A DNA stretch of 64,000 nt, taken from an uncultured Bdellovibrionales bacterium. GTDB taxonomy: Bacteria > Bdellovibrionota > UBA1018 > CAIPTA01. This document shows, in pieces, positions 1 to 64,000 of this stretch (positions are counted from its first letter, which is position 1; the number at the start of each line of letters is the position of its first letter). The stretch covers positions 7,013 through 71,012 of the forward strand of contig CAZTCD010000001.1 in NCBI GenBank assembly GCA_964612065.1. The letters are read 5' to 3'. A model generated the notes under the pieces. It did no database searches, had not been told where the DNA came from, and saw only the letters and a program-made list of their open reading frames with translations. Both the position numbers and the translations under genes were made by a program.

Positions 1-1154
1 CTGCCCGTACGCCAATTGGATCTTTTCTGGGCGCGCTTTCTACCATCCCTGCGCCTCGGCTGGGGGCCGTTGCCATTAAGGCTGCGCTGGAAAGGGCAAA
101 GCTCGATTCTAAATTGGTAGATCAGGTGATCATGGGTAACGTGCTGTCGGCGGGGCAGGGCCAGGCCCCTGCCAGGCAAGCTATGATTTATGCGGGCATT
201 CCGCAAAATGTTCCCGCGATGACGATAAATAAAGTTTGTGGCTCTGGAATGCAGGCAGTGAACCTTGCTCGGAATGCGATCATTTCCGGTGAGAGCGAAT
301 GCGTAGTTGCCGGTGGTATGGAAAATATGAGCCTTGTTCCGTATCTCATGGAAGAGGCTCGTACCGGATTCCGAATGGGCGAGAAGAAGCTGAAGGACTC
401 GATGGTTTCGGATGGGCTCTGGGATCCATACAATAATTTCCACATGGGTAATGCCGCCGAGCTTTGCGTAAAAGAGCATAAGTTTTCTCGCGAAGAGCAG
501 GACCGCTTTGCCAGACAAAGCTTTGAGAGGGCTCAGGCAGCGGTGAAGAGCGGCGCGTTTAAGGCGGAGATCGCTCCTGTTACCATTCCCCAACGGAAAG
601 GTGATCCTGTATTATTTGAAGCAGACGAGGGCCCGTTCAAAGGTGATCCCTCGAAAATTGCAGGACTTCGCCCGGCTTTTGATAAAGAAGGCACGATAAC
701 GGCGGCCAATGCTTCCACGATCAATGATGGAGCTGCTGCTCTCTTGGTTACCAGCCGGGAGTTTGCGGATAAGCACGGCTTGAAGCCGATGGCGAAGATT
801 TTATCCTGCGGGATTCACGCGCAGGCTCCAGAGTGGTTTACTACCGCTCCTGTAGAGGCAATAAAAAAAGCGCTTTCCAAAGCGGGCCTTTCCTCCGGTG
901 ATATTGATCTTTGGGAAGTGAACGAAGCCTTTGCAGTAGTGGCTCTTGCTGCCGCTAAGGGAGTAGACATCCCGGAAACCAAGTTGAATGTGCACGGTGG
1001 CGGGATTTCACTTGGCCATCCCATTGGCGCAAGCGGTGCAAGAATCATGGCCACCCTCCTTCACGCCATGCAAGCAAAAGGAGCGAAGCGCGGTCTGGGC
1101 TCCTTGTGTATCGGTGGTGGCGAGGGAATCGCCATGGTGGTGGAAAAGCTCTAA
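1..1154 (+). CDS. acetyl-CoA C-acetyltransferase (thiolase), 5' partial. The reading frame is open from base 3 to the window edge.
   Basis: The frame-3 translation from the window start reads [13 protein letters not shown]...[19 protein letters not shown], a typical thiolase N-terminus. The NKVCGSG catalytic-Cys region, the [11 protein letters not shown] motif and the C-terminal CIGGGEG motif are all present. Confidence 0.9.
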
Positions 1155-1176
1155 ATCTCCCTTCAGGAGGATGCTT

Positions 1177-1872
1177 ATGGCGGTGAAGATTTTTTCTTCG
1201 GCGATGGAGGCGGTAGCGGATATTTCTGATAACGCCACTCTCTGCATCGGAGGCTTCGGCCTGTGTGGAATCCCTGAAAACTTGATCAAGGCTTTGGTGG
1301 AGCGGGGTGTGACCGGCCTTACCTGCGTAAGTAATAATGCGGGCGTGGACCATTTTGGGATCGGGCTTCTCTTTGCAAAGAAGCAAGTGAAGAAGATGAT
1401 TTCAAGCTATGTGGGTGAGAATGCCACATTTGAGAAACTCCTGCTTTCTGGAGAACTCGAAGTAGAACTTGTTCCGCAAGGCACTCTTGCAGAGCGAGTA
1501 AGGGCGGGAGGCGCCGGAATTCCCGCCTTTTTCACTCCCACAGGAGTTGGCACTCTGGTGGCGGAAGGCAAAGAAGTACGGTCCTTTGATGGCCGAGAAT
1601 ATGTGATGGAGCGTGCTATCAAGGGGGACTTCTCCCTGGTAAAGGCATGGAAGGCCGATAAGCTCGGGAATCTGGTTTATCGAAAGACAGCTCGCAATTT
1701 CAACCCAATGATGGCTACAGCCGGAAAGGTTTGCATCGTGGAGGTGGAGGAAATCGTAGAGGCTGGAGAGCTCGACCCTGATCATATTCATACGCCGGCG
1801 GTTTATGTAGACCGGATCGTTCTCGGGAAGTTCGAAAAGCGTATCGAACAGCGCACTACAAGGAAGGTGTAG
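1177..1872 (+). CDS. scoA: 3-oxoacid CoA-transferase subunit A
   Basis: [16 protein letters not shown]...GIPENLI...SNNAG matches the CoA-transferase family I alpha subunit. An AGGAGG Shine-Dalgarno sits 6 nt upstream of the ATG at 1177. It lies directly downstream of the thiolase. Confidence 0.85.
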
Positions 1873-1873
1873 A

Positions 1874-2536
1874 ATGCCGGCACTCAGCAGAGATCAGATT
1901 GCGATGCGGATCTCCCGCGAGCTACAGGACGGGATGTTTGTGAATCTCGGCATTGGCATTCCCACTCTCGTAGCGAACTTTATCCCATCGGGAATGAATG
2001 TTGTTCTTCAGAGCGAGAATGGTCTGCTGGGGATCGGACCTTTTCCCACGGAAGCGGAAGTGGATCCTGATCTCATTAATGCAGGCAAGCAAACAGTAAC
2101 TACTGTACCTGGTTCCAGCTTTTTCTCTTCGGCTGATTCCTTTGCGATGATCCGGGGTGGCCACATTGATCTCTGTATTCTTGGTGCAATGCAGGTAGAT
2201 GTGAAGGGTAATTTGGCTAACTGGATGATCCCCGGTAAAATGGTGAAAGGCATGGGGGGCGCCATGGACCTGGTTGCCGGATCACGCAAGATTGTGATTG
2301 CGATGCAACATGTGTCCAAGGATGGGGAGTCTAAGATTCTCAATCAGTGCTCCCTGCCATTGACCGGGATCAAGTGCGTGAGCACGGTGGTTACGGAGCT
2401 GGCGGTGCTTGAGCTCGAGCGAGACAAAGGGTTTCGCTTGAAGGAAAGAGCCCCTGGCGTGAGTGTGGATGAAATCAAGAAGGCCACTGAGGCTCCCTTG
2501 ATCATTGACGGTAACGTGCCGGAGATGACGTTTTAG
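1874..2536 (+). CDS. scoB: 3-oxoacid CoA-transferase subunit B
   Basis: The ATG is 1 nt after the scoA stop. The sequence is beta-subunit-like (NLGIGIPT...ENG...GAMQVD, catalytic Glu region SENG). Confidence 0.85.
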
Positions 2537-2574
2537 GAGTGCTTTGGGGCCAGCTGCAAGGAAGCAGGGGGCTA

Positions 2575-3612
2575 ATGGTATCGATCAAGCATCTGAAAAA
2601 GGGCGACGCTCTCATGAAGGAGGGCGATACCTCGAATTCCATGTACTGGGTGCAAAGCGGCACTCTTAGATTATTCAAGAAAAAAGGCGCCGGATTTATC
2701 GAGCTGGGTGTGGTGCACTCGGGCGAAGTTGTGGGCGAAATGAGCTTTCTTGATAATCAGCCGAGATCGGCCTCGGTGGAGGCTCTTCAGCCCTGCGATA
2801 TCGTGGAAATTCCCCGCGGAAAATTCGAAGAATTTATCAATGCGCAACCCTCCTGGATGAAGTCGCTTATCCAGACTCTCGTGAAACGCCTGCGAACCAC
2901 CAATAACCGCGTTCGCGAGCTCGAGAGCGCTTCGATGGTGTATGCGAAGGATGAGTCAGGAAAAACCAGCAAAGTGCATGAATTCCTGTCTTCGGCAGAA
3001 TCCATGAAGTTGTGCTCAGGCCTGCTTTTGGCGGCGGCTCGAAACGGCGAAAAAAGTGCGGATGGCTCGAATAAGGTGAAGGCCGGTTGGCTGCAATTTT
3101 ACGGTGGTCAGATTTTTGGGGTGCAGCTTTCCAAGATTCAGGTTTTCACCGATGTTTTGCATGAATGCGGCGTGATCAAGATTGAAAAGCAAAAGGATTT
3201 CGTAGAGCTTCACCTTCTGGACACTGATCGCTTGGAGAAGTTTATTTATTTCTCTCACGAGCAAAACTCTTTGCCAGACGACAAGCAGATACCGATTACT
3301 GTTAAGGGGGTTCAGATTCTGGATTGTGTGAATGAGTTTGGCAAGGTGGCGGAAACCGCGAATGGGGCGGAAACCGCAACTATTGACATGGAGGCTGTGT
3401 TTAAAGCCGCTGCGGAAAAGCGAAATCAGAAAGTGCCTTTTGAGTGGGGGGCTTTCGATGAGCTGGTAAAGAGCGGATTCTCTCAGGAAATACGAATCAC
3501 CGGAGAGCAAAAACCAGCCACTTTCCAAGTTGCGAGGTTTCAAAAACTTTTCCCTCTGCTATTTCTGAGGCAGAAATTCAAAGATCTGAATAAAGACAAG
3601 CGGGATGGCTAA
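2575..3612 (+). CDS. cyclic-nucleotide-binding domain protein with an uncharacterised C-terminal domain of about 220 aa
   Basis: The N-terminus matches the cNMP-binding fold (GDALMKEGD...GEVVGEMSFLD...RSASVEAL). No HTH or other known output domain is recognisable downstream. The start is taken at the ATG at 2575 after a GGAAGCAGGGGG purine-rich stretch. The track's GTG at 2539 overlaps its own Shine-Dalgarno. Confidence 0.6.
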   Translation: MVSIKHLKKGDALMKEGDTSNSMYWVQSGTLRLFKKKGAGFIELGVVHSGEVVGEMSFLDNQPRSASVEALQPCDIVEIPRGKFEEFINAQPSWMKSLIQTLVKRLRTTNNRVRELESASMVYAKDESGKTSKVHEFLSSAESMKLCSGLLLAAARNGEKSADGSNKVKAGWLQFYGGQIFGVQLSKIQVFTDVLHECGVIKIEKQKDFVELHLLDTDRLEKFIYFSHEQNSLPDDKQIPITVKGVQILDCVNEFGKVAETANGAETATIDMEAVFKAAAEKRNQKVPFEWGAFDELVKSGFSQEIRITGEQKPATFQVARFQKLFPLLFLRQKFKDLNKDKRDG

Positions 3613-4301
3613 GGGGTTTCTCTTGTAGCTTCGAGCACTCCGTTTATCAAATAGGGCTTGTCATTTGTGAGCCAATTTCTTCCGCCGTCGATTGTGGATG
3701 CTTTGTAGATAAGCTCCTGGCCCCTGCGCATATCTTCTGCAAATTTTCCCTCTGAGCTGAATTGATCTGCATTCAGGCGAAACCAGGCCTCACCTTTCCC
3801 CAGGTTATCAACAAAAATTGTGTATAACTCGGAAGGGGGAAAGCCCGGAGAGGGGCGTTGGAGATTGCCCCCTGGGAACCAGCTTTCTCCGCTATCTTCG
3901 GTGATCCAGGTGAGAAATTCTGCGGAGGGCCCTTCGATACACGGCTCGATCAGGGCGATAATGCGACCATTCCATTGGTCATGAAAAACGTGAGAAAAGC
4001 AGTGGGAGGGGAGCCGATTCCGGAGATCCAGAACTTCTATCTCGCTTCCATTTTTTATCTCGATCACGGGACCAAAGCCGTACATCTTATCCATGGTTTT
4101 CTGATCTCCCTTAAAGGACATTTTTCCTTCATAAAGTCTGAAGGTGCGGTCTTTCCATTGAATGGCGTAGGCCTGCATTGACGGAAATCTCTCAGGAGCC
4201 TTCATCACGGAAGAGGGATGCAGCTTTATTGGATCGTTTCGGTGAATGGATGCGCCGGTGGTGCAGGCGCTTAGGAATAGTGCAAAAAATAAGAATCGCA
4301 T
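3609..4301 (-). CDS. hypothetical lipoprotein
   Basis: The ORF begins with a signal peptide and lipobox, MRFLFFALFLSAC. The start is placed at this Met rather than the upstream in-frame Met. There is no recognisable catalytic motif. Confidence 0.5.
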   Translation of the reverse strand: MRFLFFALFLSACTTGASIHRNDPIKLHPSSVMKAPERFPSMQAYAIQWKDRTFRLYEGKMSFKGDQKTMDKMYGFGPVIEIKNGSEIEVLDLRNRLPSHCFSHVFHDQWNGRIIALIEPCIEGPSAEFLTWITEDSGESWFPGGNLQRPSPGFPPSELYTIFVDNLGKGEAWFRLNADQFSSEGKFAEDMRRGQELIYKASTIDGGRNWLTNDKPYLINGVLEATRETP

Positions 4302-4392
4302 CCTCAATGCATACCCCAAAATAAAAAAGCCGGCCAGGGAACCTGGCCGGCGGGCACGCATGCAGGGGGATGAACGCGTGCGATGGGAGATT

Positions 4393-5505
4393 CTATTTTT
4401 TGGTGTAAATCAGCTCGTAGGTGTCGGTGCCTTTCAGGATGGCAGATCCGTTGAGCTTCACCATATAACCGGAGCGCACATTCCCTGATGTAGGGTAGTA
4501 GGATGTGGGCTGGTTAGAGCGGTATCCAACGTATTCCCATCCGTTGCTGTTGCTGTTAGGCAAAGTGGAACCGTTTTTCTTCACAGTGATGGAAGAGGGA
4601 TCCGGCTCCTCGGGGAATACAAGGTAGTTGAATTCGATTGTCTGCACGATGGTTACCAGGCGCGAGCGGATGTCATAGAGCACATTGGACAAACCGCCGT
4701 TGCAAAGATCGTACGAAGCGCCGCCCAGTGCAGCTGCCATATTCATATAACGAATGCCTGCCCAAGTGCGTCCACCTCCGTAGCAGTCAGAATAGCTCTG
4801 AGCTGATACTACTGAGTAGAGGCGGTCCAACTGGGGTACATTGTTTTTGACCTGCAAGAAGTAGTTCTTGTAGGCATCGAATGAAGCCTGGGTGGTGGGG
4901 CTATTGTAGTCGATCGAGGTGGTTGCACCATCGGGGCGTGTAATATATGCAACGCCGGAGTGGTCATCGTTATTCGATATGATTACCATCGCAAGGGCGG
5001 CATCCTGGCGGATAAAGCCGGAGCTGATCAGGCTATTCAAATTGTAGTTCATGTTCTGGAACCCAAGATCAACGTTTCCAGTGGACGAGTTTCTGGAGTT
5101 GATCCAGCCAGAATCACCTGAAAGGCTGTTGAAATAGTTCACGCTCGAAGGGCCAACGCATCCTCCAGATGGAACGCCGTTGCAGTCAGTGGCCAGAACT
5201 ACTTTTGAGCTGATATGTTGCTGGCTTAGAAGGGGCAGAACTACAACTCGGTATTCCCAGTTCGTATCGAGTTGAGCCAGAAATCCCGAAAGCTGTGGCT
5301 TCAGCTGGGCCATTGCGTTGGTTAAAGAGTCAGAATTGTCCTGGAAGATCACTAGATCAAGCTTTGGCTTGATGTAGTTGTACTGGCCGGCGATTCCTAC
5401 CGAGCTCTCTTCGAGTTTTCTGAAGGTTTTCTTACCGCAGGCAGAAAGCGCAGTAATAGCCATCAGGGCTACAGTCACGGCTTTCCAGTTTCTCGGCTTC
5501 AACAT
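4393..5505 (-). CDS. hypothetical Asn/Ser/Tyr-rich lipoprotein
   Basis: A lipoprotein signal MLKPRNWKAVTVALMAITALSAC is present, with an AGGAG Shine-Dalgarno 8 nt upstream of this Met. It is a long, low-complexity N/S/G/Y-rich, surface-type protein. Confidence 0.55.
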   Translation of the reverse strand: MLKPRNWKAVTVALMAITALSACGKKTFRKLEESSVGIAGQYNYIKPKLDLVIFQDNSDSLTNAMAQLKPQLSGFLAQLDTNWEYRVVVLPLLSQQHISSKVVLATDCNGVPSGGCVGPSSVNYFNSLSGDSGWINSRNSSTGNVDLGFQNMNYNLNSLISSGFIRQDAALAMVIISNNDDHSGVAYITRPDGATTSIDYNSPTTQASFDAYKNYFLQVKNNVPQLDRLYSVVSAQSYSDCYGGGRTWAGIRYMNMAAALGGASYDLCNGGLSNVLYDIRSRLVTIVQTIEFNYLVFPEEPDPSSITVKKNGSTLPNSNSNGWEYVGYRSNQPTSYYPTSGNVRSGYMVKLNGSAILKGTDTYELIYTKK

Positions 5506-5716
5506 AAACAACTCCTGGTAACAGTCACACTTCACATGCAATACACAACGTTCGCTTCCACTAAGGGCACGGGGCACTGTGATCTAGCATGGAAAAGCAA
5601 GGCCGATGCCAATAGGAGACAGGCTCCGTCCGATTATTTAAGTATTTGAATTCTCAGCATTATTTTAAGTTGAGTGGATTTTGGGCCCGGGTGCCTAATG
5701 TTTAGGCTCCGGTACG

Positions 5717-6601
5717 GTGTCTGATCTTTATACAGCTAATTATACGACTAAACTAAAACGGCAGAAGGTTGCCCCTGTCACGCAACTGCTCAATACTAAA
5801 TATATGGAAAACACGCTGAATCTTCTAATGCAGGACACCGCCCTTAAATGGTTTACCGTTGTGGCCGGTCGCCCGGTAGGACCTCTGAGCGCGAAAGAGA
5901 TAGCACAGAGAATCAAGGCCAACGAGCTTACTTTTGCTTCTCACGTCTGGAAGGACGGCTTCAGCGGCTGGACCCGAATTTATGACGTAATCGACTTTAA
6001 GCCTCTCTTGCCCGCGGAGCCCAGTGCCGCCCATTTGGCTGAAGTTCAGAAGAGTTCAAGCGGCGGAGCTCCTCCTCCTCTTGCGCCAGCTCAGAAGGAG
6101 GAGCTGCGGGTATGGTACGCATATCTTGATGAGGCTAGCTATGGTCCTGTATCTGATCGTGAAGTAACTTCACTTATTGAGAGTGGCCGTATAACCGCGA
6201 ACACTTATATGTGGACCAAAGGCTTTGATGATTGGCAGCTAGGGAAAGACATTGATTACTGGAAAAATCGCTTGGGTACCCCGGTTGCCACCAAGCCGGC
6301 GGATAAGAGAGCGGCTCCGAGAAAGCCATTTGAAACCCGAATCCTGCTTACTGATGGAAAAGAAGTTGGATGGGCCATCTGTAGAGATATCAGTGTCGGC
6401 GGAATGCAGGTACTTATGGACCATTCGCCAGGCCCTTCAGGTACGCAGCTCAAACTGAATGTGAACCCACAAGGTAGTGTGCCCGGCTTTGCTTGTGAGG
6501 GGGTAGTGGTTCGCATTCTCGAAGATGGAAGAGGATTTTCGTTCCGATTCACGTCTCTTTCGCCTGAAGCCCGTGCAGCCATTGAAAAGTATATTGGCTA
6601 G
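5717..6601 (+). CDS. tandem DUF4339 (GYF-like) domains fused to a C-terminal PilZ-like domain
   Basis: There are two copies of the W..VAG/YGP...E...I..G.l....vW..GF..W motif (WFTVVAGRPVGPLSAKEI...VWKDGFSGWTRI and WYAYLDEASYGPVSDREV...MWTKGFDDWQL). The C-terminus carries a DISVGG (DxSxGG) PilZ signature and a beta-barrel-like tail. The start is uncertain, either the GTG at 5717 or the ATG at 5804. Confidence 0.55.
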   Translation: MSDLYTANYTTKLKRQKVAPVTQLLNTKYMENTLNLLMQDTALKWFTVVAGRPVGPLSAKEIAQRIKANELTFASHVWKDGFSGWTRIYDVIDFKPLLPAEPSAAHLAEVQKSSSGGAPPPLAPAQKEELRVWYAYLDEASYGPVSDREVTSLIESGRITANTYMWTKGFDDWQLGKDIDYWKNRLGTPVATKPADKRAAPRKPFETRILLTDGKEVGWAICRDISVGGMQVLMDHSPGPSGTQLKLNVNPQGSVPGFACEGVVVRILEDGRGFSFRFTSLSPEARAAIEKYIG

Positions 6602-6603
6602 CC

Positions 6604-7539
6604 ATGATTGTAAAATCACGCGACGGTACTCTGATATTTGGTGAGAGTTTTCGCTCTCCTAAGGCAAGGGGAGCGATTCTTGTAGTTCATGGATTGGGAG
6701 AGCATGGCGGGCGCTACGATGAACTAGTAGAGCACATGCTCAAGCTTCGCTTTGATGTGTTTGTGATGGATTTGCGCGGACACGGCAGATCCACTGGAGT
6801 TCGCGGCCACTTTTCTGATATTTCAGAACATCATGAAGACCTGGATGCTTGGATTGCTCATCTCGTTGCCACAGGGGAGTTGTCTAACAATATGCCCTGT
6901 GTTTTGTTGGGGCATAGCTTGGGTGGGCTCATCGCGCTAACCTATGCGGCACAATATGTACCATCGCCTCTGTCACCGAAAATCGATGGACTCGTTTTAA
7001 GCTGTCCACTGCTTGGCCTTCGCTTGAATCCCCTGAAGTTGCTGGAAGCACAGGTGGCGAGGAAAGTGCCGGCATTTTTAGGTTCCCTTCAGGTGCCTAA
7101 CGGCGTAAGCGCGAATGATCTTAGTCACGATAAAGAGGAAGTGGAGAGGTATCTGAGAGATCCTCTCGTTCACAAATGGATAACGCCTGCCGCATTTCTT
7201 GCAATCGAGCGAGCTTTGGCCGGATTGCATAAATTACCGGCTCAGCTTGGAATGCGAGCATTGTTTTTGCTGAGCGGCAAAGACAGGGTAGTGGACACCA
7301 AGGCGTCAAAATTTTTCGCTGAGAAACTCGGGATTGCCCATTCAGGCCAAGTAGAGGTAAAGCTGTTCCATAGCTTCTTCCACGAGCCATTTCATGAGCT
7401 AAGGAGGGAGCGTGCCTTCCTCGAGCTCAAGAAATGGATTCTTCAATGCATACTGAAAAGTCACTTCCAAAGCCCAGCAAAGAAAGGCTCCTCAAGATCC
7501 TCCGGGAAAAGAGCTACCGTGAAGGGGACTTCACTCTAG
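6604..7539 (+). CDS. alpha/beta hydrolase of the lysophospholipase/monoacylglycerol-lipase family
   Basis: It carries an HGLGEHGGRY oxyanion region and a GHSLGG nucleophile elbow. The last roughly 30 aa overlap pyrE and look like a read-through extension. Confidence 0.7.
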   Translation: MIVKSRDGTLIFGESFRSPKARGAILVVHGLGEHGGRYDELVEHMLKLRFDVFVMDLRGHGRSTGVRGHFSDISEHHEDLDAWIAHLVATGELSNNMPCVLLGHSLGGLIALTYAAQYVPSPLSPKIDGLVLSCPLLGLRLNPLKLLEAQVARKVPAFLGSLQVPNGVSANDLSHDKEEVERYLRDPLVHKWITPAAFLAIERALAGLHKLPAQLGMRALFLLSGKDRVVDTKASKFFAEKLGIAHSGQVEVKLFHSFFHEPFHELRRERAFLELKKWILQCILKSHFQSPAKKGSSRSSGKRATVKGTSL

Positions 7540-8030
7540 CTAGCGGAAAAAAAAGCACCTTCTATCTCGATGTGAAGGAAACGGCTTTCAACCCAGAGGG
7601 GGCATACCTAATCGGCGCGCTTACTGTAGAAACACTAGTTAACGCCGGGATTAAGCCTTATGCCGTGGGTGGATTAACCCTGGGGGCTGATCCACTTGCT
7701 ACTTCAGTAAGTTTGGCGTTTTTCTCCATTGGGATGAATGTCCCTGCCTTTATTGTGCGCAAAGAGGCAAAAGATCATGGCACCTTGTCATGGGTGGAAG
7801 GCGCAAAAACCTTTCCCAGGGGTGCTGAATTGGTGGTGCTTGAGGATGTGACCACTACCGGAGGATCCTCCCTGAGAGCTGTGGAAAAACTCCGGGATGC
7901 GGGATTCAAGGTTACCGCGATTTTAACTGTGGTTGATCGGTTGGAAGGCGCACGTAAGATTATAGAATCGAAGGATCTGAAGTTTATCAGCCTTACCACG
8001 CTGATCGACATTCGCAGTACCAAGGCTTAA
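7446..8030 (+). CDS. pyrE: orotate phosphoribosyltransferase
   Basis: ERLLKILREKSYREGDFTLASGKKSTFYLDVK aligns to the PyrE N-terminus. A PRPP-binding acidic motif VVLEDVTTTGGS is present. The start is Met 7446 or 7434; both overlap the preceding hydrolase. Confidence 0.85.
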   Translation: MHTEKSLPKPSKERLLKILREKSYREGDFTLASGKKSTFYLDVKETAFNPEGAYLIGALTVETLVNAGIKPYAVGGLTLGADPLATSVSLAFFSIGMNVPAFIVRKEAKDHGTLSWVEGAKTFPRGAELVVLEDVTTTGGSSLRAVEKLRDAGFKVTAILTVVDRLEGARKIIESKDLKFISLTTLIDIRSTKA

Positions 8031-8872
8031 TTTAAGTACCCTGCTCGGTCGCCTGTAGGAAAACTTAGGCTTTGCTTCGGTATGTTCTTCCAAGCAGGAA
8101 GCTTCCAATATGAAGCATCAGGTGGAAGCTGTTGGTTGTCTGCGATAATCCAAATGAGGATCTTTCCAGAGTTCAGAAATACATCTGAATGACGGAACCC
8201 CTGCTCAAGGGCAATTTGATAAAAATCAGAGGTCGTGTCAATAACGGCGGCTTTTCTGCATTGGAGCAAAACGTTTGCTTCAGCGATTTCCATATAATCT
8301 CGTTCGTCGAGGTCGATTTCAAAAGCAGCTTTCCCCTGAGAAAATTCCAAGGTGTTCGATGATAGGTGGCGCTGAAATCTGTCGCTTAAAACGTGATTTA
8401 CTGTGAACTCCATAAGCTCACGCGATTTTTCTTTTACGCCACAACTCAGGTGATCTACCAAAGAGCGTCCATATGTTGTGTTAGATCGTCCAAGAAAGCT
8501 CACATCGCTTCCTTTCAAGCAGGGAGAAACCTGTCCTTGCTCGGGATTGATGTAGCTAAAACAGAGGTCACAGAAGAGCGCTTTTGCGAAATCGTCGTCA
8601 CCGTACAAAAGAATCCACGAGCCCTGTTGAATTTGTAGATTCAGGTCGCAAATGGAAGGAGGTAAATTCACTTTATCGAAATGGATTTGATCGCCTGCCT
8701 GAGACTCAGGAAACAAGCGAAGTTTCCTGAGCGGCTCGGCCCAGTCTTTTCCCAGCGCCTGAATGGAGCGTGTCCTTAATACAGGTTTCTTCCAGCCAAA
8801 GATCACAAGACCCACCTTTACTTTGATGCAGCTGCAAAACCCGCACCACAGCATTTTCGCGACTTGAATCAA
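8027..8872 (-). CDS. hypothetical protein with an N-terminal Cys cluster
   Basis: The 281-aa ORF converges on pyrE with a 4-nt overlap. Its N-terminus is WCGFCSCIKV. No recognisable family emerges by eye; a DTW-like domain was considered but is not supported. Confidence 0.4.
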   Translation of the reverse strand: MIQVAKMLWCGFCSCIKVKVGLVIFGWKKPVLRTRSIQALGKDWAEPLRKLRLFPESQAGDQIHFDKVNLPPSICDLNLQIQQGSWILLYGDDDFAKALFCDLCFSYINPEQGQVSPCLKGSDVSFLGRSNTTYGRSLVDHLSCGVKEKSRELMEFTVNHVLSDRFQRHLSSNTLEFSQGKAAFEIDLDERDYMEIAEANVLLQCRKAAVIDTTSDFYQIALEQGFRHSDVFLNSGKILIWIIADNQQLPPDASYWKLPAWKNIPKQSLSFPTGDRAGYLN

Positions 8873-9058
8873 CGGTCGGCTGGTTAACTAACTGATTTTT
8901 AATGAAAAATTTGACTATAACGACAGCTGCCAGGGGCCAGGAGTAGCTGAAAACACAGGCCAATTTGACACTGCGGTGTCAGCTTGGCATTCCTTCTGTC
9001 TCTGATTTTCATAGTTTTAACGAGCTGAGTTCACCCTCGAAATCGCTATAATGTACCT

Positions 9059-11110
9059 ATGCTTCAGTTCCTGTTCGTCGCAATAGCTTTGCTTCTTCCA
9101 CAGATTCCGCGTGCGGAGCCGGCAAGCACGAAGCACGTAACAGCAGAATTGATTACTGAAAGCAATTTTCTTCGCGCAGGCGACAAAGGGGCAGGTGCAA
9201 ACTGGATTGGGTTGCGTTTGGAGATGCAGCCGCATTGGCATACTTATTGGCGTTATCCCGGAGATTCTGGGTTGCCTACTGAGGTGAGCTGGAAGCTGCC
9301 AGCCGGCTGGAAGGTGTATGGACCATACTGGCCTTTGCCTCAACGCATTTTCGTGCCTCCTTTGGTGAACTACGGATTCGAAGGCGAAGCGCTGATTGGA
9401 TACAAGGTAGAGGTTCCCCGTGACGCAAAATTGGGATTGCATCGATTGTATGCAGAAGCAAACTGGCTAGTTTGTAAAGAAACCTGTATTCCGGAGAAAG
9501 TAGATCTCTATCTTGATGTGCTTGTTAGAGCCGGGAATCCGACTCCGGGGGGGCAGGGAAGATTTTTTGCATCTCTCCGAAAAGAACAGCCGTTACCGCT
9601 TCCTGAAGGAAGTTCAATTGAAGTCATTTATAAAAGTGGTTATTTGGGCCTGAAATTTGCTGGAATAGAAAGCCCGGGCGAAGTCGATTTTTTTCCTCTT
9701 GTTCCCCAATTGTTAAAAGGGGAGGCGGCTCCTACGCGTGAAGGTGACGTGTACTGGCTTGCACTTGCAGATCCGCTGGATAAGAGCGTGTCGTCTCTGT
9801 CGGGATTATTAGTGTTTGGTTCCGGTTCTGACCGGAGAGTGCATGAAATCTCACTGCCTGTGGCATTTCCCGCGAATGCTCTTGCTTTAGCACCCAGGGA
9901 AAGAGAGTCCGGACCGTCGTCGTGGATCTTGATCTTCTTCGCGTTTCTGGGCGGATTGATTTTGAATTTCATGCCATGTGTTTTTCCAGTGCTCGGAATA
10001 AAAGTGCTGGCTCTTGTAAAGCAAAGCCACGGGCATCATAGAAAACTTATTGGCCATGGGCATGCTTATACGGCAGGTGTGCTCACCAGCTTTTTGACGC
10101 TCGGAGGTGGCCTGCTGGTATTAAGAGGATTGGGGCAAACCATCGGCTGGGGTTTTCAGCTTCAGCAGCCTGTTTTTGTGGCATTATTAATTCTGCTTTT
10201 TTCCTTTGTTACTGCTGATCTTGCCGGTTTTGTTCGCTGGAGCGGATCATGGATGGGGGCTGGAGGAAATCTGGCGAATAAAGAAGGGGCGATGGGATCC
10301 TTTTTTACCGGAGTTCTAGCTGTTGTCGTGGCCACTCCTTGTACCGCCCCTTTTATGGGAACGGCAGTTGGGGCTGCAATAGCGGAGCCGGCACTGGTGG
10401 TGGCGGTGGTATTCGCGGCGCTTGGGCTGGGCCTTTCTGCTCCATTTCTGGTTCTTTGCTATAAACCATCCCTTCTCGGAATTTTGCCTCGCCCCGGATC
10501 TTGGATGGAGCGGATGAAAGAGCTTTTTGCGTTCCCTATGGCGGCAACCGTGATTTGGTTGTTCTGGGTGCTCACTCAGCAAATTGGCTCTGACGGAGCA
10601 TTGGGTGTTCAATTAGGATTGGTGATCATTGTGTTTTCAGAGTGGGCCCATCGAAATCTGGCCTATCGGGCACTGCGCTGGATCCGCTGGGCTCTGATTA
10701 TCACTGGAGTGGGGATAGTACTCGGTGGAACTGCTTCCATTCCGCCGCAGCGTGCGGAAGTTCAGTCAAACGGAGCGTGGAAGCCATATAGTGACCGAGC
10801 ACTTGAGGATGCCTTGAATTCCGGGAAGGCAGTATTTGTGGATTTCACGGCTGCGTGGTGTTTGACCTGCCAAGTAAATAAAAAACTTGTACTTGATAGA
10901 TCATCGATGCAGGACTTTTTCCGGGAACGGAATGTGGTGCTCCTTGTTGCAGATTGGACAAATAGAAGCTCTGAAATCACAAGGGCACTGGAGCGCCATG
11001 ACCGTTTAGGTGTTCCGTTGTATCTGGCTTTTAAGCCTGGACAGAAAGAACCCACGATACTTCCGCAGGTGTTAACTTCCGAGATTGTGCGCGAGTCGCT
11101 TTCTCCCTGA
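9059..11110 (+). CDS. dsbD: thiol:disulfide interchange protein DsbD
   Basis: A signal peptide is followed by a periplasmic N-domain. The membrane core carries CVFPVL and ATPCTAPF Cys motifs. A C-terminal thioredoxin fold has WCLTC. Size is 683 aa. Confidence 0.85.
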   Translation: MLQFLFVAIALLLPQIPRAEPASTKHVTAELITESNFLRAGDKGAGANWIGLRLEMQPHWHTYWRYPGDSGLPTEVSWKLPAGWKVYGPYWPLPQRIFVPPLVNYGFEGEALIGYKVEVPRDAKLGLHRLYAEANWLVCKETCIPEKVDLYLDVLVRAGNPTPGGQGRFFASLRKEQPLPLPEGSSIEVIYKSGYLGLKFAGIESPGEVDFFPLVPQLLKGEAAPTREGDVYWLALADPLDKSVSSLSGLLVFGSGSDRRVHEISLPVAFPANALALAPRERESGPSSWILIFFAFLGGLILNFMPCVFPVLGIKVLALVKQSHGHHRKLIGHGHAYTAGVLTSFLTLGGGLLVLRGLGQTIGWGFQLQQPVFVALLILLFSFVTADLAGFVRWSGSWMGAGGNLANKEGAMGSFFTGVLAVVVATPCTAPFMGTAVGAAIAEPALVVAVVFAALGLGLSAPFLVLCYKPSLLGILPRPGSWMERMKELFAFPMAATVIWLFWVLTQQIGSDGALGVQLGLVIIVFSEWAHRNLAYRALRWIRWALIITGVGIVLGGTASIPPQRAEVQSNGAWKPYSDRALEDALNSGKAVFVDFTAAWCLTCQVNKKLVLDRSSMQDFFRERNVVLLVADWTNRSSEITRALERHDRLGVPLYLAFKPGQKEPTILPQVLTSEIVRESLSP

Positions 11111-11263
11111 GTTATTTATACTTTAATAAAAACAAGCATTTGCCTGGTGGGTATTATTAGTTCACCACGAGATTGCCTATGAATCGTACACGGTAAAGGG
11201 AAAACCTTCAGAAATTGAAGCATTTGGCCGATCTAGCCTCAGGAAGGGGCGGAGATATCCAGC

Positions 11264-13399
11264 ATGTTTCGATTAAATAAAACTTGTCGAGTAAGCCCTT
11301 TGCTGATGGTGGCTGCTGCTCTCTTCCTGGCGGGCTGCGAGGTGGGGTCCGCTACAAAGGGAAAATCGCCCTATCGAGCGCCTTCAAGTGGAACCTCGGG
11401 GGTGGCTCCGAGTGCTTCAACCGCCGAAGTGGCCACAGCCTTTTCAGTTACTATTACTGTGAAAGACAAGAGTGGATTTGGAATCCCTAACGTTGTTCCT
11501 GTGGTGACTGCTTCTCAAGCGGGTACGGGAAGCACTGGTGTAACCTCAGGTGGATGTGGCTCGACGGATAGAAAAGGCATTACATCCTGTACTCTAACGG
11601 CAAATCTTCCCGGTGATTACACCGTTTCAGTGGTTTCTCCCGTGCAGATCACCGCTGCGGGCACTGTTACTGTAGAGGCCCTTCCTCGAAGCCTGTCTTT
11701 TTCTGCAACGATGTCTACTACCGCAGGTTCGAGTACTGCATTGGCTACACAGCCGATCGTTTCGGTGCTTGATAAGGCCGGGAACGTAATTACCACTTCC
11801 ACTGATAACGTAACTCTCAGTTTGACCTCCACTACCTCCACATCGGGCGGCACAGCTACCCTTGCCGGCGTTTTGACCGTTGCAGCAGTAGCCGGCGTTG
11901 CGGATTTTGCGGGAAGTGGGGTGGCTGTTGACTTGGTTGGCGGCTATACCCTTACGGGCACTCTGACACATGCTACTACTGGCACCATTACAGCAACCAG
12001 CTCTACTATTACGATTTCCGCTGGAACGGCTACAAAACTTGGCTTCACAACTAGTCCATCTACTCCGACGGCTTCAAATGTGGCTTTTACTACCCAACCG
12101 ATAGTGGCTGTTCAGGATGCAGCCGGAAACACTGTTACTTCGGGGGCCGCTTGCATAATAACCATGAGTTTGCAGAATGGAGCTGCAACCGACAACCTTT
12201 TTGGAACAATCGCTAAGACTGCTGTCTCAGGCGTGTCAGATTTTGCAGGATTGGGTCTTAGAGTTGATACTACTACAGGCGGAAGCACTTACTATCTGAC
12301 TGCATCTGCCAGTGGTGCCTGTGCACCTCTGACTTCTGCGGACTCATCGACTTTTACTGTAAATTTATCCGGGCTTCCCAGCACACTCTCCGTCACACAG
12401 GCTCCCAGTGCTTCTCCGCTTAATAAAGCATGGCCTACGCAGCCAATTGTCAAAGTGCTCGATCCCGATGGGATTTTGGTGAGTGGCGACAATACCACTG
12501 TGGTTACGCTTGCGAAGACGGCGGGACCTGCTGGTGGGACGATCGTTGGATCTACCAGTCTTACCGTGGTGAATGGCGTGGCCACCTTTAGTGGGCTCAA
12601 GACCACTGGGGTTGCAGGTGATTCGGGAACCTACACCTTGGGGTTCACTGGAACAAACCCCGGTTTGACAATTACGGGCGCGTCGGTGAATCAATCTATA
12701 AATGAAAATGGATTAACTCCGGCAAAGCTGGCGTTCAGCGTTCAGCCGCAGAATGTTGCCATTCGCCAGCCAATGCAATCCATAGTGGTAGAAACCCAGG
12801 ATGCTAATAGCTATTTTTGTTTTAATGACACTGCGTCCTCCGTAACGCTGAATTTCGTGTCGGGTCCAGCAGGTTCATCGATGTACGAGCTAGGAGCTCC
12901 TGTTGGCGGTGCTGGAAGCTCCACTGGAGCCAAGACTGTTGTAAATGGCCAGGCTTCCTTTCCTGGTATCTCTTTTGATGTCGCGGGAACCTATGTAATT
13001 CGTGCGGACTCTGTTGGCTTGACCTCTGTTACAAGTTCTACGTTTGCAATTTCAAGCTATACGGCGGCCGACAATTTGAGCTTTTCAACGCAGCCAGCAG
13101 ACGCAGTGGGAGCTAGCCCTGCTGAGCCCTGGACCACTCCGCCAGTCGTGCGAGTAAGAGACGTCTATGGAAACCTGGTAACTGGCGACAATGACACGGT
13201 GGTTACTCTCGACTGTGTAAGCCCGCTGGGATGTTCTCTCTTGGGAACAACTTCCGTAAAAGTAGTGAATGGCGTGGCAGACTATACAGGCACAAACGTG
13301 CGGGCGGATGTAACGGTTTCCACCTCGAACATCGTCATTCGAGCGACGTCATCGCCGTCTCTGAACTCGACTACAAGTACTGCCTTCACGCAGCAGTAA
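11264..13399 (+). CDS. surface lipoprotein with about 7 bacterial Ig-like (Big_1-type) repeats, a putative adhesin
   Basis: The lipobox is LFLAGC. Repeats of about 100 aa each carry TQP(I/P)V.V.D..GN.VT...(N/D)..VTL (for example TQPIVSVLDKAGNVITTSTDNVTLSL and TPPVVRVRDVYGNLVTGDNDTVVTLD). Composition is Thr/Ser/Gly-rich. Confidence 0.65.
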   Translation: MFRLNKTCRVSPLLMVAAALFLAGCEVGSATKGKSPYRAPSSGTSGVAPSASTAEVATAFSVTITVKDKSGFGIPNVVPVVTASQAGTGSTGVTSGGCGSTDRKGITSCTLTANLPGDYTVSVVSPVQITAAGTVTVEALPRSLSFSATMSTTAGSSTALATQPIVSVLDKAGNVITTSTDNVTLSLTSTTSTSGGTATLAGVLTVAAVAGVADFAGSGVAVDLVGGYTLTGTLTHATTGTITATSSTITISAGTATKLGFTTSPSTPTASNVAFTTQPIVAVQDAAGNTVTSGAACIITMSLQNGAATDNLFGTIAKTAVSGVSDFAGLGLRVDTTTGGSTYYLTASASGACAPLTSADSSTFTVNLSGLPSTLSVTQAPSASPLNKAWPTQPIVKVLDPDGILVSGDNTTVVTLAKTAGPAGGTIVGSTSLTVVNGVATFSGLKTTGVAGDSGTYTLGFTGTNPGLTITGASVNQSINENGLTPAKLAFSVQPQNVAIRQPMQSIVVETQDANSYFCFNDTASSVTLNFVSGPAGSSMYELGAPVGGAGSSTGAKTVVNGQASFPGISFDVAGTYVIRADSVGLTSVTSSTFAISSYTAADNLSFSTQPADAVGASPAEPWTTPPVVRVRDVYGNLVTGDNDTVVTLDCVSPLGCSLLGTTSVKVVNGVADYTGTNVRADVTVSTSNIVIRATSSPSLNSTTSTAFTQQ

Positions 13400-13423
13400 T
13401 GATTCCTTAGCAAGAATTCAGGT

Positions 13424-15040
13424 TCAGAGAACTGTCTCACGCCCGAAGAGCATGTCATCGTTCTCGGGGAAATCTATATTCTGATGAAGGCCTCTGCTTT
13501 CCTTTCTCATTTGGGCGCAGGTTACGATCAGGTCGGCTACTGTAATGAGATTTCGAAGTTCGACAAGATTCTTGCTCAGCTTTCGTTCCCACCAGCACTG
13601 ATGAATTTCCTGTTTTAAATTCGCAATTCGTCGGGCAGCGTAATCCAGCCTTCGATTGGAGCGGACAATCCCAACGTAGTTCCACATCAACGTGCGAATC
13701 TCATCCCAGTTGTGGGTAATGATCACTTCTTCTTCTTCCGCTTTAGCAAAGCCATGGTCCCAGGCCGGAATCTCGAGCCGATCTTGCTCATTCAGTGCTT
13801 TCGCCCAGTTAACCGCATGGGCGGCCGCGCGATGGGAGTAAACTGCCGCTTCCAGCAATGAGTTGGATGCCAGGCGATTGGCTCCATGGAGCCCCGTATG
13901 TGCGGCTTCACCAGCCACATAAAGACCCTTGATGGCAGTGAGGCCATCTTGGTCACATTTCACTCCTCCACAAGTGTAATGGGCGGCGGGCACTACGGGT
14001 ACCGGCTCTTTTGTAAGATCGAAACCAAATTTGTCACAGGTGGCAGTGTTGTGAGGAAAGTGAGTCCGAACGAAGTCGGAGCCTTTGTGGGATATGTCCA
14101 GATAAACGCATTCATCGCCCCGTTGTTTCATCTCTTTATCGATGGAAAGAGCCACAATATCACGAGGGGCGAGTTCCGCTAGTTCATGATACTTCGGCAT
14201 GAATCGCTCGCCAGAGCGATTCACCAGATAAGCACCTTCGCCTCTAAGAGCTTCCGAAAGAAGGGCGCTCTTCGCCTGCGGGTGAAAAAGGCATGTTGGA
14301 TGGAACTGGACAAATTCCATGTTGGCGACATGTGCCCCAAGGCGATAAGCCATCGCGATTCCATCGCCGACCGCTGTGTCGGGATTTGAGGTGTATTTAT
14401 ATACCTTCCCTGCTCCGCCAGTCGCTATCAGTGTGGCTTTTGCATGAACGGGATAAACAGAATTTGAGTCCAAATCCAAGAGATATGCGCCAAGGCAAGT
14501 GGATCCATGTACGGAACGAATGTGCTGAAGCTTATGGTCACTAACGAGATCTACGGCTACTGTGCCGGTTCTGATTTCAATATTCGGATTAGCGCCGGCT
14601 CTTGTAATCAGTGCTTTTATAATGGCGCGCCCGGTTTGATCATCGCTATGAAGAATCCTTCTGCGTGAATGGCCTCCTTCTCTTGTGAGGTCATACTCAT
14701 GGTCTCCATTACTGGATCGAGTGAATTCCACTCCGCGACGAACAAGATCGCGAACGCGCTCCGGCCCTTCGGTTACCACGATACGAACTGTTTCGGGATT
14801 GGCAATGCCGCCGCCCGTGCTCATCGTGTCATCGAAATGACTATTGATTTCGTCTTCACCATGCATGGCGGCTGCAATACCGCCCTGAGCCCACTGTGTG
14901 GCGCTCTCGAATGGATCTTTACTCTTGGTAATGATCAGAACGCGTGAGCTCGGCCACCTCTCACTGAAATCAAGGGCGAAATTCAGGCCCGCCAGGCCGG
15001 TGCCTAATACAAGGGCATCGAACTTTTCTGCTCTGCGCAT
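13424..15040 (-). CDS. nadB: L-aspartate oxidase
   Basis: The FAD-binding N-terminus is DALVLGTGLAGL...QGGIAAA. The RHSLLEAAVYS/GANRLASNSLLE succinate-dehydrogenase/fumarate-reductase flavoprotein signatures are present. Size is 538 aa. Confidence 0.85.
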   Translation of the reverse strand: MRRAEKFDALVLGTGLAGLNFALDFSERWPSSRVLIITKSKDPFESATQWAQGGIAAAMHGEDEINSHFDDTMSTGGGIANPETVRIVVTEGPERVRDLVRRGVEFTRSSNGDHEYDLTREGGHSRRRILHSDDQTGRAIIKALITRAGANPNIEIRTGTVAVDLVSDHKLQHIRSVHGSTCLGAYLLDLDSNSVYPVHAKATLIATGGAGKVYKYTSNPDTAVGDGIAMAYRLGAHVANMEFVQFHPTCLFHPQAKSALLSEALRGEGAYLVNRSGERFMPKYHELAELAPRDIVALSIDKEMKQRGDECVYLDISHKGSDFVRTHFPHNTATCDKFGFDLTKEPVPVVPAAHYTCGGVKCDQDGLTAIKGLYVAGEAAHTGLHGANRLASNSLLEAAVYSHRAAAHAVNWAKALNEQDRLEIPAWDHGFAKAEEEEVIITHNWDEIRTLMWNYVGIVRSNRRLDYAARRIANLKQEIHQCWWERKLSKNLVELRNLITVADLIVTCAQMRKESRGLHQNIDFPENDDMLFGRETVL

Positions 15041-15065
15041 AAGGGGACTTGTATAATAAGCCCGT

Positions 15066-16712
15066 GTGGAGTGGAATAGCCCTAGGGGGGATGCGGTGAG
15101 AATATCTTTGTTGCTTGGAACGATTACCCTTTTCCTGGCTGGAACCCTTTTTTATGCGGAGCGAAAAAGAGGTGAAAACTACGAAAACTCTCTGACCTCG
15201 ACCGTTGAAAGAGTTCTTCGGGCGGAGAGCAGATCTTTAGCGGGACGCCTGGAGGAGGCTGCGCTCAAAGCGGATCGCGACGCATTGATTACCGCAGCCC
15301 GACATAGGAAAAAACCTCCTCTCCGAACATTTTTAAGCGACACGTCTCTTGCGGAGCCGAACGCTCCCAAGTGGGTAATAGTGGCAGGGAGGCGGATCCG
15401 CGCGGCGGGGGTGCTGGAAGATGCGCTCTTGGAAGAGGCGTTGGAAAAACATCTCAAGCACAAAGAGCGCTTTTCTCTGCAAGGATCCCGGGGGAAATAC
15501 TTTCTGTTTGTGAAAGGAAACCTTGCTACGGGCCAGCCTTATGCCATGGCTTACGCGCCGGAGTCTTTTTTTTCAGCGTTTCAGGCCAGTGAAGGTCTTC
15601 GAGTCTGGATTGCGGGGAGGGATGGTACGGTAATTTTTCACCCCCTTCATCGATTCATCGGATCTAACGTTTCGAATCTCAAACCGGTAGCTGCTGGACT
15701 GCAGCGCCTTGGTGCCGGACGCTCCGAGCAGTTCACAGAGCGCTATCTAGGAATTGAGGGGAAGGACGCCTTGGGTTCCTGGACTACACTTCCCAACCAG
15801 GGATTGTTGGTGGCTTCAGAGTGGCCACGAGATCCGGGATCCGGAGCTGTGTGGTCGTCGCTGTTTTGGGCGGCCTTGTTGTGCTCCGGATTGGGATTCG
15901 GGTTCATGGGCGTGGGGCTAGCGAGGGTACGAAAGCCCGGATCTGATAGTACACGTGAGCGGGTGTTTGATGAAAACAGGCTTGATGACGATGCTATGGA
16001 GTACCTGGAGAAAGCTAAAATAGCCGCTGACGAGGCGTTGGAGTTTGCCAGGGCACAGGAAGGTTTGGCTGACCAAGCAAATCGGGAACGCTCTCGATTC
16101 GCCGCACAGGTGCGACAGCTTGAGTCGAAAATCAGCCTATTAGAAACCTTTCAGGACAAAGTACTTCCGCTGATAATGGGAAAACAGGTCTGGAACGAGC
16201 TTGCTTCGCTGGCAGTGGAAAACGCTCCGGGACTTACTTTTACGGTCTATCGATATTCTCCCTCCAGCTACTCGTTGGTACCGGAAGCTTGCTTTGGCGG
16301 CGCAGGACTTACTGAGAATGGACTGTCCTATCTAAATGACACTCGGATCTTTATTGGAAGCTTGAGCTTTCTGCCTACCGTGTTAAAAACGGAAGCATTT
16401 AATAAGTGGAATCGCACACGCGAACGCTTAATGCCTCACCTTCATGCCGAGTTCAGAGTGTTCCCATTCCAAACGCAAATCGCAAAAGGGGCTATAATAG
16501 CGATTTTCGATGAGAGGATGAACGAGGCAGGCGAGCTTGAAGATACCTTTCTTGTCCTCGATCAACTTGTGAGAAGAACAGGCAGTTTTTGCGATAGCAT
16601 TACCCCCCTGTTACAATCGACTTATGCTTTCAAATCGGCTTCCCAAGCAGCTTCCGGGACGACCCTGGCAGGTGCGCCAGACGGCGCTGGAAATCGATCT
16701 CGGCCATCTTAA
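15066..16712 (+). CDS. membrane sensor-like protein: Cache-like periplasmic domain, TM segment, coiled coil and an unknown C-terminal domain
   Basis: An N-terminal TM segment is followed by a periplasmic region (GRDGTVIFHP...LGSWTTLPNQGLLVASEWP) resembling a Cache fold. A second TM follows (LFWAALLCSGLGFGFMGVGLA), then a coiled coil and a novel domain. No kinase, GGDEF or MCP motifs are present. Its 3' end overlaps alr. Confidence 0.45.
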   Translation: MEWNSPRGDAVRISLLLGTITLFLAGTLFYAERKRGENYENSLTSTVERVLRAESRSLAGRLEEAALKADRDALITAARHRKKPPLRTFLSDTSLAEPNAPKWVIVAGRRIRAAGVLEDALLEEALEKHLKHKERFSLQGSRGKYFLFVKGNLATGQPYAMAYAPESFFSAFQASEGLRVWIAGRDGTVIFHPLHRFIGSNVSNLKPVAAGLQRLGAGRSEQFTERYLGIEGKDALGSWTTLPNQGLLVASEWPRDPGSGAVWSSLFWAALLCSGLGFGFMGVGLARVRKPGSDSTRERVFDENRLDDDAMEYLEKAKIAADEALEFARAQEGLADQANRERSRFAAQVRQLESKISLLETFQDKVLPLIMGKQVWNELASLAVENAPGLTFTVYRYSPSSYSLVPEACFGGAGLTENGLSYLNDTRIFIGSLSFLPTVLKTEAFNKWNRTRERLMPHLHAEFRVFPFQTQIAKGAIIAIFDERMNEAGELEDTFLVLDQLVRRTGSFCDSITPLLQSTYAFKSASQAASGTTLAGAPDGAGNRSRPS

Positions 16713-17781
16713 ATCGAATTTTAAAAAACTCTCCGCTCGCGCGGATAACGCTCGCCTGTTGGCGATGTTGAAAAGCGATGCCTATGGGCATTCCATGAAG
16801 GAAGTGCTTCTCGCGCTGGAGAGTATCCCCGGAACAAAGTTGAACGGTTTCGGAGTGGCCAATGTGGAAGAGGGAATCGAGGCCAGGAGAGCAGGTGCTA
16901 TCCGGCCAATTTACGTTCTTTCGGGGATTCAGTTTTATGACGGTGACCTTCATCGTTGCCTGAAGACTGTGAATCTGATTCCCGTAATCGGATCCTTAAG
17001 GGTGCTGAAACAACTTGCTTCAACTTTGAAGTCGCTTAAAGCACAGCAGGCTGTTCATTTAAAACTAAATACAGGCATGAATCGCCTCGGGATTGATCCG
17101 GGTGAACTTGATGCGTGCCTTCGTATTTTATCTTCAAACAAAAATATTCGGGTTGACGGAATCTTAAGCCACTTTTCTGCTGGCGAAAAAAAAACGAGCT
17201 CAATTACAAAGTCTCAAGTGGCGAGTTTCCGAGAAGTCATGTCTCTGTTCAAAGAGCAGGGAATTGAGCCGAAGTTCATGCATATGGCGAACTCTTCCGG
17301 GCTGTCTTCAGGGGTTTTCCCTGAGGGGAATTTATCGAGGGTGGGATTGCATCTCTATGGATTGGACGATCAGGAGCTGAAGCCTGTGGCTAGTTGGACC
17401 GCTCAAGTATATCACATCCGAGATATTGGAAAGGGAAGCGCCGTTGGTTATGGGCCCCACTTTCGTGCCCGTCGAAAAATGAAGATGGCCGTGCTGGGGG
17501 TAGGATATGGTGACGGTTATCGAAGAGCATTGTCCAATCGGGCGGAAGTACTTATTCGAGGAAGGCGATGCCCGGTAATTGGTGCAATTAGCATGGACTT
17601 AACAACAATAGATGTAAGTGCGCTTCCTTCTGTTACCGTAAATGATCGAGTTACTTTGATAGGAAAAGATGGAGGAGAGCAAATTACCGCCGGAGAGTTA
17701 GCTTCCCATGCTGGGACTATTTCATACGAAATTTTGACCGGCATTTCGGCCAGGGTGCCAAGGATATTTCTAAATGGATGA
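16624..17781 (+). CDS. alr: alanine racemase
   Basis: The PLP-Lys motif is AMLKSDAYGHS and the C-terminal signature is YEILTGIS. Size is 385 aa. The start may instead be the GTG at 16672, which reduces the overlap with the upstream gene. Confidence 0.85.
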   Translation: MLSNRLPKQLPGRPWQVRQTALEIDLGHLKSNFKKLSARADNARLLAMLKSDAYGHSMKEVLLALESIPGTKLNGFGVANVEEGIEARRAGAIRPIYVLSGIQFYDGDLHRCLKTVNLIPVIGSLRVLKQLASTLKSLKAQQAVHLKLNTGMNRLGIDPGELDACLRILSSNKNIRVDGILSHFSAGEKKTSSITKSQVASFREVMSLFKEQGIEPKFMHMANSSGLSSGVFPEGNLSRVGLHLYGLDDQELKPVASWTAQVYHIRDIGKGSAVGYGPHFRARRKMKMAVLGVGYGDGYRRALSNRAEVLIRGRRCPVIGAISMDLTTIDVSALPSVTVNDRVTLIGKDGGEQITAGELASHAGTISYEILTGISARVPRIFLNG

Positions 17782-19975
17782 GTCACAAGATTTAGGCTGG
17801 CTCATCCGGGATAACAGCAACCGGGTCAGGGGGCCCTTCAAGCACGCTGAAATCGTCCAGCTCATAAAAAAGGGACAGCTCAAGGGAAAAACTGAAATTT
17901 CCAGGGCCAATTCATATTGGTTTGCCATAGAGGAAAAAACGGAGTTGGGGCGTTTCTTTCCTGAATTCAATGGTGGGAAGCCTCCTCCTGAGGCGCCTAC
18001 TCAGATGACTGCTACTCTGACCGAGGCTGACATTCAAGACCGCGTGGATATTACAACTTTCACGTCCTTGAAGCCCACCCAGGAAAGCGAGGGCAAGCTA
18101 GGGTCCCCAGAAGGGCTGACGTCGGGAACCGGGCAGATCGAATGGCTGAATGATGAGTTCGCACAGGAATTTGGTGATGATTTAGGTGTAACCATTTCAG
18201 TGCAGACCGATGCTTCCGCTCTTAGGCAGACTCCGAACGAGATCCCTGGAGCGCCCTCTCCTGATGCGGATCCGGTAGTTCAGCCGGAAATAAATCCTGA
18301 CGATGAGAAAACTCATCCTGCGATCAGTGAGGAGAAAGCCAAGCAGCAGGAGATGCTTCGCAGAGCGACTGTGAAAGCAGATACCTTGCCCAGTGAACAT
18401 AAGAGCTTTCAGGGAGACAGGCCAAAACCCATAGATACGTTGATGCGAGCGCGCAGCTCTGGTGGGCAGGTGCCTTCGCAGTCGTCTCACGTGATCAATG
18501 TGCCGGTAGAACCGGAACCGGCTCCAAAAATGTTTTTGGAAGAGCCTGATGCCAAATCCGAGGAAAATAAGCGCAGAAAAAAGTTGTTGATTGGCATTAC
18601 GGCTGTTTTTCTGGCGGTGATTGCAGTGGGTTTAGTGTTCTTTTTGGTATCGAACGCCGATAAGCGAAAAGGATCCATCGAACCGGTACGACCGGCACGA
18701 AAAGGAGAGGAAGCTTTTACTGCTGTAAGGCAGGCGATCATTCTATTTGATCTCGAAGGGGCCAGAGGTGCACTTACTGAACTGGAGCAACAACCAAATT
18801 CCAGATCGGATGCCTCTCTATCTCTCGCCCAGGCGATTGTAAAAAAGGAATTTCTGTTTGACGTAGAGGGAGCTTTGAGTGCCTTGCAAATCGCGAAAGG
18901 GCAAGTCAAAGCGAAGCGAATCGAGGCTGAGGTAGACAACCTCCTGGCCGTTTATAGTTTTGATCGGGATCCCGCTTCCTCTTCCGAAATGCTGAAGCGC
19001 AATCTTGAGAGCTGGAAAGAGGATCCGGTTTTCAAATATAACCTCGCGCTCAGTATGCTGCGCACCGGCCGTCCTCAAGAGGCTATTCCGGTTCTGGATG
19101 CTTTGTTAAGCGACCTTTCAGGCGACAACGCTCTAATCGAGGATGCTGCTTTAGTGCAAGGATGGGCGTTGGAGGCCCACTGTGGGGGGGGATCGCGTGA
19201 TTTGATTTGCCGAAGAGGAACCGACGCAGAGTCTTTTTACGAACGAGCGCTACAAGCCAATCCTTATTCGGCGAAGGCTCGGTTGGGATTGGCTCTGCTT
19301 AGAATGAGAAGGGGGGGAATAAGAGCATCGGAGGGTGACTTTCGCGCGTTTCTCGACTCCGCCCTTGAGCTTGACCCACCTTCCAGAATCAATAATTTTC
19401 GAAAACTTGCGAATTCCGACTTTTTTATATTCGCGCACAATCAGATCGTGGAACTGAATACGCCTGGCCAAGCCGTGACTAAACCTTCACCGATTGTAAT
19501 GGCAGCCGATGCAATCATCTCGAGCATGCAGCTAAAGACTTCCGAGGCGGGCAAGATTCTTGATACTGCATTGTCTGCGGCGCCAGGGGATCCGAACGTA
19601 CTTAAGGCGCTTGCTTATCTACGTTGGAAAGAGGGGCGTCTAAATGAGTTGGTGGAGGCATTGAAGGATCTTCGGGATCGGAACAGTTTTGCAGTGAACT
19701 TGATGCTTGGCAAGGCGTACTCCAAGCTTAGAAAGCGCCAGCTCGCCGAAAAACACTACAGGTCATTGGTAGATGGTTTCCCTAACCGTTCGGAGGGGCA
19801 CTCCCTTCTCGGAGATCTGCTTCTTGACGACCCTGCGAAAGCAGAGGAAGCAAAAGCGGAGTTCCAGTTGGCACTGAAAAAAGATCCCCTGGATCTCACG
19901 GCTTGGCGAGGTCTTCAGAGAGCTGGCGCTCCAATCGTACTATCTCCAGAAATTCAGAAAAATCTTCCGTATTGA
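17774..19975 (+). CDS. DUF4339 (GYF-like) domain, TM segment and TPR-repeat protein
   Basis: The N-terminus has a GYF-like motif (WLIRDNSNRVRGPFKHAEIVQLIKKGQLKGKTEISRANSYWFAIEE). The TM segment is LLIGITAVFLAVIAVGLVFFLV. The C-terminal half consists of TPR-like helical repeats. The start overlaps the alr stop (ATGGATGA). Confidence 0.6.
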   Translation: MDESQDLGWLIRDNSNRVRGPFKHAEIVQLIKKGQLKGKTEISRANSYWFAIEEKTELGRFFPEFNGGKPPPEAPTQMTATLTEADIQDRVDITTFTSLKPTQESEGKLGSPEGLTSGTGQIEWLNDEFAQEFGDDLGVTISVQTDASALRQTPNEIPGAPSPDADPVVQPEINPDDEKTHPAISEEKAKQQEMLRRATVKADTLPSEHKSFQGDRPKPIDTLMRARSSGGQVPSQSSHVINVPVEPEPAPKMFLEEPDAKSEENKRRKKLLIGITAVFLAVIAVGLVFFLVSNADKRKGSIEPVRPARKGEEAFTAVRQAIILFDLEGARGALTELEQQPNSRSDASLSLAQAIVKKEFLFDVEGALSALQIAKGQVKAKRIEAEVDNLLAVYSFDRDPASSSEMLKRNLESWKEDPVFKYNLALSMLRTGRPQEAIPVLDALLSDLSGDNALIEDAALVQGWALEAHCGGGSRDLICRRGTDAESFYERALQANPYSAKARLGLALLRMRRGGIRASEGDFRAFLDSALELDPPSRINNFRKLANSDFFIFAHNQIVELNTPGQAVTKPSPIVMAADAIISSMQLKTSEAGKILDTALSAAPGDPNVLKALAYLRWKEGRLNELVEALKDLRDRNSFAVNLMLGKAYSKLRKRQLAEKHYRSLVDGFPNRSEGHSLLGDLLLDDPAKAEEAKAEFQLALKKDPLDLTAWRGLQRAGAPIVLSPEIQKNLPY

Positions 19976-19982
19976 GGTTTGC

Positions 19983-21176
19983 TTGCTACACCCATTTCAC
20001 GCAGCATTTTATTCGGCTAGAAATCGGCAACAGCTTGCTCAACTTGTAGTTTCAGATCTAGATACAACCGAGCATCTCTGGGGGGGGCGAGATTCGAGCA
20101 AGTCATTTCGAAATGTTCTTGTTGGTGCAACTGAACACCGGGGCGAGATATGGCAGGCATGGATCAGTAGTGGAGAGGTAGATTTAGCGGATGATGATGG
20201 ATTTTATGTGCTCCATCAAAGTCAGCGATTGGAGGGGAGATTAATAGACAGGTGGGCCCTGTACGGAGCTATAGGTGTTGAAGACCAGGGATTGTTTATC
20301 CATGAGGACGTGTTGCCGGAGGGCGTGGAGCGGGCCAGGCAAGGAACTGAAGCCTGCGAGAGTGACTTGGCGCCAATTTTTGTCGGGTGCGAGGAAAGCA
20401 AGGGGCTTTTGCTCCGAGAGCTTCTCTCGTCCTATTGTCGGGAAAGGAAACCTTTTCTAAGATTCGAGACATTGGAACAAGGGGCACACACGGTTTGGGT
20501 GATGGATGGTGCAGAGGCAGTTCGTCAGGCAAAGGAACTCTTCGCTGGGACGCCACTTTTCTTGTTGGATGGCCATCATCGTCTCGCCGCAGCCAGGGAA
20601 AACTTTCGTCTGGGCATGGGGGATGGGCGTATCCTGGCCTGTGTGTGTTCCATGGCTCCTTCGGATACGTTGATCCTGCCAATTCATCGTGCTGTAAACT
20701 ATGAGAGATGGATGCTTCCAGACGCGCTTTTTGCTGATTTGGTGAGGTCGGGCTGTAAGCTGACTGAGTTAGACTCTTTGCGCGTGTCCGGAATAGCGGA
20801 CTATTTGAATGGGCATCACTCGAGCGGCCCGTATTGTATAGTGCAGCACTCTCATTCGACGAAACCCACCTTGGTGGAGTTGCCTGCGGTTTTATCTCTG
20901 CCAGAACAGCTGGCAGACCTTTCGGTGGCGGCTTTAGACACCGGAGTTTTGGGTGAGCACCTTCAAGCTACCGTAATGCCCGTGCCAAGTGTGGATATGG
21001 CTCTGCAGCAGCTGGCACTGGATCAGGCTCAGGCTGCATTTTTTCTTCCAGCCAGTAGCCCTGCTCAAGTTCGATCAGTAGCACTTGGAAAGCTTCGGAT
21101 GCCGAGGAAAAGTACTAGGTTCGTTCCGAAACCTGCTTTGGGGCTTCTTTGCCGTCCGTGGACCTCGACTGGATAA
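19983..21176 (+). CDS. DUF1015 family protein
   Basis: The family N-terminus (.PF.a..Y) is present as MLHPFHAAFYS. The signature DGHHR motif appears in FLLDGHHRLAAAREN. A TTG start lies 4 nt after a GAGG. Confidence 0.6.
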   Translation: MLHPFHAAFYSARNRQQLAQLVVSDLDTTEHLWGGRDSSKSFRNVLVGATEHRGEIWQAWISSGEVDLADDDGFYVLHQSQRLEGRLIDRWALYGAIGVEDQGLFIHEDVLPEGVERARQGTEACESDLAPIFVGCEESKGLLLRELLSSYCRERKPFLRFETLEQGAHTVWVMDGAEAVRQAKELFAGTPLFLLDGHHRLAAARENFRLGMGDGRILACVCSMAPSDTLILPIHRAVNYERWMLPDALFADLVRSGCKLTELDSLRVSGIADYLNGHHSSGPYCIVQHSHSTKPTLVELPAVLSLPEQLADLSVAALDTGVLGEHLQATVMPVPSVDMALQQLALDQAQAAFFLPASSPAQVRSVALGKLRMPRKSTRFVPKPALGLLCRPWTSTG

Positions 21177-21210
21177 TTCTAAAAAAAGCGATTTGATGAG
21201 GTCCCGATGA

Positions 21211-21531
21211 TCAACTTCGCCCTAAGCGAAAGTAAATTTCGCGGATCAGATTTTTTCCAATCGCTTCATTTAGTTTTCTCTGGATTAGGTGGCGCTTCGA
21301 AGTAAGCTCCGTGGTCCAGATGGGGTGTTTGGTTTCGACGAATAAAATGCCGTTTTTGAAGCTAACAGGCACTGCTTGTCTGGAAACGTCGTTTCCCACA
21401 GCTTTTGGCCATGCTCCAAATACCGCGGTTTCATCTCCAAGCTGTTTGGGCATTTTTTCCGAAAAGAACCCCTTAAGAAGGTCACCGATTTTTGTTGGCT
21501 GAAGATTTTTTCTCGGAGGTTTCATAGCCAT
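21211..21531 (-). CDS. DUF721/DciA-like protein
   Basis: The pattern AWPKAVGNDVSRQAVPVSFKNGILFVETKHPIWTTELTSKRHLIQRKLNEAIG matches the DUF721 (DciA) domain. This is a small basic protein. Confidence 0.5.
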   Translation of the reverse strand: MAMKPPRKNLQPTKIGDLLKGFFSEKMPKQLGDETAVFGAWPKAVGNDVSRQAVPVSFKNGILFVETKHPIWTTELTSKRHLIQRKLNEAIGKNLIREIYFRLGRS

Positions 21532-21569
21532 GCATTTTTGTACCAATCAACCTATGGTATAGACAAGGC

Positions 21570-22142
21570 ATGCTATTTTGGAGGGAGTTTACGCTTTGCG
21601 CAATAATGGGCTTATTGGTAGGCCATGGTTCTGGCTGTGCGTATCGACTTCAGGGAGCTCATAATCCTCTTAAAGAGCTGGGAATTGAGAGAATTTATGT
21701 GGAGGGATTCCGTAACTCCACGTATCGACCAGGTATTGAGCATCTTTTTACTACGGCAATGATTCGGGAGATCGGTCGAGCTAAAGCCTTTAAGCTTGTT
21801 AATTCGGCTAAAGAAGCAGATGCGGTACTTTCCGGAACAATCACCGGGGCTGACTCCTCTCCAGGTTCTACCAAACAGGTCACCGTGGATCGGCGTGCTG
21901 TAGGAGTGGTCGTGGAGTACAATGCCAGCGTGGTGTGTGCCGTTGAACTACGTGATCGAAGGAACAAGATCGTCTTTTCTCAGAGTGTTACTGCCAGTAA
22001 GATTCATCCTGGTTCGGCACAATTGGGTGATGCCGGAGCAACCGCGCCTTTGATTAATGACTCAGAGCAGAGGCTTGCTATACATTTTCTTGCATCGCAG
22101 ATGATGGCATCTGTCTATCAGAGGATGATCGATACTTTCTAA
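21570..22142 (+). CDS. lptE: LPS-assembly lipoprotein LptE-like
   Basis: A lipoprotein signal ends in GSGC and is followed by AYRLQG. It sits directly upstream of holA with a 0-nt gap, the conserved lptE-holA arrangement. Confidence 0.55.
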   Translation: MLFWREFTLCAIMGLLVGHGSGCAYRLQGAHNPLKELGIERIYVEGFRNSTYRPGIEHLFTTAMIREIGRAKAFKLVNSAKEADAVLSGTITGADSSPGSTKQVTVDRRAVGVVVEYNASVVCAVELRDRRNKIVFSQSVTASKIHPGSAQLGDAGATAPLINDSEQRLAIHFLASQMMASVYQRMIDTF

Positions 22143-23147
22143 ATGGCCAACATTAGCGAAAGCAAATTGAAAGAAGAGCTGCACAAGGGCCGTTTGCGCT
22201 CATTGTATTTTCTTGTGGGTAGCGATGCATTCAAACTCGACTATTATGCCGAACAGGCACTCCGAGTGCGCTTTCCGGATGGCCAACCAATACTTCGGGA
22301 GATTGTGTACGGGGATGAAGTGGATCCGGCTACGCTATTGGATAGCGCGCGAACCCTTTCATTGTGGGATCCCCATAAGTTTATTTTGGTTAGGCAGAGC
22401 GAGCGCATCTCTGCGAAAACGTGGGAAGCATTGCTGCCCTTTTTAGAGATGGAGTTTGATCGTTGTACTGTGTTTTTTCAGTGCGCAAAAATTGACGGAA
22501 GAATGAAGTTTTTCCAAGCGCTCTCGAAAGCTGGAGAGCATGCAGTGCAAGTGAAACTCGACCCCAGTTCTGGTGGGGAGTGGAATAAATGGCTTCAGGC
22601 TTTTCTTAAAGATACCGGAAAAGAGATTTCGGATGAGGCTAGACCGATACTTCAAGAGTGGACTGGTGATTCTTTGATCGAGTTGAAGCATCTCGTGGAT
22701 CGAGCGGCTCTTTTTGCAGGTGGCGCCGATGAAATTCGCCGTGAGCATATTTATGCTGTTGGCTACAAGGCTAATCCTGAGGATGTCTTTCGACTGAGTG
22801 GTGGAATATTGTCCGGAGATCGGGCGGCGGCACTTGTGATGATGGAAACCCTGATGAGGCAAGGGGAAGAGCCGATTGCTCTAGTGGGTATTTTGGCCAG
22901 ACAGTATCGTTGGTTGCTTGGAATTCTTGCGCTTCGGGCTGAGGGCAAAGGTGATCAGAGTATTGCCTCCGAATGTGGAATATATCCGGGCGCTGCCAAA
23001 TTGCTTTTTCCAGCCTCCAGGCGTCTTGGTGGCAAAGGTGTGGTGAAGAGCCTTGTTGCGCTGGCCGAGGCGGATCACATGTTGAAAAGTTCCAGGCTGC
23101 CACGAGAGCACGTGCTTACCAAGCTGGTTCTTACGCTTACAGCCTAA
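22143..23147 (+). CDS. holA: DNA polymerase III delta subunit
   Basis: The N-terminus LRSLYFLVGSDAFKLDYYAE is typical of HolA. It is 334 aa and sits in the conserved position after lptE. Confidence 0.75.
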   Translation: MANISESKLKEELHKGRLRSLYFLVGSDAFKLDYYAEQALRVRFPDGQPILREIVYGDEVDPATLLDSARTLSLWDPHKFILVRQSERISAKTWEALLPFLEMEFDRCTVFFQCAKIDGRMKFFQALSKAGEHAVQVKLDPSSGGEWNKWLQAFLKDTGKEISDEARPILQEWTGDSLIELKHLVDRAALFAGGADEIRREHIYAVGYKANPEDVFRLSGGILSGDRAAALVMMETLMRQGEEPIALVGILARQYRWLLGILALRAEGKGDQSIASECGIYPGAAKLLFPASRRLGGKGVVKSLVALAEADHMLKSSRLPREHVLTKLVLTLTA

Positions 23148-23166
23148 ATTCGAGATTTCGGAATCG

Positions 23167-23210
23167 AAAAAACGAAACCGCCGGCATATTGCCGGCGGTT
23201 TGCTTATTTC
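23167..23210. terminator. bidirectional intrinsic terminator between holA (+) and rpsT (-)
   Basis: An 11-bp perfect stem AAACCGCCGGC/GCCGGCGGTTT (23175-23185 and 23191-23201) has an ATATT loop. It is flanked by an A6 tract upstream and a T-rich tract downstream. Confidence 0.7.
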
Positions 23211-23233
23211 AGGTTGCTTACCTACCGTAAAAA

Positions 23234-23515
23234 CTACTTCGAAGCAGCGGTACCCGAAATGGCTTTATTCCGGGCGCGGTGGATTCTCGACATCTTGCGC
23301 GCGGCACGTCCCTTTGGAATAGTTCCTTTTTGGGCGGCTTTGGCCAATGCGGACACTGCTTTGGAAACTGCTTCGGCAGCGGCCTTGGCGTCCGTCTTAA
23401 TGGCATCCATAGCCTTGGACGCTACCGTTTTCACGGTGGCACGACCAGCGCTACGGCGGGCATGACGTTTGATGTTTTGGCGGTTGCGCTTCTCAGCGGA
23501 TTTTACATTAGCCAT
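23234..23515 (-). CDS. rpsT: 30S ribosomal protein S20
   Basis: MANVKSAEKRNRQNIKRHARRS... is the canonical S20 sequence. A GAGGAG Shine-Dalgarno sits 6 nt upstream. Confidence 0.95.
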   Translation of the reverse strand: MANVKSAEKRNRQNIKRHARRSAGRATVKTVASKAMDAIKTDAKAAAEAVSKAVSALAKAAQKGTIPKGRAARKMSRIHRARNKAISGTAASK

Positions 23516-23518
23516 TTC

Positions 23519-23983
23519 TTACTCCTCGTCAAAGTTCGAAGAGGAAGGAGACCATGGATCATCATCTTCGTCTTCGTCAGTGTCATTCTCGTTATACTCT
23601 TCCCAGCTTTCCGTTTCTTCGTCCTGGTCAACGTCTCGGTCTTCATCCAGACCCATATCGCGATTCTTCTCTTGATACTGCTGGGCTTTGAAAAGAGACG
23701 CACCAGCAACGCCCACGCCAAGGCCAGTAGCGGCGGAGGCGATGCTCTTCAGGTTATCGGTCTTGGATGCTTTCTTGGGAGCTGCGGCTTTCTTAGGGGC
23801 AGCTTTTTTGGTCGCTTTCTTAGCGGTTTTTTTAGGGGCAGCTTTTTTGGTCGCTTTCTTAGCGGCTTTCTTAGCGGTCTTTTTCACAGGCTTCTTGGCT
23901 TTCTTAGCGGTCTTTTTCGTCGCCTTTTTTGCGGCCTTCTTTGCGGTTTTCTTGGCAGCTTTCTGGGCTTTTTTCTTGGCCAT
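23519..23983 (-). CDS. Lys/Ala-repeat histone-H1-like protein with a central hydrophobic segment and an acidic C-terminal tail
   Basis: An AGGAGA Shine-Dalgarno lies 6 nt before the ATG. The N-terminal roughly 90 aa consist of AKK(A/T)AKK repeats. The central segment is LKSIASAATGLGVGVAGASLF. The C-terminus is a D/E-rich tail with two Trp (EETESWEEYNENDTDEDEDDDPWSPSSSNFDEE). The gene ends 4 nt before the rpsT start. Confidence 0.6.
   Translation of the reverse strand: MAKKKAQKAAKKTAKKAAKKATKKTAKKAKKPVKKTAKKAAKKATKKAAPKKTAKKATKKAAPKKAAAPKKASKTDNLKSIASAATGLGVGVAGASLFKAQQYQEKNRDMGLDEDRDVDQDEETESWEEYNENDTDEDEDDDPWSPSSSNFDEE
23793..23870. repeat. two tandem near-identical 39-nt direct repeats inside the H1-like gene, with further degenerate copies to about 23950
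   Basis: TTAGGGGCAGCTTTTTTGGTCGCTTTCTTAGCGG(T/C)TTT occurs at 23793-23831 and 23832-23870. CTTAGCGGTCTTTTT recurs at 23869 and 23910. Confidence 0.8.
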
Positions 23984-24070
23984 GGGCTCTCCTAACAGTC
24001 CTGAAATAGAGTTGAAAGATGAGTGAAATCGCCCCTAGTCTTCCCATGGGATAGGCCAATTTACAAGGGG

Positions 24071-26323
24071 CTAATGCCGCACTTTACCTAGGTCATCCTG
24101 GATACGGCCAGCGCCTCCACCGGCATCAAATCGAGAGAAAGGATTGCTCCAGTTGGTGTCGGGGCTCACGGGGTCATTCGTGCCAGTGCCACCAGCGGCC
24201 AAAGACCGAAATGAGATGAAACGCACAGAGTAACCGGAGCGTCCGATATCCGGACCCAGCTCAGAATTCATAGGGATATTACCAGGGGGTTGCAGATCCT
24301 GGTCTCTGGCCGTTTTCTGGTTGTTCCAGGAGGTAAGCTGGCGTCTCTGGGCGTTCGGGGTTGCGGCAACCGTATAACGCTGCCCAAAGGCCTTCACGTA
24401 TCCTAATAGGTCCCTTTCGTCGTTGAGGAGGGGGTCGGGAATATAGTGGTTTACCACCTGATTTTGGCTCTCCAGGTAGCCAAATAGAATGGCCCATTTG
24501 GCATCGCTCATTACGCCGTTAAGGAAGGATCCGAACTTTCCTTCCAGAGTGCCGGCGTCGGCTGGGCCCCCGTTCAGGTACTCTGCTACCCGCAGGCGAA
24601 GAAAGCCCAAGCCAGCATTGGAGTTTACGGGGAAGAGAGGGGCGGCGAGGGTGAAAAATTTGCCCTCATAAACGGGGTTATCCTCAAAGAGGCCGATCTG
24701 CTCAGGTTCATTATAGTTGGCAGGAACCGTGTAATATCCGACTTCCCAGGGTGCATAAGCCCCTGAGAGCCGAGGTCCTAAATCGAGGCGATCTAGAGAG
24801 CGCATGGCTCCATTGATGTAGCCCAGGTGGGCATTGGTGGTAAATCCGCCAGCCTGGGAGTCCGAGTCGGTGTTGGACACAAGTGGATTGGGAAACCGGG
24901 CCGAAGTTAGGGTGTTTAGAATTTCCCCCTGGGTAGTTTTGCCCAGTGCGATCATTTGATGAAATTCGGTTTCGTCATCGTGGGAGAGATCTTTGCCAAT
25001 ACGGGAACCAAAGGGTTTGGCAGCTGAGTAGGCCGAGAGGGTTACGATTCCGTTGCCGCCAAAAGGAGAAAACAGAAGCCGAGCCTTTGCCTGAAGACGC
25101 ACAGCATAGTAGGTCACCAGCCCTGGATACTTCGACACGCCAAAGGGGAAATGAGGAATAACCCTGTTTTCTCGGTACTGAAAACAGTCTCCGCGGTCCA
25201 ATTGGCCTCGAGTTTCGAACTTGGAGTTGGCCACTGTTACTCTCGCGAACTGATCTTTGAACTTCACGAGGACCGGCGGGTTCTGGATAAATCGGTTGTC
25301 AAAACCGGCCCCTGTACTTGGAGCGCCGGGCTGGCTGGGAATGAGTTCGGTCATTTCAATATTTGCGAAGATCCCGTTGTCTCCCCCGATTCCAGGAAGA
25401 TTGTTTTTTGCACTGAGGTAGGCCTGAATCGGGCGTTCATAGTAGTCGAGAGTTTTTCCGCCCCCTTGTGCTGCGTTTCTCAGGGCTCCCATCGTTTCTT
25501 CTGTAACGGTGATCGATCCTACGCCTTCATTTGCGAGATTTAGATTTAAGGCTTCTTCATAGTTGTCGATTCGGGCTCTAAGAATGGCTTGTCGGGGCAA
25601 AACACCTACACGCTCAAGGCCATTTGTGAAAGGAAATGGATCTTCCGTATCACGTCCGATAGTGAGCATGGCGTCAGCCCCTTGAATCGGGCTCAAATTG
25701 AACAGCCAGGAAATCAGGAACTGCTGGTTGATTTCGGTTCTGCCTAGGCAGTCCGCGATTTTCTTTTCGATGATTTGGTTGGTTGCCGAACGAACCGCGG
25801 CCACAATAGGATCTGCCACACCCCAGGATCCGCCGCCCTGAAACTCAGGAATCCCGGGAACTCCATTTTTTTGACAGTAGTTGTTGGTAGCTTCGAAGAT
25901 TTTGCACACGGATGGCAAAAATGGCCCGCCAGTTTCGTTGGTATTTTCCCTTGGATCAACAAACGCGAAGTCATGCCGGTCGTCCCCAGGGTGCTGAACG
26001 CACATAGGAATTCGGCGCCCTGTGAAATCGAAGGGGAAGCAGGGCATGGCTTCGTAGTTCCCTCTAATGGTATAATAAAACATAAATTCTTTGAGTGCCC
26101 GGCGCATCTCCCAATTCAGGTATCCCACGGCCGTGAGCTGGCGGGCCTGAACGGCAGCTCCTGAATAGGAGGCGGCGTCGGCCGCATTCTGCAAATTGAT
26201 CTTTGCATGAACGAGCATGCCTACGTTCGTTGTGAACGCGAACATGATGATCATCGTAAATATAAACAGGGCCATGAACAGTGATGTCTGGCCGCGCTCA
26301 TCCCTGAGCCTTCTTATGCGCAT
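24071..26323 (-). CDS. large TadE/TadG-like (Flp-pilus pseudopilin N-domain) protein
   Basis: The N-terminal TM helix is SLFMALFIFTMIIMFAFTT. It is followed by NVGMLVHAKINLQNAADAASYSGA, matching the TadE/G-like LQnAADAAALAGA motif. The remaining roughly 680 aa are Gly/Asn/Pro-rich with no recognisable vWA MIDAS motif. Confidence 0.6.
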   Translation of the reverse strand: MRIRRLRDERGQTSLFMALFIFTMIIMFAFTTNVGMLVHAKINLQNAADAASYSGAAVQARQLTAVGYLNWEMRRALKEFMFYYTIRGNYEAMPCFPFDFTGRRIPMCVQHPGDDRHDFAFVDPRENTNETGGPFLPSVCKIFEATNNYCQKNGVPGIPEFQGGGSWGVADPIVAAVRSATNQIIEKKIADCLGRTEINQQFLISWLFNLSPIQGADAMLTIGRDTEDPFPFTNGLERVGVLPRQAILRARIDNYEEALNLNLANEGVGSITVTEETMGALRNAAQGGGKTLDYYERPIQAYLSAKNNLPGIGGDNGIFANIEMTELIPSQPGAPSTGAGFDNRFIQNPPVLVKFKDQFARVTVANSKFETRGQLDRGDCFQYRENRVIPHFPFGVSKYPGLVTYYAVRLQAKARLLFSPFGGNGIVTLSAYSAAKPFGSRIGKDLSHDDETEFHQMIALGKTTQGEILNTLTSARFPNPLVSNTDSDSQAGGFTTNAHLGYINGAMRSLDRLDLGPRLSGAYAPWEVGYYTVPANYNEPEQIGLFEDNPVYEGKFFTLAAPLFPVNSNAGLGFLRLRVAEYLNGGPADAGTLEGKFGSFLNGVMSDAKWAILFGYLESQNQVVNHYIPDPLLNDERDLLGYVKAFGQRYTVAATPNAQRRQLTSWNNQKTARDQDLQPPGNIPMNSELGPDIGRSGYSVRFISFRSLAAGGTGTNDPVSPDTNWSNPFSRFDAGGGAGRIQDDLGKVRH

Positions 26324-26334
26324 TATTGTGAATT

Positions 26335-27276
26335 TTATAATTGCCCGAGATTGGGGTCAAAAACTCTTTCGATACTGCATCGTGGCCGCATCATGGGGTG
26401 GTGATTGCACACTGCCACAGGAGGCAGATTCAGGGAGCTTTCGTCGAGAACGAGGAAGTAGCCTGGCTTTTCCAGCTGGCCGAGAATCGAATCAAAGGCA
26501 GAAAGGTTTCCTTGCCGAATTTTACTGGCCAGGTGGCTTGAAACGCGCACTTGAGGAAGATGGGAAAGCGCTTCAGAGAGCGGCCGGAGCGGTAATTGCT
26601 CGAATTCCATATCAAGGGCGGAGTCCAAAGTGAGGGCATCTGCTACACGGAAAGAGGATGAGGCGGTACGCCTAAGTGCGGTAAGGTGAGCGCAGGTTCC
26701 AGCTGCCATAGCCAAATCCGCAGCAAGGGCTCTTACATAGGTGCCTCCAGAACAGCGCACCCGGAACTTCATGATCTGAGCGGTTGCTTCAAGCACTTCT
26801 AATTCGCGTATGGTCACTTCACGAGCAGGTATCTGTACCTCCTCGCCCGCACGTGCATACTCATATAGCGGCTTTCCCTTCACCTTGATGGCGGAATATG
26901 CAGGCGGAGTCTGTCTCACAGTGCCTGTCCAGCTCTTGGCGAACTCCTGCCATTCCTCACGCGAAAGGTTTTCGCTCTCGCAGCGATTTACTACTTCTCC
27001 GGTTAAATCACCTGTATCGGTTTCCGATCCCAGCGTGGCTTCGGCCTCATATTCCTTTTCGCCCTCCAGCAGAAAGCGAGCCACTTTCGTTGCCTCGCCA
27101 GTGAGAACAATCAAAAGGCCTGTAGCGAACGGGTCTAGAGTTCCCCCGTGACCGATTCGCTTAAATCGAAATTTTCTCTTTAGTCGATTTGTGACATCAG
27201 CCGAAGTAATCCCTGCTGGCTTGTCGATCAGGAGGATGCCTGGCTTTCTGCCGACATCCATCGAAGATGAGGTCAT
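26335..27276 (-). CDS. truB: tRNA pseudouridine(55) synthase
   Basis: The catalytic Asp motif is present (LLIDKPAGITSADV...GHGGTLDPFATGLL). The C-terminal region is PUA-like. The gene overlaps rbfA by 4 nt. Confidence 0.9.
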   Translation of the reverse strand: MTSSSMDVGRKPGILLIDKPAGITSADVTNRLKRKFRFKRIGHGGTLDPFATGLLIVLTGEATKVARFLLEGEKEYEAEATLGSETDTGDLTGEVVNRCESENLSREEWQEFAKSWTGTVRQTPPAYSAIKVKGKPLYEYARAGEEVQIPAREVTIRELEVLEATAQIMKFRVRCSGGTYVRALAADLAMAAGTCAHLTALRRTASSSFRVADALTLDSALDMEFEQLPLRPLSEALSHLPQVRVSSHLASKIRQGNLSAFDSILGQLEKPGYFLVLDESSLNLPPVAVCNHHPMMRPRCSIERVFDPNLGQL

Positions 27277-27713
27277 TCTCCGTCCTTCGACTCATCCGAT
27301 TTCATGTCAAGAGACTGAGATTCCCGCAGTTTGCGGGTTTCATCTTCTATCTTTGCCGCTTCCTGAAGCGCCTTTCCTACTTCAGCAGCTCGATCAAATC
27401 CTCGATCAAATTTGAAGGCAGGCACCGGGTGCAGCTTCATTGGCAGGCGCTTGATAAGTAGGCGGTGAATAAACTTGGCGCTTCGGTTTAAGGCGGCCAA
27501 TGCGGATTGAACATCCTTGTCAGCTTCGTTTTTACCCATGAAAGCCACCCACACCGTGGCGTTTCTCACATCGTCAGAAAGCTCAACGCCGGAAACCGTG
27601 ATGAAGCCCACTCTTTCCACGTCGGGATCGCTGAGATCTTTGCGAAGAATCAGAACAAGCTCGTCGCGAATGCTGCTGGCGATCTGTAAGTTGCGCCTTT
27701 TGGGTTCAGTCAA
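27273..27713 (-). CDS. rbfA: ribosome-binding factor A
   Basis: The RbfA KH-like core is RNLQIASSIRDELVLILRKDLSDPDVERVGFITVSGVELSDDVRNATVWV. An acidic C-terminal extension follows. Confidence 0.85.
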   Translation of the reverse strand: MTEPKRRNLQIASSIRDELVLILRKDLSDPDVERVGFITVSGVELSDDVRNATVWVAFMGKNEADKDVQSALAALNRSAKFIHRLLIKRLPMKLHPVPAFKFDRGFDRAAEVGKALQEAAKIEDETRKLRESQSLDMKSDESKDGE

Positions 27714-27720
27714 GCGTGCC

Positions 27721-30558
27721 TCACAGCGTCTGTTTTACGAGTTCAACGTGATAGACGTTGATTAAGTCGCCTGGCATATACTTCTCAAAATCCTCAACAC
27801 CGATACCGCATTCCTGGCCCTTGATGGTTTCGGAGGCGTCATCCTTGAATCGCTTAAGCGACACGACTTTTCCCTCGGCAACCACGTCTTTGCCGCGAAT
27901 TACTCTGGCAAACTCGTTGCGTACGATTTTGCCGTCAAGAACCACAGATCCGGCAACGGTGCCAAGCTTGGAAACAGTAAACACCTGTTTAACCTCGGCT
28001 TTCCCGATCTGGGTCTCTTTGCGCAAGGGTTCAAGGAGGTTCTCCATTGCCGTACGCACTTCATCCAGCAACTGGTAAATAATGGAGAAATAACGAACGT
28101 CCACTTTTTCTCGTTTAGCGATGTCACGAGCCTTGTTGTCTGGCTTTGCGTTGAAACCCAGAACCAATGCATTGGCGCTTTTGGCAAACAATATATCGTT
28201 CTCGTTAATTACGCCTACGCCACTTTGAATCACTTTGGCTTTAACTTTTTCGCTGTGAATTTTTTCAATGGATTCTTTAATCGCTTCAGCAGATCCGAAT
28301 ACATCCGCCTTTACGATCACATTCAATTCTTTCACTCCAGGGGTAGATCCCTTGGAAATAAGCTCTTCGATAGTGAGGGGCTTGGGAGCATTTGCGGCTG
28401 CTTTGTCAGCCTGTTGCTTCAGCCGGCGGGTATTCGCCACTTCACGAGCATTTTCTTCGTTGGCAACGGCGTTAAAGGTATCGCCTGCCATCGGTACTTC
28501 ATTCAGGCCGATGATTTCCACGGGGAAGCCTGGTTTAACTTCAGTAACACTCTGGCCTCGGTCATTCGTCATCGCCCTTACGCGTCCGTAAGCCGTGCCC
28601 ACCACTACGTAGTCGCCCGTCTTGAGGGTGCCTTTGTGTACAAGTAAATCCGTAACAATGCCGCGGCCCTTTTCCATTCTGGCTTCCAGCACAACGCCTT
28701 CAGCAGACCGATCCGGGTTTGCTTTCAATTCAAGAACCTCGGCCTGGAGTTTGATGGTTTCAAGGAGTTCTTTAAGGCCGGTTTTCTTGGTGGCAGATAC
28801 AGGAACAAGGGGAACCTCGCCGCCCCATTCCTCTACAAGTACGTTGGCCACCGAAAGGTCTTTTTTCACCTTTTCGATATTCGCAGCCGGCTTGTCCATC
28901 TTGTTCGCGGCCACGATCATTGGCACCTTCGCATTCTGGGCGTGGGTGATCGCTTCCTTTGTTTGGGGCATAATGGAGTCATCGGCCGCCACCACAAGTA
29001 CTACAATGTCAGTAAGATTCGCTCCTCGGGAACGCATATTGGCAAAAGCCTCGTGGCCGGGGGTATCCAGGAAAGTGATTGGCTGTCCATCGACTGTCAC
29101 TGAATAAGCACCAATGTGTTGCGTGATACCTCCTGCTTCGCCACTGGCAACGTCAGCATTTCTGATAGCATCCAAGAGCGATGTTTTTCCGTGATCTACG
29201 TGACCCATTACAGTGATCACCGGAGGGCGAGGCAACAGATTTTCTTCATCTCCATTGGCTTCCGCCTGAAGAACTTTATCAACGTCAAAGCCGATGTTCT
29301 CCACTTCCCAGCCAAACTCCTGAGCAACAATCGATGCAGTATCAAAATCGATCGTTTGATTGATACCCGCGGTTACTCCCAGAGCCATCAGCTTGCCCAT
29401 GATTGCGGTTGCCTTCTCTCCCATTCGTTGAGCGAGGTCAGAAACAACAATTTTGTCGTCAATGCGGATCTTTTTCTTATGGGCGGCCATTTCAGTTATT
29501 TCTGTTCGCTTTACTACTTTTCCAGGAGGCAGTTTTTTGCGCTTGGGTTGGAATACAAGCTCTCGTTTGCGGAAGTCATTGATCCGCACTTCTTCAGGCG
29601 TTGGGCCTCGTGCGGCACCAGTGCCCCTTTTGCGGCCACCCTCTTCTGTTTCTTTAGCAACGTAGGAGGTAACTGGTTGAAACATTTCACCGCCGCGAGC
29701 AGCGGGCTGTGGATCTGCTCCTCCTGTGCGATGCTTTGGGCCTGCGGGTCGAGCAGTGGTGGGAGCACCCGGAGTACGATAAGTGGGCTGGGGTGTCCGC
29801 GGCTGGGCCGAAGGGGGGGGGGCAGCTTGTACAATTCTTAAGCGGCGAGCACCAGATTCACCCAGCAACTCGTCCTCTGCCACGGTACGTGAGGTTGGCT
29901 GTCCAGGGGAGCGAAAGATCACTTTGGTTCCCGGGGCATTGGCCTTAGGGGCAAATCCTTCTATCTGCTGCTTGCGAGCAAGCTCCCGTGCCTCTTGTTC
30001 CCTGCGTGCCTCTTCTGCTGCCGCTGCCGCTGCTTCCTCTTCTCGACTCGCCGATACCGCAGCTGCAGTTTCAGAGCTTGGGGGGGGCGAGGTCTGGTTT
30101 TCCAGCGGCGCTTCGGTCTCGGAGGTTGAACCCACCGAAGGTTGGATTGATTCTGAAGGAGCTAAAGCTTCGGCGCTTTCTCCTTCGGAACCCGTTCTAC
30201 GTTTTATGATTTTACGCTTGGGCCCGGAAGTTGATGTTTTTGCAGCAGGCTTGGTCGCGGCCGGTCCGCCAGCCGTAGTAGCAGTTTTCTTGGTAACTTT
30301 TTTTGTGGCAGAAGAAGTGGAGGCCCCGCCGACTGAGCCTGCAGAGCGTTTTTTTACGGCCCCAGAGCCTGAAGTCGGCTTCTTATCTTGCTTCAATGCA
30401 TCCCTAATAGCCTGGGCTTGGTCCGCCGCCAAGCTGCTCATATGACTTTTCACTTCAATATTGATTTGCTTGAGCTTGTCGAGCAGGGAGAAAGAGTCCA
30501 AGCCAAGCTCTTTAGCCAACTCATACACTTTCATGGATTCTTGCTGTTGGTCAGGCAT
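27721..30558 (-). CDS. infB: translation initiation factor IF-2
   Basis: The GTPase G-domain has VMGHVDHGKTSLLD and DTPGHEAF. An Ala/Pro-rich N-terminal linker and the C-terminal beta-barrel domains are present. Size is 945 aa. Confidence 0.95.
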   Translation of the reverse strand: MPDQQQESMKVYELAKELGLDSFSLLDKLKQINIEVKSHMSSLAADQAQAIRDALKQDKKPTSGSGAVKKRSAGSVGGASTSSATKKVTKKTATTAGGPAATKPAAKTSTSGPKRKIIKRRTGSEGESAEALAPSESIQPSVGSTSETEAPLENQTSPPPSSETAAAVSASREEEAAAAAAEEARREQEARELARKQQIEGFAPKANAPGTKVIFRSPGQPTSRTVAEDELLGESGARRLRIVQAAPPPSAQPRTPQPTYRTPGAPTTARPAGPKHRTGGADPQPAARGGEMFQPVTSYVAKETEEGGRKRGTGAARGPTPEEVRINDFRKRELVFQPKRKKLPPGKVVKRTEITEMAAHKKKIRIDDKIVVSDLAQRMGEKATAIMGKLMALGVTAGINQTIDFDTASIVAQEFGWEVENIGFDVDKVLQAEANGDEENLLPRPPVITVMGHVDHGKTSLLDAIRNADVASGEAGGITQHIGAYSVTVDGQPITFLDTPGHEAFANMRSRGANLTDIVVLVVAADDSIMPQTKEAITHAQNAKVPMIVAANKMDKPAANIEKVKKDLSVANVLVEEWGGEVPLVPVSATKKTGLKELLETIKLQAEVLELKANPDRSAEGVVLEARMEKGRGIVTDLLVHKGTLKTGDYVVVGTAYGRVRAMTNDRGQSVTEVKPGFPVEIIGLNEVPMAGDTFNAVANEENAREVANTRRLKQQADKAAANAPKPLTIEELISKGSTPGVKELNVIVKADVFGSAEAIKESIEKIHSEKVKAKVIQSGVGVINENDILFAKSANALVLGFNAKPDNKARDIAKREKVDVRYFSIIYQLLDEVRTAMENLLEPLRKETQIGKAEVKQVFTVSKLGTVAGSVVLDGKIVRNEFARVIRGKDVVAEGKVVSLKRFKDDASETIKGQECGIGVEDFEKYMPGDLINVYHVELVKQTL

Positions 30559-30612
30559 TCTTCAAACTCCAAAATCAATCAATCTTACCAAGTAACGCAA
30601 TCCAGCCGGCTA

Positions 30613-32031
30613 CTACTTCTTTTCTCCACTATCTCCAGCGTTCGCAAGAGCCTCTTTAAGGCGTGCATCTGCATCAGCAAGAGAAGCGTTTTTCTGGGAA
30701 GCCTGACCTTGTTTAGGCGCGGAACCCGCTGGAGGAGGATTTACAGCGATCTGGTCTCGGCCAGTGGCTGCATCCATGCCCATCGTTTGTACTGCTGCTT
30801 CCGCTTTTCGCTTAAGCTCAGCCGCCGCTCCCTCGTTGTCAAAGCCTGGGATTCGAGCCAAGGTTTCTACTGGCTGGCGGGACAGATCGTAAACATTCAA
30901 AAATCCACATTGGTAGATGGACTGAGCGAGTGTGTCTGTCAGGCCCTCGATATTAAGCAGATTGGCAATGGCATTCTTGGTGCGCATGTCCAGCTTGCTC
31001 TTTGATAGAATATCTACCTTCCATCCGGTGATCTGAGAAGCAAGGCGAACGTTCTGGCCTTTTCTTCCGATCGCGAGGGAGAGCTGATCGTCTTCCACTA
31101 CAATCTCGAGAGTATTCGTGGCGGGGATTACCCGAACCATGGAAATCTCAGCGGGAGCGAGGGCAGATCGAACGAAGACGGTAACATCTTCGTTCCAAGG
31201 AATGATGTCGATCTTTTCCCCACGTAGTTCCTGCACCACGTTTTGAACGCGAATTCCTTTCATACCTACGCAGGCGCCTACTGGATCCACATCTCGGTCG
31301 TTGGAATATACCGCGATCTTAGCGCGTTCACCGGGTTCGCGTACGCAAAGGCGGATTTCCACTACTTCTTCCGCGATTTCCGGAACTTCCATCTCAAAAA
31401 GCTTGATCAGATACTGGGGGGCGGTGCGGCTCAGCACGAGCTGAGGGCCACGCGCGGATTCTGCAACGTCTTCCAGCAAGGCCTGCACTCGGTCGCCTGG
31501 CTTGTATTGTTCACCGGGAATAGTGCCTTGACGAGGCATGATTGCCTCCGTGCGGCCAAGGTCAACAATTACGTTGCCACGCTCCATTCTGCGGGCAATA
31601 CCACTGATGATCTGTCCTTTCCTTCCGATGAATTCTTTGTAGATAATCTCGCGTTCAGCATCGCGCACCTTCTGGAGGATAATCTGGCGGGCTGTTTGAG
31701 CATCGATACGCCCGAAGCCAACGCTTTCGAGCTTAATGCCCAGCTCATCGCCAACTTTGGCTTCTTCGTCGAGTTTGTGAGCCTCTTCCAGGGCGATCTC
31801 GCGGTCGTCATCAGAAATTTGGTCATCCTTTTCAACAACCTTTTTGAACTGAAAAATTTCCACTTCACCGGCTTCATTGTTCCAATGAGCTTCCAGCTCA
31901 GCAGTGGGGCCGAGTTTCTTCCTCGCGGCCATAAGCATAGCCTGCTCCAGGGCTTCGATGATGATCTCGCGACTGATGCCACGATCCTTGCCTACGGCGT
32001 CGATCACTCTGCTAAGTTCGGAGAAGTTCAT
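30613..32031 (-). CDS. nusA: transcription termination/antitermination factor NusA
   Basis: The S1 and KH domains are present (LGRTEAIMPRQGTIPGEQYKPGDRV... and KH motifs). The long C-terminal acidic repeat region gives 472 aa. Confidence 0.9.
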   Translation of the reverse strand: MNFSELSRVIDAVGKDRGISREIIIEALEQAMLMAARKKLGPTAELEAHWNNEAGEVEIFQFKKVVEKDDQISDDDREIALEEAHKLDEEAKVGDELGIKLESVGFGRIDAQTARQIILQKVRDAEREIIYKEFIGRKGQIISGIARRMERGNVIVDLGRTEAIMPRQGTIPGEQYKPGDRVQALLEDVAESARGPQLVLSRTAPQYLIKLFEMEVPEIAEEVVEIRLCVREPGERAKIAVYSNDRDVDPVGACVGMKGIRVQNVVQELRGEKIDIIPWNEDVTVFVRSALAPAEISMVRVIPATNTLEIVVEDDQLSLAIGRKGQNVRLASQITGWKVDILSKSKLDMRTKNAIANLLNIEGLTDTLAQSIYQCGFLNVYDLSRQPVETLARIPGFDNEGAAAELKRKAEAAVQTMGMDAATGRDQIAVNPPPAGSAPKQGQASQKNASLADADARLKEALANAGDSGEKK

Positions 32032-32113
32032 TTTGGTATCCTCTGTCTTTCCGCTCGGCCTTCAACGGGCGGAGCTTTTCGTATGTAGGAGTGCCCTCAC
32101 GGACAATCCATTT

Positions 32114-32668
32114 TTAATCTTTCTCTGATGAGCTCAACTGGCTTGCCGCGTCCAAATTCGCTTTTGTGATTAAAGCGAATGGAATGAGGAAGCGCTCATT
32201 GTCAGTTTCCAGTTCCACGGAGTCTCCATGGTATCCATGAAGCACTCCAAAAAAATTCTTCTGCTTTTGATGGTGCTCGAAATATCGAACATTCCCCATC
32301 TCGGTTTCAGTCAGCGGCCGGTAGGTTTTGATCTGAGCCTTTTTTCCAGCATGCTTTTGAAAGTCACTAGGCTTCTTAAGCGGCCGGTCCAAGCCGGGAC
32401 TGGATACTTCCAGAGTAAAGGTATCAGCCAAAATCTCTTCAAAAGACGGACTTTCGAAAAGAGGATCCAGGCCATGGTCTACCGATACGCAGTCATCAAA
32501 GGAAATGCCATTTCCCTCTGGGTTCTCGATGAAAAGACGAAGTACCGCGCCGCCATGATTGGTTCTAGGAAGGTATTCCAGATCCAGCAATTCATAGCCG
32601 AGTTTTTTAACCTCGGGAGCGATCAAATCTTCCAGTCGGCTCGCAAGCGAGCCCGGTCCTTGTTTCAT
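32114..32668 (-). CDS. rimP: ribosome maturation factor RimP
   Basis: LEDLIAPEVKKLGYELLDLEY...LEVSSPGLDRPL is the RimP core. The start is set at MKQGPGS; the track ORF extends 30 aa further upstream to 32758. Confidence 0.7.
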   Translation of the reverse strand: MKQGPGSLASRLEDLIAPEVKKLGYELLDLEYLPRTNHGGAVLRLFIENPEGNGISFDDCVSVDHGLDPLFESPSFEEILADTFTLEVSSPGLDRPLKKPSDFQKHAGKKAQIKTYRPLTETEMGNVRYFEHHQKQKNFFGVLHGYHGDSVELETDNERFLIPFALITKANLDAASQLSSSEKD

Positions 32669-32964
32669 CGTTATCGGTGTTTCCGCCTGTTGATCTTTTC
32701 GCTCTCTTCTGAAGAGCGGCTTAAATCTGCGGGCCCTCGAGGAAGAGCTTTCCTTCAAAGCGCGGCCGGCAAAACTGGCAGTTGGCTTAAAAAAAAAGCC
32801 CCTCTGACGAGAAGCTCACACCTGGGTTGATAACAAAAGCACCTTTAAAAGGCAAGGCCAGAAAGGCCATGAATTTCAACGGGATAAGTGAATTTTGGAC
32901 CAGCCGCATGAATCGCCCGGTTAAGGGGGAAAAGCTGAATAATTTCAATTATCCGCAAGCCGGT

Positions 32965-32993
32965 TTGACACGGGATTCCAGGGGTTCGAGAAT
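32965..32993 (+). promoter_or_regulatory. candidate sigma70-type promoter for the metalloprotease gene pair
   Basis: A TTGACA hexamer at 32965-32970 is followed by a 17-nt spacer and GAGAAT at 32988-32993. It lies about 90 nt upstream of the ATG at 33081. It is read by eye only. Confidence 0.3.
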
Positions 32994-33080
32994 AGAATTA
33001 TACCGGGGCAAAGCTACAGTAGTTTTGTCTGGGTAACGAGCGTACAGGACGAATGCGAGACCGATGGAGAGAGGCTAGGA

Positions 33081-33908
33081 ATGCTGAAACATCTCCTGAT
33101 AATGGCCATTGTGCTGATTCATTTCTCGGGATGCTATGCGCGCCCTTCGAATGCCCTTAATGCCGGCCGTGTAATTAATTATACCAGCTGCGTGCTTCCG
33201 AAAGATCAGGGTGTGGGAAGCCTCCATGGGAAGTGGGCCAATCTGCCCGTGCCGGTGGTTTTCGACAAAGACTTCTATGTTGCTGACGAGGGTGAAGTGA
33301 TTCCTTCGATGAGAGGGGCATTGCAGAGCTGGAACAATTGGGCAACGCTTCGAGGCCTCGAGGCTTTCAGCTTGAAAAACGATGGATCGGGAATCACCGC
33401 CGGCCGAGAAATTCCGGAACTTACAGACTGTGCGCAGGCTTCCTATTCTTCCTCCATAACCGATATGGTGGGGATCTGGAAAATCAATGGTGCCGGGTTT
33501 CATGCAAATCAGCGTGCGAGTTGCGGAACTCTTTCTAACGGCCAGCCAGGGAGAATTCTTCCCTTTGCGGTACAAGGCCAAACAGATTGGATTATTCAAA
33601 GCGGTAAAATCATCGGTTCAAGCATTCTCCTGAATTTTGAAGACTATAATGCTCCTGGTAAGCAGAGGATCGATGTGGAAAGTCTCCTGCTACATGAAAT
33701 GGGGCATGTATTGGGGCTTCTGCATAGCTGCAACGGCTCAAGCGGCGATTCCCGCGACTCCACCACTTCTCCCGCCTGCTTTTCAAATGGTCTGCTCTCT
33801 GCGCCTCCTCAATATACCAATGCAGTGATGTTTCCCTTTCTGGAAGTGGCCCAAGAGAGAAGGGATCTTAAGCAAAACGATTATCACAGAATCAATTGCC
33901 TTTATTGA
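33081..33908 (+). CDS. metzincin-type zinc metalloprotease lipoprotein
   Basis: The lipobox is IHFSGC. The full metzincin zinc site is HEMGHVLGLLH (HExxHxxGxxH). Confidence 0.7.
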   Translation: MLKHLLIMAIVLIHFSGCYARPSNALNAGRVINYTSCVLPKDQGVGSLHGKWANLPVPVVFDKDFYVADEGEVIPSMRGALQSWNNWATLRGLEAFSLKNDGSGITAGREIPELTDCAQASYSSSITDMVGIWKINGAGFHANQRASCGTLSNGQPGRILPFAVQGQTDWIIQSGKIIGSSILLNFEDYNAPGKQRIDVESLLLHEMGHVLGLLHSCNGSSGDSRDSTTSPACFSNGLLSAPPQYTNAVMFPFLEVAQERRDLKQNDYHRINCLY

Positions 33909-33914
33909 GGATGG

Positions 33915-35060
33915 GTGATTCGCGTGCGGACTCTGCTGATTCCTATAATATTTTGGCTGCCCCTTGCTATGGCGAGCGAGCTTTCGCCTGAGATCCAGAA
34001 GGCACTGGCGGAAACGGAGGCCAGGATTCAAAAGCTTAAGGCAGAAGGAAAGCTGCCGACCGGACCGGAGCTCTCAGCTGCCACGCGTGAGCCGGCTAAA
34101 GCCAAACCGCCATCCGGCTGCACCAGGCTGGAAGTGGGAGGTGCTGCGATCATCCACTATGTCACCGACCAAGAGAGCCCCACGGGAGTGAAGGCTGCGT
34201 ATGGATTGAGTCGGCATGGTGAAAAGCTCTGGCTGGCGGAGGTCCGGGTACATTTTGTAAAGGGAGAAAGTTATCCAAAACCGGAAGAGGCAAATAGCAA
34301 GGTAGACGAAGCTTATCGAAAACGAATTGGAGATTGCCTGAGCGGCTATAGAGGGAAGCTCAAAGGAAAAGAAGGCCGCGAACTAATCATTCGCCTCTCT
34401 GATAACCCATCGATTCCTGAGCAAGAGATTCAGATCATGGGTTACGGATTCCGGAGCAACAGCCACCAGTATGAAGCCAATATCATCTGCCCTGTGGTAC
34501 TGCACGAAACACTGCATCTTCTCGGGCTAGTGGATGAATATGCCCATAAGCCTGCGATGCACGAAGACTATCATGATTGCCGACCGGCTGCACCTCCGGA
34601 TTCCATAATGGGCAGCCACCTCAAAGCGGAATTGGCGCTTATACCGACGACGATTTACGAAATTGAGATGTGTGCCTGTGAGAAAAAAGGCACGGCCTGC
34701 TGGGAGCTCTCCACCAAGAGCGATGGAAAGAAGTGCCCGCCAGGATCAAAATCTGTTTTCGAAAAAGTGGATCCTGCTATCCGCACCTCTCTGAATGCAA
34801 TGAATACCAACGAAAAATTTGTGCTGGATCTTGGAAGGATGAGGGAAAGCGGCGAAACGCTTCCACCCAAAGAAAGCATTCTCTATCCGGCGCATTTTCG
34901 CGCTATCACTGAGCCGGGCTGCAGAGACGTGAACGAGGCTTACTACTCCTGCGGTCAAAACGCATACAGGTCCTCCAAGCCTGCTTCCGGTGAGGAGGCA
35001 GACCGATGCAAGGCAGTGCCGAATGCCTGCCGATGGCGGAGTTTCAAGTGGCTGGAGTAG
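33915..35060 (+). CDS. secreted Cys-rich zinc metalloprotease with an HExxHxxGxxD (snapalysin-like) motif
   Basis: The signal peptide is MIRVRTLLIPIIFWLPLAMA. The zinc motif is HETLHLLGLVDE. The C-terminal half has about 10 Cys. A GTG start lies 6 nt after the upstream gene's stop. Confidence 0.6.
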   Translation: MIRVRTLLIPIIFWLPLAMASELSPEIQKALAETEARIQKLKAEGKLPTGPELSAATREPAKAKPPSGCTRLEVGGAAIIHYVTDQESPTGVKAAYGLSRHGEKLWLAEVRVHFVKGESYPKPEEANSKVDEAYRKRIGDCLSGYRGKLKGKEGRELIIRLSDNPSIPEQEIQIMGYGFRSNSHQYEANIICPVVLHETLHLLGLVDEYAHKPAMHEDYHDCRPAAPPDSIMGSHLKAELALIPTTIYEIEMCACEKKGTACWELSTKSDGKKCPPGSKSVFEKVDPAIRTSLNAMNTNEKFVLDLGRMRESGETLPPKESILYPAHFRAITEPGCRDVNEAYYSCGQNAYRSSKPASGEEADRCKAVPNACRWRSFKWLE

Positions 35061-35065
35061 TTGCC

Positions 35066-35554
35066 TTAAGGAGTAGGGGGAAGCCGGCCGTGAAAATCTT
35101 CAATTCTGAGCTCAGTGATATATTTTTTGCCGTTGCTTTCATACGGGGCACTGGCGGAACCAAAAGTCTGTGGGCGCGAGTTTTCGGAGAATTCTATTCT
35201 AGAGCTGGCTCGAGGCGTGGGGGAGGAATTCACCCCTGCTTCGGTGGAGACAGAGTACTCACCTGGATTGCTGTTCTTGGTGCGTAGAACAATCACGTGA
35301 AAGGAAGCTGGAACGGGTGAGGTCTCCTGATAGGTCCAGTGGCCCATCTGTTGATCCAGCACTTCCACACTCAGCCAAAGCTTGAGGGGCTCCAGCTTTT
35401 TCTCATGCGCCAGGCATTCGCTTTTGTGCTGGAATACAGCAGGGCATTCGAAAATACGAACTGTTGGAGTGAACTTTACGGTGGGCATTGCCGCCCCTTG
35501 GGCCATCACTGTAAGGAGCATCAGGCCAAAATAAATTAATCCAACATATCTCAC
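35066..35554 (-). CDS. hypothetical secreted protein
   Basis: The signal peptide is MRYVGLIYFGLMLLTVMAQGAA. Its start overlaps the stop of the HD gene by 4 nt, so the two are co-transcribed. Confidence 0.5.
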   Translation of the reverse strand: MRYVGLIYFGLMLLTVMAQGAAMPTVKFTPTVRIFECPAVFQHKSECLAHEKKLEPLKLWLSVEVLDQQMGHWTYQETSPVPASFHVIVLRTKNSNPGEYSVSTEAGVNSSPTPRASSRIEFSENSRPQTFGSASAPYESNGKKYITELRIEDFHGRLPPTP

Positions 35555-36975
35555 AGGAGCCCTTTCGCCCTGAGCAGTGCTTGGGCTTTTTGGTTCATGT
35601 AGAGCACGGGAATGAAATTCACGACGTTGGAGAGAATTCTGATAATGGAATTCTCCCGATCAATGAGCAAGCTCACCTTGCCTGTCCGGTCCATGATCTT
35701 CACGGGATCGCGTTCCTGAAGGAGGTTGTCCGTGGTTCGCTTTTTCACAATGTCGCTCATGGAGCGCGAGAAAACGATATCGGAGTGGGGGATGTCGTAG
35801 AGAATCCACTCTGTTCCATCGCCTTCCTGTTTGATGCAATCCTGGAATTTATGAACCAGCTCTTCGATTCGCTTAACTATATTTTCTCGCTCCCGAATGC
35901 CAGCTTCGTCGCGAGCAACCAGCTTGTGCTCGAATGGTGGCAAAAGATACTCCACCGGGCTTTGCCGGAAGAGGAGCATCTTGATCATCTCAGCAATCTT
36001 TTTGTCCTTCACTGTGCCTTCGAGATGCGCCTGATGCACGGTGTTCATGAAATAAAAATCATTGAAACCGAAGAATCTCTCTGGATCATTCTCCACCATT
36101 CCGAGTACGTCCTGGAACTGGTGGATCATTCTTTTTTCCAAGAAATGTTTTGTTATGGTTTCGGCCAGAATGTCGTACTTGGCCCCGCCGGAATTCCGGA
36201 TCACCTGGGAGTACCAGGCGAATCTGGCGATTAGAAAGTCTTCAACGGAGTGCAGGGCATTGTCCTTGATGGCAAGCCCGGGGCGTCCGTCCCCGGTATC
36301 GAACGTGGTCATATGGTAGAGGATGAACTCTCTGTCGAACTGGCCATACTTCAGGCCGGTGTAGTGAGCATCGCGCATTAGATAATCCATCCGGTCGCAG
36401 TCCACTTCGGAATGAAGAATCTGGTTGCCGAGAATATTGGGATTCGTTCCTTTTACGTATCTTGAAATTTCCTGGGTATCGATCCCGTCTTCGTGGAGAA
36501 TTCTGGTGATTCCGTTTTCATAATCAGTGTTTTTAAGGATGTATGCACCGAGATGCTCGTGGTTGTTAGGCAGGGGCTTTCCGCGCTCGCCCTTTTTGAA
36601 AGAGGAGTCTCCGTGCTCTATATATGCCCCTTCACAAGTATGAGAGAAGGGAAAGGTGCCAATATCGTGAAGTAGAGCGGATATCCGCATACTCTTGTGA
36701 AAAAGAGTGGCCGGATCGGTGGCGGAAACGTCATAAAGTTTCTCATCTGGAACTGCTTTTCCAATCGCGCGGCAGATTTGATCTGCCATGTGCATCACGC
36801 CCAGGGCATGGGCGTATCTATTATGTTCGGCACCAGGGAATACATAGTTTGAGAATCCCAGCTGCCTGATCCAGCGCAGGCGGAGATAGAAGGGGGAATG
36901 AATGATGCGGTATTCAGTTTCTGTTAGCCGAATGAACCCATATAAGGGATCGTAAACGATTTTTCCTTGTTTCAT
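35551..36975 (-). CDS. HD-domain phosphohydrolase, dNTP triphosphohydrolase-like (COG1078/SAMHD1-type)
   Basis: NRYAHALGVMHMA is the family RxxHSLgV motif. LLHDIGTFPFSH is the metal-binding HD motif. DCDRMDYLMRD is the family D..D..R region. The 474-aa length is typical for the family. Confidence 0.7.
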   Translation of the reverse strand: MKQGKIVYDPLYGFIRLTETEYRIIHSPFYLRLRWIRQLGFSNYVFPGAEHNRYAHALGVMHMADQICRAIGKAVPDEKLYDVSATDPATLFHKSMRISALLHDIGTFPFSHTCEGAYIEHGDSSFKKGERGKPLPNNHEHLGAYILKNTDYENGITRILHEDGIDTQEISRYVKGTNPNILGNQILHSEVDCDRMDYLMRDAHYTGLKYGQFDREFILYHMTTFDTGDGRPGLAIKDNALHSVEDFLIARFAWYSQVIRNSGGAKYDILAETITKHFLEKRMIHQFQDVLGMVENDPERFFGFNDFYFMNTVHQAHLEGTVKDKKIAEMIKMLLFRQSPVEYLLPPFEHKLVARDEAGIRERENIVKRIEELVHKFQDCIKQEGDGTEWILYDIPHSDIVFSRSMSDIVKKRTTDNLLQERDPVKIMDRTGKVSLLIDRENSIIRILSNVVNFIPVLYMNQKAQALLRAKGLL

Positions 36976-37176
36976 CCTGAAACACCTTATGTTGGACTAG
37001 TGGCCTACAGGCGCTTGCCTAATCTCTAATTATAGAGTTCTTGCCATGGTTCCGAAACGCGCTACGGTGTTATCCGGGCGCTTTATCTTTTGGATCAGGG
37101 AGTATCGCACACTGTGTAGTGTCTCTGAATCGGATGAGACGAAAGCTGCAAATCGATGGTAGGATAGGAGACTGTT

Positions 37177-37473
37177 ATGCCTCGGAAAAAGAGTGAGCAG
37201 GACACCCTGACTACCGATTTTGAAGTGGATGGAATCGAGGAGGCGTTCAAGCCCGCCCCATCCCATAAAGTTCGAAAACCAGGAGAGTCATTCAAGCTGG
37301 AGTTACCCAGTTTGGAGGTGGAAACTCCACCTGAGCTAAAAGAGAAAAAAGATCCTGAAGCTAAAATATGGATTTTGGAGCGCCGGGCTCGTGGACTTCT
37401 CGCTTCAGCCCGCCGCTGGCTGGTGGAAATGGATAAAAAGCAAAAAACGCCAAAGCGGAAAAGACGGAAGTGA
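37177..37473 (+). CDS. hypothetical small basic protein
   Basis: The 98-aa ORF has a Lys/Arg-rich C-terminus (KKQKTPKRKRRK). It has no recognisable family. Confidence 0.35.
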   Translation: MPRKKSEQDTLTTDFEVDGIEEAFKPAPSHKVRKPGESFKLELPSLEVETPPELKEKKDPEAKIWILERRARGLLASARRWLVEMDKKQKTPKRKRRK

Positions 37474-37499
37474 AACCGGTGGCGCGGTAAGGTACTGGA

Positions 37500-37889
37500 C
37501 TAAAGATCAATACGCTTTAGGATTGTTACCCCAAAGGCCGCCCATGCAGTGAGAATGCAGGCAAGGGCTACTGAGAATAGAAAAAGCTTGAGCGAGGCAC
37601 CCAGTTCAAGGCCGGCAGCACCCAAAATCATGGCCGTGATGTAGGTGGAAAAGGCGGCCACCAGAAGTCTCAATGATTCGTTCATTTCCGGAAGGGGGAT
37701 TTCGATTTGCCGAAGCACTCCGATAATAATGAAGACGAACGCGGAGCAAAGATTGAACTGAAGGAGGATGTCCCATACGGGAACGGTTAGCTCTTCCAAT
37801 CCATCTGGCGAACCTAGTGTGGCGGTAAGTGCAGTAAGGAGGGCCATTGCTAACCCAAGCCAAAGATAGCGATCCTTGATAATCGGCAT
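37500..37889 (-). CDS. hypothetical membrane protein
   Basis: The 129-aa ORF contains 3-4 predicted TM helices. Confidence 0.4.
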   Translation of the reverse strand: MPIIKDRYLWLGLAMALLTALTATLGSPDGLEELTVPVWDILLQFNLCSAFVFIIIGVLRQIEIPLPEMNESLRLLVAAFSTYITAMILGAAGLELGASLKLFLFSVALACILTAWAAFGVTILKRIDL

Positions 37890-38013
37890 GAAACCATTAT
37901 GGAAGCCGAAAACATTCAGTGCAATGGCCCTTTGCTGAAACCTGTTGAACGGTACCTGCTAACCGTTATGCACGTATCGAGAGAGCCGCATCTATCCGCT
38001 AACGAAGGCCTAC

Positions 38014-39773
38014 TTACGTTTTGGCAAGTGGTTCATTGAGTTTCGAGAAAAGTTCGAGAATATGCTCTGGCGACATATTCACCGAGGTTTTTTCTCCATA
38101 TTTTCTAGCGTAGAAAACTCCAGCAGCGATGTCTCGATCCCCTGCTGCAAGCATATAAGGGATCTTTTGGATTTGGGCCTCCCGAGTTTTCGCTCCCATC
38201 GTGTTATTGGATGTATCTACATCCACCCTTAGCCCGATGGATTTTAATTTTTCGGCCATATTTTTGCAGTACTCTACATGAGAGTCATTTATGGGAACAA
38301 AGCGAGCTTGAATCGGGGAGCACCAGAACGGGAGGGCTCCAGCGGTATGTTCGATCAGAATTCCCATGAATCGTTCAAGGGAACCGAGTACTGCACGGTG
38401 AATTACCACTGGTTGCTGGCGCGAATTGTCCGCCGCAACGTATTCCAAATTGAAGCGAGCAGGAAGCTGGTAATCAAGTTGGATAGTGGATAGCTGGAAG
38501 TAGCGTCCAATGGCGTCTTTGACATTGAAGTCGATTTTGGGCCCGTAAAAGGCACCGTCGTTCGCGTTGATCTTATAGGGGAGATTGTTTACTTTAATGG
38601 CACTTTCCAGTGCTGCTTCGGCTCTATCCCAGAGCTCGTCGGAACCGAGTCGCTTTTCAGGGCGGGTGCTCAAGTATACAAGAGGGTCCGATAAGCCGAA
38701 CACATCGTACACTTCCCGGATCATGCGGATTACGTTAGCCACTTCTTCCGCGATTTGATCTTCTCTTACGAAGATATGAGCGTCATCCTGGCAGAAGCTC
38801 CGCACGCGGGTTAGTCCGGCGGTTACTCCAGAGCGCTCGTAACGATGGAGTCTTCCGAAATCGGCCATGCGAATCGGAAGTTCCCTGTAAGAATGCTGTT
38901 TGGTACCGAAGATCAGCATATGGCAGGGGCAGTTCATTGGTTTTACGGCTACGTCCACTTCGTCCTGCTTGGAGAAGTACATGTTTTCTTTGTAGTTCGC
39001 GTAGTGCCCCGAGGTGTGCCAGAGATCCACGTTTAGAACCTGGGGTGTAATTACCTCTTCGTATCCGTACTTCGTATACAGACGGCGCATGAGGTTAGTG
39101 AGTTGGTTGTAAACCACGGCGCCTTTGGCATGAAAAAAGGGCATCGCCGGAGCTTCCGAATGAAAGCTGAACAGCTCAAGTTCTTTTCCGAGTTTTCGAT
39201 GGTCGCGCTTCTTAGCCTCTTCCATCATTTTTTCGTAGGCTTCTAGTTCATCTTTGGTTTCAAAGCAGAGGCCATAGATACGCGTGAGCATCGCGTTTTT
39301 TTCATTTCCCCGCCAATAAGCGCCCGCCATATGGGTGAGCTTGAATGCCTTGATGTCCCTTGTGGATGCTACGTGCGGTCCTTGGCACATATCGGTGAAT
39401 TCACCTTCAGTGTAGGTGCCAACTTGTTGCAGATTCAGGTCACGAATCAGCTCGAGTTTGAAGTGCTGGCCTTTGTCGCCAAAAAAACGAATCGCCTCTT
39501 CGCGGCTCATCACCCGTTGTTCGAATCTTCGGCCCTCCTTCACGATTTTTTTCATCTCGGCTTCGATCTTCGGAAGAATGCTTTCGTCAACCGGTTGAGG
39601 AAATTTGACGTCATAATAAAAACCATTGTCGATATCAGGGCCAACACCGAATTCTGAGCCCGGAAACAAGCGGGTGATAGCATGGGCCATTACGTGCGAG
39701 CAGGAGTGACGCATGGTTTGCAAGGGGGATAGTTTGGGGGTTTCTAGCAGCTCAGAAAGTTCTTTTTCCATAG
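38014..39773 (-). CDS. thrS: threonine--tRNA ligase
   Basis: The editing-domain motif is RHSCSHVMAHAI. The class II catalytic core has FGRLHRYERSGVTAGLTRVRSF. The C-terminal anticodon-binding domain is present. The start is set at MEKELSEL, giving 586 aa. No TGS domain is visible. Confidence 0.85.
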
Positions 39774-39980
39774 GCCAGGGAGTGTAACATCTCGCACTTC
39801 TGGATGAAATTCCTAAGCTATGCAACTCGGGGGATGGAGAACGGGCGTGAGACTGGTGATGTGTCGAGGGCATTTGGAACACGCCGAAATCCAATAATCC
39901 CCAGTTTTCAAATGGGAATCTGGCTCGGGTATCTATCGGGAAAACCCTACTGCGCGCCGAGTTAATCCGAAGATGCGCGA

Positions 39981-40526
39981 CTAAGCGGCCTTCTTTTCTT
40001 CTATTTGCGGCGCTGAAAGCTCCGGCACTAATGGTTTGGAACCTGCCCAGGATCCTAATGTGCGTAAGAAGTCTTCTTTGCCGCTAGGAAGAGCACTTAC
40101 GGGGAGATCAAATTTAGGGAATCCGAAAAACATATACCGAAAGAGCTGTGAGGGGTTTCTTTTGGTTTCGAAGTAGTAGATTTCAGAATGTAGTCCCTTA
40201 AATAAGCGAAGAGACAAAACGTCCTTCCAGGGAATTACTTCCGGTTGAAGCCAGGCTCCAAAATGGGTCACGCCATTCTCATTGAACTTTGCGAGAAGGT
40301 TGCCGTTCGAGTCGAGCCAAGCCGATACTCGAGCCTGCCTCCAGGCATCACAAAGCATAAAGATGCTGAACCAGAAGCAGAGCCCGCTCATGAAGGCGGA
40401 TGATGCTCGGTGAGAGAAGTAAGCGAAACCCACACCGAGAACCCAAAGTGCCGCGCTGTTGCTGATATAATGCGCGGATTCTTTCTCGTTAAGGCGGCAC
40501 TCGATTTCATTGCTGGAAGATTTCAT
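39981..40526 (-). CDS. hypothetical membrane protein
   Basis: The 181-aa ORF contains two or three TM helices. Confidence 0.4.
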   Translation of the reverse strand: MKSSSNEIECRLNEKESAHYISNSAALWVLGVGFAYFSHRASSAFMSGLCFWFSIFMLCDAWRQARVSAWLDSNGNLLAKFNENGVTHFGAWLQPEVIPWKDVLSLRLFKGLHSEIYYFETKRNPSQLFRYMFFGFPKFDLPVSALPSGKEDFLRTLGSWAGSKPLVPELSAPQIEEKKAA

Positions 40527-40596
40527 ATTATTCGTATCGGCTCTTGCCGCTTAACGCTTTACGGAGATTCGGGAAAACCCGGTTTTCAAAGGCTGA

Positions 40597-40968
40597 CTAG
40601 AAAGTTTTTCCGGTTTTCCTGGTTTTCCGAGTCTTAGGGTTCCATTGGAAGCTATCGAGATCGATGTGGCCGATATCTGACACCTGCACTCCTTCGCCGG
40701 TGAGCAGTCGCTTCTGCTTCAAAAATCCAGTTGAAGCCCAGGGAATGGAAATGGAGCCTTTCGAGTTGATCACCCGGTGCCAGGGCAGGCCGTACTTGGC
40801 GGAGCAAGAGGAAAGAACCCATAGTACACCCCGGGACCCATGTGGTTTTCCTGCCAGTGAGGCTATCTGGCCGTACGTGGCTACTCTTCCCATGGGAATT
40901 CGTTTTAGCCACCTGATCACTTGAAGCGAAAAAGGAGAGAGTGCCTTAGTGGTCTTATTGCCTCTCAA
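40597..40968 (-). CDS. atl: alkyltransferase-like protein (Ogt/MGMT DNA-binding domain with Trp in place of the active-site Cys)
   Basis: IPMGRVATYGQIASLAG...GLPWHRVINSKG shows PWHRV where methyltransferases have PCHRV. It is 123 aa and lacks the N-terminal MGMT domain. Confidence 0.7.
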   Translation of the reverse strand: MRGNKTTKALSPFSLQVIRWLKRIPMGRVATYGQIASLAGKPHGSRGVLWVLSSCSAKYGLPWHRVINSKGSISIPWASTGFLKQKRLLTGEGVQVSDIGHIDLDSFQWNPKTRKTRKTGKTF

Positions 40969-41506
40969 TTCTTCTCTCCATTACCCACCCATCCCTTTTT
41001 CCAGGATAGTATCTTGGCAGCCTGGCGGTTGCTCGAAAGCCCTGCTTTAGATAGAGGGCCAAAGCCGCAATATTATCCTGGGGCACATGCAATCGAATAG
41101 CGCGCTTTTTTCTATGCTGAGCAAGACGCAAGAGACGCTTCATTAGCAGGCTCCCGACTCCACGATTTCGTTTGTTTTGAGCTACGGCAAGGTCATAGAT
41201 AACCATCAATTTCGGCTCTATCAGAGAGTAATGAGCGAAACCTGCCACTTGATTGTCTTTGGAAAGTGCCACCAACAGTTCACCCAGATCACCGGTGCTT
41301 TCCAAAATTTTTGTGAATCCGCTGAGCGAGGTCACCAATTTTGAGTCATAGGATTGCTCTTCAATCCTGGAGATATCGGGCAGATGCTCATAGAGTGCTT
41401 CTGCTGTTTTCACGATATCACCCGATAACGTCGAATTGCCTCTTGATCCCCGTTGCCCCAGACTTTGTCTTTCAAGCTTCCTCCAGCATGCTCGATTATC
41501 CGCCAC
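40955..41506 (-). CDS. GNAT family N-acetyltransferase
   Basis: The acetyl-CoA binding motif is VAQNKRNRGVGSLLMKRLLRLAQ. Its 3' end overlaps the atl start by 14 nt. Confidence 0.7.
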   Translation of the reverse strand: MADNRACWRKLERQSLGQRGSRGNSTLSGDIVKTAEALYEHLPDISRIEEQSYDSKLVTSLSGFTKILESTGDLGELLVALSKDNQVAGFAHYSLIEPKLMVIYDLAVAQNKRNRGVGSLLMKRLLRLAQHRKKRAIRLHVPQDNIAALALYLKQGFRATARLPRYYPGKRDGWVMERRIERQ

Positions 41507-41579
41507 GAGGGGAGCATTCGAGTCGCCACCTCATGTCCAATATGCCCACCATCGATGGCGGAGATTTTCATGGCCCCCA

Positions 41580-42365
41580 TTACCATTCTCTTTGATAAAC
41601 GCTGACGCATGCCGGGTGCGGCAGCGGATAAAAGTCACAATCAAGGTGTGCTCTCTCCAAAAGTAATAAGCCGCTGTCGTGTCGGGCTTTGTCAAATTCC
41701 TCTTCTTCCCATGCCCCCTGATGGACCAATACCAATAAGGCACCCGGTTTCATGTTCCTGCGAAAGCTCAAGATCCACGGTTTCGGGTTTCCGAAATAAG
41801 AAGGCAGCCCCCACGCTAACGCCGGATTAATGCTGACAAACGGATAGAAACAGCAAATCAGGTCGACCGGATCGTTCCATAGAAAATAGTCCCCTTCTAC
41901 GTACCTGTCTGCTGCATTTACCAGGTTCAAGTAATACTTTGCCTTGTCCCAGCGTGAGTGGAAGCCGTGTAATAGGGGAAACGGATCGACCTCGATTCCT
42001 GTGATGCGCGTGTTTGCGTAAAAATTTCTGAAGAATAGCCGCAAGCTCGGGATCCGGGCGAAGTCTTGGCAGCCGGGTTCGGCAATTTCTAGTTCGAGAA
42101 GATCAGTTCTCAGGTGGGGCGCTACCAAGCGGTCGAGCACCCAAAGGGTCCATAAATTTTTTTTATATACTTCAGGGCTAAGCCTCGCAGCAAAAGATCC
42201 CAGCCCATACTTTTTCTCGAGGTTTGCCTCCGTATCGGTCCGCAAAGAGCCGTTATCACCCGATTCAAGGTAACCTTCGCGGCGAAAACGAAAGTGTGTC
42301 CGAATGGTCCAGAAAATGTGATTTCTGGCGGACAGCAGCCTTTCGGTGAGGGGGAGGCGGTGCAT
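41580..42365 (-). CDS. hypothetical protein
   Basis: The 261-aa ORF is transcribed divergently from the acyl-ligase fusion gene. It has no recognisable motif. Confidence 0.4.
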   Translation of the reverse strand: MHRLPLTERLLSARNHIFWTIRTHFRFRREGYLESGDNGSLRTDTEANLEKKYGLGSFAARLSPEVYKKNLWTLWVLDRLVAPHLRTDLLELEIAEPGCQDFARIPSLRLFFRNFYANTRITGIEVDPFPLLHGFHSRWDKAKYYLNLVNAADRYVEGDYFLWNDPVDLICCFYPFVSINPALAWGLPSYFGNPKPWILSFRRNMKPGALLVLVHQGAWEEEEFDKARHDSGLLLLERAHLDCDFYPLPHPACVSVYQREW

Positions 42366-42406
42366 AGATTTTCCTATATTGATAATCTATCCTGAATTCT
42401 CTCCAT

Positions 42407-45052
42407 ATGAGCAGTCTACATAATACAATCTTTTCACTTTACCAACAGCGCGGGAGCGGGACCGCCTTCAAGCTGCAGCTCGAAGCGGGGGGATACCGGA
42501 AAGTATCGTTCGCCGATGCCAGACTGTTGTCTCTTAAGTTGAGTGCTTATTTGCGCTCCAAGGGGGTGGTTGCAGGGGATAAAGTAATGATCGTTTCGGA
42601 AAACGCTCCGGAATGGCCGGTCGCCGCGCTCGCCGTACTGAATTTACGGGCTGTCCTGGTTCCAGTAGCCGCCATAGGCTCTAATTTCGAAATCGAGAAC
42701 GTGTTCCGGGCTGCTGCTCCGAAGTTTTGTATTTACTCTCAGGAAATCTCGGGAGCGCGACACCTGGGTGAATTGCTAAAGGCAGAGAACACGGGTTCGA
42801 TTTGTTGGAGAACCCAGGACGATGACCCGATCGGGCGCTGGGTGGAATCACAGGATCCCGATCAAGTGGACCAATCTTCAGGGGACAACGATCCGGCTCT
42901 TCTTATCTTTACTTCTGGTACAACCGGCAATCCGAAAGGAGTGCCGATTACTCACGGAAATATTCTTTCCAATGCGAGAGCTGTTGTCGGTACCTTGAGC
43001 GTTTCGGAGTATGATCGTGTGGTCTCTGTTCTGCCTTTGTCCCATATGCTCGAGTTCACCGGGGGATATGTTTTAACTTCTCTGATCGGTGCCGAAGTTA
43101 CTTACATAAAAAGCCTGAAGCCGGAAGACCTTATTCAGGCTCTTCGAGACTCCAAGGCCACTGTATTGATCGCGGTTCCGCTTCTATTTGAGGTTATTTC
43201 CCGAAATTTACAGGCAAAACTGAACAATCTGTCTGGCCCTCTTAAAAGAATGTTTTCACTTTTCTCAGTTTGGACCATGTCGTTCCCTGCTCTCGGGAAA
43301 GTGCTGTTTTATCCGATTCATGCGAAATTGGGAGGAAGCATTCGCTTTCTTGTGGCAGGCGGGGCACGCCTGCAGCCTCAGACTTTTGATTACTTCAGAG
43401 GTCTTGGGATTACCATTCTCCAAGGGTACGGGCTTACGGAAACCTCGCCGGTCCTTACATTTACAACGATGGAAACAGCCGCCCCTGATCATGTGGGTGC
43501 GCCAGTTCCTGGAGTAGAGATCGGAATTTTCGATTCGAGTGGCAACAGGTTGGATAATGGCCAAGAGGGCGAGATCTGGGCCAAGGGTCCAAGTGTTTTT
43601 TCCGGCTACCTGAATTCCGAACAGAATATGGAAACGTTTTCGAACGGATGGTTTCGCACCGGCGATCTGGGCACGCTGGATGCTTCTAATCTTCTTAGAA
43701 TTACTGGGCGGAAGAAGGACATTATCGTTACTGCTGCAGGAAAGAACGTCTATCCGGATGAGATTGAAGGTCTGGTGATGGCCTCCGGAAGTTTTTTGGA
43801 AGTGGCCGCAATGGGAATTAATGATTCTTCGGGGCATGAAAAGATCGTTTTGGTAGTTGTCCCGGACAAGACTCGTTTTCTGGGCTTGGCCCAGGCAGAA
43901 GTCTCTAGAGAATGCGAAAAATTAGCTCTCGAAAGCACCAAGTCACTGGCGGAATACAAATGGCCTCAACGAGTGGAGGTTCTCTTTGAAGACCTTCCTA
44001 AGACCAGTACCCGGAAAGTAAAAAAGCACGAGCTTAAGAAGAGGTTGGAACGACTAAAGGAAAATAGTACCACTGCACCCGCTGAAGGCGGAGAAGCGCT
44101 GAATCTGAAGAATGCGCTTGAGCTGGCGATAGCAAACGGTATTTCGGAAATCACCAAAGTCGAACCGGCCAATATTCGCTTAGAGCACTCCCTCTCAAAG
44201 GATCTCGGGCTGGACTCCCTTACCTTTGTTGAACTCGTGGGAGAGGTGGAGAAAAAGTTCAATGCGAGAATAGAGGGGGTAGATTTTTCAGCAATAGTAA
44301 CTGTGAAGGATTTGGTGAGTGCTTTACAGTTCACCTCGATGGATAAGACCGGGGCTTCTATTTTTAATAAGGTTTTTTTCGCCGATTTCAGACCAATCGA
44401 AAATCAAGGTTTTATATGGGCAGTGGTACGGGGGGCTTTCAATCGATTGGTCCGAGTACTTCTAAGATATAGGTACGATATAGAGGTTGAGGGAGTGGAA
44501 AATTTGGAGGGGGATGGCCCATTCATTTTTACTCCCAATCACTCTAGCCATTTCGATTTGCTGTCCATTGCCGGTTCTATTCCGGCGCGAATGATCCATC
44601 GGACATTTGCGGTTGCAGCCAAGGACTATTTTTTTAATGGCACATTGAAATCACTTGGAGCCCGTGCATTCGTTAATGCGATTCCTTTTGACCGAAAAGG
44701 GAGAGTGAATGAAAGCATGCAAGCCTGCCGAGAAGCCATAGATCAGGGAAACAGCCTGGTGATATTCCCTGAAGGCACGAGATCTCCCAATGGCAGCGTT
44801 CAAGAGTTTAAATCGGGAGTGGGACAGCTATTGGCAGGCCATCCCGAAGTTAAGGCTGTGCCTGTATATATCGAGGGTGCTTATCAGATTATGCCGAAAG
44901 GGGCTAGCCTGCCGGGTTCGGGCAAACTCCGTGTGAGGTATGGACGACCGATATCATTTAGGGATATGAGTTCCGAGGCGGAAAGCCTGAAGCGGATTTC
45001 CGAGAGGCTTCGTGCTGAGGTGCTTGATCTCGTGTACGGAAGACTTAATTGA
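42407..45052 (+). CDS. tri-domain fusion: acyl-AMP/CoA ligase, phosphopantetheine carrier domain and PlsC-type lysophospholipid acyltransferase
   Basis: The AMP-binding motif is LIFTSGTTGNPKGV. The carrier domain is GLDSLTFVELVGEVE (DSL). The acyltransferase motifs are NHSSHFD and FPEGTRSPNG. Size is 881 aa. Confidence 0.75.
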   Translation: MSSLHNTIFSLYQQRGSGTAFKLQLEAGGYRKVSFADARLLSLKLSAYLRSKGVVAGDKVMIVSENAPEWPVAALAVLNLRAVLVPVAAIGSNFEIENVFRAAAPKFCIYSQEISGARHLGELLKAENTGSICWRTQDDDPIGRWVESQDPDQVDQSSGDNDPALLIFTSGTTGNPKGVPITHGNILSNARAVVGTLSVSEYDRVVSVLPLSHMLEFTGGYVLTSLIGAEVTYIKSLKPEDLIQALRDSKATVLIAVPLLFEVISRNLQAKLNNLSGPLKRMFSLFSVWTMSFPALGKVLFYPIHAKLGGSIRFLVAGGARLQPQTFDYFRGLGITILQGYGLTETSPVLTFTTMETAAPDHVGAPVPGVEIGIFDSSGNRLDNGQEGEIWAKGPSVFSGYLNSEQNMETFSNGWFRTGDLGTLDASNLLRITGRKKDIIVTAAGKNVYPDEIEGLVMASGSFLEVAAMGINDSSGHEKIVLVVVPDKTRFLGLAQAEVSRECEKLALESTKSLAEYKWPQRVEVLFEDLPKTSTRKVKKHELKKRLERLKENSTTAPAEGGEALNLKNALELAIANGISEITKVEPANIRLEHSLSKDLGLDSLTFVELVGEVEKKFNARIEGVDFSAIVTVKDLVSALQFTSMDKTGASIFNKVFFADFRPIENQGFIWAVVRGAFNRLVRVLLRYRYDIEVEGVENLEGDGPFIFTPNHSSHFDLLSIAGSIPARMIHRTFAVAAKDYFFNGTLKSLGARAFVNAIPFDRKGRVNESMQACREAIDQGNSLVIFPEGTRSPNGSVQEFKSGVGQLLAGHPEVKAVPVYIEGAYQIMPKGASLPGSGKLRVRYGRPISFRDMSSEAESLKRISERLRAEVLDLVYGRLN

Positions 45053-45079
45053 ATTGAACATACTAATAGGGTTGGGATT

Positions 45080-46630
45080 TTGAGCAAATATTTCGCTACT
45101 TGTGCCAGAGGCGTTGAGGAACTAACGGAAGCCGAATTGCACTCGATTGGTGTGGAAACTACTGAGCGTACCCATGGGGGAGTGTTTTTCGAAGGCGATC
45201 AGGAGGCGCTTTATCGTGCGCACCTTTGGCTGAGGACCGCGAACCGAATTCTACTGATGCTCCGTTCGTTTCCAGTGAAGAGCCCAGATGATCTTTACGA
45301 TCAACTCTCGCGCTTCAAGTGGGAAACATTTCTGCGACCAAAGCTCACTTTTTCTATCACCTGTACGATTAGTGGAAGAAATCCCATCCAGCTCAATCAT
45401 TCTCATTTCGTGAAACTCAGAGCGAAGGACGCCATCGTTGACAGGATGAGGGAAAAGACGGGAGGCCGCCCTGATGTAAATCTGGACGATGCGGACATCC
45501 GAATCGTGCTTTATATCCGGAACGGTGTTTGTACGTTGAATATGGATGCAACCGGCCGTTCGCTTCACGAACGGGGTTATCGTTCCAGCGATGCGGCAGC
45601 TCCGCTGAAGGAGACAATGGCAGCGGCTATTCTTATGCTTTCGGGGTGGAAGCCTGGAACCCCTCTTGTGGATCCCATGTGTGGATCTGGTACTCTTCTA
45701 GCCGAAGCGGCCTTGATGTCTGCGAATTTAGCTCCGGGAGCACTACGAGCCCGTTTTTCTTTTATGAATTGGCCGGATTTTAACGAAACCACTTGGAGCG
45801 GATTACTAACTGAAGCTGACTCCAAAAGGTCCGTAGTGCCCGCGGGGCAGCTTTTCGGTTTTGATAAGGATCCGGATGCTGTTAAGCAAACCAGGAAAAC
45901 CTTCCAGGTTTTGGGAATGTTGCCAGCAGTCTCTCTTGATTGCCGTAGGTTCGAACAGTTTGTTTTGCCCGATCTTCAACAGACGGGGTTTCTTGTCGTA
46001 AATCCTCCTTACGGTGAGCGCTTGGGGGACGTGGAGAAGCTGAAGCCGTTGTATAAGAACCTCGGGGACACTCTGAAAAACAAATGCACTGGCTGGACAG
46101 CCGCTGTGTTTACCGGCAGCGCCGAATTGATGAAAGCGATAGGACTTAAGGCAAGGCGGAAAATTCCATTGTGGAACGGCCCGATAGAGTGCCGCCTGCT
46201 GGTTTATGAGGTGTTCAAGGGTAATGCCCGAGACCAAAAGGTCGGGATAGTCGTAAACTCAGATCTCCAAGAGGCCAGGGAACCAGGAATTTCGTCTCTA
46301 CAAGCGGATATTCTCGAGCATGCAACGCATACATCTCATGCCGTGAATAAACTTGTTAATATTTGTAGTGAGCATTGGCTTCAAGCCGGAGACGAAAATT
46401 CACTGGAAGAATTTTGTGCCATCACGCTCTTATCCATGGTGGAGGGCGGCATAATCGAGCTATACCCTGACTTTTCCCAGTCCGCTCCCCTTTCGTTCTC
46501 TACCGCCGAAGCGGCTTTGGCCGAATGGACGGAAGAAGGATTCGAGGGAAATTTGCGGCTGGCTATTCTTGCGACGGAAAAAGGGAAACGACTGTTCCAA
46601 GAATACGTAACTTTGAATTCAGAGAGCTAA
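45080..46630 (+). CDS. THUMP-domain rRNA (guanine-N2)-methyltransferase (RlmL-like) with an extra C-terminal domain
   Basis: The THUMP N-terminus is present. The SAM-binding motif is DPMCGSGTLLAEAA and the catalytic motif is NPPYGERL. About 130 aa of C-terminal sequence are uncharacterised. Confidence 0.7.
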   Translation: MSKYFATCARGVEELTEAELHSIGVETTERTHGGVFFEGDQEALYRAHLWLRTANRILLMLRSFPVKSPDDLYDQLSRFKWETFLRPKLTFSITCTISGRNPIQLNHSHFVKLRAKDAIVDRMREKTGGRPDVNLDDADIRIVLYIRNGVCTLNMDATGRSLHERGYRSSDAAAPLKETMAAAILMLSGWKPGTPLVDPMCGSGTLLAEAALMSANLAPGALRARFSFMNWPDFNETTWSGLLTEADSKRSVVPAGQLFGFDKDPDAVKQTRKTFQVLGMLPAVSLDCRRFEQFVLPDLQQTGFLVVNPPYGERLGDVEKLKPLYKNLGDTLKNKCTGWTAAVFTGSAELMKAIGLKARRKIPLWNGPIECRLLVYEVFKGNARDQKVGIVVNSDLQEAREPGISSLQADILEHATHTSHAVNKLVNICSEHWLQAGDENSLEEFCAITLLSMVEGGIIELYPDFSQSAPLSFSTAEAALAEWTEEGFEGNLRLAILATEKGKRLFQEYVTLNSES

Positions 46631-46640
46631 GCTTACAAGC

Positions 46641-47282
46641 TTAGAGCTTGGTTAACTGCCTTCGATGAAAGAAGGTAAGCGTAGAGAGAATCTGCGCAAA
46701 TCCGAGCAGAAACACGTTTATCACCGGAATGAACAACAACAGATTCAACAAGAGCCCCAGAAAAAAATTTGAAACCGGATTCTTAAAGAACAAGCGAACT
46801 CGGAATGACAAGCGCTGGTCAAATCTGCCGTAAATGGCGCATAGAAAAGAATAGGCAGCAAGCCAGGCGATGAGAATGAACTGTACAGGTGCAAGAAGGG
46901 GAATCAAGGAGAGCGCCAGCAGGAATAAAGCCGCAGCAGCCACAAGAAGCGAGTGAAAAAACTCCCTGGCCAACCGTTTCATGCCGAAGTCCGGTGCAGG
47001 AATTTTTACTTCTCCGTAAACAGCGCGCTGAACCTCATCAATAATAGGATCTTCCACGGGTAGAAGGGAGAGTTTTCCAAAGACTAACCATGTGAGTAGG
47101 AAGACCAGCATCATGGCTGGTAATGAGATCCAAAGAGCGCTGGCTTGTAGAAGTGACTGCCACGTCAGATAAACTACAACCGATGCTGACGCAAAGGTAA
47201 TAACGCCAGGAAAGACGCCCAAAGCAAATAGCTTTGGGCGCGTAAAGAACAGCTTAATTGCATGAAAAGGAAGTGAGATCAC
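46641..47282 (-). CDS. hypothetical polytopic membrane protein (CysZ/EI24-like topology)
   Basis: The 213-aa ORF contains 4-5 TM helices. Its start overlaps the stop of the upstream metalloprotease gene by 4 nt. Confidence 0.35.
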   Translation of the reverse strand: MISLPFHAIKLFFTRPKLFALGVFPGVITFASASVVVYLTWQSLLQASALWISLPAMMLVFLLTWLVFGKLSLLPVEDPIIDEVQRAVYGEVKIPAPDFGMKRLAREFFHSLLVAAAALFLLALSLIPLLAPVQFILIAWLAAYSFLCAIYGRFDQRLSFRVRLFFKNPVSNFFLGLLLNLLLFIPVINVFLLGFAQILSTLTFFHRRQLTKL

Positions 47283-49807
47283 TTTTTCGCGTCTTGGTTT
47301 TTCTCAGCAGGTTTCCTCAAGAGCGCGGCCTTTAACGATCGCGCTACCTCGCGTTTTTGCGGAGAATCTGCATCTTGAATTTCGGCTTCAAGCATAATTT
47401 TAATACGGCCTGCCAGGCTTTGGTAGGCTTCCGACTGGTAATAAGACTTGAGTGCCTTGATGGATTCCATCCTTTCGGCGGCCGGCCGGTCATTCGTCCC
47501 TGCTTTTGCAGAAGCAAGCGATACCAATCCATTCATTACAACTTGTTCCAAATCCATTTTTTGGCCATTTCGTATATGAAAGGCGAGTGGTGCCGTAGGC
47601 GTGTTTCCCAAAGACTGGATGAATCTGAGTCTAAGTCTCGAAAGCAGGGCGGTTTCCATTCCCTTATAGGCTTTATCCAAGGCGGCTTCCAACGTCTTAA
47701 GCAAGGCTTCTTGATCTGTACGTTCGAGGCCTGCCACATAGGCAGAATTGGAAAGATAAGACAGAAGCTTGGTTTTGGTTGGATCCACGGCCGCACGAGT
47801 CACCGCCGGAAATTCATTCATTCCAATTCCCGCTTCAAAAGCTTGCAGCGCACGGTCACGCATCTCTTCTTCCTTCAGTCCTTCAGGTAGCACATCCTCT
47901 CGGAACACTTTCAAGGACTTCACGGACTGCGAGGCGAGATATCCGAAGCTGTTGGCGCTTGCGGCAATGTAGATGCCGGCGGTTCCAGAGACGCCAGCTA
48001 TCCCTTTTTTCATAGCCGCAATGAGTTCGTCTTTCGTCTTTACCGCGGACGCAGGAGGAAGAGAGAGCAGGGCATTGTCCATCTTTTCAGAAGTGATGGA
48101 TTGCATTCTTCCTCTATGTGCACCTTCTTTTGTGAAAAGCTCCAAGGCGCGAAGCGCTTGTGCCGTTGGGTCCGCCCCAATATCGTATCGATTGCAAAGG
48201 GGATCTACTCCGCCTTCATTTGAGTCGGCTTCTTCATCGTTGCAGGCGGAAAGCTCCGGATCCTGATCTTTTACATCTTTGCCTTCGTTATAGAGCACGG
48301 AGATGATCTGCCGGTCATACTCAAGGAGAGGGCCACTACTCTCTTCCAGGGCTGAGAAGGCACCGTCCTCTTCATTATAGTGATTGTAGTCCATAATGGA
48401 GGTGGAAAACGGCTTAGACGAGTCGTCTGCGTCGTAAGAAAGAGATCCACGGAAGTTGTGAGCAAGCCCGAGGGCGTGCCCAACTTCATGCATCACCACT
48501 CCCTTTAAAAGTTCTCTTGCAAACTCATCGGGCTTAACATCCGAATCGATTCGCACATTGAGCTCCTTGGCAGCCTCCATGCAGTGAATTGGAATTTTTC
48601 TGCCTGCAATTTTCCGCTTTGAAAGCAGCCGCTTTACTGCATCAACGCGAAGCATACGCTGTTGGTCGGTGTCGTCAGGCACTTGCGAGCCGGGGGTGAT
48701 TTTAGTCCAGTAGTCCTTGCCGATATTGATCCAGGCCAATGGAATATAAATCAAACTCTGGGTCTGGATTCCGGTAACGGGATCGGCATTTTGGCTTTCG
48801 TAAGCCGCGCCAGCTTCCTGAACAGTGTCCCACACGATCGTATTGAATCTCGGATCTCCCAGCTTAATCCCTTCTGGCAGCTTGCCTTCAAAGCGAATCA
48901 GATTTGGGATGTAACGGTTCCAGGCCTCAACGCCGTTTCTAATGTCTTTTAGGTATTGCTCTGGCACATTGCCGAAAACGTACCACTTAATTGGCTCTCC
49001 ATTTTTGCGGAGGAAGCGATTTGCGGCTTTGGTTTTTGTGCGAACACCAGGTTTAGATTCGTGAAAAAAGTCGCCTGCATCAAGAAATCGATAGCGTTCT
49101 GCCAGTGGATTTTCTTCCGCATTCGCCAGGATCGGTTTTGCGTCTGCTGGAATCACTAGATCGCGCGGGCGGATGGATTCCATGAAGCCGGCACGGCTAC
49201 CATCTTTTTCTTCAATCGTAGTCTCGATCAAAAAAAGTTCATCGGCAGCAATATGTTCGATAGATCGAATGTAAGAATACTTTTCCCCCTTTGATTCCTT
49301 CCCGAAAACAAAAGTTCCCAGAATAGGGGAGGCATTTTCTGTTTTAACGGTAATTAAATCCCCAACCCGGGCAACGATTGGAAGGTCCAAAATCAAGCGA
49401 GGTGGCATCGGTACGTCGCTCTCAAAGTTGATGCTCGCATCAGTCTCTAGACGAAGGCGATTGGCAAAAATTCGGAAATGAGCAGGAAGCTGGGTAAGCG
49501 AAATACCCATTAACGCGGTTTCTAACTCTTCCTCTCGAATAGACGAATTCTGAAGAGCGGCTCCGTATAAAAAAGTGCGGTTCAGCAGAGATTTAGTATC
49601 AAGGGTGATGGTTGCCTCAATTGATCCTGCAATGCGCCCGGGAATCAGGCTGCCGTCAGCTCCGATTGCCGGGGCCTTGGTTTCCTGCAGTTCTTTCACC
49701 TGAAGAGACTGAACTATAGGGGATGGCTCGCTCTCTTTCGAACATGAAAAAAGAGTGAAAGCTGAAATGGAAAGAGCGGCAAGCAAGAGCGATCGATGAG
49801 GCAGCAT
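47279..49807 (-). CDS. large metzincin-type zinc metalloprotease lipoprotein
   Basis: The lipobox is LFSC. The zinc motif is HEVGHALGLAHNF (HExxHxxGxxH). Size is 842 aa. Confidence 0.65.
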   Translation of the reverse strand: MLPHRSLLLAALSISAFTLFSCSKESEPSPIVQSLQVKELQETKAPAIGADGSLIPGRIAGSIEATITLDTKSLLNRTFLYGAALQNSSIREEELETALMGISLTQLPAHFRIFANRLRLETDASINFESDVPMPPRLILDLPIVARVGDLITVKTENASPILGTFVFGKESKGEKYSYIRSIEHIAADELFLIETTIEEKDGSRAGFMESIRPRDLVIPADAKPILANAEENPLAERYRFLDAGDFFHESKPGVRTKTKAANRFLRKNGEPIKWYVFGNVPEQYLKDIRNGVEAWNRYIPNLIRFEGKLPEGIKLGDPRFNTIVWDTVQEAGAAYESQNADPVTGIQTQSLIYIPLAWINIGKDYWTKITPGSQVPDDTDQQRMLRVDAVKRLLSKRKIAGRKIPIHCMEAAKELNVRIDSDVKPDEFARELLKGVVMHEVGHALGLAHNFRGSLSYDADDSSKPFSTSIMDYNHYNEEDGAFSALEESSGPLLEYDRQIISVLYNEGKDVKDQDPELSACNDEEADSNEGGVDPLCNRYDIGADPTAQALRALELFTKEGAHRGRMQSITSEKMDNALLSLPPASAVKTKDELIAAMKKGIAGVSGTAGIYIAASANSFGYLASQSVKSLKVFREDVLPEGLKEEEMRDRALQAFEAGIGMNEFPAVTRAAVDPTKTKLLSYLSNSAYVAGLERTDQEALLKTLEAALDKAYKGMETALLSRLRLRFIQSLGNTPTAPLAFHIRNGQKMDLEQVVMNGLVSLASAKAGTNDRPAAERMESIKALKSYYQSEAYQSLAGRIKIMLEAEIQDADSPQKREVARSLKAALLRKPAEKNQDAKK

Positions 49808-50081
49808 AGATTTCCCCTAAAGACAGGCGGTTCGGCCCTCTCGGGTTGAGTCGGGCGGTGACACTCTATGCAAAGCTGAAGCGGGGAGCAAAGAAAACTG
49901 TGGGCAACACTGGTTTCCATTGGTGAAACGGATGAAAAAGCGGAAAAAGACAGCGGAAATAGGTAAAAAATTGACTGAGTTGGTATTTTTTTCAGGGTCT
50001 TCAGGGAAACATTTGTTTGAAAGCTGCCGTGTAAGTAATCGGATTCTTGGCCAAAAATTGGCGGCCCGTTAAGCTTTTAAG

Positions 50082-51425
50082 ATGGCTACTTCCGTTCCCA
50101 AGCTTCTTCTTATTTCTGACAATCAGGATATTAAGGAGCTACTTACGTTCCAGATCACGTCGCGGTTTGCTCTTAAAGTACAGGAGTGTTCTTCGGCGCG
50201 GGACGCAGCTGAGCTTTTAAAAAAAGACATTACATTGGAGCTTTTGGTAGGGCCCTATAACGGGCCCAACTCGGTGCTCGTCAAAGCATTGAGAGAGCGG
50301 AAGAGCAAAGTTCCTGTTCTATTCTTTTTTGATCCACTTGTAGTTAAGCCCGAGAAAGAAGATCTGGGCGGCTTGAATGTAATCGGCACGGTGGAACATT
50401 CGAATCTTGTAGACGGAGTACTGAGTGCCATAGAGAAGTTTCTTCCTATGGGTGAAATTGAAGGTGGTGACTCGGAGTTTTGTCCTATTCGCACCAACTT
50501 GCTGATCAAAGTGTCTCCGTTAAAAAGTGAAATTTATATTCGCTTGAACGAAACAAAGTTTGTGAAGCTATTCCGGGCTGGAGACGAGTTCGATGCCGCC
50601 GATCTCGAAAGGTACTATCAGGAAAAAAAGGTGGAGTATATGTACCTCCGCCGCAATGAGACTGCTGAATTCATCATGAAGTTCCGAAGGGAGCTTGAGG
50701 AACTTCTGCAGAGAAAGGATCTTCCGAAAGAGGAGGCATTGGCTGCTTCGGAAATGTCGCATGAAGCAATTCATGAGCTGGTGCACAGTATCGGCTTTAA
50801 CGAAGAGGTGCAGGAGCTTGCCAAGAAAAACGTGGAGATCACTCTCAAAGCGATCGGATCCAATCCGCGACTCAGTGACCTGATCAATAAAGTAAGCCGG
50901 GAAGGGAGCTATATATCACAGCATTCCACGCTGCTCGCGCACGTAGCCTGTTGCGTTGCCAAAGAGATGGACTGGGGATCAGACGCCACGTTCTCCAAGC
51001 TGGCATTGGCGGCTTTCATGCACGATATTTCCGTAAAAGACCCTGAAATGGCGAAAGTGAACTCCTTGCGCGAACTTGAAGAAAAAAAAGGCGCGTTTCC
51101 GGCAGAAGAGATGAAGCAGTATCACCTGCATCCCGCAAAGGCAGCCGACGTGGTGAGAAGTTTCAAAGAGGTTCCGGCCGATGTAGATATCATCGTGCAG
51201 CAACATCATGAGCGTCCGAATGGCAGCGGTTTTCCACGAGGCTTGCTGTTCAACTATATCTCGCCACTTTCTAGTTTATTCATCGTCGCTCATGAGCTGA
51301 CTCAGGCGATTCTTTTTAAGAGGACATCCTTTAATCTTGGGGAATGGGTTTCTGAGAAAAAACCGGCATTCAATCAAGGCAATTTCAAGAAAGTGATGGC
51401 GGCGCTTGATAAGGTGAAGCTGTAA
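50082..51425 (+). CDS. HD-GYP-family protein with a degenerate HD-GFP motif and an N-terminal pseudo-receiver domain
   Basis: The HD motif is FMHDISV. HHERPNGSGFPRG is read against the HD-GYP signature HHExxDGxGYP, showing D to N and Y to F changes. The N-terminal 120 aa are REC-like (LLLISDNQD...) but no phosphoacceptor Asp is evident. Confidence 0.65.
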   Translation: MATSVPKLLLISDNQDIKELLTFQITSRFALKVQECSSARDAAELLKKDITLELLVGPYNGPNSVLVKALRERKSKVPVLFFFDPLVVKPEKEDLGGLNVIGTVEHSNLVDGVLSAIEKFLPMGEIEGGDSEFCPIRTNLLIKVSPLKSEIYIRLNETKFVKLFRAGDEFDAADLERYYQEKKVEYMYLRRNETAEFIMKFRRELEELLQRKDLPKEEALAASEMSHEAIHELVHSIGFNEEVQELAKKNVEITLKAIGSNPRLSDLINKVSREGSYISQHSTLLAHVACCVAKEMDWGSDATFSKLALAAFMHDISVKDPEMAKVNSLRELEEKKGAFPAEEMKQYHLHPAKAADVVRSFKEVPADVDIIVQQHHERPNGSGFPRGLLFNYISPLSSLFIVAHELTQAILFKRTSFNLGEWVSEKKPAFNQGNFKKVMAALDKVKL

Positions 51426-52122
51426 GCGGGCATACCCCGGCTTGGCCGAATATTCGGTGCCATTCCCGGTTCCATCGATTTATCACTCTGATTCTAGCGC
51501 CCGTGCGGGGGCAGTCAAAATTCAGTTCCATACTTCGCAGCATTAGAGTTTCGCATCCGGTAAGATGGGCGAATTCGCGATTCAGTTTCTTATCTCCGTG
51601 GCGGGTATCTCCAAGGATTGGAAATCCAGAGCCTGCCAGGTGCCTGCGAATTTGATGGAAGCGTCCCGTTAGGGGAACTGCTTTTACAAAAGTAAAAACG
51701 CGATCACCCCCTTTGGGGTGAAGCAGGGGAAGAGCAAAATGAGCAATAGGGAAAACCAGTGTGTGCGCATCCTTCAGCGTTTCACCTTTAACCCGAAGAG
51801 GTTCTTTGATCTCTGTTTCGTTAAGAAACTTGCCCCTGACCAGCGCGAAATAGGACTTTCCTGCATCGCGAGAGGCAAACTGAGGCTGGAGTGCTTCGGC
51901 GGCTTTTCTGCTCTTGGAAAATAGTAGAAGCCCGGAAGTGGCCCTGTCTAAGCGATGGGCCGGATAAACGCTGTAACCCAGCTGTTTGGAGAGAATACCC
52001 AGGGCATTCCAGCGGGGAAGGATGCGGACGGACTGGTCTTCTGGCGGATGAGTATGGAAGCGGGTTGGTTTGTCGATCACCACCCACGCTGGATCATCTC
52101 GCACGATTTTAAGTTTAAGCAC
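51385..52122 (-). CDS. RluA-family pseudouridine synthase
   Basis: The catalytic motif is HRLDRATSGLLLFSKS. Its 3' end converges on the HD-GYP gene and overlaps it by about 41 nt. Confidence 0.75.
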   Translation of the reverse strand: MLKLKIVRDDPAWVVIDKPTRFHTHPPEDQSVRILPRWNALGILSKQLGYSVYPAHRLDRATSGLLLFSKSRKAAEALQPQFASRDAGKSYFALVRGKFLNETEIKEPLRVKGETLKDAHTLVFPIAHFALPLLHPKGGDRVFTFVKAVPLTGRFHQIRRHLAGSGFPILGDTRHGDKKLNREFAHLTGCETLMLRSMELNFDCPRTGARIRVINRWNREWHRIFGQAGVCPLTASPYQAPPSLS

Positions 52123-52175
52123 GATTTTGGCCTCGGCCGGGGATTCTTTTGGGGTTTCAGCAAATAAGAAAAGTT

Positions 52176-52252
52176 TGGCGGACCCGATACGATTCGAACG
52201 TACGACCTTTGCCTTCGGAGGGCAACGCTCTATCCAGCTGAGCTACGGGTCC
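52176..52252 (-). tRNA. tRNA-Arg (anticodon CCG)
   Basis: The reverse complement folds as a cloverleaf: acceptor GGACCCG/CGGGTCC, anticodon stem TTGCC/GGCAA, loop CTCCGAA, T-loop TTCGAAT, and an encoded CCA. Confidence 0.85.
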
Positions 52253-52339
52253 AATGCTGAGAGTTCTTGATTTACCTCGGTGGCTCATTTGGCTCAAGGA
52301 TTTATGCATTGAGCTGTACTGAACAGTGCTTCCCGAAAT

Positions 52340-52376
52340 AGAAAAAAGCCGCAGGCAAAACGCCTGCGGCTTTTCA
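52340..52376. terminator. bidirectional intrinsic terminator downstream of the subtilisin gene
   Basis: A 9-bp stem GCCGCAGGC/GCCTGCGGC (52348-52356 and 52362-52370) has an AAAAC loop. It is flanked by an A6 tract and by TTTTC. Confidence 0.7.
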
Positions 52377-52397
52377 GGAAGGGTCCTGCAATATCGA

Positions 52398-53609
52398 CTA
52401 GTTGAGGAACTTCAGCAGGTCAACCACGCCACCCGCACGAACGCGGTCGGTCCATAGAGGCGAGCGGGTGCTCGTATTCACCAATTTCTCCGCCGTGGCT
52501 TCCGATGGCACGAAACTGCCACTTAAGCCTCTGGCAAGGGCTCCTGCCACGAGGGGCGTAGCCATCGAGGTTCCGCTCATCGATTGGAAGGATCCACCTG
52601 GAACAGTCGAAATAATGTCTGCGCCTGGAGCCGCTACGGAAACGTATTTGTCTCCGTAGTTTGAAAATGACGCCATTGCGCCACGGCTATCCGAGGCTGC
52701 AACAACTACCATATTCGAGAGGCCAGTGAATCCGGCGGGAAAGAGCGGATCGCGCTCCAAGCCCGTGTTCATATTCAGCGATTCATTGCCGGAGGCGGCC
52801 ACGAAAATAGCGCCTTTAGAGCCTGCGTATTCAATGGCTGCGCGGAGAAGCGCGAGGTTGGGTTCGGACGGATCAAAGGTTCCCCAGCTCCTGTACACTC
52901 GCCAGGAGTTAGATAGCACCCTGGCGCCATTGTCTACGGCGTACTTTATGCCAGCGGCTGCATTCGAAAGGAATCCACGGGCTTCGCTGCCAATGATTCG
53001 AACCGGCATGATCTTAACGCCGGGAGCAACACCTACGGCACCAGTGCGTGCATCAGGAGCCCCGCCGATAATCCCCGCACAGTGGGTGCCGTGTTGGTCG
53101 CCATCCATGGGGTCGCCGTCTTTCGCATCGAAATCGTAGCCGTGAACATCATCAATAAATCCGTTGCCGTCATCATCGAGTCCGTTGTTCGGAACTTCCC
53201 GGGAATTCGTATAAATATTCCTGGTGAGAGCTGGGTGATTGTAGTCCACGCCAGTATCCAGCACTGCGACGATAACGTTTTGGCCTTGGCGTGTTGCAGG
53301 AAGCTGGGAATACTTCATTGCATCGGGATGCCAGGCACGCCGGGCGGTTGCATCGTCGGCTCCTTGGTCTTCGTCAGCCGGAAGGCCGATTTGAAGGTCT
53401 TCTGTAACTTCCTCTGCAGCAGATCTGAAGGAAGCCAGAACATTGGCAAACTTCGGAGCTTCCACCACCACATAGGTATCTTCGCCAAACTGCAAGGTCT
53501 GAACGGTTTTACCCACCACCGTTCCAATTGGGTTTTTAAGAATAAAGCGCTCCGCCTTAGCTGTGGCTGGAGCAACAATCAACGCGAGAACAAGAACCAG
53601 TTTTTTCAT
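52398..53609 (-). CDS. secreted subtilisin-like serine protease (peptidase S8)
   Basis: The signal peptide is MKKLVLVLALIVAPATAKA. The catalytic triad motifs are DTGVDYNHPAL, HGTHCAGII and GTSMATPLVAG. Confidence 0.85.
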   Translation of the reverse strand: MKKLVLVLALIVAPATAKAERFILKNPIGTVVGKTVQTLQFGEDTYVVVEAPKFANVLASFRSAAEEVTEDLQIGLPADEDQGADDATARRAWHPDAMKYSQLPATRQGQNVIVAVLDTGVDYNHPALTRNIYTNSREVPNNGLDDDGNGFIDDVHGYDFDAKDGDPMDGDQHGTHCAGIIGGAPDARTGAVGVAPGVKIMPVRIIGSEARGFLSNAAAGIKYAVDNGARVLSNSWRVYRSWGTFDPSEPNLALLRAAIEYAGSKGAIFVAASGNESLNMNTGLERDPLFPAGFTGLSNMVVVAASDSRGAMASFSNYGDKYVSVAAPGADIISTVPGGSFQSMSGTSMATPLVAGALARGLSGSFVPSEATAEKLVNTSTRSPLWTDRVRAGGVVDLLKFLN

Positions 53610-53889
53610 TTTTAACCCCTCCGGTTGGAAATCTTAGGGGGGTGTTTCTGTGAGTTGCAATCTTTTAAGATAGTAATGAGGCAATTATTCTGAATGTAAA
53701 AATGGCTGCATGAATGATTTTCCCAGTGGTCTAGAGCTGCGGCATTTGCGGCGAAGTTGTAAAGGGTTCTGATTTCAGTGGTTTTGAGAATGGCTTTGGG
53801 TGAGCGCAGAGCGGCGATTCAAGAAGATTCTGGGAAACATCGCCCCAAATTGAAAGGTTCTGTCAGGAAATTAAAGGTCCAATCGCAGG

Positions 53890-53918
53890 CAAAAAAGGGC
53901 ACCGAAACTCGGTGCCCC
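53890..53918 (-). terminator. intrinsic terminator for the small secreted-protein gene
   Basis: An 8-bp stem GGGCACCG/CGGTGCCC has an AAACT loop. On the minus strand it is followed by a T6 tract, which appears as A6 at 53891-53896 on the plus strand. Confidence 0.65.
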
Positions 53919-53963
53919 CAAGAATACTCCCTCCTGGTAGAGGTGGATATAAATTAAATTTAA

Positions 53964-54440
53964 TTATTCGCCTTTCAGGTAGCGAGCGCAGCTGAGGTCG
54001 GCATTGATGCGGTCGCCATTTCTTTTCACAAGTACGAGCTTACCGCTTACCAGCTGGCCGTCAGCAACAGGAGCTGCATAGGAGAAATCGATGTCTGCGA
54101 TGATTGCATCAAGCTGGCCGAGTTTCGTGCCGAGGATCAGCTCACCTTTGCGGGAGCTATCATTGAAGCGAAGGTCTACGTTAGCTTCATATTTGGAAGC
54201 GCGATTTTCGAGTACGCCGTGAACTTGGGTGAAGCGAGCGATTGTTTTCCGGCCGAACTTCACGGCTGGATCTGAAACCACCATTACAGCGGCCACGCGA
54301 GTTCCTACTTCGGGATTGGTGTGATTGTATACTTTTACATTGAGATCGCCGCCTACGGTTTGGCAGTTGAATCCGTCAGCGTGAGCGGATGCGGAGAAAG
54401 TGGCGATGGCAAGGACGGCAAAAGTGTTTACGAGTTTCAT
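53964..54440 (-). CDS. hypothetical secreted protein
   Basis: The signal peptide is MKLVNTFAVLAIATFSASAHA. It is 158 aa with a beta-rich composition. Confidence 0.5.
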   Translation of the reverse strand: MKLVNTFAVLAIATFSASAHADGFNCQTVGGDLNVKVYNHTNPEVGTRVAAVMVVSDPAVKFGRKTIARFTQVHGVLENRASKYEANVDLRFNDSSRKGELILGTKLGQLDAIIADIDFSYAAPVADGQLVSGKLVLVKRNGDRINADLSCARYLKGE

Positions 54441-54716
54441 TTGTTTTTCCCTTTGTCTTAATCTGTCTGGGTTACGAGATCCTTCTCAGTGAACTCCGTG
54501 GCTTTTCACAGGATCGTTGCGGCTGTCCGCAGGTCGAATGTGTCGGCGAAATGGAAAGTAAGGCCCCTTTTCAGTAAACTCAAATGCATAAAAACAACGT
54601 TAATATTCATTAATTAAATAAAACAAACAATGGGTAAACGGCTTGGCCTTTCTCGCTAATAAACTTGCCGGGAAAGGCGTGTGGACGGAGGGGCTGGAAG
54701 CCATTACGATTTTTAA

Positions 54717-55622
54717 ATGAGAAAATCTGTTCTACTAGCGCTTCTTCTGGGATCGCTTCCCTTGGTGGCACTGGCCTCTGACGCCGAAGTTTCTGAAACG
54801 GAATCTAAACCCATCCCCACGGAAGAAGTGGCTCCGCAGGAGGATCCTCCGCTGGGATGGTTCTCTTTCCTTACAAAAATTCCCGGTGACTATGTTGCCG
54901 TGGCCAATTCTCTGTTCGCCAGAGACCAGATTGGGAACTGGGCGGGGGTAGTGGGATCCACTGCGGCTCTCATTAAATATGATTACGAGCTCTGGCAGCC
55001 TTTTTCCAAAGAGCACGCAAAGAAAGGGTTTGCTTTCGATGCTACGGAGTTTGGATGGAATGTGGGTAAGGGGGGCTTTCAGTTTTTGATCGCCGGCGGC
55101 TTCCTGCTTTACGGTGGAGCATTCAAGAGCCATCGTGCTCTTAGAACTTGCAGTCAGATCCTTGAGGTAGTGATCGCCACAGGAATCACCACACAGGTGC
55201 TAAAGCATATTACCGGGCGCGAGAGCCCGAACGTGGCTACCGAGCCGCGCACCGGAAAGTGGCAATGGTTCCCGAATCCGGCCAAATATTCCAGGCGGGT
55301 ATCTGCCTATGATGCATTTCCGTCCGGTCATATTGCCACCACTCTCGCGACTACGAGAGTGATCATTGCGAATTATCCTGAGCAGAAATGGATTCCCTGG
55401 GTGGGATATCCATTGGTTGCATTTGTTGGAGTAAGCATGGTGGCTACGAACGGGCATTGGTGGAGTGATTATCCGCTAAGCATTCTGCTTGGATACCATT
55501 TCGCAAAGGCGGTGACCCGCGGAAATGCTCCTTACCGAGCCGAAGATGAACGAGCTTTACGCCTGGATCCCTATGTTCCTTTCCCTGAGAGCGCTGGCTT
55601 GATGCTAACCAAGCGCTTCTAG
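54717..55622 (+). CDS. PAP2-family phosphatase
   Basis: A signal peptide is present. The PAP2 motifs are KHITGRESP, PSGH and SMVATNGHWWSD (SRxxxxxHxxxD-type). Confidence 0.7.
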   Translation: MRKSVLLALLLGSLPLVALASDAEVSETESKPIPTEEVAPQEDPPLGWFSFLTKIPGDYVAVANSLFARDQIGNWAGVVGSTAALIKYDYELWQPFSKEHAKKGFAFDATEFGWNVGKGGFQFLIAGGFLLYGGAFKSHRALRTCSQILEVVIATGITTQVLKHITGRESPNVATEPRTGKWQWFPNPAKYSRRVSAYDAFPSGHIATTLATTRVIIANYPEQKWIPWVGYPLVAFVGVSMVATNGHWWSDYPLSILLGYHFAKAVTRGNAPYRAEDERALRLDPYVPFPESAGLMLTKRF

Positions 55623-55673
55623 GTTGGAAATCTACTTACTGAACGTTCAGATCAACCAGGCTAGGCTTTTGAA

Positions 55674-55756
55674 TGGTGCTCTCGGAGAGACTCGAACTCT
55701 CACGCTCGCGCATACGACCCTGAATCGTACGTGTCTACCAATTCCACCACGAGAGC
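55674..55756 (-). tRNA. tRNA-Leu (anticodon CAG)
   Basis: The reverse complement folds as a cloverleaf: acceptor GCTCTCG/CGAGAGC, anticodon stem TACGA/TCGTA, loop TTCAGGG, a long variable arm, T-loop TTCGAGT, and an encoded CCA. Confidence 0.8.
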
Positions 55757-55937
55757 AAAGCTTGCGAATGAAAAGGGAATTTTTCATGTTCGCGTTAGCT
55801 TGGCAAGTGGAAAGAACATTAGGACAATAGGAAGAGATACAGCCCTTTCGCTAGAGCGGGCGCACCATCAATAGATACGGTATTGACGCAATGAGTTAAT
55901 GCTGGTTTATGGGCGCTGTGCCATTCATGGAGGATTG

Positions 55938-57368
55938 ATGGGGCAGTTTTTTCTTTTGATTTTAGCGTTCGCAACCCCGTTCATTTTTCCTCGAGCCTTT
56001 GCTTCGGAGGACAAGTTCTTTTCTGATCAGCAAGCTAAAGCCGCATTTCTCCAGCTCGACTTTTTTGCGGAGGGTCGGGGCATGCATGTGTCTCCGGGTT
56101 TGATTACCTATTTTAACAGAGTAATGGCAAAGCTTCCTTCTCCGGACAATAGGCGGCTGGACCTTCGCCGGTGGTTTACTCGCCGATGGGGAATGAATTT
56201 TCAGGGAAAAGAAATTGTAGGGCTCTTTGACAAGGATCACGAAGGCTTAAGGGTGGGGGCGGTGGGATGTGTCGCTTGCCATAGCGGGCGTGCTGCCGGC
56301 CAGTTCGTCGTGGGGCTCGGAAATAAAAATATCGACGTGGTTCGGATGGCCAAAGACCTCTACCGAATGGAGAGGTGGTGGAAGCACCTTGTTCCTGCAC
56401 GCAAGAAGACGGAGGCTTATCTGGATCTCGAAGAGGACGCCTTGGCCTTTTCACATTTTTTGAGTAACGAACGCCTAGGAAATCTCACTCAAGGCCTCGT
56501 ACCGGTTTCTTTCGTATTCAGCTGGTTCTGGTCAATTCATGGTGAACCAGTACCCGAGCGGTTCAGGCGCGGTCAGGTGAAAGTGCCGATGCTTTGGGGC
56601 TATGAAGAAAAACGAAAGATCGGCCTTTTTTCTGATGGTTTCGGAGATCCGGAACAAGTGGGGTGGGGGGCTCTGGTGGAGCTGGCCGCAGGCCAACGGC
56701 CTGAAGCCGTTCGCAGATATTATCCAAAGATCGTAGAAGCGGAAAAGCTCTTCAATTTCTTTTTGCCCCCGAAGTATCCCTTCGAAATCAATCGGCAGCT
56801 CGCAGAAAGAGGGAAGGCTGTTTTTTCAAAAACATGTGCCGGGTGCCACGGTTCATACGAGAGAAACGTAGATGGTTATCCGATTTTTCAAGCTCCAAAA
56901 TGGATTCCGTGGTCCGTAGTGAGAACTGACGGTGATCGCACTTTTGCCGCAAATGATGACCTTAAACGAAAGATCGGGGAAAGCCCGCTTCGGGATTTGA
57001 TAAGGCACCTGGACCTTGGGCATGGCTATTTCGCCCCCCGCTTAGAGGGGATTTGGTCCCGCTTTCCCTACCTGCATAACGGGTCAGTTCCCAGTATCGA
57101 GGCATTGCTGACTGGGCCGAAAAATCGACCGGAAGTTTTTTCCCTGAAAGATGTGGGTGAACTATACCGTTTCGACAAAATTAGTTTGGGAATAAAGGTG
57201 CCTGAAAGACGGGCGGGGATGAAGGCCTTGAAAGCAAGGGCTCGGAAGGGAAACCGATCGATTTACGATGTGAGCAGAGCGGGTCACTCCAACCAAGGCC
57301 ATGATTTTTTCACGGACCTTGGTTCGGGCGAAAAAAAAGCAATTATCGAGTACTTAAAAACTCTTTGA
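55938..57368 (+). CDS. secreted di-haem c-type cytochrome family protein
   Basis: There are two CxxCH haem-binding motifs, CVACHSG and CAGCHGS. The signal peptide is FFLLILAFATPFIFPRAFA. The start is set at MGQFF after a GGAGGA Shine-Dalgarno; the track ORF begins at 55899. Confidence 0.55.
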   Translation: MGQFFLLILAFATPFIFPRAFASEDKFFSDQQAKAAFLQLDFFAEGRGMHVSPGLITYFNRVMAKLPSPDNRRLDLRRWFTRRWGMNFQGKEIVGLFDKDHEGLRVGAVGCVACHSGRAAGQFVVGLGNKNIDVVRMAKDLYRMERWWKHLVPARKKTEAYLDLEEDALAFSHFLSNERLGNLTQGLVPVSFVFSWFWSIHGEPVPERFRRGQVKVPMLWGYEEKRKIGLFSDGFGDPEQVGWGALVELAAGQRPEAVRRYYPKIVEAEKLFNFFLPPKYPFEINRQLAERGKAVFSKTCAGCHGSYERNVDGYPIFQAPKWIPWSVVRTDGDRTFAANDDLKRKIGESPLRDLIRHLDLGHGYFAPRLEGIWSRFPYLHNGSVPSIEALLTGPKNRPEVFSLKDVGELYRFDKISLGIKVPERRAGMKALKARARKGNRSIYDVSRAGHSNQGHDFFTDLGSGEKKAIIEYLKTL

Positions 57369-57374
57369 AGAGCT

Positions 57375-57800
57375 TTAGTGGCTGCAAGTCAATCGACCGT
57401 ACTGCACTTCCACTTCGGCAGGCACGTTCCCGTCTTGGTTGGGGCTTCGAATCGAGGCATAGTGAACACCCGCAATTCCCCCCGAAAACAGTCTTACAAT
57501 CAAGGGCGATTCCTGTGCATTTTCACTCCTGCATACAAGGTAGTTGTTCAAAGCGTCGGGATGCCTGCGCATTGGAAGAAGTTCGCAAGCTAGATCGCGA
57601 ATATTTCGGGGGCCGGCAAATGTCTGGTCCGCCAGTACGGCAGAACGAAGGTCCGGGGCTATGGTCAGAATAAAGCCTCCGTCGGCGATACCGACTGAAT
57701 GGCAGTAAGTGGGATCGCGTTCTGCGGCCTCGGTGTGAACAGGATCGATCAGGGGATCTATGCCCAGAATCAGGGCGGCAAGTAGGACAGTCTTTTTCAT
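57375..57800 (-). CDS. hypothetical secreted protein
   Basis: The signal peptide is MKKTVLLAALILG. It is about 141 aa if started at MKKTV. Confidence 0.45.
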   Translation of the reverse strand: MKKTVLLAALILGIDPLIDPVHTEAAERDPTYCHSVGIADGGFILTIAPDLRSAVLADQTFAGPRNIRDLACELLPMRRHPDALNNYLVCRSENAQESPLIVRLFSGGIAGVHYASIRSPNQDGNVPAEVEVQYGRLTCSH

Positions 57801-57988
57801 ATTTTCTCCAAAAAAGGGTTCCCCGGGGTTGGGGGAGAGGAATTTTATTGGTGAGCTCAAAGCAATGGGTGTGCCAGGTTACAGGATGCCTTCAAGTGCT
57901 TGATTCATGGTTACGGGATGGTTCGTGGGATCCAAATTGGAACCGTTCTTTTTGGATCGTGGATCGACTGAAACCCAGTTTGGAATGC

Positions 57989-59104
57989 CTAAGGCTGGGG
58001 ACCGATCATGCAAGAGAGGGCTTCCACGTGGCTGGTCTGTGGGAAAAAATCCAGTGCTCCCAGGCCTTTCAGCTTCCATTTTTTGCGCAGAAAGCGAGCC
58101 GTGGCTCTGGCCCATTGGTCAGAATCGCAGCCAATTAGAAGGGTTTCCTGAACCCGAAGTTCCTGGAGTATATTAACGATCGGCACCAGTTCATTGCCCA
58201 GGCCTTCGCGTGGGGGATCCAGAATGATCCGTATTTCCTCGGAGCTTGATTTTAATGAAGAAGCATTTTTTTCCAGCCACTCTTTTACTCCGGATTGATG
58301 GAAGCGGTGGTGTGGCGGCGCGCCATGTGGAGGTTTGAGGGAGGCCCCGAAGTCAACGGTGTGAACTTCCGAAAATCTTTTCGATATCGGAAGGCTCAGG
58401 TTTCCACTCCCACCGTAAAGATCCAATAAGATCCCGCCGCTACCTGCATGATCTGCTACCCAGTTCTGTAATTTTACGTTCTGTTCGTCGTGCACTTGCC
58501 GAAAGCCATGAGCAGAATGCCCTTTGTTCCAGGCCTCGGTTACCGTACCATCCGGGAAAACCTCGAGCTCGAGCTTATATTCTCTTTCTCTGTTTTGACC
58601 CGATTCCCGGGCTTCAGCTAGGCGGGCATTCAATTCAGGGCGAGCGATTTCACAACGGTCAATCGGAACAATCAGATTGCTTCCTTTCCCGTAGAATCCG
58701 ATTTTGTCCCGAAAACCCCGAATCTGAATCCGGTTTCTGTACTCCCAGACCCGATCCGCAGGAAAGTCTTTCCAGGGTATAGAGGCACTGTTCACTCCCA
58801 CCCTGGTGAGAGAGTGCCGAACCCCGTCTCTTTTGGTGCTCCACTGCAAGGAGTAGGGGATATGTTGCCATTGACATCCACCGCAGGCTCCAAATGCCGG
58901 GCAAGGAGCTACGACCCTTTGGGGAGACGCTGAAAGTATTTCAAGCAGCCTGCCCTCGGCATAGCGTTTTTCTTCAGATACGATTTCCACTCTAACCTTG
59001 TCGCCGGGAGCGGTGAGGGGAACGAAAATCACGCGCCCTGACGCATCCCTGCCGAGACCAGGACCGGATCGGGAAAGTGCGGTGATTTCTATGATAATCT
59101 CCAT
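57989..59104 (-). CDS. TRAM-domain RNA (uracil-5)-methyltransferase (RumA/RlmD-like)
   Basis: The N-terminal TRAM domain is present. The Fe-S cluster Cys motif is CPAFGACGGCQWQH. The SAM-binding motif is LLDLYGGSGN. The DPPREG motif is present. Confidence 0.7.
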   Translation of the reverse strand: MEIIIEITALSRSGPGLGRDASGRVIFVPLTAPGDKVRVEIVSEEKRYAEGRLLEILSASPQRVVAPCPAFGACGGCQWQHIPYSLQWSTKRDGVRHSLTRVGVNSASIPWKDFPADRVWEYRNRIQIRGFRDKIGFYGKGSNLIVPIDRCEIARPELNARLAEARESGQNREREYKLELEVFPDGTVTEAWNKGHSAHGFRQVHDEQNVKLQNWVADHAGSGGILLDLYGGSGNLSLPISKRFSEVHTVDFGASLKPPHGAPPHHRFHQSGVKEWLEKNASSLKSSSEEIRIILDPPREGLGNELVPIVNILQELRVQETLLIGCDSDQWARATARFLRKKWKLKGLGALDFFPQTSHVEALSCMIGPQP

Positions 59105-59243
59105 GCGTTCTTATCAATGGTGGGGCGCATATTTGCAAAGTAAAAACAGGCAGCTACAACCTGGGTTGGGAATTGTATCAGCCACTCTTTTCTTTTGGCG
59201 TTTCGTGACCATTTTGGAATGTATCAAGCCTTCAGGAGTATTA

Positions 59244-59831
59244 ATGAAAACGACTTTTCGCCTTCTATTTACTGCAATCTTGCTTAGCGGTCTTTCAGGA
59301 TGTGGCTATAACAGCCTTCAGGGTATGGATGAGGACGTAAAGGCGTCGTGGAGCGAAGTTCAGAACCAATATCAGCGGCGAGCAGATCTGATTCCAAACC
59401 TCGTGAATACCGTAAAGGCTTACGCAAAGCATGAGCAGGAAACGTTAACCCAGGTTACCCAGGCCAGAGCTCAAGCGACTCAAACTACCATCGATGCTTC
59501 AAAGCTTTCCGACAAAGAGGCTTTTCACAAATTTGAACAGGCCCAGGGCCAGCTTAGTTCTGCTTTGAGTCGCCTTCTGGTTACTGTGGAAAAGTATCCA
59601 GACCTCAAAGCCAGTGAAAATTTTCGAGACCTTCAGAGCCAGTTGGAAGGAACAGAGAATCGAATTACCGTAGCGAGAAAAAGGTATATCGATCAAGTGG
59701 CGGAATATAACAAAGGGATCCGGTTTTTTCCCACTAACCTGACAGCGAAGTTTTTACTCGGCCTTCAGGCCAGGGAAACATTCACTGCCACCGCGCCTGG
59801 AGCGGATAAGGCCCCCGAGGTGAAATTCTAG
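59244..59831 (+). CDS. lemA: LemA family protein
   Basis: MKTTFRLLFTAILLSGLSGCGYNSLQGMDEDVKASWSEVQNQYQRRADLIPNLV is the LemA N-terminus. An AGGAG Shine-Dalgarno sits 6 nt upstream. The track ORF's upstream extension overlaps the rumA-like gene and is rejected. Confidence 0.8.
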   Translation: MKTTFRLLFTAILLSGLSGCGYNSLQGMDEDVKASWSEVQNQYQRRADLIPNLVNTVKAYAKHEQETLTQVTQARAQATQTTIDASKLSDKEAFHKFEQAQGQLSSALSRLLVTVEKYPDLKASENFRDLQSQLEGTENRITVARKRYIDQVAEYNKGIRFFPTNLTAKFLLGLQARETFTATAPGADKAPEVKF

Positions 59832-60571
59832 TGGGATTGGCCCTCGCTAGAATGGCGTTGCCGCTGATTTTCCTCTTAGCACCGCTCCAGTTGGTATGGG
59901 CTTGGGGCAATGATCTGAAGCTTCCATCTCCCGCTCCGGTTGTGGATCAGTTCGGGTTGTTGGGAGGTGATCAGCAATCTCAGTTAGAGCAGATCCTTCG
60001 AGCCGCGAAGAGCCGAAGCGGAGTGGAGATTTCGGTATTTATACCGGCATCGCTCCAAGGGCGTGAGATCGAGGACTTTTCTATTTCAGTGGCGGAGCAG
60101 TGGAAGCTCGGGAGGAAAAAAGAGGATAGAGCGCTGCTTTTGGTGATCGCTCCCAAAGAGAGAAAAATGCGGCTGGAGGTCGGTTATGGTCTGGAAGGAG
60201 AAGTTACAGATGTAGTTAGCCGGCGGTTATTGGACGACGTGATGCGCCCACATTTTCGTGCGGGTCAGTACTTACAGGGCATAATGGCCACCCTTGTGGG
60301 AATTCAGCAGCGGGTGAATCTCGGACTCGGCGAACCCGAGATTCGTGAGTTCAGTGATTCCCGGGTGAGGCGTGGTGGGAGTTTGTCGTTTCTTCAGGCC
60401 GTATTCTTTTTACTTATCGTGATACTTTTCGTTGTTTTCAGCGTAGTGGGGCGCGCTTTCGGTGGTGGCCGGCATCGCTATCACGGAGGATGGTCTGGCG
60501 GGAGTGGCGGTTCGTCTTGGGGCGGCGGTGGCGGAGGTTTTGGGGGCGGCGGCGCGTCTTCCAGTTGGTGA
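59831..60571 (+). CDS. TPM-domain protein (YgcG-like) with a Gly-rich tail
   Basis: The GTG start overlaps the lemA stop (TAGTG). A signal peptide is present. The TPM fold region is VVDQFGLL...LLVIAPKERKMRLEVGYGLEG. There is a C-terminal TM helix and a GGGGFGGGG tail. Confidence 0.7.
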   Translation: MGLALARMALPLIFLLAPLQLVWAWGNDLKLPSPAPVVDQFGLLGGDQQSQLEQILRAAKSRSGVEISVFIPASLQGREIEDFSISVAEQWKLGRKKEDRALLLVIAPKERKMRLEVGYGLEGEVTDVVSRRLLDDVMRPHFRAGQYLQGIMATLVGIQQRVNLGLGEPEIREFSDSRVRRGGSLSFLQAVFFLLIVILFVVFSVVGRAFGGGRHRYHGGWSGGSGGSSWGGGGGGFGGGGASSSW

Positions 60572-60583
60572 CAAAGGTACAAT

Positions 60584-61222
60584 ATGACATCAGATAAATT
60601 TTTCGATGAAAAGGGATCCAAGGCGATTGAAGAGGCGGTACGGGAAGCGGAGTCTTTGACGTCCGGTGAGATCGTTCCAGTCGTGGTGGATTCCAGCTCC
60701 GACTACCATTGGCTTGCTTACAGAGCGGCTTTATTGGGGTGGATTTCTGCCAGTGTAGTGGCAATTGCTTTTCATTATAAGTATCCATTCGCCTTTGATT
60801 TTTGGGGCCTTTTTTTAATCCAAATGATGGGAGTATTGTCAGGTTGGATCTTCAGTATTTCTCCGTGGGGGTTCCGGCTACTGGTTGCACCCTCTGTTAT
60901 CGACGAAGAGGTCTTGGAAACCGCCCGTTCTTCGTTCATTCAGAATGGGCTTATGAATACCCGTGATCGAACGGGAGTACTGATTTTTGTATCGGTCAAA
61001 GAGCATCGAGTGCTGGTTTTAGGCGACAAAGGGATTCATGAAAAAGTAGGAGACGGGTTTTGGAAAATGGAAGCTGACTTAATTGTGGACTCTATCAGAA
61101 GTGGGCGTCCTGAAGAGGGGATTGTGAAGGCGATCCAGGAGGTCGGCCAAAAGTTGGCAATACATTTTCCAAAGCGCTCGGACGATACCAACGAGCTCGC
61201 TGATTCTTTACGCCGCTCCTAA
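60584..61222 (+). CDS. TPM-domain membrane protein
   Basis: The TPM-like N-terminus is AIEEAVREAESLTSGEIVPVV. TM helices and a C-terminal TPM core follow. It is the third gene of the lemA cluster. Confidence 0.6.
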   Translation: MTSDKFFDEKGSKAIEEAVREAESLTSGEIVPVVVDSSSDYHWLAYRAALLGWISASVVAIAFHYKYPFAFDFWGLFLIQMMGVLSGWIFSISPWGFRLLVAPSVIDEEVLETARSSFIQNGLMNTRDRTGVLIFVSVKEHRVLVLGDKGIHEKVGDGFWKMEADLIVDSIRSGRPEEGIVKAIQEVGQKLAIHFPKRSDDTNELADSLRRS

Positions 61223-62337
61223 CTTTTTTGTGCAGGCTGTTTTTTTAGCAAAGAGAATGTAACAGTGAGAATCACAGGCCCAAGGATCAGGCCTTTCAAG
61301 CCGAAAATCATGATAGCTCCTATAATTGTGGCCAGACTCAGTATCGGGTGGCCTTCGTTGTTCTTGTTCGAGATCAGATAAGGACGAAGTATATTATCGA
61401 TACTTCCAGCCACAAGGCCCGTGGCCAATAGGGCAATACCTGCGGCCGAATTGCCCGTGAGAAAGCTGACGGCAGACAAGAAGAAACCGACAGGGCCAGC
61501 CCCTATGATCGGGATGAACGACAGGAAAAACGTAATCGTAAAGATTACGGCGAATTCTCTATACCCTGAGAGCCTTGCGCCTACCGCAACAACGGTGGCC
61601 TGAACCACACCTATCGCTATGCTAATAACAATCGCATCTCGACAGGATTTTTGGAACGTGCTGACCAAGGCCTGAAGATCTGCCTGCGGCAAAATTCCAA
61701 TTCTAGTAAAACCAGCGCCTATTTCGACGCCCTTTGATAAGAAGAGGTACAAGAACAGTGAAAAGAGAAACAGACTCACTACGAGATCCGGGATCCCTAA
61801 GAGTGCGGTGGTAAACCATTCAATCCCGGTCTTGCCCAGTTTCGCGAGATTCTGGCGGATTGACTGCCGGGCATCTGCCGTGGATTGGTAGTACCTGAAC
61901 TTCTGGCCATATGTGGCCACTCCCTCTTCGATCCGTTGATATGCATTTGCGATTCTTTCGGTGGTCGCTGCAGAAAATATTCCGTCGGACCCGGTGCGGC
62001 CTTTTTCGGCCGCCACTTGGTAAAGACGCAAGCCTAGATATGTTGCCGGGAGAAGGAGTGCAAGCAGCAATACGACAACAGCCATTACCACCGAAAGCGT
62101 TCTTCCTAGACGGAGATTTGACCGTATTGTTGTTAACGGCTTTTTCAGGCCAAAGGCAAATATGGCTGCCACCGCAATTGTTCCCCAGAATGGGTAAAGG
62201 CAGAATGCGAGCAGGGCAAGGCCGAGGCCTAGCACCGTTTCACGATTTAATTTCGGATAAGGCCATGTGCGGCGATCGGCTTTTGACCTGTGCATGACCT
62301 CCGTGTTTATTGGCAGTTTTCTAATTTCCATTTCCAA
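61219..62337 (-). CDS. AI-2E family (PerM/YhhT-like) membrane transporter
   Basis: The 372-aa ORF has about 8 TM helices in a typical AI-2E arrangement. It converges on the TPM gene with a 4-nt overlap. Confidence 0.5.
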   Translation of the reverse strand: MEMEIRKLPINTEVMHRSKADRRTWPYPKLNRETVLGLGLALLAFCLYPFWGTIAVAAIFAFGLKKPLTTIRSNLRLGRTLSVVMAVVVLLLALLLPATYLGLRLYQVAAEKGRTGSDGIFSAATTERIANAYQRIEEGVATYGQKFRYYQSTADARQSIRQNLAKLGKTGIEWFTTALLGIPDLVVSLFLFSLFLYLFLSKGVEIGAGFTRIGILPQADLQALVSTFQKSCRDAIVISIAIGVVQATVVAVGARLSGYREFAVIFTITFFLSFIPIIGAGPVGFFLSAVSFLTGNSAAGIALLATGLVAGSIDNILRPYLISNKNNEGHPILSLATIIGAIMIFGLKGLILGPVILTVTFSLLKKQPAQKS

Positions 62338-62541
62338 AAAATCCTATGCGCGTTGTCGTATTATACACAAGTTCCATTTATACCCTTGATGGCAGGGCGT
62401 TTTGCCCCGGATGAATTTTCGTCTCTTTATTATTGATCGCTTATTTGCGGCATCTGGATTGCAGTTACCGGAAGGGCAGCAGGGGTATGAACTCGGGTAT
62501 CGCGGAAAAGAAATCGACCTCGGCCCAATCGGAGGATTCTT

Positions 62542-62724
62542 ATGTTGAGAGCAGCTTTGGGCTTCTTTATCCTGGCACTTGTAGCAGCGGTTTTTGGCGC
62601 TAGTGGAATTGCGGGAATCTCAATGGAAATTGGAAGAATGCTTCTAGTGGTGTTCTTGATCTTGGCGGTGATTAGTTTTGTAATCGGTATCGTTTCAGGG
62701 CGCGGCCCAAATGTGAGGCCTTGA
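62542..62724 (+). CDS. DUF1328 family small membrane protein
   Basis: The 60-aa sequence is MLRAALGFFILALVAAVFGASGIAGISMEIGRMLLVVFLILAVISFVIG, with two TM helices. This is the typical YtjA-like sequence pattern. Confidence 0.6.
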   Translation: MLRAALGFFILALVAAVFGASGIAGISMEIGRMLLVVFLILAVISFVIGIVSGRGPNVRP

Positions 62725-62769
62725 CGAGCGATAAATACGTCTTGGGGTGGGGCTAGAAGAGCGAAAATT

Positions 62770-63171
62770 CTAGCGGTGCATTTTTATGTTCTGGTAAGTC
62801 TGCTGAAGTTTTTGCTTGAAAACCTCGGCTACGAATGGCTTCACAATATAATTCGTTACGCCTAGGCTGATCGCCTCTTTTACCTGCCCAATATCCGCTT
62901 CGGCTGTAAGCAATACGAAGGGGAGCTTGTTAAAGCGATTGTCCGCTCGCATTTTCTTCAATAGCTCGAGCCCATTCATTTCAGGCATATTCAGGTCAGA
63001 AATGACTAGTCCGATCGATGCTTGAGGCTTGTCCAACGAAGTCCAAGCTGCTTGGCCATTTTCGGCTTCTATAACATCATAGTAGCCCATTTCCACTAGG
63101 CTGCTTGTCACCAGCATTCGAATCGTAGCCATATCGTCGGCCACAAGAATCTTGGTTGAAAATGGAAACAT
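62770..63171 (-). CDS. single-domain response regulator (CheY-like receiver)
   Basis: The phosphoacceptor context is ILVADDMATIRML...LVISDLNMPEMNGLELL...VLLTAEAD...KPF. A GAGGG Shine-Dalgarno sits 5 nt upstream. Confidence 0.8.
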   Translation of the reverse strand: MFPFSTKILVADDMATIRMLVTSSLVEMGYYDVIEAENGQAAWTSLDKPQASIGLVISDLNMPEMNGLELLKKMRADNRFNKLPFVLLTAEADIGQVKEAISLGVTNYIVKPFVAEVFKQKLQQTYQNIKMHR

Positions 63172-63197
63172 GACACCCTCGATGTTCTTCTGAGTTG

Positions 63198-63226
63198 ATC
63201 TTAAACAAAGGAACGTATCTCGACAA
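63198..63226 (-). promoter_or_regulatory. candidate sigma70 promoter for the cheY-like gene
   Basis: On the minus strand, TTGTCG (63226-63221) is followed by a 17-nt spacer and TAAGAT (63203-63198). An A8 tract upstream at 63262-63269 could act as an UP element. It is read by eye. Confidence 0.35.
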
Positions 63227-63343
63227 GCGTGCTGCTTTATCCGCAGAAATCGATTTCACAGGTGGCGGTATTTTTTTTCGATACTCAAATAGTCGACGGA
63301 GCAGGGATAGCCTGGGGGGCGGTTTACAGATTAATGTGTTTAA

Positions 63344-63430
63344 TGGTGGCCCCTCCGAGAATCGAACTCGGACACCCGTGAAGGTACAGGTTTTTGAAAC
63401 CTGCGCGTCTACCAGTTCCGCCAAAGGGCC
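63344..63430 (-). tRNA. tRNA-Leu (anticodon CAA)
   Basis: The reverse complement folds as a cloverleaf: acceptor GGCCCTT/AGGGGCC, anticodon stem CAGGT/ACCTG, loop TTCAAAA, a long variable arm, T-loop TTCGATT, and an encoded CCA. Confidence 0.8.
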
Positions 63431-63498
63431 GTGAGAAGCCCACTTTCTAGCACTTAAGTCAGGAAGGCTCCATTTTTTTGATGAACTAATGCTTTGCG

Positions 63499-64000
63499 TT
63501 ATTTCACTTTGGAAAGGTCGGCCACGATCGAAAAAGGGCTTTTGAACACAAAGGTGCCCTCTTGGGGGAGTACATATGCTTCCACTTGGCCCACCAAATC
63601 TGCAGGATAGAATAGATCCAGCTTTTCCTGGCTCAAAATCAAATGGGTGAAACCCTCGTCTCTCAGAATTTTTAGAAACTCGGAGGCGTTTTTTGAAGAA
63701 TGCAGTCTGGCGTCAAGCCGGGGAGAATCCCAGATTCGCACCACCGGAAAAGGCAGGGAGTGATAGAAGCGGCTCTCTACAAGCAGCGCGGCTTTCATCC
63801 CGAATCGGTAGTGAGAACGGAACCAGCTTTGAGCTTCTCCGCTAACATAGGAGCGGACAAGCAAATGTGCGTTTGGAATGGTATGCAGGCGGCGAATAGC
63901 TTCCCACCGGTATGGCAGGATTAGGCTTACCATCGCGAGTATCAGCCATGGTAGGTGCGTGAGTGTTACTGGTAGGCCAGAGACTATTCTGGTGATGATC
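63499..64000 (-). CDS. hypothetical protein, 5' partial (N-terminus lies beyond the window end)
   Basis: The reading frame stays open upstream of the track Met to the window edge (…IITRIVSGLPVTLTHLPWLILAMVSLILPYRW…). The N-terminal part is hydrophobic, so this is probably the C-terminal portion of a membrane protein. Confidence 0.4.
   Translation of the reverse strand, partial: IITRIVSGLPVTLTHLPWLILAMVSLILPYRWEAIRRLHTIPNAHLLVRSYVSGEAQSWFRSHYRFGMKAALLVESRFYHSLPFPVVRIWDSPRLDARLHSSKNASEFLKILRDEGFTHLILSQEKLDLFYPADLVGQVEAYVLPQEGTFVFKSPFSIVADLSKVK

Follow-up and report, generated by a model that had tools for sequence, protein, structure and literature searches.

Gene layout and integrity of the reading frame

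The window (the whole 64-kb stretch of DNA that was analysed) contains on its forward strand a gene for an 881-aa protein in which an adenylation domain (A), an acyl carrier domain (ACP) and an acyltransferase domain (AT) follow one another, and which is preceded by a divergently transcribed gene for a 261-aa protein. The features of the locus are:

41580-42365, reverse strand: 261-aa conserved partner with a predicted class I SAM-methyltransferase fold, divergent, 41 bp from the main gene
42407-45052, forward strand: whole gene for the 881-aa A-ACP-AT tri-domain enzyme (ATG start; Pfam domains; ElbD-like by colinearity, without the reductase domain)
42473-43612, forward strand: ANL N-terminal domain, residues 23-402 (PF00501, E 5.3e-76, 256 bits against a gathering score of 29.9)
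43760-44017, forward strand: adenylation C-terminal subdomain (AMP-binding_C), residues 452-537 (PF13193, 28.0 bits against 24.5)
44129-44323, forward strand: AcpP-like acyl carrier domain, residues 575-639 (PF00550, E 1.5e-11, 44.8 bits against 20.8)
44480-44872, forward strand: PlsC/LPLAT-type acyltransferase domain, residues 692-822 (PF01553, E 4.1e-22, 78.8 bits against 23)

The sequence-only reading had proposed that one polypeptide carries an AMP-binding, a phosphopantetheine-binding and a PlsC-type element, and had named a genuine stop within the frame, or a middle segment unlike carrier proteins, as grounds for abandoning this view. Neither was encountered. The open reading frame is intact and is not an assembly artefact: an identical 881-aa sequence is present in two sources, a 103-kb NCBI MAG contig and a Logan assembly, and about 75 orthologous clusters agree with it in length and in all three domains. 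The domain search that it had recommended (PF00501, PF00550 and PF01553) gave matches above the gathering score for all three families, the middle segment included, and the motifs that it had quoted lie where they are expected (TSGTTGNPKG at 42911-42940, GLDSLTF at 44207-44227, NHSSHFD at 44537-44557 and FPEGTR at residue 787). A multiple sequence alignment of 51 orthologues, spanning 36-70% identity, reveals that the catalytic motifs of every domain are invariant, namely the P-loop, GYGLTE, TGD, R435, K537, D603-S604, H712/D717 and EGxR.

An AlphaFold2 model of the protein shows confidently predicted domains, with low-confidence linkers on either side of the carrier (residues 555-558 and 647-653). 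In its A-carrier part this model resembles A-PCP didomains of solved structure (EntE-EntB and McyG among them); a fold search with the whole 881-aa model recovered only A domains and A-PCP didomains, and no solved structure with all three domains. A Kyte-Doolittle scan gave no transmembrane segment, its top-scoring window (residues 72-90) being a core element of the A domain. Public annotations call such proteins "AMP-binding protein", "long-chain acyl-CoA synthetase" or, partially, "AGPAT"; these miss the three-domain nature of the family and could be improved.

The adenylation, carrier and acyltransferase domains

Both the profile and the core motifs place the A domain in the ANL superfamily (PF00501): the P-loop (A3) lies at residue 169, GYGLTE (A5) at 340, TGD (A7) at 418-420, the hinge GRKKD (A8) at 434 and the A10 lysine at 537, where the motif PKTSTRK closes the C-terminal subdomain. 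Its best family matches are long-chain fatty-acid CoA ligases (PRK06187, 295 bits) and its best matches in the PDB are fatty-acyl-CoA synthetases. A specific feature of fatty acyl-AMP ligases (FAALs), compared with acyl-CoA synthetases, is an insertion of some 20 residues behind the A5 motif. Judged indirectly, from an alignment of residues 305-546 with residues 278-510 of the acyl-CoA synthetase FadD13 of M. tuberculosis, which differ in net length by 9 residues, the A domain lacks such an insertion; the best 60 PDB matches are CoA ligases and related ANL enzymes, none of them named as a FAAL. The domain does contain a different, helical insertion of the LACS/ElbD type at about residues 258-308 (modelled as helices at 258-307), which in BLASTP alignments is matched by an ElbD-like protein and is a gap against E. 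coli Aas.

A carrier built into the polypeptide, as the sequence-only reading had it, is indeed found between the A and AT domains. Phosphopantetheine is predicted to be attached at Ser604 (codon 44216-44218), the counterpart of the modified serine in an alignment with E. coli AcpP (43% identity over 40 residues), and D603 and S604 are invariant; thus both the PF00550 profile and the conserved, aligned DSL serine assign this segment to the carrier family, in which AcpP-type ACPs are its best NCBIfam matches. An adenylation domain that loads a carrier in cis is shared with NRPS-like A-T didomains (the EntE-EntB fusion, McyG A-PCP) and with carboxylic acid reductases. However, the carrier of the 881-aa protein is more AcpP-like, and what follows it is a PlsC-type O-acyltransferase and not a condensation, reductase or thioesterase domain.

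Assignment of the AT domain to the PlsC/LPLAT family (PF01553) is supported by the profile, by the HX4D dyad His712/Asp717 (44540-44557) and by the EGTR block, with IPFDR at residue 759, FPEGTR at 787 and VPVYIEG at 818; H712, D717, R763, E789, G790, R792 and P819 are invariant. Taken alone, this domain finds Aas-type AT domains as its best named family (2e-21) and also matches T. maritima PlsC (5KYM, 4e-18) and AGPAT (3e-15), all of which act on lyso-lipid acceptors. A match to the lyso-ornithine-lipid acyltransferase OlsA is sub-threshold (2e-8). It does not reach the canonical AGPAT model TIGR00530 (56.2 bits against a cut-off of 102.95), and neither do its closest stand-alone relatives, which are unassigned LPLAT-family proteins. 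A GNPAT-like (DHAP) specificity was also considered and has no support either way, since a 2026 PNAS paper links GNPAT to MXAN_1675 and not to ElbD.

The AT domain resembles T. maritima PlsC and canonical AGPATs in its HX4D and EGTR blocks, in its size and in having a helix before the catalytic core, but is fused to its own acyl-donor machinery. The helix in question is a single long amphipathic one in the model (residues 669-690), whereas PlsC, according to the T. maritima structure paper, is said to have a two-helix membrane motif.

Relationship to ElbD and Aas

The 881-aa protein is colinear with an ElbD-like protein of 1476 aa (P0092), with 34% identity over 867 residues (query 19-863 against 572-1419). 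ElbD-like ether-lipid enzymes are about 1470 aa long and have an extra N-terminal fatty-acyl reductase of about 570 residues, followed by the A-ACP-AT module. With ElbD of Myxococcus xanthus (MXAN_1528) and the ElbD-like proteins of Acidobacteriota, Planctomycetota and Poribacteria, the 881-aa protein shares this module, the A-domain insertion and the carrier and AT motifs. It differs from them in beginning at the A domain, with no reductase (PF07993/PF03015) fused or adjacent; no fatty-acyl reductase homologue was detected (E <= 1) in any open reading frame of the 64-kb window, nor, in the family loci that were inspected, any of the FAR type at a distance of up to 6 kb, although the genome might encode one outside the window. 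The gene also lies outside an elb operon: neither the HAD hydrolase ElbB nor the NAD-epimerase/SDR protein ElbE is encoded nearby, and the window has no ElbE homologue at all. Given that both the reductase and the operon are missing, an ether-lipid role is not implied for this protein.

In a phylogenetic tree the A-ACP-AT forms of Bdellovibrionota and Oligoflexia constitute one clade of 72 clusters, all short, which is sister to the ElbD-like clade. The family loci compared here were taken from exact-protein look-ups; a pattern scan of contigs was dominated by the generic P-loop pattern and yielded distant A-domain or ElbD-like loci only, with no close relative among them. The same architecture, at about 830-920 aa, is also found in Chloroflexota (Anaerolineae/Dehalococcoidia), Armatimonadota, Bipolaricaulia and Acidobacteriota. 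According to a review (PMC9131029), Lorenzen et al. 2014 had already reported ElbD-like homologues devoid of the reductase, and split elbD variants, consisting of a reductase ORF and an A-ACP-AT ORF, have been described in Poribacteria and Acidobacteria (preprint 10.64898/2026.06.23.733905). The idea that the architecture is unusual is therefore not supported by these reports and by its occurrence in several other phyla. The 881-aa protein has the same domain architecture as these reductase-less or split homologues, but it falls in the distinct Bdellovibrionota/Oligoflexia clade, which has its own conserved methyltransferase-like partner. We found no characterisation of the short form in the literature on this architecture or on Bdellovibrio lipid salvage. 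As judged from its sequence, the protein belongs with the ElbD-like proteins without the reductase, a widespread family that has been noticed before and is biochemically uncharacterised.

The sequence-only reading had likened the protein to a permuted E. coli Aas. The homology and the opposite domain order both hold: BLASTP gives two separate and swapped matches, of the A domain (query 153-482 against Aas 359-658, 29%, E 4e-28) and of the AT domain (query 678-825 against Aas 6-140, 29%, E 4e-12), such that the order is A, carrier, AT here and the opposite in Aas. Descent from Aas by permutation is not supported, in view of the full-length colinearity with ElbD-like proteins, the insertion shared with them and several departures from Aas. 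The NCBIfam Aas equivalogs (PRK08043, PRK08633, PRK06814) are far from reached, the full protein scoring 223 against 1221 and 184 against 1349 bits and the AT domain alone 43 against 886 bits. Whereas Aas has its AT before its A domain, lacks an internal carrier and uses free AcpP, the 881-aa protein has the carrier built in. Moreover, no homologue of LplT, the partner of Aas, was found in the 64-kb window (E <= 10) or in the family loci L081-L087 (E <= 1e-3). Present data suggest that both the A and the AT domain group with the ElbD-like clade and not with that of Aas. Nevertheless, the net reaction is likely to be the same as that of Aas, in which a fatty acid and ATP give an acyl-carrier and then an acylated lysolipid; the swapped matches, together with the best match of the AT domain to the Aas type, make an Aas-like net chemistry a reasonable working model.

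The divergent neighbour and gene context

The 261-aa protein has no Pfam or NCBIfam match; its structure is predicted with confidence (pLDDT 95) to have the fold of class I methyltransferases. Its motif I is atypical (LEPGCQDF), with the invariant Q99 and F101 in place of the second and third glycines, and an invariant F-Y-P-F follows strand 4. Its family comprises 65 clusters, whose contigs are of the kinds that also yielded the 881-aa family, and at least 15 contigs carry members of both. In one family locus (L087) the homologue is divergently adjacent to the A-ACP-AT gene though all other neighbours differ, while no such partner stands beside the family members of 41% and 37% identity. This conserved synteny lends weight to the earlier suggestion of a functional link between the two genes. 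A main link of the 261-aa protein with the RlmL-like gene downstream, as an RlmK-like partner that had become detached from it, was considered and rejected, because the homologue in L087 adjoins the A-ACP-AT gene in a locus devoid of any RlmL-like gene.

The other neighbours include, besides the RlmL-like gene, those for a GNAT protein and ThrRS, a housekeeping context that is conserved in relatives and fits a core role in membrane lipids better than a specialised gene cluster. A scan of 41400-46800 gave one promoter-like element against 4.5 expected and seven terminator-like elements against 6.9 expected.

Proposed mechanism and alternatives

In light of these relationships, we propose that the gene probably encodes a self-contained enzyme for fatty-acid activation and esterification, of ElbD-like type and without the N-terminal fatty-acyl reductase. 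The ANL domain would activate a free long-chain fatty acid with ATP, giving acyl-AMP, and would then load the acyl group onto the AcpP-like carrier, at the thiol of the 4'-phosphopantetheine borne by Ser604; the carrier, being tethered by two flexible linkers, could channel it in cis. The carrier would offer the acyl thioester to the His712/Asp717 dyad of the AT domain, which might be held at the cytoplasmic surface of the membrane by its amphipathic helix and would esterify a glycerolipid hydroxyl, a lysophospholipid or lysophosphatidate being the likeliest acceptor. In this way free fatty acids would reach membrane lipid, bypassing acyl-CoA and the soluble ACP pool. The protein is thus best explained as combining the net chemistry of E. 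coli Aas with the ancestry of ElbD. According to the review (PMC9131029), ligase and carrier activities have been shown in vitro for the homologous module of M. xanthus ElbD, and acyltransferase activity has never been detected for ElbD; the final acyl transfer proposed here is therefore without biochemical precedent in the family.

Two other functions, each of which we consider unlikely, would retain the loading of the carrier and alter the fate of the acyl group. The protein might be one part of a split ElbD, supplying loaded carrier to a separately encoded fatty-acyl reductase and to ElbE- or AGPS-like partners, with alkyl ether lipids as the product, as in myxobacteria. Its family is indeed sister to and colinear with the ElbD-like clade, split variants are on record in the preprint cited above, and an SDR gene lies convergently at L086 (Oligoflexia, 37% identity), of the short-form loci the most distant; its homologues (E 1e-30 to 1e-37) directly follow the ElbD-like genes in L001, L003, L006 and L007. 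However, the break in the described variants falls between the reductase and the A domain, so that adjacent ORFs would be expected; neither a reductase nor an ElbE-like SDR homologue was detected in the window, no FAR-type reductase was detected within 6 kb in the family loci inspected, and all 72 members of the clade are short. About as improbable is a specialised lipid involving the methyltransferase-like neighbour, in which the AT domain would acylate a non-phospholipid acceptor, for instance a lyso-aminolipid in the manner of OlsA or GlsA, or the partner would methylate the acyl chain, the head group or the product. The predicted fold of the partner, its co-occurrence with the 881-aa family and its retention in L087 speak for such a role, as does the sub-threshold OlsA match; against it, the degenerate motif I makes SAM binding putative, the partner is missing beside the more distant members, the OlsA match is weaker than those to Aas and AGPAT, and a Pfam scan of the larger genes of the window revealed no N-acyltransferase of the OlsB or GlsB type.

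The remaining alternatives concern what the protein is rather than what it feeds. That it is a true domain-permuted descendant of Aas, serving lysophospholipid repair in the manner of the LplT-Aas cycle, appears very improbable: both halves are homologous to Aas and the Aas-type AT is the nearest named family, but colinearity over the full length and higher identity favour the ElbD-like proteins, with which it has in common the A-domain insertion missing from Aas, its scores of 43-223 bits fall far below equivalog cut-offs of 886-1349, and LplT is missing from the window and the family loci. An ordinary acyl-CoA synthetase with vestigial carrier and AT domains agrees with the public annotations, and with an A domain closer to CoA ligases than to acyl-AMP ligases. 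Yet it can hardly be entertained, given that the attachment serine and all catalytic residues of the AT domain do not vary even in orthologues of 36% identity, an indication that purifying selection acts on each of the three activities.

Implications

Since the architecture is already on record and widespread, the 881-aa protein does not overturn current understanding; it is a real and ordinary new member of a known family. A more far-reaching proposal, which we regard as tentative and somewhat unlikely, is that it forms a core route by which a whole lineage of uncultured Bdellovibrionota makes or remodels its membrane phospholipid, directly from free fatty acids that may come from prey, as the sequence-only reading had speculated; one polypeptide would need neither CoA nor a soluble ACP pool. 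Such a pathway would be mechanistically distinct from FadD with PlsB/PlsC, from Aas or AasS and from FakAB-PlsX-PlsY, and might be coupled to a lineage-specific partner of atypical methyltransferase fold that modifies the lipid or regulates the enzyme.

If the mechanism proposed above is true, the short form would be the simplest natural version of the ElbD-type machine, and thus a tractable model for the never-demonstrated acyltransferase step of the ElbD family and for its acceptor. It would also document that free fatty acids can be built into membrane lipids with neither CoA nor free ACP, which may be of relevance to lipid reuse by predatory or scavenging bacteria.

Domain architecture and conservation of the A-ACP-AT protein

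The open reading frame that the sequence-only reading had placed at 42407..45052(+) is found exactly there in the ORF listing, with an ATG start and a length of 881 aa. All four Pfam matches of its product pass the curated cut-offs, and translation places every motif quoted in that reading at the expected coordinates:

Residues 23-402: AMP-binding (Pfam, E 5.3e-76)
Residues 452-537: AMP-binding_C (Pfam)
Residues 575-639: PP-binding (Pfam, E 1.5e-11; 44.8 bits vs a cut-off of 20.8)
Residues 692-822: Acyltransferase, PF01553 (Pfam, E 4.1e-22)
42911-42940 (+): TSGTTGNPKG, from translation
44207-44227 (+): GLDSLTF, from translation
44537-44557 (+): NHSSHFD, from translation
Residue 787 of the protein: FPEGTR

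An identical sequence is recorded from two independent sources, and a database search recovered about 75 clusters of orthologues that match it in length and domain content; therefore, the frame is neither a chance one nor a frameshift artefact. The earlier reading had staked the fusion on a carrier-like middle segment and an unbroken frame, and both withstood scrutiny: the segment is the above-threshold PP-binding match and the ORF is intact. The gene codes for a genuine adenylation (A)-carrier (ACP)-acyltransferase (AT) enzyme that is probably Aas-like in its working.

The built-in carrier is AcpP-like: its top NCBIfam matches are type II ACPs, and the 40-residue stretch around helix II is 43% identical to E. 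coli AcpP, Ser604 pairing with the attachment serine of AcpP in the alignment. In the AF2 model (mean pLDDT 84, pTM 0.63) the domains are confidently predicted, the carrier is flanked by low-confidence linkers (555-558 and 647-653), and the AT domain is preceded by a long helix (669-690); the protein has no predicted transmembrane segment. Among 51 aligned orthologues, which are 36-70% identical to the query, residues are invariant in the adenylation domain (P-loop T169-G174 and K177, Q339-GYGL-x-ET, T418-G419-D420, the hinge G434-R435 and the A10 Lys537), the carrier (D603-S604) and the acyltransferase (N711-H712, D717, R763, P788-E789-G790, R792 and P819). This invariance across the domains indicates that all three predicted activities are under selection.

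Relationship to Aas and ElbD

BLASTP against E. coli Aas yields two separate matches in swapped order, namely A domain 153-482 with Aas 359-658 (29%, E 4e-28) and AT domain 678-825 with Aas 6-140 (29%, E 4e-12). The sequence-only description of a permuted Aas-like protein is therefore correct at the level of domains, but not as a statement of ancestry. In the database search, about 80 clusters of same-architecture proteins rank first, their named sources all being Bdellovibrionota, Oligoflexia or Bdellovibrionales MAGs; the next tier comprises proteins of ~1470 aa (33-35% identity) that have the architecture of ElbD, with the fatty-acyl reductase domains NAD_binding_4 and Sterile in addition. 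The 1476-aa ElbD-like protein P0092 gives a single colinear alignment (34% identity over 867 residues; query 19-863 with 572-1419), so that the extra reductase is N-terminal and the rest corresponds one-to-one with the query. Furthermore, a helical insertion in the A domain (~258-308 of the query) is aligned in the ElbD-like protein, whereas it falls in a gap in E. coli Aas. In a midpoint-rooted neighbor-joining tree of the module common to short (reductase-less) and long forms, 72 short forms constitute one clade, sister to an ElbD-like clade of 32 long forms, 3 intermediate-length partial sequences and 2 nested short or partial sequences. The 881-aa protein is thus very likely an ElbD-like family member without the reductase, and the earlier interpretation stands for its Aas-like domains but not for its family membership.

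This architecture is not new, the reductase-less form being already noted and widespread. In its passage on ElbD-like homologues of other phyla, a review of myxobacterial plasmalogen synthesis describes almost all of them as being without the FAR1 domain (PMC9131029, citing Lorenzen et al. 2014), and a 2026 preprint reports elbD split between the reductase and A domains (10.64898/2026.06.23.733905). A search with the ACP-AT half against 1.84 billion cluster representatives returned 187 matches at E <= 1e-30, many of them 815-920 aa long with the matched part at the C-terminus; A-ACP-AT was confirmed by Pfam in those of this type that were checked, with sources named as Anaerolineae/Dehalococcoidia, Armatimonadota and Bipolaricaulia. 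Two Acidobacteriota loci (L008 and L009) also encode reductase-less forms. Among the variants, P0206 (1115 aa) is A-ACP-AT-AT, with two acyltransferase domains, and P0209 (294 aa) is a possible ligase-less ACP-AT didomain that may be a fragment, as it lies on a 1.4-kb contig. In public annotations, short forms carry generic names (AMP-binding protein, long-chain acyl-CoA synthetase, partial AGPAT), and we found no biochemical characterization of any of them in the literature.

Gene neighborhoods

The surroundings of the gene are housekeeping in nature: RimP-NusA-IF2-TruB, ThrRS, GNAT, a DNA-binding protein of MGMT type and the RlmL-like methyltransferase. Other genes in the window encode EI24/CysZ-like and DUF4953 proteins, pseudouridine synthases and a PAP2 phosphatase. 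Individual features of the window are:

38014-39894 (-): ThrRS, 626 aa as listed from the first TTG; as the proteins of relatives are 584-586 aa long, translation probably begins ~40 codons further downstream
41580-42365 (-): divergent 261-aa gene, class I methyltransferase fold with atypical motifs
45080-46630 (+): RlmL-like THUMP (rRNA) methyltransferase (RlmL_1st, THUMP, UPF0020), starting 27 bp after the main gene
46641-47282 (-): EI24/CysZ-like membrane protein, overlapping the DUF4953 gene by 4 bp
47279-49807 (-): DUF4953 protein, 842 aa, with a zinc-metalloprotease-like motif, HEVGHALGL
54717-55619 (+): phosphatase of the PAP2 superfamily, perhaps acting on lipid phosphates, ~10 kb downstream of the main gene
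3-1151: thiolase, cut by the window start

The phosphatase is the sole other candidate lipid-metabolism gene seen near the enzyme. The RlmL-like protein (516 aa) covers the N-terminal half alone (positions 4-391 of 704) of the bifunctional RlmKL model; its C-terminus is ~130 residues longer than in the 380-393-aa counterparts of L081-L083, and this extension has no Pfam match. Only 41 AT-rich bp (42366-42406) separate the divergent starts of the 261-aa and 881-aa genes. Both promoters must overlap this interval or the coding regions; a consensus scan detected no sigma-70-like site in it, and the ATG at 42407 lacks a clear Shine-Dalgarno sequence.

Relatives at 68%, 56% and 51% identity share the order ThrRS ... 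261-aa gene / A-ACP-AT / RlmL-like ... EI24 / DUF4953; L081, L083 and L084 keep the DUF4953 and EI24/CysZ-like pair downstream, and L082 has the DUF4953 gene alone. L083 (51% identity) additionally carries unannotated genes of 214 aa (5290-5934(+), between the methyltransferase-like gene and the enzyme) and 372 aa (9788-10906(+), after the RlmL-like gene), neither with homologues in the window or the other loci. In L087 (43% identity) the divergent 261-aa homologue is the sole neighbor kept, and in L085 (41%) neither partner is present. The most distant short form (L086, 37%, an Oligoflexia MAG) instead has a convergent SDR/epimerase gene (8595-9575(-)), whose homologues (E 1e-30 to 1e-37) stand directly after the ElbD-like genes in L001, L003, L006 and L007 and which is hence ElbE-like. 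This suggests an ancestral tie to an elb-type pathway, no longer visible in the subclade of the window, and hints that basal members of the short-form clade keep part of that pathway. On the other side of the L086 enzyme, an unannotated 243-aa gene (5267-5998(+)) ends 2 bp before its start.

Predicted mechanism and alternatives

We favor, as the best supported and a reasonably likely mechanism, a route in which the A domain would adenylate a long-chain fatty acid with ATP, the acyl group would pass in cis to the phosphopantetheine arm of Ser604, as in A-PCP didomains, and the carrier would hand it to the AT domain for lyso-glycerolipid acylation. Long-chain fatty-acid CoA ligases are the nearest relatives of the A domain, which shows no sign of a FAAL-type insertion by spacing relative to FadD13, and the AF2 model resembles A-PCP didomains. 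The weakest step is the acceptor. The enzymes most similar to the AT domain, namely Aas-type AT, AGPAT and TmPlsC, acylate lyso-glycerolipids at the membrane surface, so that a lysophospholipid or lysophosphatidate would be most probable. The domain scores too low for the canonical AGPAT model, and the stand-alone proteins closest to it (38-43% identity) are likewise unassigned members of the LPLAT family. A use in prey-lipid salvage, as raised in the sequence-only reading, would be speculative for this uncultured MAG.

A role in ether-lipid formation as one part of a split ElbD is unlikely; the colinearity with P0092 and the L086 SDR are in keeping with it, and the 64-kb window contains neither a reductase homologue nor an ElbE-like SDR, nor is there a HAD-family match among its Pfam-scanned genes. 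Hardly better or worse are the prospects of a specialized lipid made together with the methyltransferase-like partner, a pairing that persists in L087 and is missing from L085. We consider a true permuted Aas improbable: on its side are the two swapped matches, and against it, the protein falls far under every cut-off of the Aas NCBIfam models and no LplT homologue occurs in the window or the family loci. Least credible of all is a plain acyl-CoA synthetase with vestigial carrier and AT domains, which would suit the affinities of the A domain but not the invariant residues of the other two.

For ElbD itself, only ligase and carrier activities have been shown and acyltransferase activity was never detected (PMC9131029). 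The residual interest of the family is that no A-ACP-AT member has a demonstrated acyl-transfer reaction or an established acceptor, and that the clade represented in the window occurs in a housekeeping context with a conserved, atypical methyltransferase-fold partner.

Follow-up and report, generated by a model that had tools for sequence, protein, structure and literature searches.

The window analysed here, a 64,000-nt stretch of DNA from an uncultured Bdellovibrionales bacterium, carries a complete open reading frame for an HD-GYP-type protein with an unusual 'GFP' signature (Table 1; HD-GFP gene in the following). Its translation contains the motifs FMHDISV (aa 312-318) and QHHERPNGSGFPRG (aa 374-387) and matches Pfam HD_5 (PF13487) with an E-value of 2.5e-14 (53.8 bits against a gathering cut-off of 27.2); the same Pfam model is matched by all 49 family members scanned. 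Because this match exceeds the cut-off, public data contain one identical sequence as well as over 140 homologues (annotated as 'HD-GYP domain-containing protein'), and the synteny around the gene is conserved among relatives, the gene is real, and the reading frame and both motifs quoted in an earlier sequence-only reading are thereby confirmed. The gene product is a cytoplasmic three-domain signalling protein that belongs to a large family specific to the Bdellovibrionota. An AF2 model was obtained with a pLDDT of 90.4. The two domains recognised earlier, a pseudo-receiver and an HD-GYP-type domain, are both present, but a third domain had escaped notice, a module of the type found in Bd1817 at aa ~130-260.

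Table 1. Features of the HD-GFP gene, its product and its upstream region (positions in the window).
Feature	Position	Strand	Basis
Divergent intergenic region, 274 nt	49808-50081	.	Between DUF4953 Met-zincin gene (-) and HD-GFP gene (+)
Conserved block CCGTGTAAGTAATCGGATTC, then σ70-like -35/-10	50027-50075	+	Alignments across 6-8 orthologous loci
ORF, complete, 447 aa	50082-51425	+	Pseudo-receiver, Bd1817-type NTD/linker, HD-'GFP' domain
Degenerate receiver (pseudo-REC), aa 6-122	50097-50447	+	AF2 pattern, Foldseek, profile matches, identity by domain
Pro58 (codon CCC) at position of phospho-accepting Asp	50253-50255	+	Alignments to 4e7o and RR468; column counts
Bd1817-type N-terminal β module and linker helices (DUF3391-like), aa ~130-260	50469-50861	+	phmmer/profile alignments to 3tm8, Foldseek 3tmb, column statistics
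HD-GYP-type domain with 'GFP' variant, aa 270-447	50889-51422	+	Pfam HD_5; PDB matches Bd1817, V-cGAP3, DvhD
HD dyad H314-D315	51021-51026	+	Invariant in 49 sequences; 127/128 in added representatives
HHERPNGSGFP motif, aa 375-385	51204-51236	+	Translation, family counts
F384 (codon TTT), replaces GYP tyrosine	51231-51233	+	Family counts
H404-E405	51291-51296	+	MAFFT against 45 canonical HD-GYPs; wider-family variants; counts

The intergenic region upstream of the gene had been described as roughly 270 nt long, as unusually long and as a possible site of regulation. The length is accurate, but it is not exceptional: in orthologous loci the spacers before the first gene on that strand (a PP2C-cNMP gene where present, see below) measure 106-289 nt, and several gaps of 276-445 nt occur elsewhere in the window. 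The region is an ordinary divergent promoter spacer, and an Rfam search of positions 49700-50200 found no riboswitch or known RNA at E<=1. The σ70-like element pairs a -35 hexamer TTGGCC (50047-50052) with a -10-like TAAGCT (50070-50075) at a spacing of 17 nt. It was recognised by cross-locus alignment only and lies below the threshold of a consensus promoter and terminator scan, which returned no plus-strand promoter and no terminator. A σ54 reading of the sequence TGGCC-N-TTGGC was rejected, as its spacing is not conserved in loci L084 or L082. Since the -10-like element ends 6 nt upstream of the ATG and no Shine-Dalgarno sequence precedes this start codon, the mRNA may be leaderless.

In five of nine syntenic orthologous loci, the HD-GFP gene is directly preceded by an equally oriented gene with PP2C_2 and cNMP_binding domains (PP2C-cNMP). 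This neighbour overlaps the start of the HD-GFP gene by 4 nt in two loci and is separated from it by 0-1 nt in two others and by 22 nt in one, and the two genes are probably co-transcribed in these sister genomes. By tblastn, the 274-nt spacer showed no trace of the PP2C-cNMP gene and the rest of the window no copy of it, the sole match being an unrelated cNMP-binding ORF at 2539-3612; nor did the gene turn up in those distant family loci that were checked. The spacer itself is homologous to the one preceding the PP2C-cNMP gene in sister genomes, and we infer that the partner gene was deleted from the locus in this genome. The PilZ-fusion protein pointed out earlier at 5717-6601 does exist (two GYF_2 domains and a PilZ domain). 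Its gene was dismissed as functional context, because it is unlinked at a distance of 44 kb; motif scans of the window revealed no further c-di-GMP gene and, in particular, no GGDEF gene.

The N-terminal domain displays a (βα)5 pattern in the AF2 model, and Foldseek matches it to CheY, Spo0F and RR468. Family profiles also recover receiver structures with E-values of 1e-5 to 1e-3 (best 9e-6), and the query sequence has no match to Pfam PF00072. Pro58 aligns with D53 of RR468 and with the corresponding Asp of 4e7o, and so the description of this domain as a pseudo-receiver, a receiver fold in which the phosphoacceptor Asp is replaced, was correct. In the orthologue clade, 20 of 24 sequences have Pro in column 58, whereas 19 of 25 distant members have Asp or Glu there. 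Furthermore, Phe83 occupies the position of the conserved Thr of receivers, Ser12/Asp13 retain one of the two residues of the acidic pair, and the conserved Lys after β5 is absent from the alignments of this domain, the query having H106. With the phosphoacceptor gone, and also the Thr and Lys that receivers conserve, the domain cannot be switched by His-Asp phosphotransfer. It descends from a true REC domain that is still found in a sister clade, where the motifs ED/DD, SDFNMP and KPF are in place and PF00072 is matched. Within the orthologue clade the pseudo-receiver is the least conserved domain, with a mean pairwise identity of 0.42 versus 0.62-0.69 in the other two.

The best match to the query in both sequence and fold is Bd1817 of Bdellovibrio bacteriovorus HD100 (PDB 3TM8; DUF3391-HD-GYP, 'HD-G-P'). 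It extends through the whole chain of Bd1817 (~320 residues), which comprises a β-rich N-terminal domain, three linker helices and the HD-GYP domain. Alignments to 3tm8 begin at its native residue 1 (E 1.1e-10 with phmmer and 3.2e-19 with the family profile), and Foldseek aligns 3tmb over 335 columns at E 8e-10. R165-A-G-D168 in the middle module corresponds to the RxxD motif (R34/D37) of Bd1817. No match to Pfam DUF3391 (PF11871) was obtained for the query at E<=1 or for any of the 49 members at E<=0.1, and Bd1817 itself has been reported to be distant from the DUF3391 consensus. According to the column statistics, no other part of the protein is as well conserved as the module missed in the sequence-only reading, its β part being the joint most conserved region. 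Because of this high conservation, it is probably an input or partner-binding module. Bd1817 harbours a di-iron site and showed neither phosphodiesterase activity nor c-di-GMP binding in vitro (PMC3188283, PMC4159591), an inactivity reported as a personal communication only, which may be due to a missing stimulus.

The HD-'GFP' domain contains a complete di-metal ligand set consisting of H281, H314, D315, H350, H375, H376 and, as the probable last ligand, E405. H281, H314 and D315 are invariant in all 49 members and present in at least 126 of 128 independent representatives clustered at 50% identity; H350, H375, H376 and E377 are invariant in the family. Overall, the metal ligands are kept in 120-128 of these 128 representatives, and Q374 and E377 are near-invariant along with them, which bears out the earlier statement that the metal-binding residues of the HD domain are present. 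Y277 is a residue characteristic of binuclear HD-GYPs. The putative last ligand, E405 (Asp or Glu in the family), was aligned by MAFFT with the Asp of the canonical 'AD' (D305 of PmGH, the structural reference for active HD-GYPs from Persephonella marina, PDB 4MCW/4MDZ; N265 of Bd1817), which leaves H404 as a family-specific insertion. HMMER instead places H404 on N265 of Bd1817. The family reads A-H404-[D/E]405 at this site, and variants in the wider family are AQD, VED and AED.

Several other residues typical of HD-GYP domains, which in characterised enzymes touch c-di-GMP or assist catalysis, have changed, as judged from a MAFFT alignment with a set of 45 canonical HD-GYPs. In the signature NGSGFP, two deviations had been proposed. 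The replacement of Tyr, which in HD-GYPs forms a hydrogen bond with the phosphate of the substrate, by Phe is genuine: F384 is present in 49/49 members and 124/128 aligned representatives (153/164 in a further count). The Asn, on the other hand, is no deviation, since it occurs in 18 of the 45 canonical HD-GYPs and the accepted consensus, HHExh(D/N)GxGYP, allows for it (Galperin & Chou preprint). More telling changes had been overlooked. The position of D183 of PmGH, a canonical Asp in RDPY (45/45), is G275 in the query and Gly in 34/49 family members. The lysine of HDxGK (HDIGK in 45/45) is replaced by Leu, Val, Ile or Phe in all members, which read HDI[ST][LVIF]. At this point the alignments differ, HMMER placing V318 at the lysine position and MAFFT placing K325 (Lys or Arg in 22/24 orthologues) opposite it after a 7-residue insertion; K325 could possibly substitute for this lysine, in the orthologue clade only. 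The guanine-binding RxY[K/R] loop is 7 residues shorter, with a gap opposite the canonical SHRPYRP (Arg in 45/45). The query has R414-T-S-F417 in this region, and R414 lies exactly nine residues past E405, which equals the spacing between D305 and R314 in PmGH. R414 is conserved in only 13/49 members (Gly in 62/128 representatives), and F417 in 43/49. Finally, KPG has become KKG (K-K-[S/A/G] in the family), and an additional His stands in front of the presumed acidic ligand at the end of the set. The protein had been suspected of being catalytically altered, and a textbook c-di-GMP phosphodiesterase is indeed unlikely. The exchange of Tyr for Phe alone, however, is weak evidence for this: in PmGH the Y285A, R314A and K317A mutants kept most activity (PMC4159591), so loss of the equivalent residues is no proof of lost c-di-GMP hydrolysis, whereas D183A and K225A abolish activity (PMC4159591).

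None of this is a private oddity of one protein. GFP is a fixed hallmark of a large family, which yielded 915 cluster representatives at E<=1e-30. It is essentially confined to the Bdellovibrionota, with several paralogues per genome and at least 900 clusters at 50% identity, and it diverges down to ~30% identity. A genome scan and a second homologue search found members only from MAGs or uncultured Bdellovibrionota. Literature searches retrieved no description of an HD-GYP 'GFP' variant, of a REC-DUF3391-HD-GYP architecture or of an HD-GYP protein with a pseudo-receiver.

We predict a phosphorylation-independent protein that has an intact metal centre and is not a canonical c-di-GMP phosphodiesterase. 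Our preferred interpretation, to which we assign a probability of a little over two in five, is that of a metal-binding, non-canonical protein like Bd1817, in which the His-Asp input has been replaced and the metal centre and GFP loop serve another ligand or partner. As in this closest solved relative, metal would be bound and canonical c-di-GMP phosphodiesterase action would be lacking. The intact and strongly selected metal centre, together with the GFP loop, might serve to bind some other phospho-ligand or to turn it over slowly, or else to retain a protein partner. It would be the middle domain and the pseudo-receiver, and not phosphorylation, that determine the output, and the lost His-Asp input may have given way to an input linked to a cyclic nucleotide or a Ser/Thr phosphatase, as suggested by the probable co-transcription with PP2C-cNMP in sister genomes. 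Near-perfect conservation of the metal ligands at ~30% identity is what one would expect of an enzyme and weighs against this interpretation; in the inactive HD-GYPs HnoD, PA2572 and ECA3548 the metal ligands have decayed. The same holds for the largely active PmGH alanine mutants, the alignment of K325, the spacing of R414 and the status of the Bd1817 inactivity as a personal communication.

The near-invariance of the ligands, Q374 and E377 in the 128 representatives would best fit catalysis, and thus an active metal-dependent phosphodiesterase for a substrate other than c-di-GMP, such as 3',3'-cGAMP, c-di-AMP, a linear dinucleotide or a cyclic mononucleotide. The Phe of GFP, F417 and the shortened loop would then reshape the base pocket, and PP2C-cNMP would be a sensor of this nucleotide or of one coupled to it. 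There is a rationale for this in the fourth position of RxxX, which tunes the substrate of HD-GYPs (K/R for c-di-GMP and Q/N for cGAMP, e.g., in Bd2325; bioRxiv 10.1101/600031), as this loop is remodelled here, and also in the gene for a cNMP-binding protein adjoining in five of the nine loci. Such an enzyme nevertheless appears doubtful, because the residues equivalent to D183 and K225, both essential in PmGH, are Gly and hydrophobic, respectively, the closest structural relative is inactive, and literature searches yielded no biochemical precedent for an HD-GFP enzyme. It appears decidedly unlikely that the protein is an ordinary c-di-GMP phosphodiesterase of the binuclear HD-GYP type (Y-subfamily) in which the changes reflect neutral drift and the pseudo-receiver merely makes the enzyme constitutive. 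The HD_5 match, the public annotation, the full ligand set with Y277 and the tolerance of PmGH to alanine in the GYP motif and RxxK would all agree with this, but five features found in 45/45 canonical proteins are altered and fixed family-wide, which argues for selection for a different function and not for drift, and the family profile misses PmGH at E<=0.01 while it finds Bd1817 at 3e-19. Lastly, the metal centre, probably di-iron, might be a sensor for O2, NO or redox state that signals by binding a partner at the exposed GFP loop. In favour of this are the invariant, His-rich ligands and the redox sensitivity of di-iron sites in HD-GYPs, where oxidation of either iron inactivates the enzyme; in addition, the surface-exposed GYP loop has been implicated in binding GGDEF proteins. 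The window contains no GGDEF gene, and we regard this option as highly improbable; moreover, it overlaps with the preferred Bd1817-like interpretation rather than excluding it.

Among c-di-GMP phosphodiesterases, the HD-GYP class is the less understood one, and Bd1817, the first of the class to have its structure solved, is not known to have a particular function. The features of Bd1817, namely the missing GYP tyrosine, catalytic lysine and guanine-binding arginine, here define a very large lineage-specific family and are not one protein's curiosity. This family keeps a perfect metal site despite the lost residues, which together with its strong conservation argues for a conserved activity in predatory bacteria. 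A more specific and rather unlikely proposal is that the HD-'GFP' clade comprises phosphodiesterases (or receptors) for a messenger other than c-di-GMP, and that in the pseudo-receiver subclade a PP2C gated by a cNMP-binding domain has replaced the His-Asp input. If true, predatory bacteria would possess a signalling module of a kind not described before, leading from a cyclic nucleotide to an HD domain. Should the ligand or substrate be something other than c-di-GMP, the numbers of c-di-GMP phosphodiesterases counted from Bdellovibrionota genomes are too high. Clades with true and with pseudo-receivers, and loci with and without the PP2C-cNMP partner, offer natural paired comparisons.

With the RpfG-family regulators (REC-HD-GYP; e.g., TM0186 and X. 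campestris RpfG) the protein shares an N-terminal receiver fold and a C-terminal HD-GYP-type domain, and proteins of the sister clade are annotated as 'response regulator RpfG family'. It differs from them by the 130-residue Bd1817-type module between the two domains, by GFP instead of GYP and by the shortened RxY[K/R] loop, and the receiver of its clade lacks the phosphoacceptor. A receiver fold without phosphoacceptor is also known from the pseudo-receiver at the N-terminus of KaiA; three family members gave weak Pfam KaiA_N matches (best E 0.0033), but there is no specific homology to the pseudo-receiver of the query. Of its seven core ligand positions, PmGH has H189, H221, D222, H250, H276 and H277 in common with the query, and probably also D305, whereas the query lacks the equivalent of E185, which results in a binuclear-type site. 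The query has Gly for D183, Phe for Y285 and a hydrophobic residue for K225, R314 and K317 are not conserved, and Foldseek finds PmGH at only E 2e-3. The second-best PDB sequence match is V-cGAP3 (PDB 5Z7C; E 4e-5). Together with Bd2325 and PmxA it belongs to the cGAMP-selective HD-GYPs, which provide a precedent for a shift of nucleotide specificity by variation of the RxxX loop, but these proteins keep GYP, HDxGK, KPG and Rxx(Q/N), none of which is retained in the query. The closest counterpart is Bd1817, which is from the same phylum and only ~20% identical. Neither protein has the tyrosine of GYP, the lysine of HDxGK, the consensus arginine of the RxxK motif or the Glu for a third metal, and both have Asn at the D/N position. 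The query, however, carries the additional N-terminal pseudo-receiver, a canonical HH where Bd1817 has HE, an acidic residue as the probable last ligand in place of N265, the Phe of GFP at a position deleted in Bd1817, a lid that is 7 residues longer, and Gly at the D183 position, where Bd1817 has kept the Asp.

The HD-GFP gene, in which an HD-GYP-type domain carries Phe for the GYP Tyr, is a real gene. Translation verified the ORF and the motifs of the sequence-only reading, FMHDISV at aa 312-318 and QHHERPNGSGFPRG at aa 374-387, and Pfam HD_5 matched aa 271-408 above threshold (E 2.5e-14). Public data hold one identical protein and more than 140 homologs, most of them called "HD-GYP domain-containing protein" and assigned to Bdellovibrionota. 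Most family members begin at the position equivalent to residue 6; relative to these, the N-terminus carries five additional residues (MATSV; 50082-50096). Whereas a pseudo-receiver joined to an HD-GYP variant had been proposed, the protein consists of three domains, modeled with AlphaFold2 from a 49-sequence family alignment (mean pLDDT 90.4).

Features of the HD-GFP locus, its protein and syntenic loci (window coordinates unless a locus or aa is given)
Feature	Position	Strand	Remarks
HD-GFP gene	50082-51425	+	translates to 447 aa
Domain 1	aa 6-122		pseudo-receiver; model (beta-alpha)5, Foldseek, family profiles
Domain 2	aa ~130-260		Bd1817-type NTD and linker helices; phmmer, family profile, Foldseek
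Domain 3	aa 270-447		HD-GYP-type domain
Promoter-like region	50027-50081	+	conserved block 50027-50046, -35-like TTGGCC, 17-nt spacer, -10-like TAAGCT
DUF4953 Met-zincin	47279-49807	-	large, HEVGHALGLAHNF, lipoprotein-like N-terminus
tRNA-Arg(CCG)	52176-52252	-	
Secreted subtilase	52398-53609	-	
PilZ-fusion protein	5717-6601		two GYF_2 domains, then PilZ
cNMP-binding protein	2539-3612		357 aa
PP2C-cNMP gene	L084 2739-4004		
PP2C-cNMP gene	L090 2700-4004		
PP2C-cNMP gene	L085 2732-4000		
PP2C-cNMP gene	L081 6713-7999		
PP2C-cNMP gene	L086 4710-5978		

The overlooked middle module was found by alignment with Bd1817 of Bdellovibrio bacteriovorus HD100 (PDB 3TM8). The alignment begins at native residue 1 of Bd1817 and spans its beta-rich NTD and linker helices, with E values of 1.1e-10 in phmmer, 3.2e-19 with the family profile, and 8e-10 in Foldseek (~330 columns). 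Together with the HD core, this module is the best-conserved region of the protein; within the orthologue clade, mean pairwise identity is 0.69 in its beta part vs 0.42 in the pseudo-receiver. Near-invariant residues are L140, L147, R154, L155, K159, F164, G167, F170, D174, and K182. R165 and D168 lie opposite the RxxD of the Bd1817 NTD, the R165 column being R or K in just 31/49 members.

The pseudo-receiver assignment of domain 1 was borne out. Its (beta-alpha)5 pattern retrieved CheY, Spo0F, and RR468 in Foldseek, and family profiles matched receiver structures with E 9e-6 to 1e-3. In these profile alignments Pro58 stands opposite the phospho-accepting D53 of RR468, Phe83 occupies the position of the conserved Thr, Ser12/Asp13 take the place of the acidic pair, and beta5 is not followed by a conserved Lys. 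At the sequence level, the domain is thereby shown to be non-phosphorylatable on the canonical Asp. Pro58 occurs in 20 of 24 orthologue-clade members (at least 44% identity), inside a conserved [A/G]P[Y/F]NGP motif; more distant relatives mostly have D or E. A sister clade from Pseudobdellovibrionaceae and Bdellovibrionaceae MAGs (L032, P0121-P0150) combines the same middle domain and an HD-GFP domain (motif HHERPDGxGFP) with a bona fide receiver that has ED/DD, SDFNMP, and KPF and matches Pfam PF00072. Because of this sister clade and the D or E at position 58 in distant relatives, the predicted ancestor is a REC-NTD-HD-GFP response regulator, whose phosphoacceptor was lost, with Pro58 fixed, in the orthologue clade. 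Experiments could also draw on the sister clade as a naturally occurring version that can be phosphorylated.

When 1.84 billion cluster representatives were searched exhaustively with phmmer, 915 were retrieved at E<=1e-30. Wherever the source of a family member could be identified, it belonged to Bdellovibrionota (Bdellovibrionia, Bacteriovoracia, and Oligoflexia MAGs). Single MAGs encode two or more HD-GFP genes on separate contigs (L001/L017, L012/L020, L026/L030, L034/L035), so paralogy inside genomes has enlarged the family.

Synteny is common to the orthologue clade: AMP-binding/acyltransferase, RlmL, EI24 (-), and DUF4953 Met-zincin (-) genes precede HD-GFP (+), and downstream lies an RluA-type pseudouridine synthase gene (-) whose 3' end overlaps that of HD-GFP by up to 41 nt. 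The convergent overlap is 41 nt in the window (51385-51425), where no terminator-like site was found, and 32-41 nt in L084, L090, and L086. In five of nine syntenic loci (47-75% identity to the query), a same-strand gene directly upstream encodes a PP2C phosphatase (PP2C_2) of about 420-434 aa with a C-terminal cNMP-binding domain; the L086 protein begins with MATF, comparable to the MATSV start of the query. The junction with HD-GFP is a 4-nt overlap in two loci, a 0-1 nt abutment in two, and a 22-nt gap in one. The query locus (49808-50081) lacks this gene, as do P0002, the closest relative (84%), and two further lineages; tblastn across the window turned up neither a copy nor a remnant of it. 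The gene was likewise not found at the distant D58-type loci checked. Among the loci checked, the gene thus accompanies HD-GFP just in the clade with a non-phosphorylatable receiver, which suggests that His-Asp input may have been rewired there. At the query locus, a clean excision seems to have removed the PP2C ORF; more speculatively, MATSV may be a relic of this event, perhaps an in-frame deletion.

The 274-nt upstream spacer (49808-50081), which parts divergent genes, had been considered unusually long. This view does not hold, as equivalent spacers 5' of the first same-strand gene measure 106-289 nt in orthologous loci and similar gaps are frequent in the window. The spacer has no Rfam match, and its homolog in L084 and L090 lies 5' of PP2C. 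We infer a conserved sigma70-type promoter upstream of HD-GFP; four or five sister loci show the same layout ahead of the start codon of PP2C. The -10-like element stops 6 nt ahead of the ATG, there is no Shine-Dalgarno sequence, and the mRNA may be leaderless.

Elsewhere in the window, the PilZ-fusion protein noted previously is present, 44 kb from HD-GFP; its PilZ domain keeps RxxxR...DxSxxG, and the fusion to GYF_2 domains is unusual. The sole cNMP-binding gene seen in the window encodes this domain N-terminally (Pfam E 2.8e-23), followed by a C-terminal portion with no domain assignment. The Met-zincin and subtilase beside HD-GFP fit a predatory, protease-rich genome.

Canonical HD-GYP domains, 45 in all and drawn from diverse phyla (L036-L080), were aligned with the HD-GFP domain, its family, Bd1817, and V-cGAP3. 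The HD and HHE residues already recognized are family-invariant: H281, H314-D315, H350, and H375-H376-E377 are kept, as are G383 and P385, and residue 405, opposite the last canonical metal ligand in the MAFFT alignment, is acidic. Among the alignable representatives of the best-scoring of the 915, metal ligands are kept in 120-128/128. At the sequence level, the ligand set is shown to be intact and strongly selected. By its Y277, the family falls into the binuclear "Y/F" HD-GYP subfamily (PMC4159591). The supposed D-to-N deviation at N380 is none, as the consensus itself allows (D/N) (Galperin & Chou preprint) and N occurs in 18/45 canonical sequences. The Y-to-F substitution is real (F384 in 124/128 and Tyr in 2/128 of the same representatives; Y in 45/45 canonical domains), but it is the weakest available argument, and the D183 and K225 positions the strongest, because in PmGH, the Persephonella marina reference enzyme, D183A and K225A destroy activity, whereas Y285A, R314A, and K317A leave it (PMC4159591). 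G275 replaces the Asp of RDPY (PmGH D183), and at HD+3 (PmGH K225) all family members carry L, V, I, or F; MAFFT proposes K325 as a displaced lysine, while HMMER pairs V318 with Bd1817 H187. Compared with canonical domains, the family lid is 7 residues longer, KPG reads KK[S/A/G], the second Asp/Glu of ADxxD/E is Gln, and an additional His (H404) directly precedes the acidic ligand family-wide. The SHRPYRP loop, bearer of the guanine-binding RxY[K/R], is 7 residues shorter; R414 preserves the PmGH D305-R314 spacing but is unconserved (R 13/49; G 62/128), and the fourth position of the RxxX loop is a conserved Phe (F417). Judged by these alignments, the protein is shown to lack the c-di-GMP-recognizing residues and the D183/K225 pair.

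These features make an ordinary c-di-GMP phosphodiesterase improbable: five features universal in canonical enzymes are altered, and the alterations are fixed family-wide. The main rival is a true phosphodiesterase with another nucleotide specificity, favored by a metal site conserved as in an enzyme; we consider it unlikely, though less so than an ordinary c-di-GMP phosphodiesterase. Our tentative preference (probability roughly 0.43) is a Bd1817-type module that contains metal but does not work as a canonical c-di-GMP phosphodiesterase. Such a module would signal by ligand or partner binding, or by slow turnover of another phospho-ligand. The middle domain and pseudo-receiver would control it, joined in sister genomes by the PP2C-cNMP partner.

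The protein is uncharacterized and belongs with the HD-GYP/Bd1817 proteins as a lineage-specific variant; it is no artifact and does not form a new class. It provides a tractable way of working out what Bd1817-like proteins do. Bd1817 itself, its nearest structural relative, binds two Fe ions, yet neither hydrolyzes nor binds c-di-GMP in vitro (PMC3188283).
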